DNA of 55,377 bases, filler included, from Candidatus Zhuqueibacterota bacterium (GTDB lineage: Bacteria; BS750m-G25), in the NCBI GenBank assembly GCA_016783505.1. It is 4 parts of 4 records of this genome, joined end to end, with 100 filler letters (N's around TTAATTAATTAA, not from the genome) between each part and the next. Parts side by side here need not be neighbours in the genome. Positions count along the whole stretch, not along the records: positions 41,796 to 55,377 come from JADHWK010000059.1; 3 more parts are not named here. One strand, written 5' to 3'. Under the pieces are notes generated by a model that saw only the letters and a program-made list of their open reading frames with translations, did not search any database and was not told the origin of the DNA. The translations under genes were made by a program, and so were the position numbers. This document shows, in pieces, positions 1 to 55,377 of this stretch; the stretch's first letter is position 1, and each line of letters begins with the position of its first letter.

Positions 1-130
1 TTTTCACCACGAAATCTATTTCGGCACCGGAAAACCTTTGCCTGAGCACCCTCAACAGGGGGCTAGTCAATAAAATGTCCCCTATGGAACTTAAGCGAAG
101 AATCAGAATTTTTTTGGGTGCTGTTACCAT
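1..130 (-). CDS. Glycosyltransferase family 9 (LPS heptosyltransferase-like), 5' part only
   Basis: Manual translation MVTAPKKILILRLSSIGDILLTSPLLRVLRQRFSGAEIDFVVK has the GT9 'ILxxRLSSIGD' N-terminus; runs off the window edge. Confidence 0.85.
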   Translation of the reverse strand, partial: MVTAPKKILILRLSSIGDILLTSPLLRVLRQRFSGAEIDFVVK

Positions 131-211
131 AATAAATATTTTATCCCATTAATGATGAAGCGGAATGTCCAAACTAAAACTCGATCTTCCTGAAATTCTA
201 TAAACATTTCT

Positions 212-1264
212 TTATTTTGCTGAAGGTGAGTATTTAATCTTCCCCCGCAGTCCCGATGAAACCAGGGTTTTAAGGCTGTCGCCCTCCTGATAGATGATGA
301 TACCCTCCAGATCGGGTGATTTTTCTATCAGCCGCACACCAATCTGGGGACCCATCACAAAGACCGCTGTAGCCCAGCCGTCGGCCTCGGTAGCGCTGGG
401 GTGGAGCACGGTGACGCTCACGCACCCCCTCGCCGGGTAGCCGGTTCTGGGATCCAAAACGTGATGATACCTCCGGCCACCGGAGATGAAATACCGCTCG
501 TAATCCCCGGAGCTAGCCACCCCGCCGGATGAAAGGGGAATCGTACCGTAGATCGAATCCTGGGAACGGGGATGACGGATGGCAATTCGCCATGGCTCAC
601 CCTCGCCCCTTTCCCCCAACACTTTCAAATCCCCCCCGATCTCAACGATGGCTGAGGTGATGCCCTCCTGGGCGAGCACTTCAACCGCCCGATCGATGGC
701 ATACCCCTTGGCAATCCCCCCCAGATCAATCCCCATTCCCGGTTCTTTTAAAAAAATGTTGTCTCCCGAGGTTCCGACCAACCGGTACCCGACCCGGCTC
801 AGAAGCCCGGATAACCGTCCACTGTCGGGAACGGTCAGGTTTGGGGACTGAAAATCCCATTCACGCATAAGGGGGGCCACGGTGACGTCAAAAGCCCCAT
901 TCGTCTTCTCCGATATATTCAGGGACTTCGCCATCACCTCAATTAAATCAGGTCCCATCCGAACCCATCCCCGACCTGCTCGCTGGTTAATTTCATGAAC
1001 CAGGCTGACTCCGGAATAAGTGCTCATCAAACTGTCAATTCGGGCTATTTCTGAAAATGCCCTTACCACCGCTTTTTCCAACTGGCGGTGACCCAAATCC
1101 CTATCATAGATGGATACGGTGACGAAGGTACCCATCAAAATCCGGGTTCGTTGATAAGGCTTCGTCAAACGGTCGGGGGTGCAATTCCCCCCCATGAGGA
1201 GAAAAAAAAGACAAAGAACGAATTTTCCTCTTTGTCTCCTTTCTAAAAATTTCTGAACGCTCAC
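212..1264 (-). CDS. apbE: FAD:protein FMN transferase (ApbE family)
   Basis: MGT N-terminal motif, GAFDVTV, DLGGIAKGYAID, SSGDYERY, HHVLDPRTGYP, ADGWATA. Confidence 0.95.
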   Translation of the reverse strand: MSVQKFLERRQRGKFVLCLFFLLMGGNCTPDRLTKPYQRTRILMGTFVTVSIYDRDLGHRQLEKAVVRAFSEIARIDSLMSTYSGVSLVHEINQRAGRGWVRMGPDLIEVMAKSLNISEKTNGAFDVTVAPLMREWDFQSPNLTVPDSGRLSGLLSRVGYRLVGTSGDNIFLKEPGMGIDLGGIAKGYAIDRAVEVLAQEGITSAIVEIGGDLKVLGERGEGEPWRIAIRHPRSQDSIYGTIPLSSGGVASSGDYERYFISGGRRYHHVLDPRTGYPARGCVSVTVLHPSATEADGWATAVFVMGPQIGVRLIEKSPDLEGIIIYQEGDSLKTLVSSGLRGKIKYSPSAK

Positions 1265-1530
1265 CTGGCTTAACCCGTTCCTTACACCAACATCCTTATC
1301 TTATTCCAGATTATTATGGTCGATTCATATGTAATGAGTTCTGAATTTACTATTGTTGATAATAGAATGAATTCACTGGGAATTATAGTAATGGTGGTAA
1401 TGGTTGGAGTAAGAGTATATTCCCATTATTACCATCATGTCCAGTGAATCTATTCACGGCGTCCTCTATACAGCCGGTTATAAGAAGATGTCAAAACCCA
1501 GTTGTCGGAGCGAAGTTAGTTGGAACGGCA

Positions 1531-2502
1531 CTAACCATGTCGGGTGATAGCGAAGGTGACGAAGTTCTCTAAGGCCTTCTTATAGGGGGAATCCGGGCAA
1601 TCAGAAAGATGAGAAATGGCCTGTCCTGCATATTGTTGGGACTTCTCGGTGGCGTATTGGATACCCCCTTTCTCCTTTACCCAGGCGACAATCTCTTCCC
1701 GGCGACTACCGTCTGTCCCCTTCTTGAGCCAGCCAAGAACCCGGCTACGCTCCTTGGGCCTGGCCTCAGACATGGCATGGATGAGGGGTAGGGTCAATCC
1801 GTTGTTCCCCAGATCACTACCCACCGGTTTTCCCATCTTTTCTTTGGTCCCGATCAAATCCAGTATATCATCCCGAATTTGATAGGCCATCCCCAGGCAC
1901 TCGCCGTATTTTTTAAGCCCCAGACACCGGTCATCATCAGCAACGACTACGGCACCCCCCAGCTCACAGGAGGCGGAAATCAAGGCTGCGGTTTTGTCGG
2001 AAATCATATTTAAATAGGCCTCTTCAGACAAATCCAACCTTCGGTTCCCCATGATCTGATTAAGCTCCCCCTGACTCATCCGTCTGGCCGCCTGGGAGAG
2101 GATTTCAAAAACCCGAAAATCACGAACGTCTAGCATGGCAGCCAGGCACTTTGAAAGGATATAATCGCCCAGCAATACGGACACCTTATTCTTCCATCTG
2201 GCGTTAACCGAGGGCATTCCCCGCCGCACTTGGGATTCATCCACCACATCATCATGGATCAGGGTAGCGGTGTGAAGGAGTTCAGCGATGATGGCCACCC
2301 GAAAGCTGTTTTCGTTCACCCCCCCACACAGGTGGCTGCAAAGCAGGGTCAGGGTGGGGCGAATCCGCTTCCCCCGCCTTAAAAATCCATATTTTATGAC
2401 CCGGTCAACTATGAAGATATTCGACTTCAAGGTATTCTCGAATTCCTTGTTGAAACGTCGCATCTCCTTGCTGACAACCGACCGAATCTTTTGCAGGGTC
2501 AT
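1531..2502 (-). CDS. Polyprenyl diphosphate synthase (IspB/HepT-like)
   Basis: GKRIRP, FARM LIHDDVVD...RRG, SARM QIRDDILD. Confidence 0.95.
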   Translation of the reverse strand: MTLQKIRSVVSKEMRRFNKEFENTLKSNIFIVDRVIKYGFLRRGKRIRPTLTLLCSHLCGGVNENSFRVAIIAELLHTATLIHDDVVDESQVRRGMPSVNARWKNKVSVLLGDYILSKCLAAMLDVRDFRVFEILSQAARRMSQGELNQIMGNRRLDLSEEAYLNMISDKTAALISASCELGGAVVVADDDRCLGLKKYGECLGMAYQIRDDILDLIGTKEKMGKPVGSDLGNNGLTLPLIHAMSEARPKERSRVLGWLKKGTDGSRREEIVAWVKEKGGIQYATEKSQQYAGQAISHLSDCPDSPYKKALENFVTFAITRHG

Positions 2503-3026
2503 CCCCTTACCCTCAGTAAATAATGGTTACATAACGGGCAAAGTATCAGCCACCGAAAACAAGATACAACGGAATGGTTGATTTTCGAAAACATTGTATA
2601 AACTCTCAAATCTCAAATTTGTCGAACAGCTTTTTCGGTTGGCTGCTTACAATCATTGTCGCTTTACAAAACGTAAAGGTAGTACATGTCAGCCTCAGAC
2701 TATTTAACAGGGTGAAGATCAATGTAAACCAGACAACGAATAAAAAAGAACAAGCGGGTTAGGAATTCATTCTTCACATGATAGCATGTGAGAGAATAGG
2801 TTATTCTCAAGGAACGCGCATTATATGTTACTTTCTATGTACGGCAAGTATTATGATGATTCTTATGGCCTTTTGCCACACAATCTGTCAAGAATGAAGA
2901 CCTGACCCCGTTGCTTTCATTTAATTACCTAAGGAAGTCCCCAACTAACACACAAGCGATCCATTCCAGGGCATCGAAGGCCTTCTCCTGTTTAATGAGA
3001 TGCCCCCATTATCAGGGCAAATTTTA

Positions 3027-4103
3027 TTATTGAGTTAATGGTACAAATATTACAAACTCGTTGAGAGCATTATTAGAGAAAGTATTTGCAAATAAATGGT
3101 CATTCATTTTAATCGTCCCGTGAAAACTGTTTAATCGACGGTAATAGTGAGTGGAAATACCGCTTGTAACATCATTGGTGATATTCGCCTCAAGGACATT
3201 TTCAATGTCAAGTTGACAGGAAACTTCAACGTTGTTTTCTTTTCCGCTAAAAAAGATATGATTTGGTATATTGTCGCCAGTTTCCGGGTAAATCACATAA
3301 TCGCTTAGTTCACATTGCATATTGTTGGAGGCAAATATTACCTCTCCATCCTTGGCAAGATATAATGATGGTTGAGCCTTGCCGCTGTCCTGATCCATGA
3401 GCCAGCCATAAACATAAGTATATTTTTCATCATACATGCGTCCCCAGCCCCAGCCATTAAAACAATTAAACATATCGGTATCTCCCCAGTTGTGATCGTG
3501 GTAACCCTCTCCACTAACTTCAATTTGCTTGCCATCGATCCAGATTTTGCCCTGCACATCCCCTCTTGGAATGGCATTGACCCAACCCTGTTTTCCGGAA
3601 TCATTATCAACTATAAGACCACTCTCAGACCATTTCCAGGGCGGAACAGTTCTTCTGAATGTTAGTTCCGCGCCAAGATCCGAGGTATGCATTGATAACA
3701 GGTACATATCGCCTTCCTGACGAAGATAATCATTTCCCATTACAACATCACATTTTTCTATACTGGCAGAACATTCACTTTCGTCACGTATTTCGATGCC
3801 TCGAGCTTTTGTGCCATCTGGACGATATATGTCTATTATTACAAGGGGAATATGTACAGGACCAACCCTGTTGCGCAATGAGTATGTAAGAGCACAGGTG
3901 TAGCCATTATCAAACTGGGTGTCCAAATACCACCATTCAAAGTAGTTCTCAGTATCGTAAGGATGAAGGGCATCATCGGAATCCTTAAATCCCCCGGGCG
4001 GAGTTAAATTTGGAAATATTGGGGAATCATTACTGTCAGCACACCCGGATATTGTTATTGCAATAGATATTAAAACTATCACAAAAATGCATTGTTTTCT
4101 CAT
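3027..4103 (-). CDS. Lipoprotein with AttH/CrtC-like (lipocalin-type) fold
   Basis: GGAGG before ATG 4103, lipobox ISGC, EWWY and GYHDHNWG motifs. Confidence 0.7.
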   Translation of the reverse strand: MRKQCIFVIVLISIAITISGCADSNDSPIFPNLTPPGGFKDSDDALHPYDTENYFEWWYLDTQFDNGYTCALTYSLRNRVGPVHIPLVIIDIYRPDGTKARGIEIRDESECSASIEKCDVVMGNDYLRQEGDMYLLSMHTSDLGAELTFRRTVPPWKWSESGLIVDNDSGKQGWVNAIPRGDVQGKIWIDGKQIEVSGEGYHDHNWGDTDMFNCFNGWGWGRMYDEKYTYVYGWLMDQDSGKAQPSLYLAKDGEVIFASNNMQCELSDYVIYPETGDNIPNHIFFSGKENNVEVSCQLDIENVLEANITNDVTSGISTHYYRRLNSFHGTIKMNDHLFANTFSNNALNEFVIFVPLTQ

Positions 4104-4519
4104 TACAACACCTCCTTCCAATTTATTGACTTTTAACACAAATATGGATTCTTCCGAGATCACCAATTTTCTCAGCTTTCCCCAACACTTCTCCATTCTT
4201 CACCGCAAGAGTTTGGGGAAGAATTCAGTCCCCATTCCGTTGCTTTCGGTTTTCATTTTTATATTTCCACCTTGGTTTTCGACTATATTTTTTGATATTA
4301 CGTCTTGTTATTAAAATCCTATGGAAAAACTGTTGCGAAGGGTTTTAGCCTTTCGCTCAACGTGGAAAGTTGGGTGTATGTCTTCATATGATTTTGGACT
4401 CGACATGCGAAAATATACAAGAGACCTTTCACATTTGCATAGAGTATCAAGCCGCAACATTCAGGTTAGATCATATCCTGTGGTCATTTGATCAAACTCG
4501 AAATCTGGCTTGCACTCTG

Positions 4520-4683
4520 ACGCTGCCCGATCAGGTGAAGCGGTGGTTATACGCCGTTGATTAGTACTGATTTCAAAGCCTTGTTCCATTATTTTATCAA
4601 TTAGCGATTTGTTACTTAATCCGCTCTTCAACAAACAAAAAGGCATTTTCTTTTTGGGTCAGTTTGATGCGCGGGTTATACGC
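4520..4683 (-). repeat. Two truncated attC halves bracketing a cassette remnant
   Basis: Minus strand reads GCGTATAAC-CCGCGCATCAAACTGAC (from 4683) and GCGTATAAC-CACCGCTTCACCTGATC (from 4554); both are R''+L''-like arms with no matching right arm. Confidence 0.55.
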
Positions 4684-4735
4684 TAACAAAATTTCCGCTT
4701 TTATTACAGTGATTACATTACACTCAACCTATAAG

Positions 4736-5368
4736 TTACTCGCTCAATTTAAATGGCGGATACTGGTCGGTAGTCAACAGGAAAGCATATGCGCTCACTC
4801 TGAGTGACCACCTTATGACACCAACTACGAAATCGAACAAACCTCTGGGATAATTACCAGTAAACAGTATGGCAAACCAAGAAATGATTGTGCAAATCGC
4901 TACAGCGATATAAAGAAAACAGAGAATAATCAAGTGCGGAATGGCCAAAAACCACTTCACAAGGGGCATTCCACGGTGAAGCTCTGCTTTTGCATTAGGA
5001 TAAGGTATTTCAATGTGAACCGCTTGTTCTTCATCTGTTGAAGGGTATTCATGTCTGAGCAGCAATAAATAGGAAAAAACCCTCGTACTAAACTTGGTTA
5101 GAGAAACATTCCAGTCAAACCACCACTTAGGATACTTTTTCCGGAAAAGAATCATTAATAGCGTCGGGACAAATACAAACCCACCGCCGTAGCAAATACA
5201 TTTACAGCCTTGTACAGAGTTTGTTTCATTATGACCACCGATAAGTAAAGCAAAGATGATCAAAATAGGGATGACAGTAAAAATCCGGAAAAAAGTAGTA
5301 AGCTTGTCAGCTCGTTCAGAGTAATCAATACTCAAACTGACAGGGTATTGCTCTTTCGCTTCTGCCAT
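4736..5368 (-). CDS. DUF4389 membrane protein (integron cassette ORF)
   Basis: Two repeats ending YP.wwFdwN...Y.lLL.heYP and FTGNYPRGLFDF...TDQYPPF; preceded by GTTATAC core site. Confidence 0.85.
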   Translation of the reverse strand: MAEAKEQYPVSLSIDYSERADKLTTFFRIFTVIPILIIFALLIGGHNETNSVQGCKCICYGGGFVFVPTLLMILFRKKYPKWWFDWNVSLTKFSTRVFSYLLLLRHEYPSTDEEQAVHIEIPYPNAKAELHRGMPLVKWFLAIPHLIILCFLYIAVAICTIISWFAILFTGNYPRGLFDFVVGVIRWSLRVSAYAFLLTTDQYPPFKLSE

Positions 5369-5435
5369 TGCTAAACCTCCCGTGTATAATTTATAATCAT
5401 ATAATCAGTAATATATTCTTCAACAGATAACTAGC

Positions 5436-5569
5436 GTATAACGGCTATTGCTCAGTTGCCGCCGACATTTATGCACAGAGCTTTAGGAATAACACAAAAC
5501 GTTACTAACAATTAAAAACTCCGAAATTGTGCCAGAGCGAGGCGGTCAACTGCAACCACTGGTTTAGAC
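5436..5569 (-). mobile_element. attC site (long, ~134 bp)
   Basis: Minus strand GTCTAAAC CAGTGG TTGCAGTTGACCGCC...GGCGGCAACTGAG CAATAGCC GTTATAC has complementary L boxes and a GTT core; R'' carries one extra A. Confidence 0.8.
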
Positions 5570-5612
5570 CAACATATAGATATTATAATACTTATATACT
5601 ATTTCCAATAAG

Positions 5613-6458
5613 TTAAAACCTTAATGAACCACCTAATGCTTCGTACACATCCAAAACATTTTTTAAGGCGGTTATTTCCAAGCGATCAATATCAAAATCT
5701 TTATGATAATTTCTTCCGTTGTATCTCACTATTGCAGATTTATTTGAAATAATCGCTTTAATCATATTATAAATATAAGAATTAACAGAAGTATCATACC
5801 ATTCCCATGTTCTACCCCCTCCACTATCTCTTTTGATTTCTCCGTATGAGGGGGCAATAGTAAATGATTTATCGCCAACTTTTATAATGTAACTTTGAAT
5901 AAATAACCAATCACCAGATGTAAACTGAATCCTAAACCGTAACCATGGATTTGATAACTTTCTTTTGCCAATATATAAAAAGAAGCCAAAATAATCAGTG
6001 TGTTCCGTTGTAGTTTTATCACGATAAAAAGTAACTCCTTGAATATCATCATAGCTTTTTCTCATTTTACTTGTAGCATTGGCTAATCGTTGTTTCTCTT
6101 TTTGTATTCTTAGTCTTTCTGCTCTTTCTTCAGCAGCTTTTTCTTTTTTTAATGCTTTCTCAGCTTTAGAAATGAGTATTTTCCCTTTTTCCGCTTCAGG
6201 TGATCCAGGATGTTTTTCGAATAAATTATTTAACACTTCAATAGTTTTATTGTAATCTTTATCGATGAATGAGTTTTCTGCTATTTTGTATAGCCTTTCA
6301 GCGCCAAATTTCAACTCTTCAATTTCTGCTTTCAATTTTACATTTTCTTTTTTTAGTTTATCATGTTCTGATTGTGAAGGGCCACAGTTTAACAATATCA
6401 ATCCAAATGTAAAAATATATAGAATCCATTTCATTTGATCTCTCATGTTAATAAACAT
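5613..6458 (-). CDS. Hypothetical lipoprotein with coiled-coil/TPR-like segment (integron cassette ORF)
   Basis: Lipobox LLNC, very AT-rich, bounded by attC sites on both sides. Confidence 0.7.
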   Translation of the reverse strand: MFINMRDQMKWILYIFTFGLILLNCGPSQSEHDKLKKENVKLKAEIEELKFGAERLYKIAENSFIDKDYNKTIEVLNNLFEKHPGSPEAEKGKILISKAEKALKKEKAAEERAERLRIQKEKQRLANATSKMRKSYDDIQGVTFYRDKTTTEHTDYFGFFLYIGKRKLSNPWLRFRIQFTSGDWLFIQSYIIKVGDKSFTIAPSYGEIKRDSGGGRTWEWYDTSVNSYIYNMIKAIISNKSAIVRYNGRNYHKDFDIDRLEITALKNVLDVYEALGGSLRF

Positions 6459-6509
6459 CCCTTATTTTTTAATTTGAAAATTTTGTTTATCAACACAAAA
6501 TTCTATATG

Positions 6510-6564
6510 GCCTAACGATTTGCATCAGCGGCGCGTTTGCGTCCGTTGCATACAGTTGTTAGCG
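6510..6564 (-). mobile_element. attC site (55 bp)
   Basis: Minus strand CGCTAAC AACTG TATGCAACGG ACGCAAACGCG CCGCTGATGCA AATC GTTAGGC has the canonical R''-L''-L'-R' layout. Confidence 0.9.
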
Positions 6565-6601
6565 CCGTATGGTTCCGGCTAGTCAATCACATCAACCCAG
6601 T

Positions 6602-7123
6602 TCACCTCTTGCGAAGCCGCGGTATCCACATTGGCACTTCCCGCATGTACTGCTCATACTCCTCGCCAAAGCGCGCAAGCAGCAGCCTTTCCTCGTAGTG
6701 CGAGATGTAATGCAAGAACCTGATCGCAATAATCCACACCACTGCAGCAGCCAATGATATACTCAGCATCAGAAGACCAAGATAAAGCAGAATCTCGCTC
6801 AGGTATACTGGATGCCGAACGACATTGAATACGCTCTCTCTGATCACGCCGGGCTTCTCCCCCTCCTTGCCGAACACGATAGACAGGCCCGTTCTCGCCA
6901 GGTAGCCCGAAAGAATCAACAGAACGACTCCAGAATGTATTTTGACGCCAAGTGGCACGTACTGGTTGAGGAACGTCGTGTACTTGAGAAAGAATGTATC
7001 TGCTATCCACGTAGCCGCAAATAGGCAGGCCAGCACTATCTGTCCGGCATCGCCAACTGCATGCTCGCCGGTAAGATCGTCCCGCTGTTGTTGTACTTTC
7101 TTCTGCTTATGCTGGTAAGCCAT
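6602..7123 (-). CDS. Isoprenylcysteine carboxyl methyltransferase / PEMT family membrane protein (integron cassette ORF)
   Basis: RHPVY, EERLL..FGEEY..Y.REVPMWIP; starts after GTTAGCG (7170-7164), which is complementary to its own R'' CGCTAAC. Confidence 0.85.
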   Translation of the reverse strand: MAYQHKQKKVQQQRDDLTGEHAVGDAGQIVLACLFAATWIADTFFLKYTTFLNQYVPLGVKIHSGVVLLILSGYLARTGLSIVFGKEGEKPGVIRESVFNVVRHPVYLSEILLYLGLLMLSISLAAAVVWIIAIRFLHYISHYEERLLLARFGEEYEQYMREVPMWIPRLRKR

Positions 7124-7361
7124 GTCATTTCCTTTCCCGCCCCCTGTTTGATGAAGGAATGCGCGCTAACCTAGGTTTCAGTATACTAATACAAAACGCA
7201 AACACGGCTAAAACAAAACCTTAAATAGATTCAAGTTTCTAGTTGCAAGGCAACTTGGGTGTGCAAAGTCCTCTTTATTTCTAAACCAAGGCACAGCGTA
7301 GGTTCTTTCTTTATAAACCCCCAAACCATAGAAAATTGCCCCGAATCTCCTTGGTTATGTT

Positions 7362-8084
7362 CTAATAAATATACCGCCTTAAGGCGAAGCCCACCACAAG
7401 GGAAAGCAAAACGGAGGTAGCCACTTTGACCTTAATCGGAAGGCCATTTTTGAATGAATCCCGGGCCAGAATATAACGGGGAAGATAGGTCAGAATAACC
7501 AGCAGGTAAAACCAATTCCCGAGCAGAAAGGCGACCGTCATGACCAGTCGCTCAAAATATCCCAACAACTTCTTTTTCATCCTAGGAAAGGCTACCGGCG
7601 ACTGCTCGGGGTCAGCGGATCGCTGGGAAACCCACAGTTGCATGTAAAAAACCCATATCGTCCCGCCGAAAACTGAGATAATGAACCCAGAGAGAATAAT
7701 GAGAACGGAAGTATTGTAAAGGGGTGACAAATCGGACAATGGATAGGAGGGCTGGTAGAACTGGACGATACATAAAATTACCGTAATGTGAAGAAATTGG
7801 TCTAGAATAAAAAAGAAAATGTCATCTTTCAAATACTTGCTAGTTATAATAAGCTTGGATTTATCAATGATGAGGTGGGAAACCAGTTTAACCAGAAGCA
7901 CCAGCCAAAAGGCGCCCAACGTGAGGTAGGGAAAGCAGACCGCAGCAGTAACCCCGGTCACGATACCACAATGGAGCAATACCCCATATGGGTGCTGGGA
8001 TTTTACCCGGAAGACAAAGTCGGTCTGAAGGGGAAAATCAGCAATAAGGTGAGCCAGAAGGAGAAGCCAGAAGAAGTTATCCAT
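7362..8084 (-). CDS. DUF3307 membrane protein
   Basis: LLAHLIADFPLQ, H.IID..K, DQFLH, GYFER. Confidence 0.85.
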   Translation of the reverse strand: MDNFFWLLLLAHLIADFPLQTDFVFRVKSQHPYGVLLHCGIVTGVTAAVCFPYLTLGAFWLVLLVKLVSHLIIDKSKLIITSKYLKDDIFFFILDQFLHITVILCIVQFYQPSYPLSDLSPLYNTSVLIILSGFIISVFGGTIWVFYMQLWVSQRSADPEQSPVAFPRMKKKLLGYFERLVMTVAFLLGNWFYLLVILTYLPRYILARDSFKNGLPIKVKVATSVLLSLVVGFALRRYIY

Positions 8085-8109
8085 TATTAGCTAAACTAAT
8101 ACAATATTT

Positions 8110-8553
8110 CTATTCTTTCACCACCCATACTTTAACCTTCGCTTCCACCTGCGGATGGATCTTGATAGGAACCGTATACACCCCCAGAGCCTTGATGGGC
8201 TCTTCTAACTCTATCTTTTTCCGGTCCACTTGAAAGCCCTGCTCCGCCAGCGCTTCGCTGATGGTCTGGGGGATCACTGCCCCAAACATCCTATCCTCCT
8301 CACCCACCGGGACAGGAATAGTGACCGAGGCCTTCTCAATCGCTTCAGCCATCCGACGGGAAGCTCTCAGGTCCCGGTTTAACTTTAGGGCCTCTTTTTT
8401 CTTCATCTCTTCATAAATACGGAGGTTGCCCTTCGTCTCCTTAAAGGCCAACCCCCTTGGAATAAGATAGTTACGGGCGTAGCCGTCCTTCACGCTAACC
8501 ACTTCCCCCAACCTGCCCAACCCATCCACATCCACCTTTAGAATTACTTTCAT
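8110..8553 (-). CDS. rplI: 50S ribosomal protein L9
   Basis: MKVIL..DV.GLG..GEVV.VKDGYARNYLIP; position in operon. Confidence 0.98.
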   Translation of the reverse strand: MKVILKVDVDGLGRLGEVVSVKDGYARNYLIPRGLAFKETKGNLRIYEEMKKKEALKLNRDLRASRRMAEAIEKASVTIPVPVGEEDRMFGAVIPQTISEALAEQGFQVDRKKIELEEPIKALGVYTVPIKIHPQVEAKVKVWVVKE

Positions 8554-8634
8554 CATACGAATCACCATAGGATACACAATAAAAGACAAGCGTTTTTCAC
8601 GAAATGACAAAATCGAACGTAGGGGCTAGGCCCC

Positions 8635-8830
8635 AATTGGAATAATGGAACAATGGAAGGATGCCCCAAGGCCCGTATGGGGAAGAATGGGTATCTCCAA
8701 CCTTCCAGCATTCCCTACGGGCTGCAGGCCAACATTCCCCTACAGGTCTTGCCTGCCCGGCCAGGGGGACAGTATTCCCCCACAGGTCTTGGAACAATAT
8801 TCCATCACTCCAGAAATTTTGGAATTAAAT
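8635..8830. repeat. Short-tandem-repeat/hairpin insert between rpsR and rplI
   Basis: TGGAATAATGGAACAATGGAA (from 8638) opposed by TCCAACCTTCCAGCATTCC and TTCCATCACTCCA; same 8-mer family as 10130-10465. Confidence 0.55.
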
Positions 8831-8884
8831 AACACTAATATTTTCATAAAATTTTATCCCGCATGTGCGGGACAAGACATTGGG

Positions 8885-9109
8885 TTATCTCGCCTGTATA
8901 TCAACAAAAGGCAACAGGGCCAGATGTCTAGCATGCTTGATGGCCTTGACCAATTGTCTCTGATGCTTGGTGCAGGTTCCCGAAATCCGAGCTGGAATGA
9001 TCTTGCCCGTATCGGTCGTAAATTTGAACAGACGCTTTTTATCCTTGTAATCAACCTCCCTGATGCTCTCTTCACAAAACCGGCAGATGCCCTTGCGATA
9101 GTTCATCAT
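8885..9109 (-). CDS. rpsR: 30S ribosomal protein S18 (zinc-binding C+ form)
   Basis: CRFC, VDYKD, GKIIPARISGTC.KHQR, AR.LALLPF. Confidence 0.98.
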   Translation of the reverse strand: MMNYRKGICRFCEESIREVDYKDKKRLFKFTTDTGKIIPARISGTCTKHQRQLVKAIKHARHLALLPFVDIQAR

Positions 9110-9118
9110 AACCCCTTA

Positions 9119-9649
9119 TTAAAATTCCAAATCCTTGTAGCCGAAATCGAAATTCTCCTTTTCGTCAGGCTGATTTTCAGCTTCAGCAATCACAGCTTCG
9201 CTGGGTGCCTTCTTTTTCAAGCTCTCCTCGGTAGGGGTCTTTTCCCCCTCCTCAGCGGACTTACCTTCTTCAGGCCCTTCCTCATCAACATGCTCGATCA
9301 CTTCTCTCCTGTCCAGAAACTGGATCCTCCGGGCTTTTATCTCCACGATATTGCGGTTGTAACCGTCAGGAGTTCTCCAATTCCGACTCTGCAGCTCCCC
9401 TTCCACTAATACCGCGCTTCCCTTTTTGATACTCTCAGAACAGCTCTCAGCCAATTTATGCCAGGCCACTACCCCGATAAAACAGACCTCCTCCCGCCAA
9501 CCCCCTAAATTGTCCTTAAATTTACGGTTATTAGCGATGGTAAAATTGGCCACAGGAACCCCGGCCAGGGTTTTTCTACAACTGGGATCTCGGGTGAGAT
9601 TTCCAGCGATACAGACATAATTGATGTCTGGCATCTTAATGTTGACCAT
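9119..9649 (-). CDS. ssb: Single-stranded DNA-binding protein
   Basis: AGNLTRDP, KGSAVLVEGELQSRNW, acidic tail ending DLEF. Confidence 0.96.
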   Translation of the reverse strand: MVNIKMPDINYVCIAGNLTRDPSCRKTLAGVPVANFTIANNRKFKDNLGGWREEVCFIGVVAWHKLAESCSESIKKGSAVLVEGELQSRNWRTPDGYNRNIVEIKARRIQFLDRREVIEHVDEEGPEEGKSAEEGEKTPTEESLKKKAPSEAVIAEAENQPDEKENFDFGYKDLEF

Positions 9650-9660
9650 TTTCCCCTCAA

Positions 9661-10053
9661 TTAATCAACTTCTGTCTTTTTTAAAGCCGGCTCCTCGGTG
9701 ATAACCCCAACCGCTTCGGCCGGTTTCTCTTCCTCGGTTTTTTCAGCCGCCACCTCACCGGCTTTTTTAACGGATATGCTCAGGGTTAAATACCGAAAGA
9801 TGGCGTTGTTTAATTTGAAGTGCCGTTCCAGTTGGACGATCAGCCCCCCGGGGACCTTGAATACAATGTTTACATAATAGCCGTATTGCTTCTTCTCAAT
9901 TTCATAAGCCAGTCTTTTTTTACCCCACTTGTCAATGGTGAGGTCCTCGCCGCCATTCTTCAGTATAAAATCAACCACCCCGTTAAGGGTTGTCTCAATT
10001 TTTTCGTCCTTCAGCAGCGGATCAATGATAAAGGTGGTTTCATAAGTACGCAT
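9661..10053 (-). CDS. rpsF: 30S ribosomal protein S6
   Basis: MRTYETTFI, WGKKRLAYEI...GYY. Confidence 0.98.
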   Translation of the reverse strand: MRTYETTFIIDPLLKDEKIETTLNGVVDFILKNGGEDLTIDKWGKKRLAYEIEKKQYGYYVNIVFKVPGGLIVQLERHFKLNNAIFRYLTLSISVKKAGEVAAEKTEEEKPAEAVGVITEEPALKKTEVD

Positions 10054-10129
10054 CAATGTCCCTCACTTTTAACTGACATTTAATTTCTTGTAACAGTTTA
10101 GCCGTATTAAGCCAGCCGGCGCCATATGG

Positions 10130-10465
10130 CATAATGGAGTGTTGGGATGTTGGAGTATTGGTGAGAAATGAACTTCAATATTCCATCTTGGATCGTATTT
10201 ATTGCGAAGGGCGTTTACTCCAACCATAGTTATCACGACTTTTCATCATAGGCTACATTCGATTCTTTGATTATCAGGGTGTCAACCCAATTGCCTGTGC
10301 TGAGATTCGTTTCAGTTCATAGGGGAACTACCGGAATATCTGACAGGTCATGACGTAGAGTTTGATAGCATCTTGCCAAACAATTAGTTGCTGATAACCC
10401 CGATTCTTATTCTTCCGTGTCATTCAGGACTCCTAATTCCATTACTCCATCACTCCATCACTCCA
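10130..10465. mobile_element. Element bounded by inverted 8-mer tandem repeats
   Basis: Left ATAATGGAGTGTTGGGATGTTGGAGTATTGG (10131-10161); right TTCCATTACTCCATCACTCCATCACTCCA (10437-10465); encloses the pseudogene. Confidence 0.65.
10233..10423 (-). pseudogene. Four-helix-bundle (IVS/TIGR02436-like) protein pseudogene
   Basis: GGAG RBS then MTRKNKNRGYQQLIVWQDAIKLYVMTCQIFR*FPYELKRISAQAIG, jumping to ...VDTLIIKESNVAYDEKS*; internal TAG and a missing middle. Confidence 0.75.
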
Positions 10466-10543
10466 AGTAAAGAAACAGTAACAATTTCTGTTCCCCTGCA
10501 TATTTTATTTTTAGTTCTTCGATCTTTGGCATTTTTTCTCTTA

Positions 10544-12589
10544 TCAGATCAACCCGGAAAACCCGGCCAGCACCGGGGCAAACACTAAGGCGATGATGGA
10601 CATTAGCTTGATCATGATGTTCAGTGAGGGGCCGGAGGTATCCTTCATGGGGTCTCCCACCGTATCGCCCACCACCCCCGCCTTATGGGCCTCGGATCCT
10701 TTTCCCCCAAAATTCCCCTTCTCGATCCATTTCTTGGCGTTATCCCAGGAACCTCCGGCGTTGGCCATGGTGATGGCCAGGATAAACCCCGTGGCAATAG
10801 CCCCGATCAAAAACCCGGCTAATGCCTTGGGACCTAAGAGGAAACCCACCACGATGGGGGAAATAACCGTCATCAGGCCTGGGGCTAGCATCTCCCTAAG
10901 GGCCGCTCGGGTGCATATATCAACGCAGCGACTGTATTCCGGCCTGGCCTTCCCCTCCATGAGACCCTTGATCTCCCGAAACTGTCTTCGAACCTCATTG
11001 ATAATGGCAAACGATGTCCGGCCTACTGCGGTCAGGGTCAACGAGCAGAAGACTGCGGGCAGCATAGCCCCGATGAAAAGCCCGGCAATAACCCTGGCAT
11101 CCAGCAAACTGACCTCAGCCACCTGGATGTGGGCGGCTTTAGTGTAGGAGAGCATCAGGGCCAGGGCGGTTAAAGCTGCAGCCCCGATGGCAAATCCCTT
11201 CCCGGTGGCGGCGGTGGTATTACCCAGGGAGTCTAAGGCGTCGGTCCGCTCCCGGATCTCCGGGGGCAGCCCCACCATCTCCACGATCCCGCCGGCATTA
11301 TCGGCCACCGGTCCGTAGGCGTCGGTGGCTAAGGTGATCCCCAGGGTGGACAGCATACCGATGCCGGCGATGGCCACCCCATAGACATCGGCCAGTTGGT
11401 AGGCCAGTATCACCGCCCCAGCTACAAGCAGGATGGGGGGTAAGGTACTGAACAGTCCGTTGGCAAACCCCCGCACGACGGTGGTTCCCGCCCCGGTCTG
11501 CGCCGCCTCGGCAATCCTACGGGTGGGACCGTAAGCATAGGAGGTAAAATAATTGGTGCTTTCCCCGATAATCACCCCGGCCACCAATCCGGTAAGCACC
11601 GCCCAGAAGACCTTTAGATCAACTTTCAGCAGATAAACGGCCAGAAAGGAAAAGCCTGCGGTAAGAATAGAAGCCGAAAAGGTCCCCCGCCTTAAGGCTC
11701 CCAGTAAGGCCCCCATGTCCGGTTTTGTTCCCACCCGGACCAAAAAAGTACCAATGATGGAAGCGATGATCCCACCGGCAGCCACCATCATGGGGAGAAA
11801 CCAGGCCACCTGCTCGTCAGGCACCAGGGGGTTTCCTTTGTTTACGGCTGGGAGCAGGGCTACAATGGCCAGGGTCATGGTGGCGATGATGGAATCCACG
11901 TAGGACTCAAACAGATCGGCCCCCATGCCGGCCACATCCCCCACGTTATCCCCCACGAAATCGGCGATCACCGCGGCATTGCGGGGGTCGTCCTCGGGAA
12001 TACCCTTTTCCACCTTCCCCACCAGATCGGCGCCCGTATCAGCCGCCTTGGTGTAAATACCCCCGCCCGCCCGGGCAAAGATAGCCACCGACGAAGCCCC
12101 GAAACCAAAGCCCGGAATAATGGACAAAAAATTGACATGCCCATGAAAGGCAAAGTAAAGCATGCTCAAACCGAGAATTCCGATGGAGACCACACACATC
12201 CCCATTACCGCTCCCCCCCGAAAGGAAACCCGCAGTCCCTCGTTCAAGCTCTGCTGGGCCGCGGCTGCCGTCCGCGAGTTGGAGCGGACGGCCATTCCCA
12301 TCCCAATGTATCCGGCCAGGGCCGAACAAACCGCCCCGAAGACAAAGGCCAGCGCCACCCACCATCCCAGCTTGGGAATCAATCCCAAAACAAGCCCAAC
12401 TACCACCACAAACAAGGCCAGGATACGATATTCCCTGCCTAGAAAGGCCACCGCCCCCTCCTGGACAGCCGCCGATATCTCCCTCATCTGATCAGAACCC
12501 TGATCCTTCTTCAGCACGGCGAAGATCAGATAAGTAGCAAAGATTAGTCCCAAAATTCCGGAAAACACAGCATAAAAGACCGGATCCAT
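10544..12589 (-). CDS. hppA: Membrane-integral pyrophosphatase (K+-dependent, probably Na+-translocating)
   Basis: GGIYTKAADTGADLVGKVE, DNVGDVAG, GNTTAA (Ala at the K+-dependence site), GDTVGDPMKDTSGP. Confidence 0.95.
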   Translation of the reverse strand: MDPVFYAVFSGILGLIFATYLIFAVLKKDQGSDQMREISAAVQEGAVAFLGREYRILALFVVVVGLVLGLIPKLGWWVALAFVFGAVCSALAGYIGMGMAVRSNSRTAAAAQQSLNEGLRVSFRGGAVMGMCVVSIGILGLSMLYFAFHGHVNFLSIIPGFGFGASSVAIFARAGGGIYTKAADTGADLVGKVEKGIPEDDPRNAAVIADFVGDNVGDVAGMGADLFESYVDSIIATMTLAIVALLPAVNKGNPLVPDEQVAWFLPMMVAAGGIIASIIGTFLVRVGTKPDMGALLGALRRGTFSASILTAGFSFLAVYLLKVDLKVFWAVLTGLVAGVIIGESTNYFTSYAYGPTRRIAEAAQTGAGTTVVRGFANGLFSTLPPILLVAGAVILAYQLADVYGVAIAGIGMLSTLGITLATDAYGPVADNAGGIVEMVGLPPEIRERTDALDSLGNTTAATGKGFAIGAAALTALALMLSYTKAAHIQVAEVSLLDARVIAGLFIGAMLPAVFCSLTLTAVGRTSFAIINEVRRQFREIKGLMEGKARPEYSRCVDICTRAALREMLAPGLMTVISPIVVGFLLGPKALAGFLIGAIATGFILAITMANAGGSWDNAKKWIEKGNFGGKGSEAHKAGVVGDTVGDPMKDTSGPSLNIMIKLMSIIALVFAPVLAGFSGLI

Positions 12590-12688
12590 TTCATCTACTC
12601 CACTTAAACCTTTACTTTAAAGAAATCATATATTTTTAATAAGTTTTGGAAATTGCGAGTTATTTGAATAATATATCATCTATCAATC

Positions 12689-13063
12689 CTAAAATTCAGT
12701 AAACTCTCTTCTCTTAAGTCCTGATAGATCTAAGGTGCCATCCTTTGGGTTGGGAATTATCTCCCACTCCTCCATAGTCAAAGCACCAATAAGAACATCA
12801 ATCACCTTTCCATCCACTTTTCCCACCTCATCAATAGGTATTACTTCAGTATGAAATACAAGCCCCTCGATTCTTCCTTCAACTGAACAATATTCCTTTA
12901 CCTCAATTTTTCTTCCGCCTAATGCTATTTTATAAGACTCGGATAAGGTACGGATAGGGACACTTTCTAAAAGCCGACTTGAAACATAGGTATGCATTGA
13001 GCCAGTATCAAATAATGTCTTAGCCTTTTTACCTTCAATTTCTATCTCTTTTAAAATCCCCAT
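12689..13063 (-). CDS. Retropepsin-like aspartyl protease
   Basis: LFDTGS catalytic motif, LIGALTME; GGAGG RBS. Confidence 0.8.
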   Translation of the reverse strand: MGILKEIEIEGKKAKTLFDTGSMHTYVSSRLLESVPIRTLSESYKIALGGRKIEVKEYCSVEGRIEGLVFHTEVIPIDEVGKVDGKVIDVLIGALTMEEWEIIPNPKDGTLDLSGLKRREFTEF

Positions 13064-13176
13064 CTTAACCTCCATTGTAAAGATCAGGAGCTACTTTTTC
13101 CAGACGATCTCTATTGGCTTTTCTGTTTTTCAAAATTTCTTTTACATTGCCCATATAAAATCCTTATTATTAGGAC

Positions 13177-13248
13177 ATATAACGACCAATCTCACCTGAC
13201 GCTATGGAGCGCAGCGGAAAATCGGTCAGGTGGAGCGCCTTGTTAGCC
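13177..13248 (-). mobile_element. attC site (72 bp)
   Basis: Minus strand GGCTAAC AAGGC GCTCCACCTGAC CGATTTTCCGCTGCGCTCCATAGC GTCAGGTGAG ATTGGTC GTTATAT. Confidence 0.88.
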
Positions 13249-13366
13249 CTCCATTATGCGACAAACGCCTCCGCATAATTCTTTCTACAAGAAGCAGTCA
13301 AGTACAACTTCTTGGTAGGCATTGATATTTTGCTCACAACTTTTTCTGCACATCCATTTCCAAAAA

Positions 13367-14026
13367 TCACCGTACTACCCGAACCCAAGCGTTGTAGCTA
13401 TCCGGCTCTAAGTTGAGCATTCCGTCGTAGAAATAGAGCATCCATATTCGACCGTCAGTAGCGCGATCTGACGTCCATATGAAATTTATGCCACGCTCGA
13501 ATTCCGGATCGATGTGAAAGCGGTCATATGCTTGCGGCTCCATCAATGACATGGCCTCTTCGACAGTCGGTAAACGCCAGTCATTGAATCCTGCGAACTT
13601 TTCGGCATTTATGCGATGGACGTATTGTTCCGCATCTGCAAATGTCATTCGATCTGATGAACCACCCTTCTCCCACATTAGACCAGTGGCGGCGTCAAGC
13701 AGTATTACAGCGTTATCTCTAATCTGAGACTCATACCGGTGTGCGATACCCTTTCCGCTTGGATTCCACCTTTTTTCGTAAAACCCATGTTTTGCGAGAA
13801 GAACTTTAACCACATCGCTCGAAAGAATCTTTGGTTTATGCCGCAGAGTAACAACGGCAGGCCTATCGGAGAAAAAGCCTTGTATCTGTTTAATGATTTT
13901 ATGGGTAGCATCTGTAAAACTAGATATGGCTATGATGGTTATTCCAAAAACAATAAGTATGGCCACTACGCGGTTATTCTTTAATAGAGTTATGATGTTA
14001 TCTACTTGAGTTTTTTGTTCTGACAT
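13367..14026 (-). CDS. DUF1566 (Lcl C-terminal) protein, probable cassette ORF
   Basis: DAATGLMWE, GFNDWRLPTVEE, WTSD, C-terminal WVRVVR; followed by attC. Confidence 0.88.
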   Translation of the reverse strand: MSEQKTQVDNIITLLKNNRVVAILIVFGITIIAISSFTDATHKIIKQIQGFFSDRPAVVTLRHKPKILSSDVVKVLLAKHGFYEKRWNPSGKGIAHRYESQIRDNAVILLDAATGLMWEKGGSSDRMTFADAEQYVHRINAEKFAGFNDWRLPTVEEAMSLMEPQAYDRFHIDPEFERGINFIWTSDRATDGRIWMLYFYDGMLNLEPDSYNAWVRVVR

Positions 14027-14049
14027 AACGCTCTCCTTGAAATACACCA

Positions 14050-14149
14050 NNNNNNNNNNNNNNNNNNNNNNNNNNNNNNNNNNNNNNNNNNNNTTAATTA
14101 ATTAANNNNNNNNNNNNNNNNNNNNNNNNNNNNNNNNNNNNNNNNNNNN
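14050..14149. other. Artificial contig linker
   Basis: N-run + TTAATTAATTAA (stops in all frames) + N-run. Confidence 0.98.
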
Positions 14150-14287
14150 AAATTCAAATATCTCCCTGTCTATTTGCTGCAGTTCGCCCATCATAAGTTT
14201 GATTTTAGTGATTTTTTTTAATTTTTCTTTTTTTGATACCTCAAGTGCAGTAGAAATTACTGCTTCTGCTAACGCCCATTCATGCAT
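14150..14287 (-). CDS. hypA: Hydrogenase nickel chaperone HypA, 5' part
   Basis: MHEWALA...GELQQID; truncated by contig end. Confidence 0.9.
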
Positions 14288-14326
14288 GCAAATCTCCTCG
14301 TGCCGTCTCGACTATAAACAACTACG

Positions 14327-14479
14327 ATGTACTACATCCCCAAAAAGCGAATTGACCCCATTCCCGACCACTTCAAAAGCATCGGAGAAGCCGCTGATTT
14401 CTGGGATACCCACAGTCTTGCTGATTACTGGGATCAAACCAAAGAGGTTTATTTTGACATCGAGATTTTCGTTGACTAA
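14327..14479 (+). pseudogene. CopG/BrnA-like antitoxin fragment
   Basis: MYYIPKKRIDPIPDHFKSIGEAADFWDTHSLADYWDQTKEVYFDIEIFVD has the 'IP.F.S..EAA.FWDTH' N-terminus; no DNA-binding C-terminus and no toxin partner. Confidence 0.6.
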
Positions 14480-14560
14480 ACCCTAACCTTCGGAAGGTTT
14501 TACATTTAAGCTACAGCCTTTTCGGAACGATCACTCAGGAAGAGGGCTTCATCAAAACTT

Positions 14561-16768
14561 TCAGGGCTTTACCACAATTTTCCCTTCACCGGCCTCAGTA
14601 AAGTCTCCGATATGGGCGACTCCCGTGATTCCTTTTACCTTCAACGCTTTCAGCAGTTTGTCCTTTCGCTCGGCGGGCAGGGCGATGAGTAGACCACCGG
14701 AGGTCTGGGCATCACAGAGGATAAGCCTGCCGGGATGGGGGATACGGTCGTCCCACTGAACGCAATCTGAGACATACTCCAGATTGGAAAGGGTGCCACC
14801 GGGAACCACCCCGGCCCCGGCAAGACTTAAGGCTTCTTCAAGCACAGGGACCCTGCTGAGATATATCACCGCATTCAGGTGACCGCCCCTGGTCATCTCC
14901 TTTAAATGACCTAACAGTCCGAAGCCGGTGACATCGGTGCAGGCGTTGGCACCCACCTTCATCATGGCCTCAGAGGCCCCCTGGTTGAGCATTTCCATCA
15001 CCCCGATAGCTTTGTCCGTCAGTTCCGCCCCGGCAAGGTCCCGTTTCATAGCGGTGGAGATGATCCCCAATCCTATTGGCTTTGTTAAAATAATGGCATC
15101 CCCCGGCTGAGCCCGGTCATTAGTTAGCACCCTATCGGGGTTGATGATTCCGGTAACCACCAGACCGAATTTGGGCTCGTTATCCTCGACGGTATGACCG
15201 CCGAGGATGCTCATTCCAGCCTCAGCCGCCTTATCATGGGCACCTTTCAAAATCTGATGCAGGACCTCAAGGGGCAGCCTCTTTTCTGGAAACCCGACGA
15301 TGCTGAGACCGAAGATGGGTTTTCCCCCCATGGCATAGATGTCGCTTAAGGAGTTGGCAGCGGCAATGGCACCAAAATGATAGGGGTCATCCACCACCGG
15401 GGTGAAGAAATCCACTGTCTGAACAATAGCCATGCCATCTCGTAGGCGATAGACAGCGGCATCGTCAGCGGTGGTGGTGCCCACTATCACATTGGGGTCT
15501 TTAAGGGGCGATAGATGACTGAGCACCGCCTCCAGGGCCTGGGGACGCAATTTACAGGCACAACCCAATCCGTGGGTATAATGGGTCAATTTGATGGTTT
15601 TCAAATCCGCTACTTGTAGGGTTGGGCCCACAGCCTCCGGGCGCAAGCGATTAACTGCATTGGTGATGATGTCAATAGCTCGGTCAATCTCCTCCACAGT
15701 ATTGGTGCGACCTACTGAAAATCGAATGGTTTGGAAAGCGACATTAAGGGGAACTTTCATAGCCATAAGCACTGGGGAAGGTTCCGCCAAATCCTCGTGA
15801 CAGGCAGCACCCGCTGAGGCAGCCACCTCATCCAGTTCGGAAAGCAGGGTATTGGCATCCAGATCCGGAAAGCTTACGCTGAGGGTATTTGGCAGCCTCT
15901 TTTCGGGATGACCGTTAAGCTTGATGTCGGGAAAATTTTTCTTTAACCCCTCCCACAAATGATCGCGCAGCTTTCGCATATGGGCCGTGTTCTTCTCTAA
16001 ATCCCCCCCGGCGATCTCGGCTGCCTTGCCCAGTCCGACAATTTCAAGGACGTTTTCAGTACCTGCCCTGCGACCCTGCTCGTGATCGGCCCCATGCACG
16101 AGGATTTCAATCTTAGTCCCACGCCTGATGTAAAGAGCACCGATTCCCTTGGGGGCGTAGAATTTGTGTCCGGCTATAGAGAGGAGATCAATACCTAAAT
16201 CCTCCACCTTAACCGGTATTTTTCCCACCGATTGGGCGGCATCGGTGTGAAAAATTATCCCATGGCGCCTGGCAATTTTGCTGATCTCAGGGATGGGCTG
16301 AATAGTGCCCACTTCATTGTTGGCGTGCATGATGGTGATGAGAATGGTTTCCGGGGTAATGGTTTTTTCTACGGCTCCAGGGTTGACCATTCCATATTCA
16401 TCCACCGGGAGATAGGTGACTTTAAAGCCATCACCTTCCAGATATTTACACACATTAATCACCGCTGGATGCTCGATTTGGGAGGTAATAATATGGTTTC
16501 CCCGCTGGCGATGGGCTATGGCGACCCCTTTTATGGCAAAGTTATTGGATTCGGTGCCGCCGCTGGTAAATATTACCTCATCGGGGTAGCAGCCCAAAAG
16601 CTCGGTCAACATCTGGCGGGCTTGCTCCACCGCTCGCTTCGCCTGAACCCCATACCAGTGGGAACTGGAGGGATTGCCAAAATGTTCCCGTAAGTAAGGG
16701 ATCATAGCCTCGGCCACCCCCGGATCAATAGGGGTGGTGGCGTTATGATCAAGATAAATGGGTTTCAT
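14561..16768 (-). CDS. selD: Fusion of NifS/selenocysteine-lyase-like PLP enzyme and selenophosphate synthetase SelD
   Basis: N-terminal half: YLDHNATT, FTSGGTESNN, HKFYAPKG, SAGAACH. C-terminal half: GCACKL, DDAAVY, QTVDFFTPVVDDP, TDVTGFGLLGH, DAQTSGGLL. Confidence 0.95.
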   Translation of the reverse strand: MKPIYLDHNATTPIDPGVAEAMIPYLREHFGNPSSSHWYGVQAKRAVEQARQMLTELLGCYPDEVIFTSGGTESNNFAIKGVAIAHRQRGNHIITSQIEHPAVINVCKYLEGDGFKVTYLPVDEYGMVNPGAVEKTITPETILITIMHANNEVGTIQPIPEISKIARRHGIIFHTDAAQSVGKIPVKVEDLGIDLLSIAGHKFYAPKGIGALYIRRGTKIEILVHGADHEQGRRAGTENVLEIVGLGKAAEIAGGDLEKNTAHMRKLRDHLWEGLKKNFPDIKLNGHPEKRLPNTLSVSFPDLDANTLLSELDEVAASAGAACHEDLAEPSPVLMAMKVPLNVAFQTIRFSVGRTNTVEEIDRAIDIITNAVNRLRPEAVGPTLQVADLKTIKLTHYTHGLGCACKLRPQALEAVLSHLSPLKDPNVIVGTTTADDAAVYRLRDGMAIVQTVDFFTPVVDDPYHFGAIAAANSLSDIYAMGGKPIFGLSIVGFPEKRLPLEVLHQILKGAHDKAAEAGMSILGGHTVEDNEPKFGLVVTGIINPDRVLTNDRAQPGDAIILTKPIGLGIISTAMKRDLAGAELTDKAIGVMEMLNQGASEAMMKVGANACTDVTGFGLLGHLKEMTRGGHLNAVIYLSRVPVLEEALSLAGAGVVPGGTLSNLEYVSDCVQWDDRIPHPGRLILCDAQTSGGLLIALPAERKDKLLKALKVKGITGVAHIGDFTEAGEGKIVVKP

Positions 16769-16797
16769 AATGTCCCAAGAACTTTCCAGGGATATTC

Positions 16798-16998
16798 CTA
16801 TGAGAGATTACAAGTCGGGCACACACCCTCTGTGCATTCGGTCTTCACATCGGATGATGATGCAAACACTGAAAACTGCTTGACGGGGCAGGAGGCGCCG
16901 CATTTCGGACAGATAACATCCTTGTTTGTACCACTTATGTTTTGCAGTAGTTCAAATTTTGTGCCGCACTTCCGGCATTTGTACTCGTAGATTGGCAT
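16798..16998 (-). CDS. FmdB-family zinc-ribbon protein
   Basis: MPIYEYKC..CG..FE, CPKCG, terminal C...CPTC. Confidence 0.9.
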   Translation of the reverse strand: MPIYEYKCRKCGTKFELLQNISGTNKDVICPKCGASCPVKQFSVFASSSDVKTECTEGVCPTCNLS

Positions 16999-17116
16999 AG
17001 TGACTCCTCCGTAGAAGTTATCAGTAGGTCATGCTAAGAAGCTTGTAAATTGCCTAAATTGCCAAAAATTCAAAAATTTTTATAATAATTCAAATAATTC
17101 GATGTAGCTTAATATA

Positions 17117-17137
17117 TACACTGTTACAAACAGTGTA
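17117..17137. promoter_or_regulatory. Perfect 9-3-9 palindrome, candidate operator
   Basis: TACACTGTT-ACA-AACAGTGTA upstream of the fmdB-nifS/selD genes. Confidence 0.4.
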
Positions 17138-17241
17138 AGATCATTAACCGGCGAGGTTTTGGAGTGAAGCGACCAGCCTGTCCCGATCATTCGGGATGTC
17201 GCTTCATGCATCCCGAACCTTCGGGATTACTGCAGGAGGAT

Positions 17242-17267
17242 TAGGATAGGAATTTATTCCTATCCTA
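17242..17267 (-). terminator. Hairpin directly after the aminotransferase stop
   Basis: TAGGATAGGAAT-TT-ATTCCTATCCTA perfect stem; no clear U-tract. Confidence 0.4.
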
Positions 17268-17268
17268 C

Positions 17269-18555
17269 CTAAGAGACAGAGTGGTTGCGAAAAAAATCCA
17301 AAACGTCCTGTAGCTTTTGTGACAATTTTTTAATGACATCCGGTGTCATCCCGGCGTAACCAAAGCGGAGACATCCCGGAGCGCCGAATACGCTGGCGGG
17401 TATGACACTGAACTTTTCTAATTCCATAGCCTTTTCCACGAAGGTTCGGTCATCAACCTTTATATCATCAGGCAGTTTGGCAAGAACACTGATCGCTCCG
17501 GATGGAGTATCCTTGTCTCTTCCAGCTAAGGTAAAACCCTTGGCCTTGAGCACAGAAATCATCAGGTCCCGGCGTCTTTTGAGTTCTTCTTTAATCGCAG
17601 TGATAAACCCTGGAGGCCGATGGTTTTCGAGATCATTGACCTCGGGCCTCAGGATTTCAATCAACCTCCGTTGACCGAGGATATTGGGTGAGGAAGAAGA
17701 AGATCGGATAAGGTTTGGTATCCAGTGATTGGTGAACGATTTATTCGCAGACAATATATAGCCCACTCTGGCCCCCGGGATCAGGTATTCTTTCGAGGCA
17801 GAGCTTACAACAACCGTGCGCTCCGGGGCAAACCCCAGCATGGACTGCGGCTCACCCTCGTATCGCAGATAATTGTAAACCTCATCGGAGATGATGATCA
17901 GCCCCAGCCGCCGGGCAAGTATGGCCAGATTTGCCATTTCAGCATCGGTCAATACATCCCCCGAGGGATTAACAGGGAAATTGATCAGAAGAGAGGTTAT
18001 GTTATGTGTTTTAATCACCCTTTCGGCGATCTCGGGACTGAAGTGATCATTTTTATCAAACAGATTTACCACGATGGGGTTGCCACCGGCATTTCGGATG
18101 ATACCCCGGTAATTACTCCAATAAAGTCTCATAAGACCGACATTCTGTTGGTAAGCAAACAGGCGCATAACAATCGCTAATCCCTCTGTAGCTCCGGAGA
18201 CAATTGCTACATGGTTTTTGTCCAGTCCATCAGCGGGTATTCCAGGCCTCCCTTCCAGCCGATAAGCCAGGGTCCAGAATCTGGCGATCAACTCCCGCAG
18301 CTCTTCCAGCCCGGCGGTGGGACCGTAATAGATCTCTTTTTTCGGAAAAATTCCCACAACCTGGCCCTGGTCACAGCGGATGAAGTCGGGGTTTTGGGCG
18401 GCAATGGCCTTTGCCCTTGCCACAACCGCCGGAATTATTGGCTCAGAAGCGATGGTCTCCCGCATCCCCGCAGGCATGAATTTCCAGGCACATTCCAAAA
18501 GAGGGGTTGCGTCTTCAGGATCTTTAACGACGTGCTCGAAGTTGTCATTCAACAT
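17269..18555 (-). CDS. PLP-dependent aminotransferase class I/II
   Basis: YGPTAG..ELR, NFPVNPSG, ISDEVY, SASKEYLIPGARVG, LRFGYA. Confidence 0.9.
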   Translation of the reverse strand: MLNDNFEHVVKDPEDATPLLECAWKFMPAGMRETIASEPIIPAVVARAKAIAAQNPDFIRCDQGQVVGIFPKKEIYYGPTAGLEELRELIARFWTLAYRLEGRPGIPADGLDKNHVAIVSGATEGLAIVMRLFAYQQNVGLMRLYWSNYRGIIRNAGGNPIVVNLFDKNDHFSPEIAERVIKTHNITSLLINFPVNPSGDVLTDAEMANLAILARRLGLIIISDEVYNYLRYEGEPQSMLGFAPERTVVVSSASKEYLIPGARVGYILSANKSFTNHWIPNLIRSSSSSPNILGQRRLIEILRPEVNDLENHRPPGFITAIKEELKRRRDLMISVLKAKGFTLAGRDKDTPSGAISVLAKLPDDIKVDDRTFVEKAMELEKFSVIPASVFGAPGCLRFGYAGMTPDVIKKLSQKLQDVLDFFRNHSVS

Positions 18556-18575
18556 GCTATGTTTCCTCTGTTTCC

Positions 18576-18950
18576 TTAATGCTCGCATTCGGTTTTGTCA
18601 ACCCCGTAGCCCTTTCCTGAACCGGGACGGCATAGGCTCTCACCCCCCTTAAGCTCGCCTTTGAGCAACATGTCAATTGTCTCGTCCACTTTACCAGTTA
18701 TTCCTAGGACGAGTTGAATATTTTTTTCGTCAAAGAGCATTTGGGCCCGCTGGCCGGCCCCTCCGGCAATGACGGCATTGATCCCCATTTCGGCGAAGAA
18801 TTGGGGCAGAAACCCCGGATGATGACCAGGATTGGCGATAACTTCTGTGTTTACTATTTTGCCCTCGTCGATCTCCACGACCGTGAAAGTTGGACACCTG
18901 CCGAAATGGGCGGAAACAAAATCACCGTCTGTAGAAACTGCTATTTTCAT
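18576..18950 (-). CDS. NifB/NifX-family (COG1433) cofactor-binding protein
   Basis: MKIAVS..G..VSAHFGRCPTF, GGAG..A. Confidence 0.9.
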   Translation of the reverse strand: MKIAVSTDGDFVSAHFGRCPTFTVVEIDEGKIVNTEVIANPGHHPGFLPQFFAEMGINAVIAGGAGQRAQMLFDEKNIQLVLGITGKVDETIDMLLKGELKGGESLCRPGSGKGYGVDKTECEH

Positions 18951-19122
18951 TTGATTCTCCTTTTTTTAACATTGACAAATTAAATTTAACAATATTTAGT
19001 TTAATAATCCAGAGAATTCTTGATTTTTAACCTTGATTATAAAAATTTATTTTTAATGCAGGGTGTAGATGCAAAAGCAGAGCTTTTGTACTACGGGGAA
19101 TTTTTAATTTTGTTCTTTATCT

Positions 19123-19725
19123 TTATAAGAAAGTTTTCATTAGGACATAAGGCACGCCGACAACCAATCTGTCTCTAGGAATTTTACCGTAAAGACGGCT
19201 GTCGTCGCATCCGAAGGAGATCGAAATCTGTTGTGATAGATAGCTCCTCACTGCAATGTTTCCACAAACGGACATTAGGCAGGAAACATCAGCATGTATG
19301 TTTTTACCCAACCGGGTTTGATGGTATTTAATCAGCCTCATGACCTGCCCTGGCTGGAGGTAAGAAATTAAAATATCAGGCAGTTCGTATGTGTTGAGCC
19401 CGATAGCGACAAGACGCTCCTTTAATCTGGGAACGCTTTCTATCATAGACTTAACAACCCCTTCTGGTAGGTTTCGTTTCTCCTTGCATTCCTGGATAAT
19501 CCTATTCTGGGCATATTTGTCCCAACCAAAAGCGTATTTTGCTCCTAAGCAGCTAATAGATGATTGGGTCAAGAAAACGCTTGAAGTTTTTGCCTTATGT
19601 AGCGCTTCGCAAAAACGAATATCCGTAGGAACCGCAGCACTTCCTATGTCTGGCATTTCCTTGTAAAATTTAACCCTCACCCATGACCCACCGAACTTTC
19701 TCGCAAACTTTTTTATATTCTCCAT
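19123..19725 (-). CDS. DUF169 protein
   Basis: RFCEA, ISCLGA, SVC, SFGC..SR. Confidence 0.8.
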   Translation of the reverse strand: MENIKKFARKFGGSWVRVKFYKEMPDIGSAAVPTDIRFCEALHKAKTSSVFLTQSSISCLGAKYAFGWDKYAQNRIIQECKEKRNLPEGVVKSMIESVPRLKERLVAIGLNTYELPDILISYLQPGQVMRLIKYHQTRLGKNIHADVSCLMSVCGNIAVRSYLSQQISISFGCDDSRLYGKIPRDRLVVGVPYVLMKTFL

Positions 19726-19758
19726 TATTGTCCTCTCATAACCGGTCTTTTTAAGAAC

Positions 19759-20046
19759 TTATTGACCTTCAGCCAAGATCTTTTCCAATTGCTCAGCGTG
19801 AATGAAACCTTCTACATTTATCCTCAAATCCTTTACACCCTCTACGCCCTTCACGGCCTGCTGAATAGCAAACCCCAGTTGAAATGCCAGGGGACATACC
19901 GGGGAAGAAGGCCTGAAAGTCAAGGAGACCCGGCCATTCTTCTCAATCTTCAGGTTTCGTATCAGCTCCATCCTCACGACATTAAGACCCGTTTCAGGGT
20001 CAATTACCTTTTCTAAGAAAGTTATTATTATCTGCTCAAGTTTCAT
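19759..20046 (-). CDS. DUF59 (SufT/MIP18-like) Fe-S maturation protein
   Basis: VIDPETGLNVV.M.LI, SPVCPLA. Confidence 0.88.
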   Translation of the reverse strand: MKLEQIIITFLEKVIDPETGLNVVRMELIRNLKIEKNGRVSLTFRPSSPVCPLAFQLGFAIQQAVKGVEGVKDLRINVEGFIHAEQLEKILAEGQ

Positions 20047-20047
20047 A

Positions 20048-20914
20048 CTATGGGCTTTCCAAAAACCCAATGATATTTTCCCAGATATTTCTGATTTCCT
20101 TGGTCACTACCCCGTCCGAGTATTCGATCACGGTTTTTCTGTGCACCATGGCTTCGGTGACGATGGTGTCAAAGTGTATTCTACCTATAAAACCAAGCCC
20201 CTTGATGCGGCAGTAGGCCTCAATTTCCCGGGTCATCCCAGGATTTATGTCGAACTTATTTACACAGATCAGCGTTTTTATTCCAAAATGGGCTGCCAGG
20301 CTCACTACACGCTCCATATCATGCACACCGGAGAGGGAGGGTTCGGTCACTACCAGTACACAGTCGGCCCCGGTGATCGAGGAGATAACCGGACAGCCGA
20401 TACCGGGGGCCCCGTCCACGATGATGAGATCCTTTCCTTCTTTCTCGGCGATCAACCTGGCTTGATGTCGGACTAACGTCACCAGCTTACCCGAGTTTTC
20501 CTGCGCTATCCCCAGCCTGGCGTGCACCATGGGGCCGAATCGTGTCTCGGAGATAAACCATTCACCGGAGGTATTCTCCTGAAAATCTATGGCCTTTTCA
20601 GGACAAAAATATACGCACACCCCGCAGCCTTCACATGAAATCTTGTCCACGACAAAATCATCGCTGATGGCATCGAAACGGCAGACTTCAAGGCATTTTC
20701 CGCATTCTGTGCACGAATCTTCATTAATGGATGCGGCCTTTCCCCCGGCGAAATCCTCCCTCAATTTTACCCTGGGCTCAAGGATAAGATGCAGATCAGC
20801 CGCATCCACGTCGCAATCGGCCATTACCTTGTTTTTTGCCAACGCAGCGAAACAGGCCGTTATGCTGGTCTTGCCAGTTCCGCCCTTGCCGCTGATTATG
20901 ATTAGCTCTTTCAC
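20048..20914 (-). CDS. MinD-like P-loop ATPase with inserted ferredoxin (COG1149)
   Basis: SGKGGTGKT, DCDVDAADL, two CxxCxxC..C motifs, DGAPGIGCP, VTEPS. Confidence 0.92.
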   Translation of the reverse strand: MKELIIISGKGGTGKTSITACFAALAKNKVMADCDVDAADLHLILEPRVKLREDFAGGKAASINEDSCTECGKCLEVCRFDAISDDFVVDKISCEGCGVCVYFCPEKAIDFQENTSGEWFISETRFGPMVHARLGIAQENSGKLVTLVRHQARLIAEKEGKDLIIVDGAPGIGCPVISSITGADCVLVVTEPSLSGVHDMERVVSLAAHFGIKTLICVNKFDINPGMTREIEAYCRIKGLGFIGRIHFDTIVTEAMVHRKTVIEYSDGVVTKEIRNIWENIIGFLESP

Positions 20915-20957
20915 TCTTCAATCATCCGATTCTTCATATATGAGGAATCAATTTTTC

Positions 20958-21110
20958 GTAACTATTCAGTTGCAAAGACTCTAAGACACCAAGATTAGAA
21001 CATAATAAAGAAACTGATAATTTCAGACCTTGTCAAATTGAGTCACACTGATAGGGGTTTAAATCTAATATTCCTTCGTTGTGCCTTGGTGTCTTAGTGG
21101 CTGAACTATT
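20958..21110. mobile_element. Collapsed inverted-repeat element (MITE-like)
   Basis: GTAACTATTCAG...CTAAGACACCAAG (20981-20993) versus CTTGGTGTCTTAG-TGGCTGAA (from 21085). Confidence 0.55.
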
Positions 21111-21937
21111 TTTCTTTCTATCCTGGCAAAGAGCGATTGGAAGCGCTGTTTGTATTCCGGCATAATCTCGATGATGGGGATTCCCTTTGAATAGGCCTCG
21201 GCTATTGTTCTTTCGGTTTTTATCTCCATCAGAACGGGAATATTCTCTTGATTACAGTATTCGATTACCCCTTTATCCCCCACGTCCGAGCGGTTGATAA
21301 CCACCCCAAAGGGGATTTTAAGGGTTCGGATCATCCCTACGGCGAGCACCAGATCATTGAGACCAAATGGGGTTGGTTCGGTCACCAAAAGGGTAAAATC
21401 GCTCCCTTTCACTGCCTCGATGACCGGGCAGGAGGTTCCCGGTGGGGCGTCTATGATTGTCGTTTTTTCCCCGTTGATATGTTTCTTCACCGCCCTGATA
21501 AGAGGCGGTGACATGGCCTCGCCAATGCGCAGCCTCCCATGAATGAATTCCATTTCCCCCGCCAGCCCCTTCTCCACTACGCCCATCTCACGGTCTTTAT
21601 CTGAAATCGCATCTTCCGGACATACCAGCGAACACCCGCCGCAGCCGTGACAGAGTTCAGGAAAGGTCAGGACATTTTTTTTGATAACCACGATGGCACT
21701 ATATTGGCATATCTGGCCGCATTTGCCGCAGTAAGTGCAGATGGATTTATCAACTTCAGGAACCGGGATTCCGATGATTCTCGTTTCCTGAAAATCGGGT
21801 TTTAAAAATATGTGGGCGTTGGGTTCCTCAACATCGCAGTCGAGAAACAGAACATCTTCCTTTAAAGAAAGGGCGAGATTGGTAGCTACGGTGGTCTTGC
21901 CCGTCCCGCCCTTTCCACTGGCAACAGAGATTACCAT
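21065..21937 (-). CDS. MinD-like P-loop ATPase with inserted ferredoxin (COG1149), second paralog
   Basis: SGKGGTGKT, DCDVEEPN, CTYCGKC..C, CHGCGGC..C, DAPPGTSCP, VTEPT. Confidence 0.92.
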   Translation of the reverse strand: MVISVASGKGGTGKTTVATNLALSLKEDVLFLDCDVEEPNAHIFLKPDFQETRIIGIPVPEVDKSICTYCGKCGQICQYSAIVVIKKNVLTFPELCHGCGGCSLVCPEDAISDKDREMGVVEKGLAGEMEFIHGRLRIGEAMSPPLIRAVKKHINGEKTTIIDAPPGTSCPVIEAVKGSDFTLLVTEPTPFGLNDLVLAVGMIRTLKIPFGVVINRSDVGDKGVIEYCNQENIPVLMEIKTERTIAEAYSKGIPIIEIMPEYKQRFQSLFARIERKIVQPLRHQGTTKEY

Positions 21938-21940
21938 ATT

Positions 21941-22135
21941 TCATCCAAAATATCGCTTGATCAATCTCTCGGCATAGTTTTTAAGGAAATTATAGAGGAT
22001 TTCACTTTTACAATCCTCTGCAAATTTACGGCAGACGCTTTCCTTCAGATTAATCGCTTGTTCCTTCGATTTGCAGGCCTTAATCTTTTTTTCTATGCCT
22101 GCCCAATGTTTCCTAACCTTTTCTTCCGGTCTCAT
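21941..22135 (-). CDS. Small hypothetical protein
   Basis: Translationally coupled (ATGA overlap) within the operon. Confidence 0.7.
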   Translation of the reverse strand: MRPEEKVRKHWAGIEKKIKACKSKEQAINLKESVCRKFAEDCKSEILYNFLKNYAERLIKRYFG

Positions 22136-22338
22136 CTCAGTTGCTTGTTCAGTTCTTCCACTAACTGCTCGATAGTCTCATCATCCATACCCTTTTGTTG
22201 GGCGTTGTCCTCCAGTGTTCCCCATACCGGTGCTCCGCAGGCAATACATGTGATGCCCTTTTCCATGAGAAATCGGACCGATTGCGGATACACTTGGATC
22301 AGGTCTTCAATGAAGATGTTCTTGTTAATCCTGACCAT
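22132..22338 (-). CDS. DUF1858 protein
   Basis: I.DL...YP....FL...G..CIACG.....TLE..A...G.D. Confidence 0.85.
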   Translation of the reverse strand: MVRINKNIFIEDLIQVYPQSVRFLMEKGITCIACGAPVWGTLEDNAQQKGMDDETIEQLVEELNKQLR

Positions 22339-22407
22339 GAGTCTATCTGTTAAGAAGTGGGGTCAAAAACAACCCCACTTTTGCTCACCCTTCACCTTTA
22401 GCTGTTC

Positions 22408-22806
22408 CTACTTTTTGGGAGATGTTCCGATCTCCTTGATGCGGTTATTGATGGCGTCGAGCTGACCTTTCAGGTATTCAGCCTGGCTCCTCAGTTGATC
22501 AACCTCTTGTTGAGTAGTCATCTGCGGTGTGAAAGCTGCTCCGCCATATCCCACAGGATAGGGAGCCATTCCATAGCCTTGAACAGGGGGAATCCCATAA
22601 CCGGCATACGGCATCCCGCCAAAGCCAAAATATGGATACCCAGTGAAGCCCCGAAGGCTCCTGCCGCGACCACGACCGAACCCCAACCCCAGTCGGGGAG
22701 ATACCGGATTTGCGAATCCGGGCGCAGGATAACCGGCGCAGTATCCAGCAGCTCTACCCGTCATTGGACCCATTCCCATTGGTCCAGTTCCGTTTCCACC
22801 TGGCAT
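22408..22806 (-). CDS. DUF5320 protein
   Basis: MPGGNGTGPMGMGPMTGRAAGYCAG, GRGRGR, C-terminal coiled coil. Confidence 0.88.
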   Translation of the reverse strand: MPGGNGTGPMGMGPMTGRAAGYCAGYPAPGFANPVSPRLGLGFGRGRGRSLRGFTGYPYFGFGGMPYAGYGIPPVQGYGMAPYPVGYGGAAFTPQMTTQQEVDQLRSQAEYLKGQLDAINNRIKEIGTSPKK

Positions 22807-22865
22807 GAAAATCACCTCCTTCCATTAAGCTTTTGTATAATTGGTTCAGATATTCTGCAACGTTC

Positions 22866-23282
22866 TTACCATTTTCTCCCCCTTCCCCGGCCCTGTCTTT
22901 TTCCCCGGCCCCTTCCCATGCCACCCCTACGGCCCATCCCTATCCGTTCAAAGGGGCCTGGTACGTGCTGAATGGGTGAGAGGGGAAAACCCCCTGTCCT
23001 CGTCAGAGGTGGGGGAAAGGCCGGAGCGCCCATCGGTTCAACAGTTGGCGAGTATGGGAGCTTCCCCATTTCAATTTCATCTTGGTCTGTTGATTCCGCT
23101 GCTATGATGGGCACCTGGTATTGGAGGGCGTTGTTGGGGCAGGTGTTAAGGCAAGCCCCGCAGTCATTGCATTTGGAGCCATCTATCTCGGCTTTGCCGT
23201 CTTCAAGATAGATGGCCCCCCAGGGGCAGGTGTCCACACAGGCCCCACAGCCGGTGCACGATTGCAGGTCAATCCAAATCAT
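22866..23282 (-). CDS. 2[4Fe-4S] ferredoxin with Pro-rich linker and Gly/Arg-rich tail
   Basis: CTGCGACVDTCP, CNDCGACLNTCP, GMGRRGGMGRGRGKRQGRGRGR. Confidence 0.85.
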   Translation of the reverse strand: MIWIDLQSCTGCGACVDTCPWGAIYLEDGKAEIDGSKCNDCGACLNTCPNNALQYQVPIIAAESTDQDEIEMGKLPYSPTVEPMGAPAFPPPLTRTGGFPLSPIQHVPGPFERIGMGRRGGMGRGRGKRQGRGRGRKW

Positions 23283-23283
23283 A

Positions 23284-23502
23284 TTATTCCCTCACCATCT
23301 TGGCCCCGCATTTGGGGCAGCTTTGCTTGTAACAGGGAACCGCCCTTTGATGGGGTGCCGTGGCGCCGCAACTGGGGCAGACACAATTCCCTCCCAGCCC
23401 TGATCCCTGGCCTCCCATGCGTCCCCTGCCGCCGCCCCGTCCTAAACCACGTCCCGTTCCCGGACCGGCACCGGCGGGTCCTGTTCCGTTTCCTCTCGGC
23501 AT
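23284..23502 (-). CDS. Small Gly/Arg-rich protein with Cys-rich C-terminus (DUF5320-like N-terminus)
   Basis: MPRGNGTGP, GRGLGRGGGRG, CVCPSCG..H..PC..CPKCG; GGAGG RBS. Confidence 0.8.
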   Translation of the reverse strand: MPRGNGTGPAGAGPGTGRGLGRGGGRGRMGGQGSGLGGNCVCPSCGATAPHQRAVPCYKQSCPKCGAKMVRE

Positions 23503-23718
23503 TTTGGTCACCTCCTTCAATTAATAGATAAACATCTAGCCCGAAGGTCTCCTGACCGAAGGGCAATAGATTTATAAAAGTTTGGGGTTTCGGTGAGACA
23601 CCTTAACCCTAGTGAGATAGGTTACCTCCTTCACTACCTCTCAGAATTTCTAAAACTAATTGATGACAACTGAATAAGCAATTAGCTATCAGCCCTTTTC
23701 TGATTCCTTACTTCGAAA

Positions 23719-23973
23719 TTATTTGCCACAACACCGCTTCGGATTGTCGCAGGGATTGGTGATCCCACAGCATTCGGCTTGTTCGGGGGTTTTTCTGCGA
23801 TAATCAGTTTCATAAAACCCCGATCCCTTAAAAATGATTCCGGTTCCCCCGCTGATTATCCTCCTGACTTCACCTTCACATCTCGGGCAATACTTTAGGG
23901 GGTATTCAGTTATCTTTTGAAACCTGTCAAATTGATAACCACAGTTTAAACATTGATATTCATAGGTAGGCAT
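23719..23973 (-). CDS. FmdB-family zinc-ribbon protein with extra Cys tail
   Basis: MPTYEYQC..CG, CPRC, FKGSGFY.TDY, CCGITNPCDNPKRCC. Confidence 0.9.
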   Translation of the reverse strand: MPTYEYQCLNCGYQFDRFQKITEYPLKYCPRCEGEVRRIISGGTGIIFKGSGFYETDYRRKTPEQAECCGITNPCDNPKRCCGK

Positions 23974-23974
23974 T

Positions 23975-24811
23975 TTATTCTCCTATTGTGATTGTCCTTC
24001 CAACCCCCAATTCCAAGAAATTTTCCCTATATGCTTCCCGGAATAGCTGTCTGGCTCTATCCCCGGAGCAGTGAGAGGGGCCAGCCTGGAGAACCCCCAG
24101 TTTTTTGAAGTCAGCGATAATTCGTCTTATTTCTCCCTCGCTCGTTCCACCCAGATGGAAACCGCCCATAACCAACACGGGGTTTCCCCCAACCAATCGC
24201 TTTGATTTATTCACTATTTTTACCACTCCCGGATGGGCACAGCCGGTTATGATCACGGGTCCTTTTGGGGTTTTTAGTATCAGCGATTGTTCCTTTATCC
24301 ATACGCCGAGCTCACCGGTGGAATACACATTATCGAAAAGCTCTCCGGACTTGTGCACCTCTTCGACCTTGGCACCAAAAGATCTTACTTCATCTTTGAA
24401 ACTTAGCGGAAAGGATTTCGGCAGGTACACGGTTACCCCTGAGTTTCGCTTCAGAAAACCGGATAGCCCCCCCACATGGTCACCGTGGATGTGGGACAAC
24501 ACCACCGCATCTATTTCCTTGGGTTTGATTTTAAGTTGCTCCATGTTATATAGCAGGGTAGGACTATCCCCGCCGGTGTCGAACAGTATGTTTTTTCCCC
24601 CAAACCTTATTAGACATGAGAATCCCCAGGCAGTCCTTAGTGAACTGTCATAGGGATTGTTGTCGTAGATGATAATAATTGTCAAATTTTCCAGAGACAT
24701 GTTTGCCTTTTTATAATGATCTTTCGGATTCCTTTCTCCACCGGCGCCACAGTTGAGGAGGACCACCAATGATAGAGCAACCATAGTCAAAAAGGCTATC
24801 TTTTCCATCAT
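23975..24811 (-). CDS. MBL-fold metallo-hydrolase (COG1237-like) with N-terminal lipoprotein-like signal
   Basis: LFDTG, SHIHGDH, GCAHPG, GGFH, HCSG; signal ending LLNC. Confidence 0.88.
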   Translation of the reverse strand: MMEKIAFLTMVALSLVVLLNCGAGGERNPKDHYKKANMSLENLTIIIIYDNNPYDSSLRTAWGFSCLIRFGGKNILFDTGGDSPTLLYNMEQLKIKPKEIDAVVLSHIHGDHVGGLSGFLKRNSGVTVYLPKSFPLSFKDEVRSFGAKVEEVHKSGELFDNVYSTGELGVWIKEQSLILKTPKGPVIITGCAHPGVVKIVNKSKRLVGGNPVLVMGGFHLGGTSEGEIRRIIADFKKLGVLQAGPSHCSGDRARQLFREAYRENFLELGVGRTITIGE

Positions 24812-24829
24812 TTCCGTTTCCCATTCTAT

Positions 24830-24844
24830 TGAAAATTATTTTCA
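24830..24844. promoter_or_regulatory. Fur-box-like 7-1-7 palindrome
   Basis: TGAAAAT-T-ATTTTCA between the fur stop and the MBL start. Confidence 0.6.
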
Positions 24845-24859
24845 GTAAAGGGTAAAAAA

Positions 24860-25303
24860 TTAATCTGAGGCGCATTGTTTGCAATATCCAAATAGTGTGA
24901 GCTCATGATCGATTATTATGAACCTGTGTTCTTGGGATAATTTTTCTGCCAGATGGTTTAGCTGGGGAAAGAAATCGGATTCGAAATCTATTAGTTTCCC
25001 ACATTTCACACAGACGAGATGGTGGTGATGGGTATCCTTATTTCCGTTCGTGATGTTAAGCTCATAACGATAGGTTCCCTCACCAAAATCAAATTTTTTA
25101 ATCAGCCTCATTTGGGTAAGGGCGCTAAGGGTACGATAAATGGTCGCCAGGGATACTCTTGACCTTCTTTTTTGCAGAAATCGGTAAAGGCCCTCAGCGG
25201 TAAAATGGGGTTCGACTTTCTGTAATGAATCTGTGATAATCGACCGCTCGAGGGTTACCCTGTAGCCCTTTATTCCCAGAGCATCCATTAACCGGTTTGC
25301 CAT
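24860..25303 (-). CDS. Fur-family transcriptional regulator
   Basis: H.TAE, SLATIYRTL, HHHHLVCVKCG, GYCKQC. Confidence 0.93.
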   Translation of the reverse strand: MANRLMDALGIKGYRVTLERSIITDSLQKVEPHFTAEGLYRFLQKRRSRVSLATIYRTLSALTQMRLIKKFDFGEGTYRYELNITNGNKDTHHHHLVCVKCGKLIDFESDFFPQLNHLAEKLSQEHRFIIIDHELTLFGYCKQCASD

Positions 25304-25360
25304 TTTTGTCTTCCCCAAACTGAACTTCAGATTTTTATCTTGGGAATCCCCGCCATTTTA

Positions 25361-26023
25361 CTATTCCCCTTTTTTCTTTCCCAGCTCGTTTATCCTCTTG
25401 CTAATGGCATCCAGTTGCTGCTTCATAAGATCGGCCTGCTGCTTTAATAGCTGAAGTTCCTGATCCGGGGTTGTTGGACCTGCACCCGGTGCCGCAGGCC
25501 CCGTTCCCGGAACGCCGGGCATGGCACCGTAGCCCACCTCAGGCAATCCACCCCCGCCCATTCCTCGACCCATCCCTCTGCCCATTCCTCGCCCCATACC
25601 CATTCCGAAACCGGGTCCCATAGGCTGTCCCTGGCCGCCTGCCTGGCCAGGCGTGCCCGCACCCATCCCGAAATGGGCCTGCACATTGGGCTGGGCGGTG
25701 GGCTTAAGCTGACCGGATTTGTACCTTTGAATGGCATCCTGCACCGATCCTACGACGCCGATAATTACCTGAACACCGGCGGCTTGTAAGGTCTGGAAGG
25801 CGTTGGGGCCGCAGCTCCCGGTGAGCACCGTCTCGGCACCCTTGTCGGTAACAAACTGGGCCGACTGGATCCCAGCCCCTCCCATCGCGGCAACATTGGG
25901 GTTTTCAACGGCCTCAAATTGCAGCGTGTCGGGATCTACGAAGATGAAATATGGACATCTTCCAAATCGGGGGTCAACCTGGGCCGCCAGATCAGTCCCT
26001 GCTGAGGTAATGACGATTTTCAT
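25361..26023 (-). CDS. NifB/NifX (Orange-protein-like) domain fused to a DUF5320-like low-complexity tail
   Basis: DPRFGRCPYF, GGAGIQSAQ, GPNAF; then (GMGR)n and a terminal coiled coil. Confidence 0.88.
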   Translation of the reverse strand: MKIVITSAGTDLAAQVDPRFGRCPYFIFVDPDTLQFEAVENPNVAAMGGAGIQSAQFVTDKGAETVLTGSCGPNAFQTLQAAGVQVIIGVVGSVQDAIQRYKSGQLKPTAQPNVQAHFGMGAGTPGQAGGQGQPMGPGFGMGMGRGMGRGMGRGMGGGGLPEVGYGAMPGVPGTGPAAPGAGPTTPDQELQLLKQQADLMKQQLDAISKRINELGKKKGE

Positions 26024-26385
26024 TTTTTCTCTCCTTCTAATTCCTTCATTCGATCCTTAATACCCTCCAGTTGGTCTTCTAAGATCTCAGCCTGTCCTTT
26101 CAGCATTTCCAGTTCCTGTTCCGGTGTGCTCTGGGCGGCTCCCCAGGGATCGTAAGGGGTGGGAAATCCAGGCATAGGAAAGCCCGGAGACTGGAACGCA
26201 TAGGGGACCTGCCCGCTCTGCCAGAGGGCATCCATCTGCGGAGTGGGCCAATAGCCGTACATCAAATATTGTGCAGCGGGGCCAAGCCCTGTGGGACTCC
26301 TGCCGATCCAACCCGGGCTGAACCCGAACCGCATCCATCCAGGCAGCCCAGTCATTCTGTACCACCACCGATGTCTGTTACCCAT
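26020..26385 (-). CDS. DUF5320-like protein
   Basis: RHRWWYRMTGLPGWMRFG, GRSPTGLGP, terminal coiled coil; GGAGG RBS. Confidence 0.8.
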   Translation of the reverse strand: MGNRHRWWYRMTGLPGWMRFGFSPGWIGRSPTGLGPAAQYLMYGYWPTPQMDALWQSGQVPYAFQSPGFPMPGFPTPYDPWGAAQSTPEQELEMLKGQAEILEDQLEGIKDRMKELEGEKK

Positions 26386-26533
26386 TTCTATACCTCCTTT
26401 TTACTAAATATCCTTTCGATTTTAAAGTCTCCTTAGTAAATAGGCAATCTTTATGCCAACTTATCCTTATCATCCCAATTGCCAAATATCAAAGCTAATA
26501 CATCTAATCTGGTTCAAAAAGGGATTCATTGGG

Positions 26534-26571
26534 TGTTTCACATTTGAAATGTTTATTTCAACATTGAAACA
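26534..26571. promoter_or_regulatory. Nested palindrome, candidate metal-regulator operator for the cluster
   Basis: TGTTTCA..TTGAAAT-GTTT-ATTTCAA..TGAAACA about 150 bp upstream of the first DUF5320-like gene. Confidence 0.5.
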
Positions 26572-26633
26572 TACAGGGGAAAGGATGATCATTTCACTGT
26601 ACAGTCCGGGCATCGGAATTCTATACTTTCTCC

Positions 26634-27951
26634 TTACTTATAAAACCGCACTTTCAGTCCGCCATAGATAATGCGACCGGTATAAGGTGCGTACATAAAG
26701 GCAGCATCATCAGGGTGCCTCTCCTCTTGAACATAGTCAAATATATTTTTCGCACCCATAAAGATAGTAGTTCCATTTGAAAAACTTCTGGCTATTTTGG
26801 CATTCACCACCCAGAAATCAGGAGTATGCACAATTTTACTCTCGGGTAGTCCTATATCCTCTTCCTTGCAATAATCAATATACATTCTACCGGTATAATC
26901 AGCGTCTAATACCAGATCCCAGTGGCCCGGGTTATAGGTGAGCTCGACACCTCCGGTAATCTTTGGGACCCGAGGAATATATTTGCTGTCTTCTGCATAT
27001 TCTGGATGATTCTCTACCCAGTCTTCTCGCTCATTTTCATATTGAGCATCGGTATAAGCCAGATTGAGGTCAAGGACAAGGTCACGTACCAGAAGTGTTC
27101 TGGATCCCAGTTCTATCCCCTGGGTATAAGCATCACCTATGTTGCCCCATTCATAAGTGTAACCCAAATTTTTCGATGTTTCGCTGGCATCGGTAAACCC
27201 AATCTTGTCTTGCAGATTAGTACGAAAGAGATTTGCATTCACGGTAAACCTCTCGGCCGAGTAATCTGCTCCCAGATTAAAGCTTACCGATTTTTCAGGC
27301 TTCAAACCGGCTGGTTTGTTAACCCTGGGTGAGCCGCTACAGAGATGCAAATCCTCGCTAAAGCCATAGGGAACCCGGAAACCTGTCCCTACGCTGGTTC
27401 GCAAGATAAAATTGGGAGACGCCTTAAGCCTTACTGCCATTCTGGGACTAAAGGCTTGTTCACCGTAGTCAAGCTTAATCCTTTGTTGGGGAGCAATCGT
27501 ACCGGAACCACCAAAATCATCTTTGGAGCGGTGGATGTCATACCTGGCCCCCAGCACCAGTTCCAGAGCATCACTTAAGGAAACTTCGTCCTGAAGATAA
27601 GCCCCCCCGTCATCGGCGTGCTTTTCACTTTCGGAGGTGTAGGTGCCGCCATAATTGGGATCCGTATCATCCACAATGACATACCTGCCAGTTTCTTCCA
27701 GCTTATTGTGGGAATACTGGACTCCCCCTAATAGACGGTGGCTTCCGAGGGGATGAGAATAGTTGAAATCCACCACATAAAGGTTCTCGTCGGCAAGATA
27801 AGGCTGCATTTCGTCTATCGTAGGCAGCGTTCCATGAATGCCTTCATAGTCGCCCAGAAAGGCATCGTTGGTGGCACTGCGGTTATGGAAAGTATAGCCG
27901 AGGTTAAGGGTAATCTCATTGCCATAGCTAAACCTTTTCCTGTATCCAATT
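26634..27951 (-). CDS. TonB-dependent receptor, 3' part
   Basis: GARYD, GTGFRVP, LKPEKS, GAKNIFD..., GRIIYGGLKVRF; truncated by contig start. Confidence 0.9.
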
Positions 27952-28051
27952 NNNNNNNNNNNNNNNNNNNNNNNNNNNNNNNNNNNNNNNNNNNNTTAAT
28001 TAATTAANNNNNNNNNNNNNNNNNNNNNNNNNNNNNNNNNNNNNNNNNNNN
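27952..28051. other. Artificial contig linker
   Basis: N-run + TTAATTAATTAA + N-run. Confidence 0.98.
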
Positions 28052-28055
28052 AAAA

Positions 28056-29993
28056 ATGCGCTGTAGAAAATTTTTCTATTGTTTGTTCATCCTGGCCTTC
28101 ATTTTTTCCGGTCAGAATGGGTGGGGGAAGACCGAGGATGAGGTTTTAGGGATCATCAAAAACGCCCCGGGAGCGATAGAATATCCCGAGGCCGGGGCTC
28201 TGTATCTGCTTGTGGAAAAAAGGGTTACCATTGATGATCAAGGGCGGGAGTTTAAGGAAACGCATTCCCTGATCAAGATCCTGCAGGACCGGGCCCGGGA
28301 TAGCTACTGCAACCAGAGGGTGAAGTTTGACGGCGAGAAACAGCGGGTCATCGTTGAGGTTGCCCGAACCCACAGACCCGACGGCTCCATCGCCCTGCCG
28401 GAGGAGGATGCCATTATGGAGTTGTCCCATCCCGAGGCGGCCCAAGCCCCCTTCTACTCCAACGCCCGGCTTCAGGTGGTGGCCTTCCCGGCCATCGAAC
28501 CGGGGGCGGTGATGGAATTCATATATCGGATTGAGCCTAAAGAAGGGGTGGAAGAAGAGGAGGACAAATACAAATATTTCAACGGTGAGATAATCTTCCA
28601 GACCACCGAACCCATCCTTGAAAAAAGCCTCAGCCTTTCCGTCCCAACCCACCGAAAGGTTAGCTATCGGATGTTGAACAGCGATTCAGAGCCGGTAGTG
28701 ACCACCGAGGATGGCACCACCACCTATTCTTGGCAGTTTCGGGATTGCGAGCAGATCATAACTGAGCCGGGAATGGTCCCCATTCCCAACCTTGCCCCCC
28801 GGCTATTGTATTCGTCCCTGGAGGACTGGGATGACCTTGGAGGCTGGTTTCGGGATCAATATTTCGATAAGTTGTCAGGAGATCAGACCGTTCGGGAGCG
28901 CGTCAAAACCATCACGGAGGGGTTGACATCTACGGATGATAAGATCAGGGCCATCAGTTTTTACCTGATTAAGGAGGTGCGGACGGTGTGGTTGGGGTTG
29001 GGGAACACCGGGTATGAGCCGACCCTGGCCCCCAAAATCCTGGCCAATAAATACGGGGATCGGATGGACAAAACCGTGCTTTATCTGTCTATGCTGAGGG
29101 AGATCGGCGTCCAGGGGTTCCCCGCCTTTGTGAACCATGCCCGGGTGGACTTCGTGGACCTGCCGGCCATCAAACAATTCAACGACCTTTTAGTTTACCT
29201 TCCTCAGGAATCCGGTGATGGGTTATGGATTGATCTGACCGGCGAGACCACCGAATACGGCGTCCTTCCCGATGAGGAGGCCGGGCAGCGGGTGTTCGTG
29301 GTGACCCCAGAAGAGGCTTATGTGACCCAATCCCCTGAACAGAACGGAGCAGTGAACTTTACCAATACGGTGATGAAGCTAACACTGGATAAGGAGGGTA
29401 ACCTGTCGGGCAGTGTCTATTCCGAAGTGAACGGGGTAACCGATGCCCGGACCCGGGGGGTTCTGAAGGATAAGAAGGATCAAGAGTTGAAGATGTATTT
29501 TGAGCGGCTGGCGAATGGGCTGAAACAGGGCACCAAAATGATTTCCTATGATCTGCCCGACCTGAAAAAACTGGATGAGGATGCCTGGGTGAAGATGGAA
29601 TTTCACTGTGACCGCTACGCCTTCCGTCAGGGGGACATCCTGCTGTTCGAGGTCCCCGGCAACCCCTTCGGGTTTACCTACGCTGGATTTAACCCCTCCC
29701 TGCCCACCGTTCGCCATCCGGCCCTGGTTCGCTCCACCACGGTTTCTGAAAGGGAGATTGAAGTTGACTTTCCCGAAGGGCTTAAGGTGGGGTATCTCCC
29801 CGAAAGCCTCCTCGTCGAAAACGACTTCATGAAGTTGGAAATGCAGACCCGAAGGGAAGGTTCCAAAATTGTGATTAAAAAGACGGTGACCTGGAAGCGA
29901 GGGGTGATCAACCCCGATGGGTATCCCCGGTTGAAGAAAGAATACACGGATTTCGTTTTACCGAAGAACCGTTTGATTATCTTTGAAATGTGA
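28056..29993 (+). CDS. Secreted DUF3857 / transglutaminase-like domain protein
   Basis: Signal peptide, FPAIEPGAVMEFIY; YGDRMDK and QFND replace the usual GDCKD/FNH, so it is probably catalytically inactive. Confidence 0.8.
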   Translation: MRCRKFFYCLFILAFIFSGQNGWGKTEDEVLGIIKNAPGAIEYPEAGALYLLVEKRVTIDDQGREFKETHSLIKILQDRARDSYCNQRVKFDGEKQRVIVEVARTHRPDGSIALPEEDAIMELSHPEAAQAPFYSNARLQVVAFPAIEPGAVMEFIYRIEPKEGVEEEEDKYKYFNGEIIFQTTEPILEKSLSLSVPTHRKVSYRMLNSDSEPVVTTEDGTTTYSWQFRDCEQIITEPGMVPIPNLAPRLLYSSLEDWDDLGGWFRDQYFDKLSGDQTVRERVKTITEGLTSTDDKIRAISFYLIKEVRTVWLGLGNTGYEPTLAPKILANKYGDRMDKTVLYLSMLREIGVQGFPAFVNHARVDFVDLPAIKQFNDLLVYLPQESGDGLWIDLTGETTEYGVLPDEEAGQRVFVVTPEEAYVTQSPEQNGAVNFTNTVMKLTLDKEGNLSGSVYSEVNGVTDARTRGVLKDKKDQELKMYFERLANGLKQGTKMISYDLPDLKKLDEDAWVKMEFHCDRYAFRQGDILLFEVPGNPFGFTYAGFNPSLPTVRHPALVRSTTVSEREIEVDFPEGLKVGYLPESLLVENDFMKLEMQTRREGSKIVIKKTVTWKRGVINPDGYPRLKKEYTDFVLPKNRLIIFEM

Positions 29994-30080
29994 GGTTTAG
30001 TGAAAGCCTAGCGCGGCAAAATTTTTATTGCACTTTTATAATTAAACACTAACCGAAGGTTCGCCGTGGCGAAAAAATAC

Positions 30081-30165
30081 TGAATTGTTGATTGTTAATT
30101 GCTAATTGTTAGAACCTGGGCTCCAGCAGCAATCAGTCCCGAGCATTCGGGACAATCAGCAATCA
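30081..30165. repeat. Inverted 7-mer tandem repeats with an inserted GTCCCGA..TCGGGAC hairpin
   Basis: (A)TTGTTG-ATTGTTA-ATTGCTA-ATTGTTA versus CAGCAAT-CA[GTCCCGAGCATTCGGGAC]AAT-CAGCAAT. Confidence 0.55.
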
Positions 30166-30247
30166 TTTCAGTGTCATTCGGTGTTCTTCAGTGTTTGACA
30201 GAATAATTCCTTTGCACAAAAAACAAAGATTTTATGGTAATATTATA

Positions 30248-31357
30248 ATGTCAAAACTAAGGGTGGGCATTCTTTTCGGGGGCAGGTCCTGTGAGCACGA
30301 GGTATCCCTGCAGTCGGCGCGGTCGGTGGTGGAGGCGTTGGATAAGGATAAATACGAAGTACTGTTGATCGGAATTTCCAAGGAAGGGAAATGGCTGGTC
30401 TCGTCAAGAGCGCTGGAATACCTTAAAGAGGGTAAATTGGATGGAGGGGGTCAACCTATGGTGATGCTGAATTATCCCGCTTCTAAAAGCCTGGTCAAAA
30501 TTCAAGATGAAACCATCGCCCCCTCCCGGGCCGGGGAGAAGGTTGATGTGGTTTTTCCCCTGCTGCACGGGCCCTTCGGGGAGGACGGCACGGTGCAGGG
30601 TCTTTTGGAACTGGCCGATGTCCCGTATGTGGGGGCCGGAGTTATGGCCTCGGCGGTGGGGATGGACAAAGGGATCATGAAGATGGTATTTAAGGCACAT
30701 AATTTACCTATTCTGGACTTTATGGTGTTGAAAAGGGGGGATTGGGAGGGGGGACGGGATAAAATTTTGGTGGACATTGGGAAAGAATTTGATTATCCCC
30801 TGTTTATAAAGCCGTGCAACTTGGGGTCCAGCGTGGGGATCAGCAAAGTTCATAACTTTTCCGAGTTGGCCCCGGCTCTGAACCTGGCGGCGCAGTACGA
30901 TCGGAAGATGATTATCGAGCAAGGGGGGATCAACTGCCGGGAGATCGAGGCCTCCGTCCTGGGCAACGATGATCCCATCGTCTCTGTCCCCGGTGAAATT
31001 ATCCCCTGCAATGAATTCTACGATTACGACGCTAAGTATATTGACGAAAATTCCCAATTGATCATTCCGGCTGATCTTCCCATAAAAACCATCGAAGAGA
31101 TTCAACAGATCGCCGTCAAGGCCTTCAAGGCCGTGGACTGCGCCGGGATGGCCAGGGTGGATTTTTTAGTCCAGAGGGAAACCCATGAAATCTACCTGAG
31201 CGAGGTCAACACCATCCCTGGTTTCACCAAGATAAGCATGTATCCCAAACTCTGGGAGGCCAGCGGGATCAGCTATACCGAACTGATCAGCCGCTTGATA
31301 GAGCTGGCCATTGAAAGGCACCGGGATAAGAAGAAGTCCATTACATCTTACCGGTGA
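30248..31357 (+). CDS. ddl: D-alanine--D-alanine ligase
   Basis: GGRSCEHEVS, LHGPFGEDG, GSSVG, YDYDAKY, EVNTIPGFT..SMYP. Confidence 0.97.
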   Translation: MSKLRVGILFGGRSCEHEVSLQSARSVVEALDKDKYEVLLIGISKEGKWLVSSRALEYLKEGKLDGGGQPMVMLNYPASKSLVKIQDETIAPSRAGEKVDVVFPLLHGPFGEDGTVQGLLELADVPYVGAGVMASAVGMDKGIMKMVFKAHNLPILDFMVLKRGDWEGGRDKILVDIGKEFDYPLFIKPCNLGSSVGISKVHNFSELAPALNLAAQYDRKMIIEQGGINCREIEASVLGNDDPIVSVPGEIIPCNEFYDYDAKYIDENSQLIIPADLPIKTIEEIQQIAVKAFKAVDCAGMARVDFLVQRETHEIYLSEVNTIPGFTKISMYPKLWEASGISYTELISRLIELAIERHRDKKKSITSYR

Positions 31358-31380
31358 CGCATAAAGTGAGAAGGTGATAT

Positions 31381-31572
31381 ATGTCCAATCAAAAAGTAAG
31401 TTTCAAAACTGAAAAAGAGCTCCAAGTGGCAATCTTGCAAGAAAAAGCAAGAGGAACTCCTGACTTAGAAATCGGTCAGAAATATGGGGTTATATTTAGA
31501 TATATTGAGCGACCTAATACCATATTGCAAGGACTCAATATTAGTTCCTTGAAAGAAGGTGATTTATCATGA
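31381..31572 (+). pseudogene. Short ORF, possibly the N-terminal stump of a DNA methyltransferase gene
   Basis: 63 aa with HTH-like 'DLEIGQKYGV.FRYIE', coupled by ATGA to the nuclease gene; resemblance is recalled, not searched. Confidence 0.4.
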
Positions 31573-32345
31573 AAGAAGAGAAATTCACTTGGAAAGATAT
31601 TGTGAGAAATGCTTTATTAGAATTAGAGGGCCAAGGTCATTTATCTGAGATTAATGAGATAGTAGAGGGCCACCCTAAAACTAAAACTAATCCTACATGG
31701 CAGGATACTATCCGAAGGGTAGTAAGGCAATATAAGATATTCGAGCCAGTACCACCAGAAAGAAGTGGTATTTATAAAGTTGTAGAAGAAATTTCAATAA
31801 AACCTGAGTCACAGTGCTTTACCGAGAAACCAGAAATTGATCACGGGATTGCTCAAGGAATGTTAGTTACACTCGGAAAAACTTATGGATACGAAACCTA
31901 TGTGCCTCCACATGATCAGACTATTAGAATTTTTCAAGGTAAACCGTTAAGAGATTTCTTAACGGTCTCCGACTGCACCGATATTTTTAGGGGTCCTAAC
32001 TTGGCAAAGATTAGAGAAATAGATTCTCTATGGTTTGATGAAGATGATTACGGGTTATTTCCAGTTTACGCCTTTGAAGTAGAGGAAACAACAAGAGTAA
32101 AATCTGGTTTGGATAGGCTATTAAAAATACCAAGAAGATTTCCTGCTCGATTTTTTGTTGTTGGTCCGAGCACAAAAGAGAAAGATTTATTTGAGCAGTA
32201 TATTAACCAGACACCATTTAGAGACTTTAGAGGTAGATTTAACTTTAGGTTTTATAAAGAGTTAGAAGAATTGTATAACTCTGCATTGGTTCATAATGAC
32301 CAGCGAGAACAATTTGGAATCATTGAAAGGTGGAGGCAACCATGA
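31569..32345 (+). CDS. Putative restriction endonuclease (wHTH + PD-(D/E)xK-type domain)
   Basis: N-terminal TWKDIV..AL..L.G..HLSEI; H..AQGML..LG..YG; EIDSLW...FEVE. Confidence 0.65.
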   Translation: MKEEKFTWKDIVRNALLELEGQGHLSEINEIVEGHPKTKTNPTWQDTIRRVVRQYKIFEPVPPERSGIYKVVEEISIKPESQCFTEKPEIDHGIAQGMLVTLGKTYGYETYVPPHDQTIRIFQGKPLRDFLTVSDCTDIFRGPNLAKIREIDSLWFDEDDYGLFPVYAFEVEETTRVKSGLDRLLKIPRRFPARFFVVGPSTKEKDLFEQYINQTPFRDFRGRFNFRFYKELEELYNSALVHNDQREQFGIIERWRQP

Positions 32346-32515
32346 AGTCTATAATAACAATTAGATGTTTATGCGGTAGAGAAGTTATACTCAAACTTGT
32401 TGGCGGACAGTACCAAGATACATACCAGGCGGAATGCGATTGTGGCCGTAAGTGGTCTTTAGAAGAACAGTCGGAAGCGATTGCAGAATTATCTGATGAA
32501 AACTATGTAAACTAA
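32342..32515 (+). CDS. Small Cys-containing hypothetical protein
   Basis: CLCG and CDCG; ATGA overlap and GGAGG RBS. Confidence 0.6.
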   Translation: MKSIITIRCLCGREVILKLVGGQYQDTYQAECDCGRKWSLEEQSEAIAELSDENYVN

Positions 32516-32579
32516 TGTAAAATTCAGAGAACCAAACAAGCGAGAACGCACCCCTGCCCATGTCCACTCGATTGTAGAA

Positions 32580-32903
32580 ATGTATGTCAAGTATGCCTTT
32601 AACCCTCAACTAACCTTAAAATTAAAGGAGCATATCTTGTCAATGCTTGCTTCGATTAAACCAGTAAATTCTTTTCCGCCAAGTCTTCAATATTTTAGAC
32701 CTGAGCATATCGAACCATTCAAAGATTTAGATAGAGTTGGGGAGTTTACAGTTGAGTTTATTCTTGTTGTTACCGAACTTATGGCAATACAGGAGAAAAC
32801 GAATTATCCAAAAGGTTCTCTAACCGAGAGTTTATATAGGGATTTTGAAGTGAAAGATAGGTTCCAAGTGATACAAAAAGCGGTATTAAAAAGACTAAGG
32901 TGA
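32580..32903 (+). CDS. Hypothetical protein, probably 5'-truncated or frameshifted
   Basis: 107-aa ORF without a clear RBS; coding-like sequence continues upstream in another frame. Confidence 0.5.
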   Translation: MYVKYAFNPQLTLKLKEHILSMLASIKPVNSFPPSLQYFRPEHIEPFKDLDRVGEFTVEFILVVTELMAIQEKTNYPKGSLTESLYRDFEVKDRFQVIQKAVLKRLR

Positions 32904-33059
32904 AGGATGTGTTCAGAAATTCCGCTGCTTCCCCTAGCACCTTTTGAAAGGCCAAAGTCCTCCCGACAAGTCGGGATCGGGACTTCCGCTACGCTTCAGC
33001 AAGAAAAAGATATCTATTTTCCCGAATAATATCAACTTTTTCCTATCCGGTCCTAAGAC

Positions 33060-33666
33060 GGGTCACTACCAGGTCTGGCGTTCTTTGAAATATACATAAA
33101 ATACTTAACTTTAACACATAAACCTCTTCCTCCGTTTCGGAAGTTTAGGGAATATTGGCGGCAAATGGATCATGTTAGCCTGATGAAGTTTCATGGCAAC
33201 AAAAACCAAATGCAATTGAACTTGGCATTGATCATTATCTCAATCTCCCTGAGAAAAGGCTGAACGGAGTGATTGCAATATAACCGAAAAGTCACAAGTT
33301 ACTCGCGATAGAAAGGAAGATATTGAGACTAGGAACGCATCTATTGGTGCTAAAGCATAGTAATGACGATGTATTTCTAGAATATCATCTTGATTGTATT
33401 TACAACAAAGTCTTTAGTGTTATGGAGGATATTAAAGTGGACAATAAGGATTTTGAGAATGTCAGATACTTCTTTTCTCTCGCACTGGAAGATTATTTCG
33501 GTGATAAAGAAGAGCTAATGGACATGGCAGACATCACAGAAGAGACGTTACAAGATTTTTTTGAGATGGAATTCCAAACTGCGGCGTAGTTTGATGGTAA
33601 CTTCATCACCTTATAATGTTACAAAAGAATATGATAGGGTCACTGACAGGTTGGGCATTCTTTGAA
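33060..33666 (+). repeat. 30-bp imperfect direct repeats flanking a degraded ORF
   Basis: GGGTCACTACCAGGTCTGGCGTTCTTTGAA (33060-33089) versus GGGTCACTGACAGGTTGGGCATTCTTTGAA (33637-33666), 25/30 identical. Confidence 0.7.
33323..33589 (+). pseudogene. Acidic hypothetical protein remnant
   Basis: TTG-started ORF with stop-interrupted coding-like sequence upstream. Confidence 0.4.
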
Positions 33667-33769
33667 TTAAATTAGTTGACATCTACTTCCCAACCTTATT
33701 CGGGACTCAAAGCACAGAGACGTAAGGCGAAATTCCGGTATAAATGTTCAAGATAAAAAGGAGGTCAGA

Positions 33770-34075
33770 ATGAATATCTACGTGGGAAATTTGTCGCGTC
33801 AGGTCACCGAAGAGGATTTGCAACAGGCTTTTGAGGCCTTCGGGAAGGTCGAATCCGTCAAAATTATTAAGGACATGTTCAGCGGCGAATCAAGAGGGTT
33901 CGGATTCGTGGAGATGCCCGCTAAAGCTGAAGCCCAGGCCGCGATCAATGGTATGAACGGCAAGGAACTGAAGGACCGAGTCCTTAACGTAAATGAGGCT
34001 CGCCCTCGCTCCGAAGGCCGTCGGGGTGGAGGAGGACGAGGCGGAGGAAGACAGGGTGGTGGGCGGCGCTGGTAG
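33770..34075 (+). CDS. RRM RNA-binding protein with Gly/Arg tail
   Basis: RNP2 IYVGNL, RNP1 RGFGFVEM; AGGAGG RBS. Confidence 0.95.
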   Translation: MNIYVGNLSRQVTEEDLQQAFEAFGKVESVKIIKDMFSGESRGFGFVEMPAKAEAQAAINGMNGKELKDRVLNVNEARPRSEGRRGGGGRGGGRQGGGRRW

Positions 34076-34187
34076 GTGGCATTCGGACATAATAGAGCCC
34101 GCCTGCCATAGTCCCGAAGCTTCGGGACGGCTGGCAGATCATAGTAGAACTTTGCCTAACCCCATTTGAAAGAACAAATTTATGTCA

Positions 34188-34407
34188 AAAATATAAACCT
34201 TCTCGAAAAAAGGCGTTTCGCTTTCATTTCAATCACATTGGAGCACTCTTTAAATCGGTATTATTTTTAGGGATAATAGGGAGAGAACGGATTCATTACT
34301 GGAACCTTTTTTTCTGGTCTTTGTTCAGGCATCCACGACTTTTCCCATTGGCGATTACTTTTGCGGTCTACGGATTCCATTTTCGAAAGGTTTTTGAAAA
34401 TTACTGA
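34188..34407 (+). pseudogene. 3' fragment of a DUF4070 B12 radical SAM gene
   Basis: Near-identical to 51030-51248, including the stop (..YGFHFRKVFENY*). Confidence 0.9.
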
Positions 34408-34588
34408 AATTTATAATGACAAAAAGATTTGCCTTGCATAGCATAAAAGTTTCCTCATGACCGTCGGGGTCATCCTAATTTTTGCTTAGCAAAAACTTTT
34501 TTGTGTTGGATTCGTTAGACGAAATACTCCGTTAGGGAGATGACAAATCTAAAGTAAAAGGAATAATAATCATTTAAGGAAGTTTCAT

Positions 34589-35326
34589 ATGCGCACATTA
34601 TCTGTATTGGTCATTGTTTTTATCGTGGTTTTTATGTTGACAGCGGTTGCGAAGGAAAAGTATGAAACGGATATCATCAAAACGTCCTCTGGCGACCTGA
34701 AGATCACGTTTATCGGCCATGGTACGCTGATGTTTACCTTTAGTGGAATGGTCATCCATGTCGATCCGGTAAGCCAGATGGCCGATTACACCAAGCTACC
34801 GAAAGCCGACCTTATCCTGGTAACCCATGAGCACGGCGACCACTTTGACCCGAAGGCGCTAGAAATTCTGCGCACTGAGAAAACCGCGCTGGTGTTGACC
34901 GAAACCTGTGCCAAGCGGGTTAAAGACGGTATTGTTATGAAGAATGGGGATGTTAAAACTATTGAAGGGTTGAAGATAGAGATTGTACCTGCGTATAATA
35001 TCATCCACATGCGCAAAGAGGGACGTCCCTTTCACCCCAAGGGTGTTGGCAATGGCTACGTAATTACCTTTGGCGATAAGAAGGTTTATGTGGCAGGCGA
35101 CACGGAAAATACTCCGGAGATGAAAAATCTAAAGGGGATCGACATCGCATTTTTACCGATGAACCTGCCATATACGATGACACCAGAGATGGTAGCTGAT
35201 GCCGCAAAGGCTTTCAAGCCGAAGATACTTTACCCGTATCACTATGGCAACACTGATACCTCCAAGCTCGTGGAGTTATTGAAGGATATCAAGGGGATCG
35301 AGGTGCGCATCCGAAAGATGAAGTAG
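34589..35326 (+). CDS. Secreted MBL-fold metallo-hydrolase (UPF0173/UlaG-like)
   Basis: Signal peptide, THEHGDH, AGDT, PYHY. Confidence 0.9.
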   Translation: MRTLSVLVIVFIVVFMLTAVAKEKYETDIIKTSSGDLKITFIGHGTLMFTFSGMVIHVDPVSQMADYTKLPKADLILVTHEHGDHFDPKALEILRTEKTALVLTETCAKRVKDGIVMKNGDVKTIEGLKIEIVPAYNIIHMRKEGRPFHPKGVGNGYVITFGDKKVYVAGDTENTPEMKNLKGIDIAFLPMNLPYTMTPEMVADAAKAFKPKILYPYHYGNTDTSKLVELLKDIKGIEVRIRKMK

Positions 35327-35366
35327 GTGTCCGCAAATAATATTATGGCGTTTTTTTGGATGAAAA

Positions 35367-36704
35367 ATGAATTCAATAAACATTACCGATAAAATTCTTC
35401 AATTAGAAGCAGAAAATCGCCGTCTACAAAGGGCGGTGGAGGAACTTTCCATTCTCAATGAAATTGCCACCGCAATTAGCTCCACGTTGGCATTAGATCA
35501 AATCGTGGTTTTGATTGTCCAAAAATGTGTGAAGCATTTGAAAGTAGAACAGGCAGCGGTCATGATACTGGCTGAGAAAAAAGAGGAAAAACCATTTCAA
35601 ACAATGGTTCGCAGGGCAGACACGACTGCGAACGTACTTCCCTATCGCCTCAATGCCCAATTGACCGGCTGGATGCTGAAACACCAGAAGCCCTTGGTTA
35701 TTAATGATTTTCCGAATGATGACCGTTTTCAAGGGGTTGCTGAAGAAACGTTTCCCATACAGTCGTTGTTGAGTGTCCCTTTACTGTCAAAAGGCCGCAT
35801 GATTGGAGTGCTCACCGTATTTAATAAAAAAGCACGGGAGGGTTACAGCAGCGAAGATCAACGGTTATTAACCATTATAGCCACCCAGTCTACCCAGGTA
35901 ATTGAAAATGCCCGCCTTCTTAAAGAAGAGCAGACCTTGATAAAAATGCGCGAGGAAATACGGTTGGCCCATGATATTCAAAGCAACTTGCTGCCGAAAA
36001 AGCCGCCCCAATTAAACGGATATGACATTGCCGGCGAAAGCATCCCCGCCCAAGTGGTTGGAGGTGATTATTTCGATTTCATCCCGGTGGACGAGAACAG
36101 GTTGGCTTTTTGTCTTGGAGACGTCTCAGGCAAAGGGCTGCCGGCAGCATTGTTGATGGCGAACCTTCAAGCGACGATTCGGGGACAAACTATTATAAAG
36201 CCCTCTCCGAAGGATTGTTTACGGCATTCGAACAAACTGCTGTACCAAAGCACCGAGTCTCAAAAGTTTGTCACGCTTTTTTATGGAATTTTGGACTCCC
36301 AAAAACATCAACTGCGTTATTCCAACGCTGGACATAACAGCCCCCTACTTTTCAGCGAAGGTGAGGAGCCGGTACCTTTGGAAACCGGCGGGGTTGTTCT
36401 AAGCTTTATGGAGAACTTTTCTTATGATGAAGGGGTTGTTTCTTTCAATCCCGGTGACCTACTATTGATTTATTCTGATGGGATCACTGAAGCCATGGAT
36501 GCCGGCGATGAAGAATTCGGGGAGGAGAGGCTGGCGGCACTGGTGAAGGAGAATATGGGGGAGTCCGCCAGCGGATTAATCGAGAAGGTCATTACTGCTG
36601 TCAAACGACATGCTGGTGACAGCTCGCAAATGGATGATATGACTCTGGTAGTCATTCAGAGAGAAAAGAGTAACATTCAATTAGGAGGAGACCATGAAAA
36701 TTAA
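35367..36704 (+). CDS. GAF + PP2C/SpoIIE phosphatase (RsbU-like)
   Basis: GAF domain, VGGDYFD, GDVSGKG, NAGH, YSDGITEA, DDMTLV. Confidence 0.93.
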   Translation: MNSINITDKILQLEAENRRLQRAVEELSILNEIATAISSTLALDQIVVLIVQKCVKHLKVEQAAVMILAEKKEEKPFQTMVRRADTTANVLPYRLNAQLTGWMLKHQKPLVINDFPNDDRFQGVAEETFPIQSLLSVPLLSKGRMIGVLTVFNKKAREGYSSEDQRLLTIIATQSTQVIENARLLKEEQTLIKMREEIRLAHDIQSNLLPKKPPQLNGYDIAGESIPAQVVGGDYFDFIPVDENRLAFCLGDVSGKGLPAALLMANLQATIRGQTIIKPSPKDCLRHSNKLLYQSTESQKFVTLFYGILDSQKHQLRYSNAGHNSPLLFSEGEEPVPLETGGVVLSFMENFSYDEGVVSFNPGDLLLIYSDGITEAMDAGDEEFGEERLAALVKENMGESASGLIEKVITAVKRHAGDSSQMDDMTLVVIQREKSNIQLGGDHEN

Positions 36705-37035
36705 AAAAGAAATATTAGGCGATGTAGCAGTTTTACACCTGAGCGGCGCCATGCTTGGTGGACCGCCCACCTCTGAGATTTTTCCGGCTGAAATCAAGAG
36801 TATTATTGATGAAGGCATTAACAAGGTAGTGGTAGATCTTGGAAAAGTGAAACGAATGAACAGCACTGGATTAGGGATTCTCATTCGGGGTTACACTTCT
36901 CTTCGGAATAATAACGGTGATTTGAAACTTGCCAACCTCAATCCGTTGATGAAAGGCGTATTGGTTACGACCAAACTTGACACCATCTTTGAGAGTTATC
37001 CTAGCATAGATGAGGCTGTAGATAGCTTTGGTTAA
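36694..37035 (+). CDS. STAS anti-sigma-factor antagonist (RsbV-like)
   Basis: VVVDLGKV.RMNSTGLG.LI with phospho-Ser site. Confidence 0.92.
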   Translation: MKIKKEILGDVAVLHLSGAMLGGPPTSEIFPAEIKSIIDEGINKVVVDLGKVKRMNSTGLGILIRGYTSLRNNNGDLKLANLNPLMKGVLVTTKLDTIFESYPSIDEAVDSFG

Positions 37036-37374
37036 AAAGAACGGCAGGATTGGGGTTTCAGGTTAGTTTTGAATTAAGCAATTTAGAACATCTTGCCCAT
37101 ATAATAATCCGACATTGTGATAACCATTTTTAAGAGCTACGAAACTGCTGATCGGGCTATCGCCAGTTTTAAGTGATGGACAACTGTAGTTAAATCGGTG
37201 AAGTTGCGAGATACTATTTGGTTCTTTAAGGCCCGCCGGCTTTTTGGCATGTCGTAGATTCGCCAGTGTTTTGGCGGACTGGAGTAATGGTCTATGATTG
37301 GAAAGACAATATCGCATTATCGAATTTTAGAAAAGCTCGGCGGCGCCCCACGGCCAACAAACTAATGTGAAGAT

Positions 37375-39414
37375 TTGAAAGATTTAATAGAAAAAACCAT
37401 TTCTCATTATCGAATCATTGAGCCATTGGGGCAAGGGGGAATGGGTGTCGTCTACAAAGCCGAGGACACCAAGCTTAAACGCACTGTTGCACTGAAGTTC
37501 CTGCCTCCAGAGCTAACCCGTGACCCTGATGCCAAAGAGCGCTTTGTCCACGAGGCGCAGGCGGCCTCGGCTCTTCAGCATAACAACGTCTCCACGATTC
37601 ATGAGATTGATGAAACCGATGAAGGACAAATGTTCATATGCATGGATTACTATGAAGGTGAGGCGTTGAATGAAAAGATCAGGAGCGGTCCTATCAAGAT
37701 TGAAGAAGCCCTTGACATTGCCATCCAGGTTGCACAGGGTCTGAATAAGGCACACAAGAAAGGGATCGTGCATCGAGACATCAAGTCGGGAAATATCCTC
37801 GTGACCGAAGACGGCGTAGTGAAAATTGTGGACTTCGGTCTGGCCAAACTGCGTGGGCAAACAAAGCTTACCAAAGAAGGTACTACTTTAGGAACAGCAG
37901 CGTATATGTCTCCCGAACAAGCGCGGGGGGAAGAGGTTGATCACCGGACAGATATCTGGTCGCTGGGTGTTGTTCTTTATGAGATGATTACTGGACAACT
38001 TCCCTTTAAAGGCGATTATGAACAGGCGGTGATCTATTCGATTATGAATGAAGACCCGGAACCAATGACAGGCTTACGAACCGGCGTGCCGAGGGCATTG
38101 GCGCAGGTTGCAGAGAAAGCTATGCGAAAGGACAACGAAGAGCGGTATTCGAAGGTCGATGACATGATAACTAGCCTCAGGTCTTTGAGGAAGAAGCTCG
38201 AATCTGGCCCTTCGGATAAGTTAGAACCAGAATTGACTCTTAGAAAAAGAAGATACATTTACCTCGGCATCACGATTTTGGTCTTCTCTCTCATTGCAGC
38301 AGCTCTCTTTTTCTGGCAAAGAACGGAGACTAGACGGATTGAAGCCATAGTTGCCCGTTTGCAACCCGCTGTGGAGGCCGGTCGCTTTGATGACGTGTTT
38401 GAGATATTAAATGATTCGGGCCTGGAACTTCAAGATGACAGGGTTGAGATGCTTACGAAGCAGGTAGCTGGAACGCTATCAATTCAAAGTACACCCTCGA
38501 AGGCAAAAGTGACTTTGGCTCGCGTTCAATCTACACCCACCTTGTCAGTGGCAGAGCCAGTGAGCATCGGACGCACACCCCTTGAAGGCCATGCGTTAGT
38601 TGCAGGGGAATACTTCGTCAGTATGATGCTCGAGGATATGACACCACTCGAATTTCTTGTACAGGTGGTGCCTGGTGAGTCTTTGCGAATCAACCGTACT
38701 CTTCTCAGGGCGAATAAAGAGTTGGCTGGTATGGTAAGGATTGAGAAGGAAATTTCGCAAAATGGCATCTCAATCCCAGCGTTTTTTATTGATAAACATG
38801 AAGTAACCAACGCGGAATTTTTTAATTTTATCGCTGCCGGCTGTTATAGGGTAAAGAAATTCTGGCCTGAAGATATTATCATAAACGGTAATCCAACTCC
38901 TCGGGAGTCAGCTATAAGAAGTTTCGTTGACCAGACCGGCATACCAGGTCCGCGCTTTTGGTCAGGAGGAAAATATCCAGACGGCAAGGAAGGTCACCCT
39001 GTGGTAGGCATCTCTTGGTATGAAGGAATGGCATATGCTCGCTGGGTGGGAAAAGATCTGCCTACATGGGACCAGTGGTGGCTAGCAGCGCTCAGCGAAA
39101 CCAGCAGTATTTTTCCTTGGGGGAGTGACGTGAGGACAACTCACTTGCGCGCAAACTTCGGGTTGAAAGGTACCCAACCAGTAGAATCTTACCCCTTGGG
39201 AATAAGCCCATTCGGGTGTTTCGACATGGCTGGCAACGTACGGGAGTGGCTGCGCGATTCGGTGTCACCCAGCAGACTTCGCACAGTAGTTGGTGGGTCG
39301 TGGAAAGATCCTTCCTACATGTTTGAACCCTCTCACGCCGAATCGTTTTATCCAGAGTTTGCTGGCGAGGATATTGGGTTTCGATGTGTGAAATCTATTC
39401 CCGATGACCAATAA
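37375..39414 (+). CDS. Ser/Thr kinase - TM - PEGA-like - FGE-sulfatase (SUMF1) protein
   Basis: GQGGMG, HRDIKSGN, DFG, SPE; TM helix; HEVTNAEF, DMAGNVREW, GGSW, GFRCV. Confidence 0.9.
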   Translation: MKDLIEKTISHYRIIEPLGQGGMGVVYKAEDTKLKRTVALKFLPPELTRDPDAKERFVHEAQAASALQHNNVSTIHEIDETDEGQMFICMDYYEGEALNEKIRSGPIKIEEALDIAIQVAQGLNKAHKKGIVHRDIKSGNILVTEDGVVKIVDFGLAKLRGQTKLTKEGTTLGTAAYMSPEQARGEEVDHRTDIWSLGVVLYEMITGQLPFKGDYEQAVIYSIMNEDPEPMTGLRTGVPRALAQVAEKAMRKDNEERYSKVDDMITSLRSLRKKLESGPSDKLEPELTLRKRRYIYLGITILVFSLIAAALFFWQRTETRRIEAIVARLQPAVEAGRFDDVFEILNDSGLELQDDRVEMLTKQVAGTLSIQSTPSKAKVTLARVQSTPTLSVAEPVSIGRTPLEGHALVAGEYFVSMMLEDMTPLEFLVQVVPGESLRINRTLLRANKELAGMVRIEKEISQNGISIPAFFIDKHEVTNAEFFNFIAAGCYRVKKFWPEDIIINGNPTPRESAIRSFVDQTGIPGPRFWSGGKYPDGKEGHPVVGISWYEGMAYARWVGKDLPTWDQWWLAALSETSSIFPWGSDVRTTHLRANFGLKGTQPVESYPLGISPFGCFDMAGNVREWLRDSVSPSRLRTVVGGSWKDPSYMFEPSHAESFYPEFAGEDIGFRCVKSIPDDQ

Positions 39415-39435
39415 AGAAACAAGGAGGAACTGCAA

Positions 39436-40374
39436 ATGAATTACTATTTTCGTTTGGCAATGCTTCTCATCGTGGGGTTGTTTGCAATTCTATCAGCCTT
39501 AATCGCTCAAGAGCAAGCCTCCGATGAGTGGTTAGCACAGCCTGTTGACGATCAGACCTTCCAAACGCACTTGGATTTTTTTACTTACGACCAAACCTTA
39601 CCATTTGAACTCCAATCGATTGGTGTGAAAGAGTACGAAGGAATAAGAAAGGAGCATTTGTCTTTCCAAAGCACACCTGGTGTGCATGTTTTTGCGAACT
39701 TATACAGTCCCATCGGGCTATCTTCAAAAAACGGACCTGCCCTGATTCTTCTTCATGGTGGTTCTCCGGGAGGAAAAGATAGTCCGTATGTCGATGATAC
39801 TGCAAAGCTTCTGATGCGGGCCGGTTGGATAGTACTGGCTGTAGACTTTCAGTATTTTGGGGAGCGAAGTACTAGTTTGTTGACTACATTCACGGAAGAA
39901 GATAAGCACGATCGACTCTATAACCAGCCTTCCATGTATCTCGCATGGATGATCCAAAATGTAAAGGATATTGGCAGATCGTTTGACTTTCTTGTAGACC
40001 AGATAGGTGTTGATCCCAAACGCATCGGTCTCATTGGTATCAGCCGTGGTGCGCAAGTCGGGGCAATTGTTGGCGGAGCAGAGCGCAGGCTGGTTGCAAT
40101 TGTGTTACTTCACGGAGGCCATTTTGACGCATTGGAGCGGGGCCATCTGCCGGCGGCATGCCCTGCCAACTATATTGGTCGCATAAGCCCCCGTCCACTG
40201 CTTATGATAAATGGCACCCGTGACACCGATTACAATAAGGATACTTCGGTCCTGCCTCTTTACAGGCTGGCAAAGCCCCCTAGAAAGATTATTTGGGTCG
40301 AGGGCGGCCACGGATCTTTTACGGAGGAAGTTCGCTCAGCTATGTTACGGTGGCTGCAAGAGAACGTTAAGTGA
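39436..40374 (+). CDS. Secreted alpha/beta hydrolase (dienelactone hydrolase / acetyl esterase-like)
   Basis: Signal peptide, LLHG, GISRG nucleophile elbow, NGTRD, GGHG. Confidence 0.85.
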   Translation: MNYYFRLAMLLIVGLFAILSALIAQEQASDEWLAQPVDDQTFQTHLDFFTYDQTLPFELQSIGVKEYEGIRKEHLSFQSTPGVHVFANLYSPIGLSSKNGPALILLHGGSPGGKDSPYVDDTAKLLMRAGWIVLAVDFQYFGERSTSLLTTFTEEDKHDRLYNQPSMYLAWMIQNVKDIGRSFDFLVDQIGVDPKRIGLIGISRGAQVGAIVGGAERRLVAIVLLHGGHFDALERGHLPAACPANYIGRISPRPLLMINGTRDTDYNKDTSVLPLYRLAKPPRKIIWVEGGHGSFTEEVRSAMLRWLQENVK

Positions 40375-40431
40375 GGTTGCGATTCATCAGCATAATAAAT
40401 TGTGATGGCATGAAAATCAAATGAATGAATC

Positions 40432-41695
40432 ATGATCGGCAAAACCATATCGCATTACAAAATTCTCGAAAAGCTTGGCGAGGGTGGCATGGGGGTTGTG
40501 TACAAGGCCGAGGACATCAAACTTAAACGCACCGTTGCCCTTAAGTTCCTGCCGCCGGAATTAACCCGGGACGAGGAAACAAAGGAGCGCTTCATCCACG
40601 AGGCGCAGGCGGCCTCGGCTCTTCAGCATAACAACGTATCCACGATTCATGAGATTGATGAGACCGATGAAGGACAAATGTTCATATGCATGGATTACTA
40701 TGAAGGTGAGACGTTGAAAGATAAGATTAAACATGGGCCACTCAAAATAGAAGAAGCTCTCAACATTGCTGTCCAGGTTGCTAAAGGTCTGGAAAAAGCC
40801 CATGAACAGGGGATTGTACACAGGGACATCAAACCTGCCAACATTATGATTACTAATGATGGAGTGGTTAAAATCGTGGATTTTGGGCTGGCCAAGTTAG
40901 CCGGGCAGACCGGGCTCACAAGGAATGATACGACCATGGGTACAGTGTCGTATATGTCACCTGAGCAGACGCGTGGCGAAGGGGTTGATCATCGAACAGA
41001 TATTTGGTCTTTAGGCGTTGTTCTTTATGAAATGATCACCGGGCAATTACCATTTAAAGGAGAATATGAACAAGCGGTGATTTATTCGATTTTGAATGAA
41101 GACCCAGAGCCAGTGAAGGCGCTACGGACTGGCATTCCGATGGAGCTTGAGCGGATATTGAATAAGGCTTTGTTAAAAAATGCGGGCGAACGTTACCAAC
41201 TCGTAGACAAGATGTTGGATGATATGAGATGGCTTCAAAAATCATTAGAAATAGGGATTATAGAACAACGACTAACCAAGATTGTTTCTCCTTATAGGTG
41301 CCGGATCGCGGTATTGCCCCTTACCAATATCAGTCCTAATCCGGAAGATGAATATTTTGCTGATGGCATGACAGAGGAACTCATTTCAACGCTATCTAAA
41401 ATTAATGAATTAAGAGTCATCGCCCGTACGTCTATTATGCAATATAAAAATATAGCGAAGAGCGTCGCTGAAATTGGTCGAGAATTGAAGGTTGGCAATG
41501 TACTCGAAGGCAGCATCCGAAAAGCCGCCAACAAGCTGCGTATTACGGTACAGCTCATAGATTCACAAAGTCAAGAGTATCTCTGGTCGCAAGATTATGA
41601 TCGAGAGTTCAAGGACATATTTACGATACAAAGCGATATCGCCCATAGGGTTGCAGACGCGTTGAGAGTCCAATTAATGGGGGGAGAACAGAAAC
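40432..41695 (+). CDS. Ser/Thr kinase with TolB-like/TPR-associated domain, 3' truncated
   Basis: Kinase motifs, then IAVLPL.NIS....EYFADGMTEELI, VIARTS, LEGSIR. Confidence 0.92.
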
Positions 41696-41795
41696 NNNNN
41701 NNNNNNNNNNNNNNNNNNNNNNNNNNNNNNNNNNNNNNNTTAATTAATTAANNNNNNNNNNNNNNNNNNNNNNNNNNNNNNNNNNNNNNNNNNNN
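41696..41795. other. Artificial contig linker
   Basis: N-run + TTAATTAATTAA + N-run. Confidence 0.98.
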
Positions 41796-42292
41796 TCGGG
41801 ACGGGGATCGGGACCAGCGTAGAAGACGAGGATTTCGACCTGGGGGGGCTACGGTACGGAAAGGTCATAATAATGACCGACGCCGACGTGGACGGGGCCC
41901 ACATCCGCACCCTGCTGCTAACCTTCTTCTACCGCTATATGCGTCCCTTAGTGGACTTCGGAAATATCTACATCGCCCAGCCCCCGTTGTTCCGGATAAA
42001 AAAAGGGAAACAGCAAGTATATGCCTACGACGAGGAGGAGAGGGATGAGGTCCTGAAGCGGCTGGGGGATCATGGGGTGGGTATTCAACGGTATAAGGGT
42101 TTGGGAGAGATGAACCCCGATCAGCTCTGGGAGACCACCATGGACCCCGAACGCCGCACCGTAGTTAGGGTAACGGTAGAGGACGCCGCTGCTGCCGATA
42201 AGGTTTTCACTACCCTAATGGGAGGAGACGTGGAACCCCGGCGGTTATTCATTGAAGCGAATGCGAAGTATGTGAGGAATTTGGACATATAA
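41796..42292 (+). CDS. gyrB: DNA gyrase subunit B, 3' part
   Basis: [34 protein letters not shown]. Confidence 0.96.
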
Positions 42293-42564
42293 AAGTTCTT
42301 TCCAATTGGAATTGATAGTAAAACTTATTTATTGAAAAATATTCATAAATTGCATTAAAAACCGTAATTTAATATTTCCTATTCCAATTAAAAACAAATT
42401 CTTACCTATTGTTTAATGGATTAATAGTAATAAAAAAGAGTTGTCTAAAAAGTCAAATAATTTTAAATTGTGGGCAGATATTGAATCTTATCATAATTTA
42501 GTGAGTAAAGATAGGTTTACTTGCTAATTAAAGGATAAAGTAAAACAAACGTCAGGAGGAAGTA

Positions 42565-43152
42565 ATGTATACATTTCAAGCTTTACAAATTTTGATATTT
42601 CTTATTCCAGGGTTTATTTCGGCAACAATTTTGGATGTTTTTATCGTTAGAAAAGAGAAAAAGGAGTTTGGAAAAATAATAGAAGCATTAATTTTTTCTA
42701 TGATAATATACATTATTTATTCCTTAATATCTGGTAAAAGTCCTGTTGTATTAAATCAAATTGAAAAATCTATTACTTATTCTTATGATAGTAAGTCTTT
42801 TTTGTTGTTAGGCTTACTTAGTATAGCTACGCCTACAGTATTAAGCTTTCTTATAACAAACGATTGGCATATGAAACTGGCACGAGGGCTACTAATCAGC
42901 AGAAAAACTGCGAGAAGTTCCGTATGGTTTGATGTGTTTTGTGATATAAAAAAACACGTCATAGTAAATTTTGAAAATGGACGTCGAATATATGGATGGC
43001 CGATGTATTATTCTAATAATCCAGAGAACCCTTATATTTTTTTATTTGAACCGTCTTGGGTTGAGGGAGATAAATTTGTCGATTTAGATTTAGAAGGTAT
43101 CTTAATAACACCTGAGCAAAAAATTGAATCAATAGAATTCCTTAAAAGTTAA
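42565..43152 (+). CDS. DUF6338-like membrane protein
   Basis: LIPGF, TM helices, SVW..VF, G..IYGW, EGILI....I..IEF. Confidence 0.7.
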   Translation: MYTFQALQILIFLIPGFISATILDVFIVRKEKKEFGKIIEALIFSMIIYIIYSLISGKSPVVLNQIEKSITYSYDSKSFLLLGLLSIATPTVLSFLITNDWHMKLARGLLISRKTARSSVWFDVFCDIKKHVIVNFENGRRIYGWPMYYSNNPENPYIFLFEPSWVEGDKFVDLDLEGILITPEQKIESIEFLKS

Positions 43153-43178
43153 GTGAAGCGTTAAAAAAGGAGGTATCG

Positions 43179-43295
43179 ATGATTGACAAAGAGAAAAAAG
43201 AACTAAAAAGTGATAAAGGAGGTTATAATCCTCCCCCTAGAGACCACAAGAAGCCCGAGAGACCAACTCCTCCACCGCCACCAAAGGAAAAATAG
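43179..43295 (+). CDS. 38-aa Pro/Lys-rich peptide (absent from the ORF track)
   Basis: AAGGAGG RBS then MIDKEKKELKSDKGGYNPPPRDHKKPERPTPPPPPKEK*. Confidence 0.7.
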   Translation: MIDKEKKELKSDKGGYNPPPRDHKKPERPTPPPPPKEK

Positions 43296-43322
43296 TTGTT
43301 TTAGGCTACATTTGATAACGCC

Positions 43323-43399
43323 TTTAGAGAAACTAAAGTTAACAGAAAAACATTCACCCTTATCAAAAAGAGTTAAAGATTCCTGTGGATGTTGCCTGC
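43323..43399 (+). repeat. Island repeat copy A
   Basis: ...CTAAAGTTAACAGAAAAACATTCACCCTTATCAAAAAGAGTTAAAGATTCCTGTGGATGTTGCCTGC aligns with 45935-46010. Confidence 0.75.
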
Positions 43400-43445
43400 T
43401 CGACAAGACCCATTAAGTTTGACCAAAGACAAACGGAAGGAATCA

Positions 43446-45017
43446 ATGGAACTGAAGGGAAAAAAATATAATCCAAGCGGATTGCCATTTTTACAATCAC
43501 AAATATTAGAACACATTTATCTTAATATTAGCAAGAACCTAAAAACTGAAACAGAAAAGCTATCCAAAATTACCAATTACCCTGCTACTAGCAAGATACT
43601 TTTAGGTGGGATAGATTTATTAGTTAATAAAAAATTTCTTAACGGTTCACTGGATACTGGATTTTCCGTACCTGATGAAAGATTTGATTTTTTTCAAAAA
43701 GTTATCAAAAAGAACGATTACAAAAACAAAACGTACTCAAGAAAATTATTTGATCACCTTGAGAAACAATCTTCACAATTAGAACTGTTTTTAGAAACTA
43801 AAAACATTAGTCAATTAAATCGCTATGGCGTGATCCATAAATGGTATAATTACCTTGAAGATTTTCCTTACTCATTGATAGAAGACAAAATCATTGAATA
43901 CAACTTGAAAGATAATTCACTAGTTGTTGACCCGTTTTGCGGTAGTGGAACGACAATGATAACCGCAAATATGTTTCACCTGGATGCTGTCGGCTTTGAT
44001 GCAAATCCGTTAATGACATATGTATCAAAAGTTAAAACTAATTGGGACATAAATATTGGCGAATTAGAGAAATGGATTAGAAACGTAGCGGAACAGTTTT
44101 TAAAAGGGGTACAGGAGTTATATATTAAACCCCTTAATAATGGCTTTTTAAGGGTAATGCCAAAAAAAGAATTAAATCAATGGTTAAGCCCCAGATTGCA
44201 ACAAGAAGTGTTATTGTTAAAAGATATAATTCTACAAATCCCAGACTTAAAAACAAGAGAACTGTTTTTGTTGGCTATGTCGAAATCTTGCTTTGATGCC
44301 TCATATGTATCACTTTGCCCTGGAACAACCTTTTACCCTTTCAGGGAGAAAGAAGAATTTTGGGATTTATTCACGGATAAAATTATCAAAATGCACGATG
44401 ATTTAAAGGCAATACAAGCCCACAACCATTATGGCAAAACCAAATTAATTACTGACACTTGTTTGAATGCCCAAAATTATCTTGAAGAGGAATCAATCAA
44501 TTTTATTATTACTTCGCCACCCTATCCAAACGATCTAGAATATACCAGACAAACCCGCTTAGAACTTTATTTGCTTGATTTTGTCAGGGGAATGGATGAC
44601 ATCCAAAAGATTAAAAGAAAAATGGCGAAGGGTAGCACTAAACTTATTTTTAAAGAAAGCAATTCGGCGCGTTTTGTTGAAAAATTCGACGAAGTAAGTT
44701 ACATATCAAACGAAGTTTATGAACAAACAAAAAGTAAAAATTGGGGGTTTGATTATCCCAGAATGGTTAGAGAGTATTTCGGTGACATGTATCTGTGCAT
44801 GAAGGAATTTTATCCTTTAATGAAACATAATTCTCGTTTTCTATTGGTTGTAGGCGATCAAACCATAAAAGGTGTTATGATTCCAGTTTGTAATATTTTG
44901 ATAAAGTTGGCCGAAGAAATTGGATATAATAATTGTCGTAAGAAACTTTTCAGGGTTAGAAGGAGCACAGGACACGACATACCATTACCAGAAGAAATAG
45001 TGATTCTTGAAAAATAA
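43446..45017 (+). CDS. Amino-DNA methyltransferase (probably N4-cytosine)
   Basis: Motif I DPFCGSGTT precedes motif IV TSPPY. Confidence 0.9.
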   Translation: MELKGKKYNPSGLPFLQSQILEHIYLNISKNLKTETEKLSKITNYPATSKILLGGIDLLVNKKFLNGSLDTGFSVPDERFDFFQKVIKKNDYKNKTYSRKLFDHLEKQSSQLELFLETKNISQLNRYGVIHKWYNYLEDFPYSLIEDKIIEYNLKDNSLVVDPFCGSGTTMITANMFHLDAVGFDANPLMTYVSKVKTNWDINIGELEKWIRNVAEQFLKGVQELYIKPLNNGFLRVMPKKELNQWLSPRLQQEVLLLKDIILQIPDLKTRELFLLAMSKSCFDASYVSLCPGTTFYPFREKEEFWDLFTDKIIKMHDDLKAIQAHNHYGKTKLITDTCLNAQNYLEEESINFIITSPPYPNDLEYTRQTRLELYLLDFVRGMDDIQKIKRKMAKGSTKLIFKESNSARFVEKFDEVSYISNEVYEQTKSKNWGFDYPRMVREYFGDMYLCMKEFYPLMKHNSRFLLVVGDQTIKGVMIPVCNILIKLAEEIGYNNCRKKLFRVRRSTGHDIPLPEEIVILEK

Positions 45018-45026
45018 TTGGTGATC

Positions 45027-45881
45027 ATGGGAAACGTTCAATTAGAAGCATTTGGTGAATTATTTCAAAGCCAGAATTCAATAAATAGACTTCGCAACAA
45101 TGATTTTGTATGTCCTTTTGATAACCGTATTGATATATGTAACAAACCAAATCGTGGTTCATTGAAATATGGAAATTGTAGTGCCCAGGTTGGTAAATCA
45201 AAACGAATAATATGTCCAAGAAGGTTTTACGAAAGCAATTATCAAATATTGAAAGAAACAAAGAATTTTCTCTGGCCAGACGATATAAATATTGATTGCT
45301 ATGATGAACTGGGAATCAATATCAGAACTTCTAATGGCGATTCATTTCATTACGGGAACATAGATTGGGTTTTAGTGAATCGCCAGAATAGTTCAGATTT
45401 TTGCGGGATTGAGATTCAAACAGATTCCACAACCGGAACAGGTGCATTTAGAAAAGGTATTAAAGATCTATTAAATGGAAATTTAACAGACAATTATAAG
45501 TTTGGATTAAATACTCTTGCATCTTTCAAGGGTTTTTTACCACAATTCATTTTTAAGGGACAGCTATTTGATGATTGGAAAAGGCCTTATTGTGCAGTTA
45601 TTCAAGATGAGTTATGGGAAAAATTCATTAAAAAGTTTAGAATTCGTTACAAAGAGATTACTACATATTCGACAGAGACATTCTTGTTTTTTGTTTACTC
45701 CTTGGAATATAACCCTACCGAAAACAAATACCACATTGGTAGTCATAAAATTTATGCAACGAGGTGGATTGATTTATTGTTCTCGTTTTCTGTTGAAAAG
45801 AAATTTTTGCTCGACTTAGATGACATTAAAAGACGTATTCAGAAAAAAATGAAAAGAAGACAACCAATTATCACGTTTTAG
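45027..45881 (+). CDS. NotI-family type II restriction endonuclease
   Basis: ELF, CPF...CNK...CS...ICPRRF Cys4 site; DWV...GIEIQT catalytic motif; PQ...KG. Confidence 0.8.
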   Translation: MGNVQLEAFGELFQSQNSINRLRNNDFVCPFDNRIDICNKPNRGSLKYGNCSAQVGKSKRIICPRRFYESNYQILKETKNFLWPDDINIDCYDELGINIRTSNGDSFHYGNIDWVLVNRQNSSDFCGIEIQTDSTTGTGAFRKGIKDLLNGNLTDNYKFGLNTLASFKGFLPQFIFKGQLFDDWKRPYCAVIQDELWEKFIKKFRIRYKEITTYSTETFLFFVYSLEYNPTENKYHIGSHKIYATRWIDLLFSFSVEKKFLLDLDDIKRRIQKKMKRRQPIITF

Positions 45882-45934
45882 ATTTATCGAAACAAATAGT
45901 TTAAATTTTCTAAAACAGCCAAGCAGATAGCATC

Positions 45935-46047
45935 TTTTAAAAAGCTAAATTCAAGAAAAAAAATTACCCTTTCCAAAAAGAGGCAAAAATCCTTGTTGGA
46001 TGTTGCCTGCCTGCCCAGGTCTATGGGCGGGTAATCCACTGAAAATT
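45935..46047 (+). repeat. Island repeat copy B (with hairpin)
   Basis: ...ACCCTTTCCAAAAAGAGGCAAAAATCCTTGTTGGATGTTGCCTGCCTGCCCA-GGTCTA-TGGGCGGGTAATCCACTGAAAATT. Confidence 0.75.
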
Positions 46048-46182
46048 CAATAACAACAAATCTGCCCCGACAAATAAACCAATAATTCCGTAAAACAACA
46101 ATTGATTGGTTATTTGGTTAAAAATTACGAAGTTAGTAGTTAAGAAACCCCTTGTTAATGTATTGAAGAATGGGTTGGGTTC

Positions 46183-47304
46183 ATGAGAAGGGAAGCTAAG
46201 ATACTTCTAAAGAGAAGTGTTGATTCATTAGTCTTAGCAGTTGATCATTTCAACAGATCTTGGGATTGTGGGCGTAGAGAAGCGGTTCTCATTTTCTTGG
46301 ACAGAGCATTTGAATTGTTGCTAAAGGCTGTACTTGTGCACCGCGGCGGTCGAATTAGAGCGCCAAAGGCCATGGAGATATTAGGCTTTGACAATTGTCT
46401 CCGTAAATGCTTGAGCGATTTGACAGTGAAGTGCCTGAACGAGGATGATGCACTTACAATTCAAACCATAAATAGTCTTCGTAATGCGGTCCAGCATTAT
46501 ATCCTTGATATATCAGAGCAGTTGCTTTCCCTCTACACGCAGGCAGGATTCACATTGTTTAGGAAATTACTAAAGGCGGTCTTCAATAAAGGTTTATTGG
46601 ACTATTTTCCCGAAAGAATTTTTCCGGTATCCGCCTCTCTACCAGAGGACTTAGCGAGCCTATTCAATACTGATTTCTCTGAAATTAAAGAATTAGTAAC
46701 TTCGGGTAGGGGAAGACGAATACAAGCTCGGGCAAAAATGCGTGCTTTTCTAATCATTGAGTCATCTTTTTCCGGTATACGATCGCAGCCCAGTGAGAAT
46801 AAGTTGGGAAGGTTAATGAGGCGTATAAACGAAGGGAAGGCTTGGACAGATCTTTTCCCAGGAATTGCTACTTTAAAGATCGATTCTAGTGGAGAAGGTA
46901 TTAATGTTTCTGTTAGTATTACTCAAAAAGAGGGAGAACAAATACATTTGGTTCCAGAAGGAATCCCAGGGTCAACCGTTGTAGCTATTAAACATGTAAA
47001 TGAACTTGGCTTTTATTCGTTGGGGTTAAATCAGCTTGCTGAAAAATTGGGGATTTCTGCACCCAAGACAATTGCGTTAATTAAGTACCTTAACCTTCAA
47101 GAATCATCGGATTGCTGCAAGGAAATTCGTATTGGTAGTTCACGGTTTAAAAGATACAGCGCAAAGGCGTTGGATATGCTACAGAAAAGCCTATTAGACG
47201 TCAACATGCAGGAAGTTTGGCTGGAGTATGGACCACGTCGTTCGCCAAAGGATGGGTTAAGAAAGGAAAACAATTCAAATCTTTTCTTTCACGGCGGCCC
47301 CTAA
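46183..47304 (+). CDS. DUF3644-like protein with HEPN-type motif
   Basis: S...AV..FN, AFELLLKA, RNAVQH (RxxxxH). Confidence 0.75.
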   Translation: MRREAKILLKRSVDSLVLAVDHFNRSWDCGRREAVLIFLDRAFELLLKAVLVHRGGRIRAPKAMEILGFDNCLRKCLSDLTVKCLNEDDALTIQTINSLRNAVQHYILDISEQLLSLYTQAGFTLFRKLLKAVFNKGLLDYFPERIFPVSASLPEDLASLFNTDFSEIKELVTSGRGRRIQARAKMRAFLIIESSFSGIRSQPSENKLGRLMRRINEGKAWTDLFPGIATLKIDSSGEGINVSVSITQKEGEQIHLVPEGIPGSTVVAIKHVNELGFYSLGLNQLAEKLGISAPKTIALIKYLNLQESSDCCKEIRIGSSRFKRYSAKALDMLQKSLLDVNMQEVWLEYGPRRSPKDGLRKENNSNLFFHGGP

Positions 47305-47588
47305 ATCGTTTTAGGATGAAAAAAGTATAAGCAATAAAAATTCAACGATTGTTTTTGGCGTTTAGATAAAAGTATTTTTTAATAATTAATCAAGAAAAGC
47401 TGAATATGTTTGCTATTTATCGGAAAGGGACCCTTGTAATATTTGGGAGGTTTGTATGGTAAAGTTATACGATAAAGACAATGAAATGGATTTTACAAAG
47501 GGGGTGAGATAATGCCTGTTAATGTCTGGATGATATGGATGACTTTTCCGATTACAAGAAAAAACAGAAGGAAAAACAAAAGATTAAA

Positions 47589-49637
47589 ATGAAATGCCTG
47601 ATCATCGCTGCCGGGCGAGGAAGCAGACTATCAACTAGGGGAGATTCAAAGCCCCTCATTCCTCTCCTGGGATTATCCCTTATCGAACGGGTGATATTAA
47701 CCGCAAAAAAGAGCGGTCTTACTGATTTCTTTGTGGTGACAGGGTACAAAGGTAAAAAGGTAAGGCAACACCTTAACAGATTTAGCCAGAGCAGAAACAT
47801 AAATATAACCCATATCATAAAAGAGGATTGGGAGAAGGGAAACGGCATATCTGTCCTTAAGGCAAAAGAATTATTAAATGAGAATTTTATTCTGTTGATG
47901 GGGGATCACGTCTTTGACGAATCAATACTGGTAAGACTAAAGAACGAAAGAATACTCGATGGCAAAGTTGTGCTGGCCGTAGATTATAACATTAAAACCA
48001 ACAACCTCGTTGATGTCACCAAAGTTCTTGTCGAAGACAACAGGATTTTAGATATAGGAAAGAATATCAAGAAATACAACGCTTATGATACAGGAAATTT
48101 TCTTTGTTCTCCGGCAATATTCAGTGCCATCGAAGAAAGTTTGTCTAATGGTAACGATTCTCTTTCAAGTGGAATGGGGGTAATGGCTGAAAAAGGGAAG
48201 GTTAAAGCCATAGACATTAAAAATTCTTACTGGGTTGAGGTGAATACAAAGAACGATTGCAGAAAAGCCGCCAAGCTATTGTATGGTGAGTCAATAAAAC
48301 CGGCCGGTCCAATTACTCGATATATCAATGCGACATTTGCCACCAGGATTTTTACACCCCTTCTTCTTAAAATATATAAAAAATTTACCCCCAATCAGGT
48401 CTCCATATTGAGTTTTGTTGTAGCTATTATAAGCAGCTTAAGTTTTGTTCTTAGTCATGCGATTACAGGAGGTTTATTGATACAACTATCAAGTATTTTG
48501 GACTATAGTGATGGGCAAATATCACGAATCAAGCATATGGAGTCCCGTTTTGGACATTTCATTGACACAACCCTTGACCGCTATGACGATGGTTTCATAC
48601 TTTTAGGGATGTTTTATTACTCACTATCCCAAATAGGGAGTAAAGAGATACTGGGGATTTATTGGAGCCCTTTGATCATTAGTAGCATTTCCATATTAGC
48701 GATCATAGGGAACCTGATGGTCAGTTACACTTCCGCAACATCGGTGGTTAATTTTGGCTATGTATATAAAAGGAGATGGATTGCTGCTGGAAGAGGGAGA
48801 GACATTAGACTATTTCTACTTTTCGTCGGGGGAATAATGAGCTATTTTCATCCGATTTTTGTATTACTTGCCTTGTTTATTATGGCCTTACAAACCAATA
48901 TAATTGTAATATGGCGAATTATTTTATCATGGAATTATTATAACAAAGAGGGTGCTTTCAGGATGATGAGAAGAATTAAAGCAATTATTTTTGATTTTGA
49001 TGGAACAGTAGCAAATACAATGCCTTTCTTAACAGAGTTGGCTGTAAATCTTATTACTGAGAACTATAACATCTCAAAAGAAGATGCTGAAAGAAAGTAT
49101 TTAGAGACGACCGGATTAGATTTTGCGAGCCAGTTGGGGACAATTTTTCCAGACAATCCCAGCAACCAGAAAGTGGCCGCTATCTTTGAGGAAAGTAAGT
49201 TAAGGGGTGTTTTCGACCATCCCCTCTTCCCCGATGTCATACCCACCCTGGACCATTTTAGAAAAAAGAAAATCAAGATGTTTGTTTGCAGCAGTACCAA
49301 ACAAAGGATAATTACAAAATATGGCCAGTTAAACAAAATTGATGATTTGATGGATAACCTTTTTGGTTATGAACCCGGTTTCAAAAAGGGAGACCAGATT
49401 GATTTCATCCTTCAGCACTATAAATTGCGACCTGACGAAGTGGTTTTTGTGGCGGATTCTTTAAGAGATCATGGTTTTGCTGAAGAAAGAAAATTAAATT
49501 TTATCGGTATTTCTAAAATTTTTGAGAAAAAAGAGTTTCAGAATAAGGGGGCATTAAGCGTTAGTAGCCTGAATGATCTTAGGAAGCTTTTTGATACATC
49601 TTACAATTATCTCAAATATGTTGAAAAGGTAAGATGA
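47589..49637 (+). CDS. Three-domain fusion: NTP transferase (IPCT-like), CDP-alcohol phosphotransferase (DIPPS-like), HAD phosphatase
   Basis: IIAAGRGSRL..KPL; TPNQVS and DYSDGQISR...GHFIDTTLD; FDFDGT...SST...ADSLRD. Confidence 0.88.
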   Translation: MKCLIIAAGRGSRLSTRGDSKPLIPLLGLSLIERVILTAKKSGLTDFFVVTGYKGKKVRQHLNRFSQSRNINITHIIKEDWEKGNGISVLKAKELLNENFILLMGDHVFDESILVRLKNERILDGKVVLAVDYNIKTNNLVDVTKVLVEDNRILDIGKNIKKYNAYDTGNFLCSPAIFSAIEESLSNGNDSLSSGMGVMAEKGKVKAIDIKNSYWVEVNTKNDCRKAAKLLYGESIKPAGPITRYINATFATRIFTPLLLKIYKKFTPNQVSILSFVVAIISSLSFVLSHAITGGLLIQLSSILDYSDGQISRIKHMESRFGHFIDTTLDRYDDGFILLGMFYYSLSQIGSKEILGIYWSPLIISSISILAIIGNLMVSYTSATSVVNFGYVYKRRWIAAGRGRDIRLFLLFVGGIMSYFHPIFVLLALFIMALQTNIIVIWRIILSWNYYNKEGAFRMMRRIKAIIFDFDGTVANTMPFLTELAVNLITENYNISKEDAERKYLETTGLDFASQLGTIFPDNPSNQKVAAIFEESKLRGVFDHPLFPDVIPTLDHFRKKKIKMFVCSSTKQRIITKYGQLNKIDDLMDNLFGYEPGFKKGDQIDFILQHYKLRPDEVVFVADSLRDHGFAEERKLNFIGISKIFEKKEFQNKGALSVSSLNDLRKLFDTSYNYLKYVEKVR

Positions 49638-49641
49638 GGCC

Positions 49642-49709
49642 GCAGAACTCCTTGTGGACATTTCCCGCCTACCAGCAACCCGATTGGGTCGGGTCATCCA
49701 CCGAAAATT
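49642..49709 (+). repeat. Island repeat copy C (with hairpin)
   Basis: GCAGAACTCCTTGTGGACATTTCCCGCCTACC...GGGTCGGGTCATCCACCGAAAATT aligns with 45983-46047. Confidence 0.65.
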
Positions 49710-49769
49710 AAGTAATGTGGTTAGTCGAAACGTTTTTCATCTTTCAAAGACATGGATAAGGGGTCTAAT

Positions 49770-51248
49770 ATGAAAACACTTCTCGTTTATCCAGATTATC
49801 CGGACACTTTCTGGAGTTTTAAGTACGCATTAAAATTCATATTTAAAAAGGCCACTCACCCGCCCCTGGGGTTATTGACTGTGGCTGCGATGCTTCCTGA
49901 GGAGTGGGAGAAAAGACTTGTAGACATGAATGTATCAGCATTAACCGATAGAGACCTTGAATGGGCTGATTATGTGTTTATTAGTGCTATGTCTATCCAG
50001 AAACAATCGGTAAAAGAAATCATCACCAGGTGCAAGAAAATAGGCGTTAAGACTGTGGTTGGTGGTCCTCTTTTTACTACTGGACATGAAGATTTTGATG
50101 ATGTAGATCATTTTGTGCTTAATGAGGCAGAAATTACGCTGCCGCCATTTTTAGAAGATTTGAGAAACGGTTGTGCTAAGCACATTTATACCTCTAAAGA
50201 ATTACCGGACATAGAAAAGACGCCCATTCCGTCCTGGGGACTTATCAACATGAAAAGATATTTATCTATGAATATCCAGTATTCCCGGGGCTGTCCTTTT
50301 AATTGTGAATTCTGCGACATCAGGGTGCTTTATGGCGATAAGGTGCGAACGAAGGGAAAAGGCCAGATATTAGCCGAATTAGAAAACCTGTACTCCCAGG
50401 GCTGGCGGGGTGGAGTATTTTTTGTTGATGATAACTTTATAGGAAACAAGAGAAAGTTAAAAAAGGAGATTTTGCCCGCAACAATTGAATGGATGGAGAG
50501 AAAAAAACATCCCTTTGCTTTTAATACGGAGACATCCATAAATCTTTCCGACGATGATGAACTCATGCAATTGATGGTTAAGGCAGGATTTGATTCAGTA
50601 TTTGTTGGTATTGAGACACCGAACGAGGAAAGTCTTGTAGAATGTAATAAGTTTCTGAACAGAAACCGTGATTTAGTAGCCTGCGTAAAGAAGATTCAGA
50701 GATTTGGTTTACAGGTACAAGGGGGATTCATTGTGGGTTTTGATAATGATCCCCTTTCAATTTTCGAAAGGCTTATTGCATTTATTAAGGAAAGTGGAAT
50801 TGTCACCGCCATGGTTGGGTTATTAAATGCTCCTCGTGGCACAGGACTTTACCATCGTCTTGAAAAAGAGAATCGGTTGTTAAAAGATGTTACCGGTGAC
50901 AATACAGACTGCTCAATTAATTTCATTCCAAAAATGAACTATGACACGCTTATTGATGGTTATAAAAAGATTCTCAATACAATTTATTCTTCAAAACATT
51001 ACTACAAAAGAGTTAAGGGGTTTTTAAGAGAATATAAGCCGTTGCAAAAAAAGGGGTTTCGCTTTCATTTCAATCACATTGGAGCACTCTTCAAATCGGT
51101 ATTATTTTTAGGGATAATAGGGAGAGAACGGTTTCAATACTGGAAACTTTTTTTCTGGTCTTTGTTCAGGCGCCCAAGACTTTTTCCATTGGCAATCACT
51201 TTTGCGATCTACGGATTCCATTTTCGAAAGGTTTTTGAGAATTACTGA
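49770..51248 (+). CDS. B12-binding radical SAM protein (DUF4070)
   Basis: PPLGLLTVAA, SRGCPFNCEFC, FVDDNFIG, GFIVGFD. Confidence 0.93.
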   Translation: MKTLLVYPDYPDTFWSFKYALKFIFKKATHPPLGLLTVAAMLPEEWEKRLVDMNVSALTDRDLEWADYVFISAMSIQKQSVKEIITRCKKIGVKTVVGGPLFTTGHEDFDDVDHFVLNEAEITLPPFLEDLRNGCAKHIYTSKELPDIEKTPIPSWGLINMKRYLSMNIQYSRGCPFNCEFCDIRVLYGDKVRTKGKGQILAELENLYSQGWRGGVFFVDDNFIGNKRKLKKEILPATIEWMERKKHPFAFNTETSINLSDDDELMQLMVKAGFDSVFVGIETPNEESLVECNKFLNRNRDLVACVKKIQRFGLQVQGGFIVGFDNDPLSIFERLIAFIKESGIVTAMVGLLNAPRGTGLYHRLEKENRLLKDVTGDNTDCSINFIPKMNYDTLIDGYKKILNTIYSSKHYYKRVKGFLREYKPLQKKGFRFHFNHIGALFKSVLFLGIIGRERFQYWKLFFWSLFRRPRLFPLAITFAIYGFHFRKVFENY

Positions 51249-51268
51249 AATTTAAAAGGGAGATCAGA

Positions 51269-51574
51269 ATGAATATCTATGTGGGCAATTTGTCAACTGA
51301 GGTCACCGAAGAGGATTTGCAACAGGCCTTTGAGGCCTTCGGGCAGGTCACATCCGCCACCGTTATAAAGGACATGTTCAGCGGCGTATCAAGAGGGTTC
51401 GGATTCGTGGAGATGCCCGCCAAAGCGGAAGCCCAGTCCGCCATCACCGGCCTGAGCGGCAAAGATTTGAAGGGCCAAATACTTAACGTTAATGAGGCTC
51501 GCCCCCGATCCGAGGGCCGCCGGGGTAGAGGAGGACGAGGCGGGGGAAGAAAGGGTGGTGGGCGGCGCTTCTAA
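51269..51574 (+). CDS. RRM RNA-binding protein (paralog of 33770-34075)
   Basis: IYVGNL, RGFGFVEM, Gly/Arg tail. Confidence 0.95.
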   Translation: MNIYVGNLSTEVTEEDLQQAFEAFGQVTSATVIKDMFSGVSRGFGFVEMPAKAEAQSAITGLSGKDLKGQILNVNEARPRSEGRRGRGGRGGGRKGGGRRF

Positions 51575-51697
51575 TAAGCGAGATGAAACCCCATAAAGAT
51601 TGTTGGTGTTGAGTGATTTGGACGAGAGAAGTATTGGTGATGAGTGTTGTTGCAAAACCACCCGTAGCCCCCTTTTATTAGTTAATGAAAACATTTT

Positions 51698-52207
51698 GTG
51701 AAGGGCCTGGTGAAAAAGATCAACGTACGACTCTTGTTGCCATCGGACTTACCCGCAATTCAAAAAGTCGCTTTGGAAACTTGGTCAGATACGTACGGCT
51801 CTTTCATCCCCGAAGAAGACATTTTAGAGGATCATAATAAACACTGCAACATAGAAGCACTCGGTAAACTTTATAAAAAGCGAGATGGGATGGTGGGCGA
51901 GGTAGATAATGAAGTTGTGGCTTATTCAACTTGTGGATTGAATGAAGAAATGAATCGATATCATATATATTCTCTATACATTTTGCCGGATTACCAAGGT
52001 CATGGGTTGGGTAAGAAACTACTAGGCCTGGCCTATGAAAAAGCCAAGGAATTGGGTTTTGATAGAGTTTGGTTAGGAGTTATGGAGAAGAACACCAAAA
52101 CCCTGGAATGGTATCGGTCTCAAGGGTTTCAATTTGTGGAAGAAGAACCCTTCACCATGGGAAAAACCATTGTTAATTGTCTGAATGGCTACAAATTGAT
52201 ATCGTAG
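51698..52207 (+). CDS. GNAT acetyltransferase
   Basis: LYILPDYQGHGLGKKLL, N.....WY...GF. Confidence 0.9.
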   Translation: MKGLVKKINVRLLLPSDLPAIQKVALETWSDTYGSFIPEEDILEDHNKHCNIEALGKLYKKRDGMVGEVDNEVVAYSTCGLNEEMNRYHIYSLYILPDYQGHGLGKKLLGLAYEKAKELGFDRVWLGVMEKNTKTLEWYRSQGFQFVEEEPFTMGKTIVNCLNGYKLIS

Positions 52208-52717
52208 AGCATTTCAGCAAATTCCGTTTCCAACCATAAATTGTTCAAAGCCATACTGATATTTGTCTTAAGGGACTGTGATGCAACCCTGAAATTGCTG
52301 ATTCGGAGTTTCAAATAAACCCGTCCATACATATCCGTCTGGATAAACGGGTAACTCCAACTGGCGGAGTTATCCCGAAACTTCGGGGTTTATTAGATTA
52401 TATGTCCTATCTTGTCTAGGTGTTTACACTATGGTTAACAGATTCTTCTCAAAATGTCCCATTAATAACTCACGCTACTGACCATAAAATTACCTCCTTT
52501 CTAAAACGGTTTTGTTCGTTATATATACCCAAGAAAGAAAGCTTTATCGAACAGTGATTCACAACCCCATTAAAAGAAAATAGTAGGTCCCTAAAAAAGA
52601 ACAATAACATAAAAGTGTAAACACCCCCTCAAGATAATACAGATTTATACAATAGATAGTTCTGCCACAGGGCTTTAAGGATAAAATCTCCCATCTCGAA
52701 ATACTTGAATCATAAAA

Positions 52718-55210
52718 ATGTGTGCCATTCAGCGAGAGAAGATTATTCCCATTAACATCGAGGAGGAGATGAAGGACTCCTACCTCGATTACTCCATGTC
52801 GGTGATCGTATCCCGGGCCCTGCCTGACGTGCGGGACGGATTAAAACCAGTCCACCGCCGGGTCCTCTACGGCATGAACGACATGGGGCTTCAACACAAT
52901 AAGCCCTACAAGAAATCGGCCCGTATCGTGGGCGATGTGATGGGAAAATACCACCCCCACGGAGACGCCGCCATCTACGATACCATGGTGCGTATGGTGC
53001 AGGACTTTTCCCTCCGCTACCCCCTGGTGGACGGTCAGGGGAACTTCGGCTCCATTGATGGGGATGGAGCGGCGGCCATGCGGTATACCGAGGCCCGGAT
53101 GGCCGAGATAGCCGAGGAGATACTGGCCGATATCGAAAAAGACACCGTGGGTTTTGTGCCCAACTACGACGATACCCTGAAGGAACCCTCTGTCCTACCC
53201 GCAAAGCTCCCCAACCTGCTGGTCAACGGGGCCTCGGGGATCGCCGTGGGGATGGCCACCAATATTCCACCCCATAACCTTTCCGAGATTGTGGATGGGA
53301 TCGTTACCCTTATTGATAATCCCGATATTACAGCCGATGGGTTAATGAATTACATCATCGCCCCGGACTTCCCCACCGGGGGGATCATCTACGGTAAAAG
53401 GGGGGTGAGGGATGCCTATGAGACGGGAAGGGGACGGGTGGTCATCCGAGCCCGGGCCAGCGTGGAAGCGCTCAAAGGGGGGCGGGACCGGATCGTCATC
53501 TCCGAGGTTCCATATCAGGTTAACAAGGCCCGGTTGATCGAAAAGATCGCCGAACTGATCAAAGAAAAGGTCATCACTGGTGTGTCCGAAATCCGTGACG
53601 AATCGGATCGGGACGGCATGCGGGTGGTGATGGAGCTGAAGCGGGAGGGCGTACCCGAGGTCATCCTAAACCAGATCTACCAGCACACCCAGGCCCAGTC
53701 TACCTTCGGGGTGATCATGCTGGGGCTGATGGACGGCCAGCCCCGGGTGCTCAACCTGAAGGAGATGCTCCAGGCCTTTATTGACCACCGCCATGAGGTG
53801 GTCTTAAGACGGACGAAGTTTGACCTGGAGAAGGCCCGGGAACGGGCCCACATCCTGGAGGGGCTGAAGATCGCCGTTGACAACATAGACGAGATCGTGG
53901 CCCTGATCAAGGGGTCAAAGAATCCCGAGGAGGCCAGGGTGGGACTGATGGTGAGATTTAAGCTCTCAGAGGTTCAGGCCAGGGCTATCCTGGATATGAG
54001 GCTTCAACGCCTTACCGGTCTGGAAAGACGAAAACTAGTGGATGAACTTCGGGCCCTGAGTGAGCTCATAGTGGAGCTTTCCAACATACTGGAAAGCAAG
54101 GAGCTTCAATTGGGGATCATCAAGGACGAGTTGGCTGAGATGAAGGAGAAATACGGGGACGGTCGTCGAAGCGAGGTGGTGGAGACGACAGAGGAATTCT
54201 CCATTGAGGACATGATCGCCGAGGAGGACATGGTGATCACCATTTCCCACCGGGGTTTTATCAAGCGTTTCCCTGTCTCCGGCTTCCGCCGTCAGCAGAG
54301 GGGGGGGAAGGGTTCCACCGGGGCGGGCACCGTCGAGGAGGACTTCATCGAGCATATGTTCGTTGCCTCCACCCATCACTACATTCTCTTCTTCACCGAC
54401 AAGGGCCGCTGCTACTGGCTCAAGGTTCATCAAATCCCCCAGGCGGGGAAGGCCTCTAAGGGTCGGGCCATAGTTAATTTATTGGAAAAACAGCCCGAAG
54501 AGAAGATAGCCGCCTTCGTGACGGTACGCGAGTTTAATCCCGAACTCTTCGTGGTGATGGCCACCCGCAGAGGAATAGTTAAAAAAACCCCCTTGGTGGA
54601 TTACAGTCACCCCCGGCGAGGGGGAATCAATGCCATCACCATCAGGCCCGACGATCAGCTCATCGAGGCTCGGATTACGGACGGAACTAACGACATCATT
54701 CTGGGAACCCGGGGGGGGAAGGCCATCCGTTTCCATGAGAGCGACGTCAGGTCTATGGGACGGACCGCAGCCGGGGTTCAAGGGGTGAAAGTGTCGGGCG
54801 AGGACGCCGTGGTGGGGATGGTGATTATCAAGCGGGATTCCACCATACTGGTAGTGACCGAGAAGGGTTACGGCAAGCGCACCGGGGTGAAGGACTATCG
54901 CATCACCCACCGCGGGGGGAAGGGGATCATCACCATCAAGACCACCCCCAAGGTGGGCCGGATGGTGGCCATCAAGGAGGTGGTGGACGATGACGATTTG
55001 ATGATCATCACCGCCGCAGGGATCCTCATCCGTCAGCATGTGGGCCGCATCAAGGTCATCGGCCGCAATACCCAGGGGGCGAGGCTGATCAATCTAAGGG
55101 AGGAAGATGAGATCGGGGATGTGGCCCGGGTGGTGAGGCAGGAGGAGATGGAAGAGGAGTCCCCCGAGGAATATGTAGGTTCGGAAGAAACGGAAACAGG
55201 AAAGACTTAG
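52718..55210 (+). CDS. gyrA: DNA gyrase subunit A
   Basis: [13 protein letters not shown] active-site Tyr, GyrA-box QQRGGKG, C-terminal pinwheel repeats. Confidence 0.98.
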
Positions 55211-55241
55211 GTTTTTACTTTTATTACTTCAGCAAAAACAG

Positions 55242-55273
55242 AAAAACCAGTACCCTTTTAGGGCTGGTTTTTT
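55242..55273 (+). terminator. Rho-independent terminator after gyrA
   Basis: AAAAACCAG-TA-CCCT-TTT-AGGG-CTGGTTTTTT. Confidence 0.8.
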
Positions 55274-55377
55274 GTTTGTTTAAAACAACAAGATCAATAG
55301 TCCCCAGTTTAAAATTTATATCCTGCCGAGAAGTAGACGATATCATTTTCTTCCCAAGATTTCCCCCCAAATAGCCT

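Follow-up and report, generated by a model that had tools for sequence, protein, structure and literature searches.

What appears to be new about P0001, a three-domain protein of Candidatus Zhuqueibacterota bacterium BS750m-G25, is its membership in a subclade whose alignments suggest lost cytidylyltransferase aspartates and a rebuilt transferase pocket. The branch descends from a widespread family of IPCT-DIPPS-HAD fusions, a parent family that probably makes di-myo-inositol phosphate (DIP). The explanation we prefer, and to which we would give slightly less than an even chance, is that this branch was neofunctionalised: two of its domains would still work, the donor would be supplied in trans, and the product would be a glycerol-type phosphodiester, either diglycerol phosphate (DGP) or glycerophosphoinositol (GPI). 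The basis for this explanation is architecture, clade, residue pattern and gene neighbours, known from sequence and a predicted model.

The window, by which we mean the whole 55,377-nucleotide stretch of DNA analysed, consists of four contigs joined by N spacers, so that the true context of the fusion is confined to positions 41796-55377. The features discussed below are collected in Table 1.

Table 1. The fusion gene, its parts and the block that carries it (positions along the window).
Feature	Position	Strand	Description
Three-domain fusion gene P0001	47589..49637	+	One open frame, 682 aa: NTP transferase, CDP-alcohol phosphotransferase and HAD
IPCT-like domain	47589..48284	+	Relic, probably inactive
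CDP-alcohol phosphotransferase domain	48297..48938	+	DIPPS-like; predicted model has a juxtamembrane helix and six long helices
In-frame linker	48939..48971	+	GAGGG at 48948-48952, coding; Met459 at 48963-48965
HAD domain	48972..49634	+	All four motifs
Low-GC accessory block	42293..52717		About 10.4 kb between the gyrB 3' end and gyrA

The three-domain fusion is real and old

The initial annotation described one frame joining an NTP transferase, a CDP-alcohol phosphotransferase and a HAD domain with its DxD intact, and this was borne out. P0001 matches the Pfam families NTP_transf_3 (residues 3-134), NTP_transferase (3-125), CDP-OH_P_transf (267-427) and HAD_2 (466-640), all above their curated cut-offs, and the DxD is present as D469-x-D471. 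The A. fulgidus IPCT/DIPPS structure 4MND is both the best PDB match by sequence (E 1e-44) and the best fold match of the model (AlphaFold pLDDT 90, Foldseek E 7e-27). The best NCBIfam match is likewise IPCT/DIPPS (NF041135), whose cut-off of 580 bits exceeds the 250 obtained here; this is a Thermococcales model under which intact relatives also fall below the cut-off (276-292 bits), and it is therefore a weak discriminator. The ATG at 47589 is a start common to relatives (685 aa), and the database gene call from 47535 adds 18 residues that have no counterpart in them.

The same annotation cautioned that the fusion might be recent, internally initiated after a GAGGG resembling a ribosome-binding site, or the product of a sequencing error. 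There are 113 further relatives of 660-725 aa that align with P0001 over their whole length at 48-78% identity, and six subclade loci gave a single unbroken blastn match, at 77-82%, across the domain junction. These results refute a recent fusion and lead us to reject a sequencing error; the fusion is real and old. Among the assembled-contig pieces listed, none has an indel or joint inside the gene and none bridges 48930-48965; what verifies the junction is homology, not reads. Internal initiation at the HAD part may occur but is unsupported. The GAGGG is coding (E-G) and is absent from the corresponding place in the six other subclade DNAs checked, where no conserved internal ribosome-binding site was found, and Met459 occurs in the linker of 33/33 subclade proteins and 26/100 others.

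A subclade with an apparently decayed first domain and an apparently rebuilt second one

The subclade of P0001 comprises 33 of the 133 distinct sequences and bears the signature DY[SC]DGQ (the "Y" subclade). It is supported in both the transferase tree (1.0) and the HAD tree (0.998), and P0001 is its first-branching member in the former. When family-invariant columns were counted, 21 of 60 had turned variable in the IPCT domain of the subclade and none was fixed-different; in the transferase domain 7 of 67 were fixed-different and 3 variable; and in the HAD domain none was fixed-different and 4 of 50 were variable. Subclade sequences and loci share kinship, so that these and the following counts are not independent. 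All domains are under purifying selection (dN/dS 0.26, 0.15 and 0.21 across 16 subclade pairs), and when P0001 is compared with five relatives from the subclade, each domain gives a dN/dS of about 0.15-0.26. Because these values are well below 1, we reject decay of the whole gene; dS outside the subclade is largely saturated, so dN/dS allows no fair comparison between clades.

The IPCT domain of P0001 retains G9-x-G11-x-R13, K21, D106 and D167, and carries N78K, I170N, D217E (48237-48239), D219N (48243-48245) and a three-codon deletion after D142 (48012-48014). It had been pointed out that WVEVNT replaces the usual WxDxDT here, and the sequence is indeed present as described. Private pseudogenisation is rejected as the cause, since the change is clade-wide: all three conserved aspartates (106, 217 and 219) are present in 0/33 subclade members, against 99/100 sequences outside the subclade. 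We take these to be metal-binding residues, by analogy with Glu216 of LicC. T. maritima IPCT also carries Glu at the position equivalent to 217, so it is D219N and the deletion that carry the argument for loss of activity; these two and N78K hit columns conserved in 99-100% of relatives. The pattern suggests that the first activity of P0001 has probably been lost and that the domain persists as a predicted folded, non-catalytic scaffold. Some residual activity may survive, given the kept G-loop, K21 and D106.

The transferase domain retains its catalytic residues D305, D308, D326 and D330 and its phosphate-site residues S379, R331, R407 and R443. Changes fixed in the subclade include R248A, S251A, G306Y (48504-48506), E310Q, A327I/T, K384T and G395R, and P0001 itself has R248A, G306Y, E310Q, A327T and K384T, at the DIPPS-conserved INR, DG[CS]DGE and SYTSxK. 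The motif of class I CDP-alcohol phosphotransferases, given as D1xxD2G1xxAR...G2xxxD3xxxD4 in PMC4634129, is complete (8/8 residues) in 32 of 33 subclade members; P0001 has 7/8 owing to A312S, which is private to it and breaks a signature residue. By alignment, G306 corresponds to M69 of Mt PgsA1, A327 to A90 and K384 to R137. M69, from TM2, contacts the donor substituent (PMC4634129), bulk at A90 blocks the inositol ring, and R137Q halves activity (PMC6506517). Of the seven fixed changes, three affect residues that line the donor or acceptor pocket. The equivalents of R94, S132, Y133, R155 and R195 are retained throughout the subclade (33/33), and residue 405 is a polar Asp where the lipid-using PIPS has P153. 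These residues point to a donor pocket narrowed by G306Y and an acceptor pocket that is reshaped yet would still bind phosphate.

Genomic context and partner genes

Besides the fusion, the low-GC block encodes DUF6338, a methyltransferase with a NotI-like endonuclease, DUF3644, a B12-radical SAM protein (DUF4070), RRM and GNAT; its GC3 lies in the 6th-18th percentile, and that of gyrA in the 99th. The suggestion that the gene is carried on an island holds for the low GC content, but the block contains no detectable tRNA, integrase, boundary repeat, mobility gene or attC (the last by a simple pattern scan), and we reject an integron or integrase island. Nor do we accept a gyrB-gyrA joint in two runs as an empty site, since it has only 27 letters on one side. 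A promoter and terminator scan gave hits at chance level (10 vs 8.1 and 2 vs 2.2). Upstream, homology to the subclade loci gives out some 20 nt short of the ATG; downstream, it goes no further than the stop codon.

No inositol-1-phosphate synthase gene (ino1) had been seen in the window, and we found none in the genome, which is 60% complete and the sole one of its phylum in our phylum-wide comparison. A motif scan of the genome found, besides P0001, only PssA-, PgsA- and PIPS-like transferases. Among the other three-domain fusions, ino1 is adjacent in 5/23 loci and present in 3/3 genomes tested. In the subclade, an ino1 3' stub stands directly before the fusion in one locus (L012), the 3' end of ino1 lies upstream at the contig edge in another (L010), and one genome (G001) has an intact ino1 elsewhere; the latter two indicate that inositol-1-phosphate was not always lost.

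What lies upstream in the subclade is a gene for an HxGH cytidylyltransferase (5/6 loci, against 0/23 other three-domain and 0/41 two-domain loci), accompanied in 4/6 loci by a GlpT-like MFS transporter; these counts omit 11 of 108 loci that had no transferase match and file L037 as two-domain though it reaches the HAD. As circumstantial evidence, the contigs of 6/26 subclade proteins and 1/91 others match in length those on the list of cytidylyltransferase hits. In this genome the cytidylyltransferase (86%) and MFS (79%) genes lie on another contig, C5 (40534-42294), unlinked from the fusion and adjoining a LicC/PntC-like protein and a porin-like gene of their own, and here the pair may serve something other than the fusion. 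The cytidylyltransferase is rare (3/401 and 2/401); a sample of 40 bacteria held four two-domain carriers and no three-domain carrier. It scores 41.9 bits against the TagD model TIGR01518 (cut-off 165.4), and its PDB matches to HldC (5X9Q, E 2e-11) and a Fom1 domain (5X3D, E 3e-10) surpass that to TagD (1COZ, E 5e-6), which makes glycerol-3-phosphate a guess as its substrate. The MFS partner falls below all GlpT/UhpC cut-offs. The same cytidylyltransferase family also occurs beside CDP-alcohol consumers, namely a PgsA-like transferase in two genomes (G356 and G222) and LicD in 9/16 viral loci (21 hand-picked neighbours scanned).

The HAD domain as a candidate finishing phosphatase

All four HAD motifs are present (I, D469/D471; II, S568/S569; III, K600; IV, D623/D627; PF13419, 68 bits), P0001 retains 98% of the HAD-invariant columns, and further members of the subfamily occur in fusions with other CDP-alcohol transferases and with an NTP transferase. 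The HD-type DUF4202 is encoded downstream of 20/55 two-domain loci and 0/28 three-domain loci, and IPCT-DIPPS-DUF4202 fusions exist. Since the HAD alternates with DUF4202, it would fill the slot that DUF4202 takes elsewhere, and by this analogy it is plausible that the HAD is the phosphatase of the phosphorylated product. The proposal that it is a dedicated DIPP-type phosphatase is thus credible as to phosphatase, but "dedicated" finds no support: an IMPase gene follows the fusion in 6/6 subclade loci (4/22 other three-domain loci) and competes for the role.

Possible products

In our preferred explanation, an OPA-family GlpT/UhpC-like transporter would bring in a small organophosphate, most likely glycerol-3-phosphate, and the stand-alone HxGH cytidylyltransferase would convert it to a CDP-alcohol. 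The genes for both lie just upstream in most subclade loci, and in this genome they would act in trans from C5. To judge from its residues, the membrane domain would join the CDP-alcohol donor to a phosphorylated polyol, giving diglycerol phosphate-phosphate with glycerol-3-phosphate as acceptor, or glycerophosphoinositol phosphate with inositol-1-phosphate. The terminal phosphate would then be taken off by the fused HAD or by the IMPase encoded after the fusion in other loci, leaving a soluble phosphodiester solute of the DGP/GPI type, with the N-terminal IPCT domain kept as a folded and probably non-catalytic scaffold. A more specific history, which we think rather unlikely, is that the OPA transporter and HxGH module displaced ino1, the IPCT lost its activity, and some seven positions of the membrane domain were remodelled. 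The product would then be DGP or an undescribed phosphonate-ester solute finished by the fused HAD, in hosts from a candidate phylum and from among marine sulfate reducers.

We regard it as improbable, though the best of the alternatives, that the substrate activated by the HxGH enzyme is an imported phosphonate (hydroxyethyl-, aminoethyl- or dihydroxypropyl-) or phosphoethanolamine/phosphocholine, which the transferase would attach to a polyol phosphate, so that a phosphonate-ester solute would be made by salvage. The partner cytidylyltransferase can be aligned with the Fom1 domain along its entire length, has an AepX PEP-mutase fusion as its best plasmid match, occurs in tandem fusion with a Fom1-type domain (P0242), and is paired with LicC/PntC-like proteins in this genome and in G356, P0246 and P0252. 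The module thereby uses both of the families that Rice et al. 2019 (PMC6697681) found enriched at ppm, the Fom1/AepX-type (PF01467) and the PntC/LicC-type (PF12804) cytidylyltransferases, and a true PEP mutase is present in 2/6 genomes carrying the cytidylyltransferase. However, the partner module has no linked PEP mutase, and ESTSH stands in place of the GDDW motif. No Ppm motif was found in 26 loci around the cytidylyltransferase or the fusion, 0/22 longer homologues are fused to Ppm, both Ppm clusters have their own fused cytidylyltransferase, and no Ppm was found in the incomplete genomes G000 (this one), G001 and G002; a PEP-mutase match in G002 was discarded as below cut-off and without the motif.

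Less probable again is a membrane lipid head group, made by Kennedy-type condensation of a CDP-alcohol with diacyl- or dialkyl-glycerol or ceramide. Such a product was proposed for the alternative inositol-lipid cluster of Bacteroides vulgatus and Prevotella, which, by its description, resembles P0001 in combining MIPS, an NTP transferase, a CDP-alcohol transferase and a HAD; according to Heaver et al. 2022 (PMC9246714), P. veroralis has a transferase-HAD fusion, two carriers have inositol sphingolipid, and the cluster functions are unconfirmed. P0001 stands apart in its three-way fusion, its pocket changes and the HxGH/MFS partners of its subclade, which are absent from the passages on that cluster. 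The HxGH/MFS module of G356 and G222 sits with PgsA-like transferase, SDR and FabH-like genes, and the loss of R248, E310 and K384 leaves the pockets less polar. Against a lipid, all phosphate-binding acceptor residues are retained, the groove for lipid donors contains the polar D405 and bulky Y306, the closest structures (4MND and AF2299) are soluble-substrate enzymes, and the model shows the six helices of soluble-acceptor enzymes and none of the additional ones that mark enzymes with lipid acceptors (PMC4634129).

That all three domains work and make DIP from CTP and inositol-1-phosphate, the three-step, one-protein route first envisaged, fits the parent family well, with its ino1 neighbours. 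For P0001 we consider it very unlikely. In its favour, P0001 keeps its G-loop, K21, D106 and D167, successive windows of residues 1-160 show 78-95% identity to P0050 (an intact protein outside the subclade), Glu at 217 has its T. maritima precedent, and the PIPS-like gene implies a source of inositol-phosphate. This copy nevertheless has D219N, the deletion and N78K at near-invariant columns, G306Y in the donor pocket and the other fixed changes, and no ino1 in its incomplete genome; in its subclade another cytidylyltransferase and a transporter stand upstream, with an ino1 stub in one locus.

Equally unlikely is that the gene was cut out of its operon and is beginning to decay, with only the HAD, or nothing, in use: both operon neighbours are lost here, homology stops on either side as described above, A312S, the deletion and I170N are private lesions and the low-GC block is mixed, but the frame is intact, the dN/dS values and HAD conservation given above speak against decay, and this genome itself encodes the partners.

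Relation to known enzymes

P0001 shares domain order and the fold of its first two domains (TM 0.88, 28% identity) with the A. fulgidus bifunctional IPCT/DIPPS (4MND, 2XME; NF041135) and T. maritima IPCT (4JD0), and has the four catalytic aspartates and phosphate-binding arginines in common with the former. It differs in its C-terminal HAD, in Asn for the second Asp of WxDxD, in DYSDGQ for DGCDGE, INA for INR and SYTSAT for SYTSxK, and putatively in being fed by a separate HxGH cytidylyltransferase. AF2299 of A. fulgidus (4O6M, 4O6N, 4Q7C) is also a transferase with an N-terminal cytidylyltransferase-like domain, which is not known to be active. It lacks a HAD and retains DGCDGE, INR and the Lys that corresponds to K384; the changes in P0001 are independent. 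In crystals of AF2299, a small hydrophilic donor pocket holds CDP-glycerol (PMC4634129 and PMC8633023).

Two open steps become testable with soluble proteins. One is the finishing phosphatase of DIP-type pathways; the other is how phosphodiester solutes without inositol are made, diglycerol phosphate among them, whose enzymology is listed as unexplored in a 2005 review (PMC1224877). Intact and retooled versions (P0050 and P0001) are about 70% identical, so exchanging a few residues between them could show how CDP-alcohol phosphotransferases select their donor and acceptor. Relatives carry the database label "CDP-L-myo-inositol myo-inositolphosphotransferase"; inferences of DIP and of pressure adaptation in deep-sea genomes draw on such labels, which can be wrong for the subclade.

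Age of the three-domain fusion

We found that P0001, the 682-residue protein under study, joins an NTP transferase, a CDP-alcohol phosphotransferase and a HAD domain in one frame, as the initial annotation had read it, with each domain above its Pfam cut-off. Its gene lies on contig C76 of G000, a 60% complete genome that is the only one of its phylum. The closest solved relative, in both sequence and fold, is the A. fulgidus IPCT/DIPPS. Nearly all of the best 120 matches share the architecture of P0001; full-length matches number 113, with identities of 48-78%, and in six close loci a single uninterrupted DNA alignment spans the domain junction. The suggestion that the fusion may be recent is thus refuted; it is old. 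The GAGGG before the HAD part, noted as resembling a ribosome-binding site, is coding sequence that is unconserved among relatives. Public data, consisting of contigs from four runs of three studies (the best run may be the source sample), list no indel in the gene, but none of the pieces listed bridges the junction.

The parent family and the role of the HAD domain

P0001 belongs to a subclade described below; we call three-domain fusions outside it ordinary. The three IPCT aspartates are kept in 99 of 100 sequences outside the subclade, ino1 is immediately upstream in 5 of the 23 ordinary loci with sufficient flank, and it was found in all three genomes tested that carry ordinary fusions. 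The proposed three-step, one-protein route to DIP therefore fits the parent family, of which P0001 is an atypical member.

The HAD domain of the fusion has all four motifs. The HAD fusion alternates with a gene for DUF4202, an HD-type domain, which lies downstream of 20 of 55 two-domain genes versus none of 28 three-domain genes (these loci are related, not independent, and 11 of 108 were excluded as having no transferase match). P0398 and P0402 are IPCT-DIPPS-DUF4202 fusions in which the HD-type domain sits where HAD does, and the same HAD subfamily also occurs in fusions with a bare NTP transferase or with distant CDP-alcohol transferases, of which some have a degenerate N-domain (such fusions include P0290, P0292, P0294, P0371, P0314, P0325, P0337 and P0394). 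Together, these observations give good contextual support to the HAD domain as the product phosphatase. Counting against this is an IMPase gene, which 4 of 22 ordinary loci and 6 of 6 subclade loci have downstream of the fusion. A Thermotoga IMPase has reportedly been shown to carry out the DIPP dephosphorylation step. A figure legend in PMC8397731 names IMP as the DIPP phosphatase.

A subclade with a degenerate IPCT domain and an altered transferase pocket

The signature DY[SC]DGQ is common to 33 of 133 distinct sequences, which form a clade in both the transferase and HAD trees, with P0001 as its first branch in the transferase tree. Named members are mostly Deltaproteobacteria/Desulfobacterota MAGs. 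Within the subclade, 21 of 60 family-invariant IPCT columns turn variable and none is fixed, with the G-loop, D106, T144, D217 and D219 decaying differently between lineages; 7 of 67 such transferase columns have a different residue in every member, with just 3 variable, and those of the HAD domain are essentially as in the rest of the family. None of the 33 members has all three IPCT aspartates together. P0001 retains the G-loop, K21 and D106 and carries D219N, D217E, a three-codon deletion, N78K and I170N. Because the T. maritima IPCT tolerates Glu alone at position 217, what counts against the P0001 domain is D219N, the deletion and the pattern across the clade; these, with N78K, speak against a working three-domain DIP route in P0001. 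Pairwise dN/dS in 16 subclade pairs was 0.26 (IPCT), 0.15 (transferase) and 0.21 (HAD), which suggests that the IPCT fold is retained though catalytic residues are lost. One subclade fusion (L011) lacks its first 103 residues and abuts a fabH-like gene of opposite strand; either the N-terminal half of the probably inactive domain has been lost in nature or the assembly is chimeric.

We placed the changed transferase positions by sequence alignment to mycobacterial and Renibacterium PIP synthases. Of these, G306, A327 and K384 align with M69, A90 and R137 of PIP synthase. M69, on TM2, is described as touching the donor substituent (PMC4634129), and a bulky side chain at the A90 position as obstructing the inositol ring (PMC6506517). 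The donor pocket is walled by the juxtamembrane helix, which carries two further changed positions, R248 and S251. All 33 sequences keep the four catalytic aspartates, as well as counterparts of R94, S132, Y133, R155 and R195, the main acceptor-phosphate site. Given these retained residues and the pocket changes, the transferase should still be active, with an acceptor that is phosphorylated and a donor that is soluble, both probably smaller than inositol-1-P and CDP-inositol. We infer that the subclade combines a pseudo-enzyme IPCT domain with a transferase of shifted specificity.

A partner module and a candidate pathway

Upstream of the fusion, 5 of 6 subclade loci encode a 138-aa HxGH cytidylyltransferase (PF01467), and four of these five also have a gene for an OPA-family MFS transporter; the 23 ordinary three-domain and 41 two-domain loci all lack the cytidylyltransferase there. 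At L012 a 27-codon 3' stub of ino1 lies between the MFS gene and the fusion, and at L010 the 3' end of ino1 is at the contig edge, farther upstream. G000 has the fusion without the module at its locus; the cytidylyltransferase (86%) and MFS (79%) genes are on contig C5, preceded by a LicC/PntC-like protein and followed by a porin-like gene; the pair has no transferase as a neighbour. Other transferases found in G000 by motif scan are only PssA-, PgsA- and PIPS-like, and the operon-type IMPase was not found in this genome, whose single IMPase is 23% identical. The HxGH family adjoins a PgsA-like transferase in two other genomes (G356 and G222), and relatives on viral contigs (L166-L181) have LicD nearby in 9 of 16 cases and an MFS gene directly behind in 3 of 16. 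By analogy with these PgsA-like and LicD neighbours, the HxGH enzyme would supply the donor to CMP-releasing transferases.

As the likeliest reading, we tentatively propose a glycerol-type phosphodiester pathway. Glycerol-3-phosphate or a similar polyol phosphate would be taken up from outside and activated by the HxGH enzyme; the retooled membrane domain would condense the activated donor with glycerol-3-P or inositol-1-P, and the HAD domain (or IMPase) would take off the phosphate, giving diglycerol phosphate (DGP) or glycerophosphoinositol (GPI). CDP-glycerol is reportedly accepted by DIPPS, and a CDP-glycerol route is said to lead to DGP and GPI. A. fulgidus is known to use DGP as an osmolyte, and a 2005 review termed the enzymes for it unexplored (PMC1224877).

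A phosphonate or amino-alcohol donor seems unlikely. The HxGH enzyme falls below the TagD cut-off and is more like HldC and the Fom1/AepX domain, the latter likeness favoring a phosphonate, and PEP mutase occurs elsewhere in 2 of 6 genomes carrying the enzyme; however, PEP mutase is linked to the module at none of 26 loci and fused to none of 22 longer homologues. A lipid head group is a still less probable product. It was proposed in PMC9246714 for a Bacteroidetes cluster of MIPS, NTP transferase, transferase and HAD, the closest published precedent, although the fusion there is two-domain. Neither the three-domain fusion nor this subclade appeared in the literature searched, which covered few subscription papers and none of the primary DIP papers; the subclade, with its altered pocket and partner module, appears to be new. 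We consider DIP synthesis by all three domains of P0001 very improbable, as the retained G-loop, K21 and D106 are outweighed by D219N, the deletion and clade-wide aspartate loss. The dN/dS values leave little room for a decaying orphan gene.

Elsewhere in G000, contig C43 holds a deleted second C5-type operon, and an operon on C3 is possibly a polyol or inositol salvage route; its PfkB kinase is 40% identical to the kinase adjoining the L009 fusion. Two LicC/PntC-like nucleotidyltransferases carry an N-terminal extension, an HTH by Pfam in L162 and ribbon-helix-helix-like by eye in L092, and possibly regulate the uptake module.

Genomic setting

GC is low around the P0001 gene, in a block with gyrB on one side and gyrA on the other. 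The description of an island holds as far as this block goes, but no integrase, tRNA, attC or boundary repeats were found in it. Repeats flanking a restriction-modification module look as if the module had moved as one, and a 245-bp element is probably an IS remnant or MITE. Radical SAM genes of similar look to that in the window, judged by N-terminal sequence only, adjoin IPCT/DIPPS genes or are close to them in three (L126, L134, L135) of 16 extended loci.

Features of the window and of other loci
Feature	Position	Details
P0001 gene	window 47589-49637 (+)	three-domain fusion
Contig C76	window 41796-55377	
N spacers joining C73-C76	window 14050-14149, 27952-28051, 41696-41795	adjacency across them not genomic
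Direct repeat	window 43314-43399, 45926-46010	87 nt, 76%
Methyltransferase and NotI-like endonuclease	window 43389-45881	between the repeats
245-bp element	window 52400-52644	31-nt inverted ends; parts 89-93% like ends of C84 and C23
B12-radical SAM (DUF4070) and RRM pair	window 49752-51574	
Partial copy of this pair	window 33754-34413	on C75; 87-92%
Deleted C5-type operon	L093 3953-4390 (G000:C43)	about 32 codons of HxGH cytidylyltransferase and 61 of porin-like gene left
PfkB kinase, GlpT-like MFS, secreted proteins	L095 3326-6753 (G000:C3)	operon
Extended LicC/PntC-like proteins	L092 9618-10538; L162 10436-11536	
Truncated subclade fusion	L011 1-1500	
Apparent cysteine desulfurase-SelD (selenophosphate synthetase) fusion	window 14561-16768 (-)	735 aa; by eye
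Two paralogous Ser/Thr kinases	window 37375-41695	78% alike across 670 bp; adjoin anti-sigma antagonist and SpoIIE-type phosphatase; by eye
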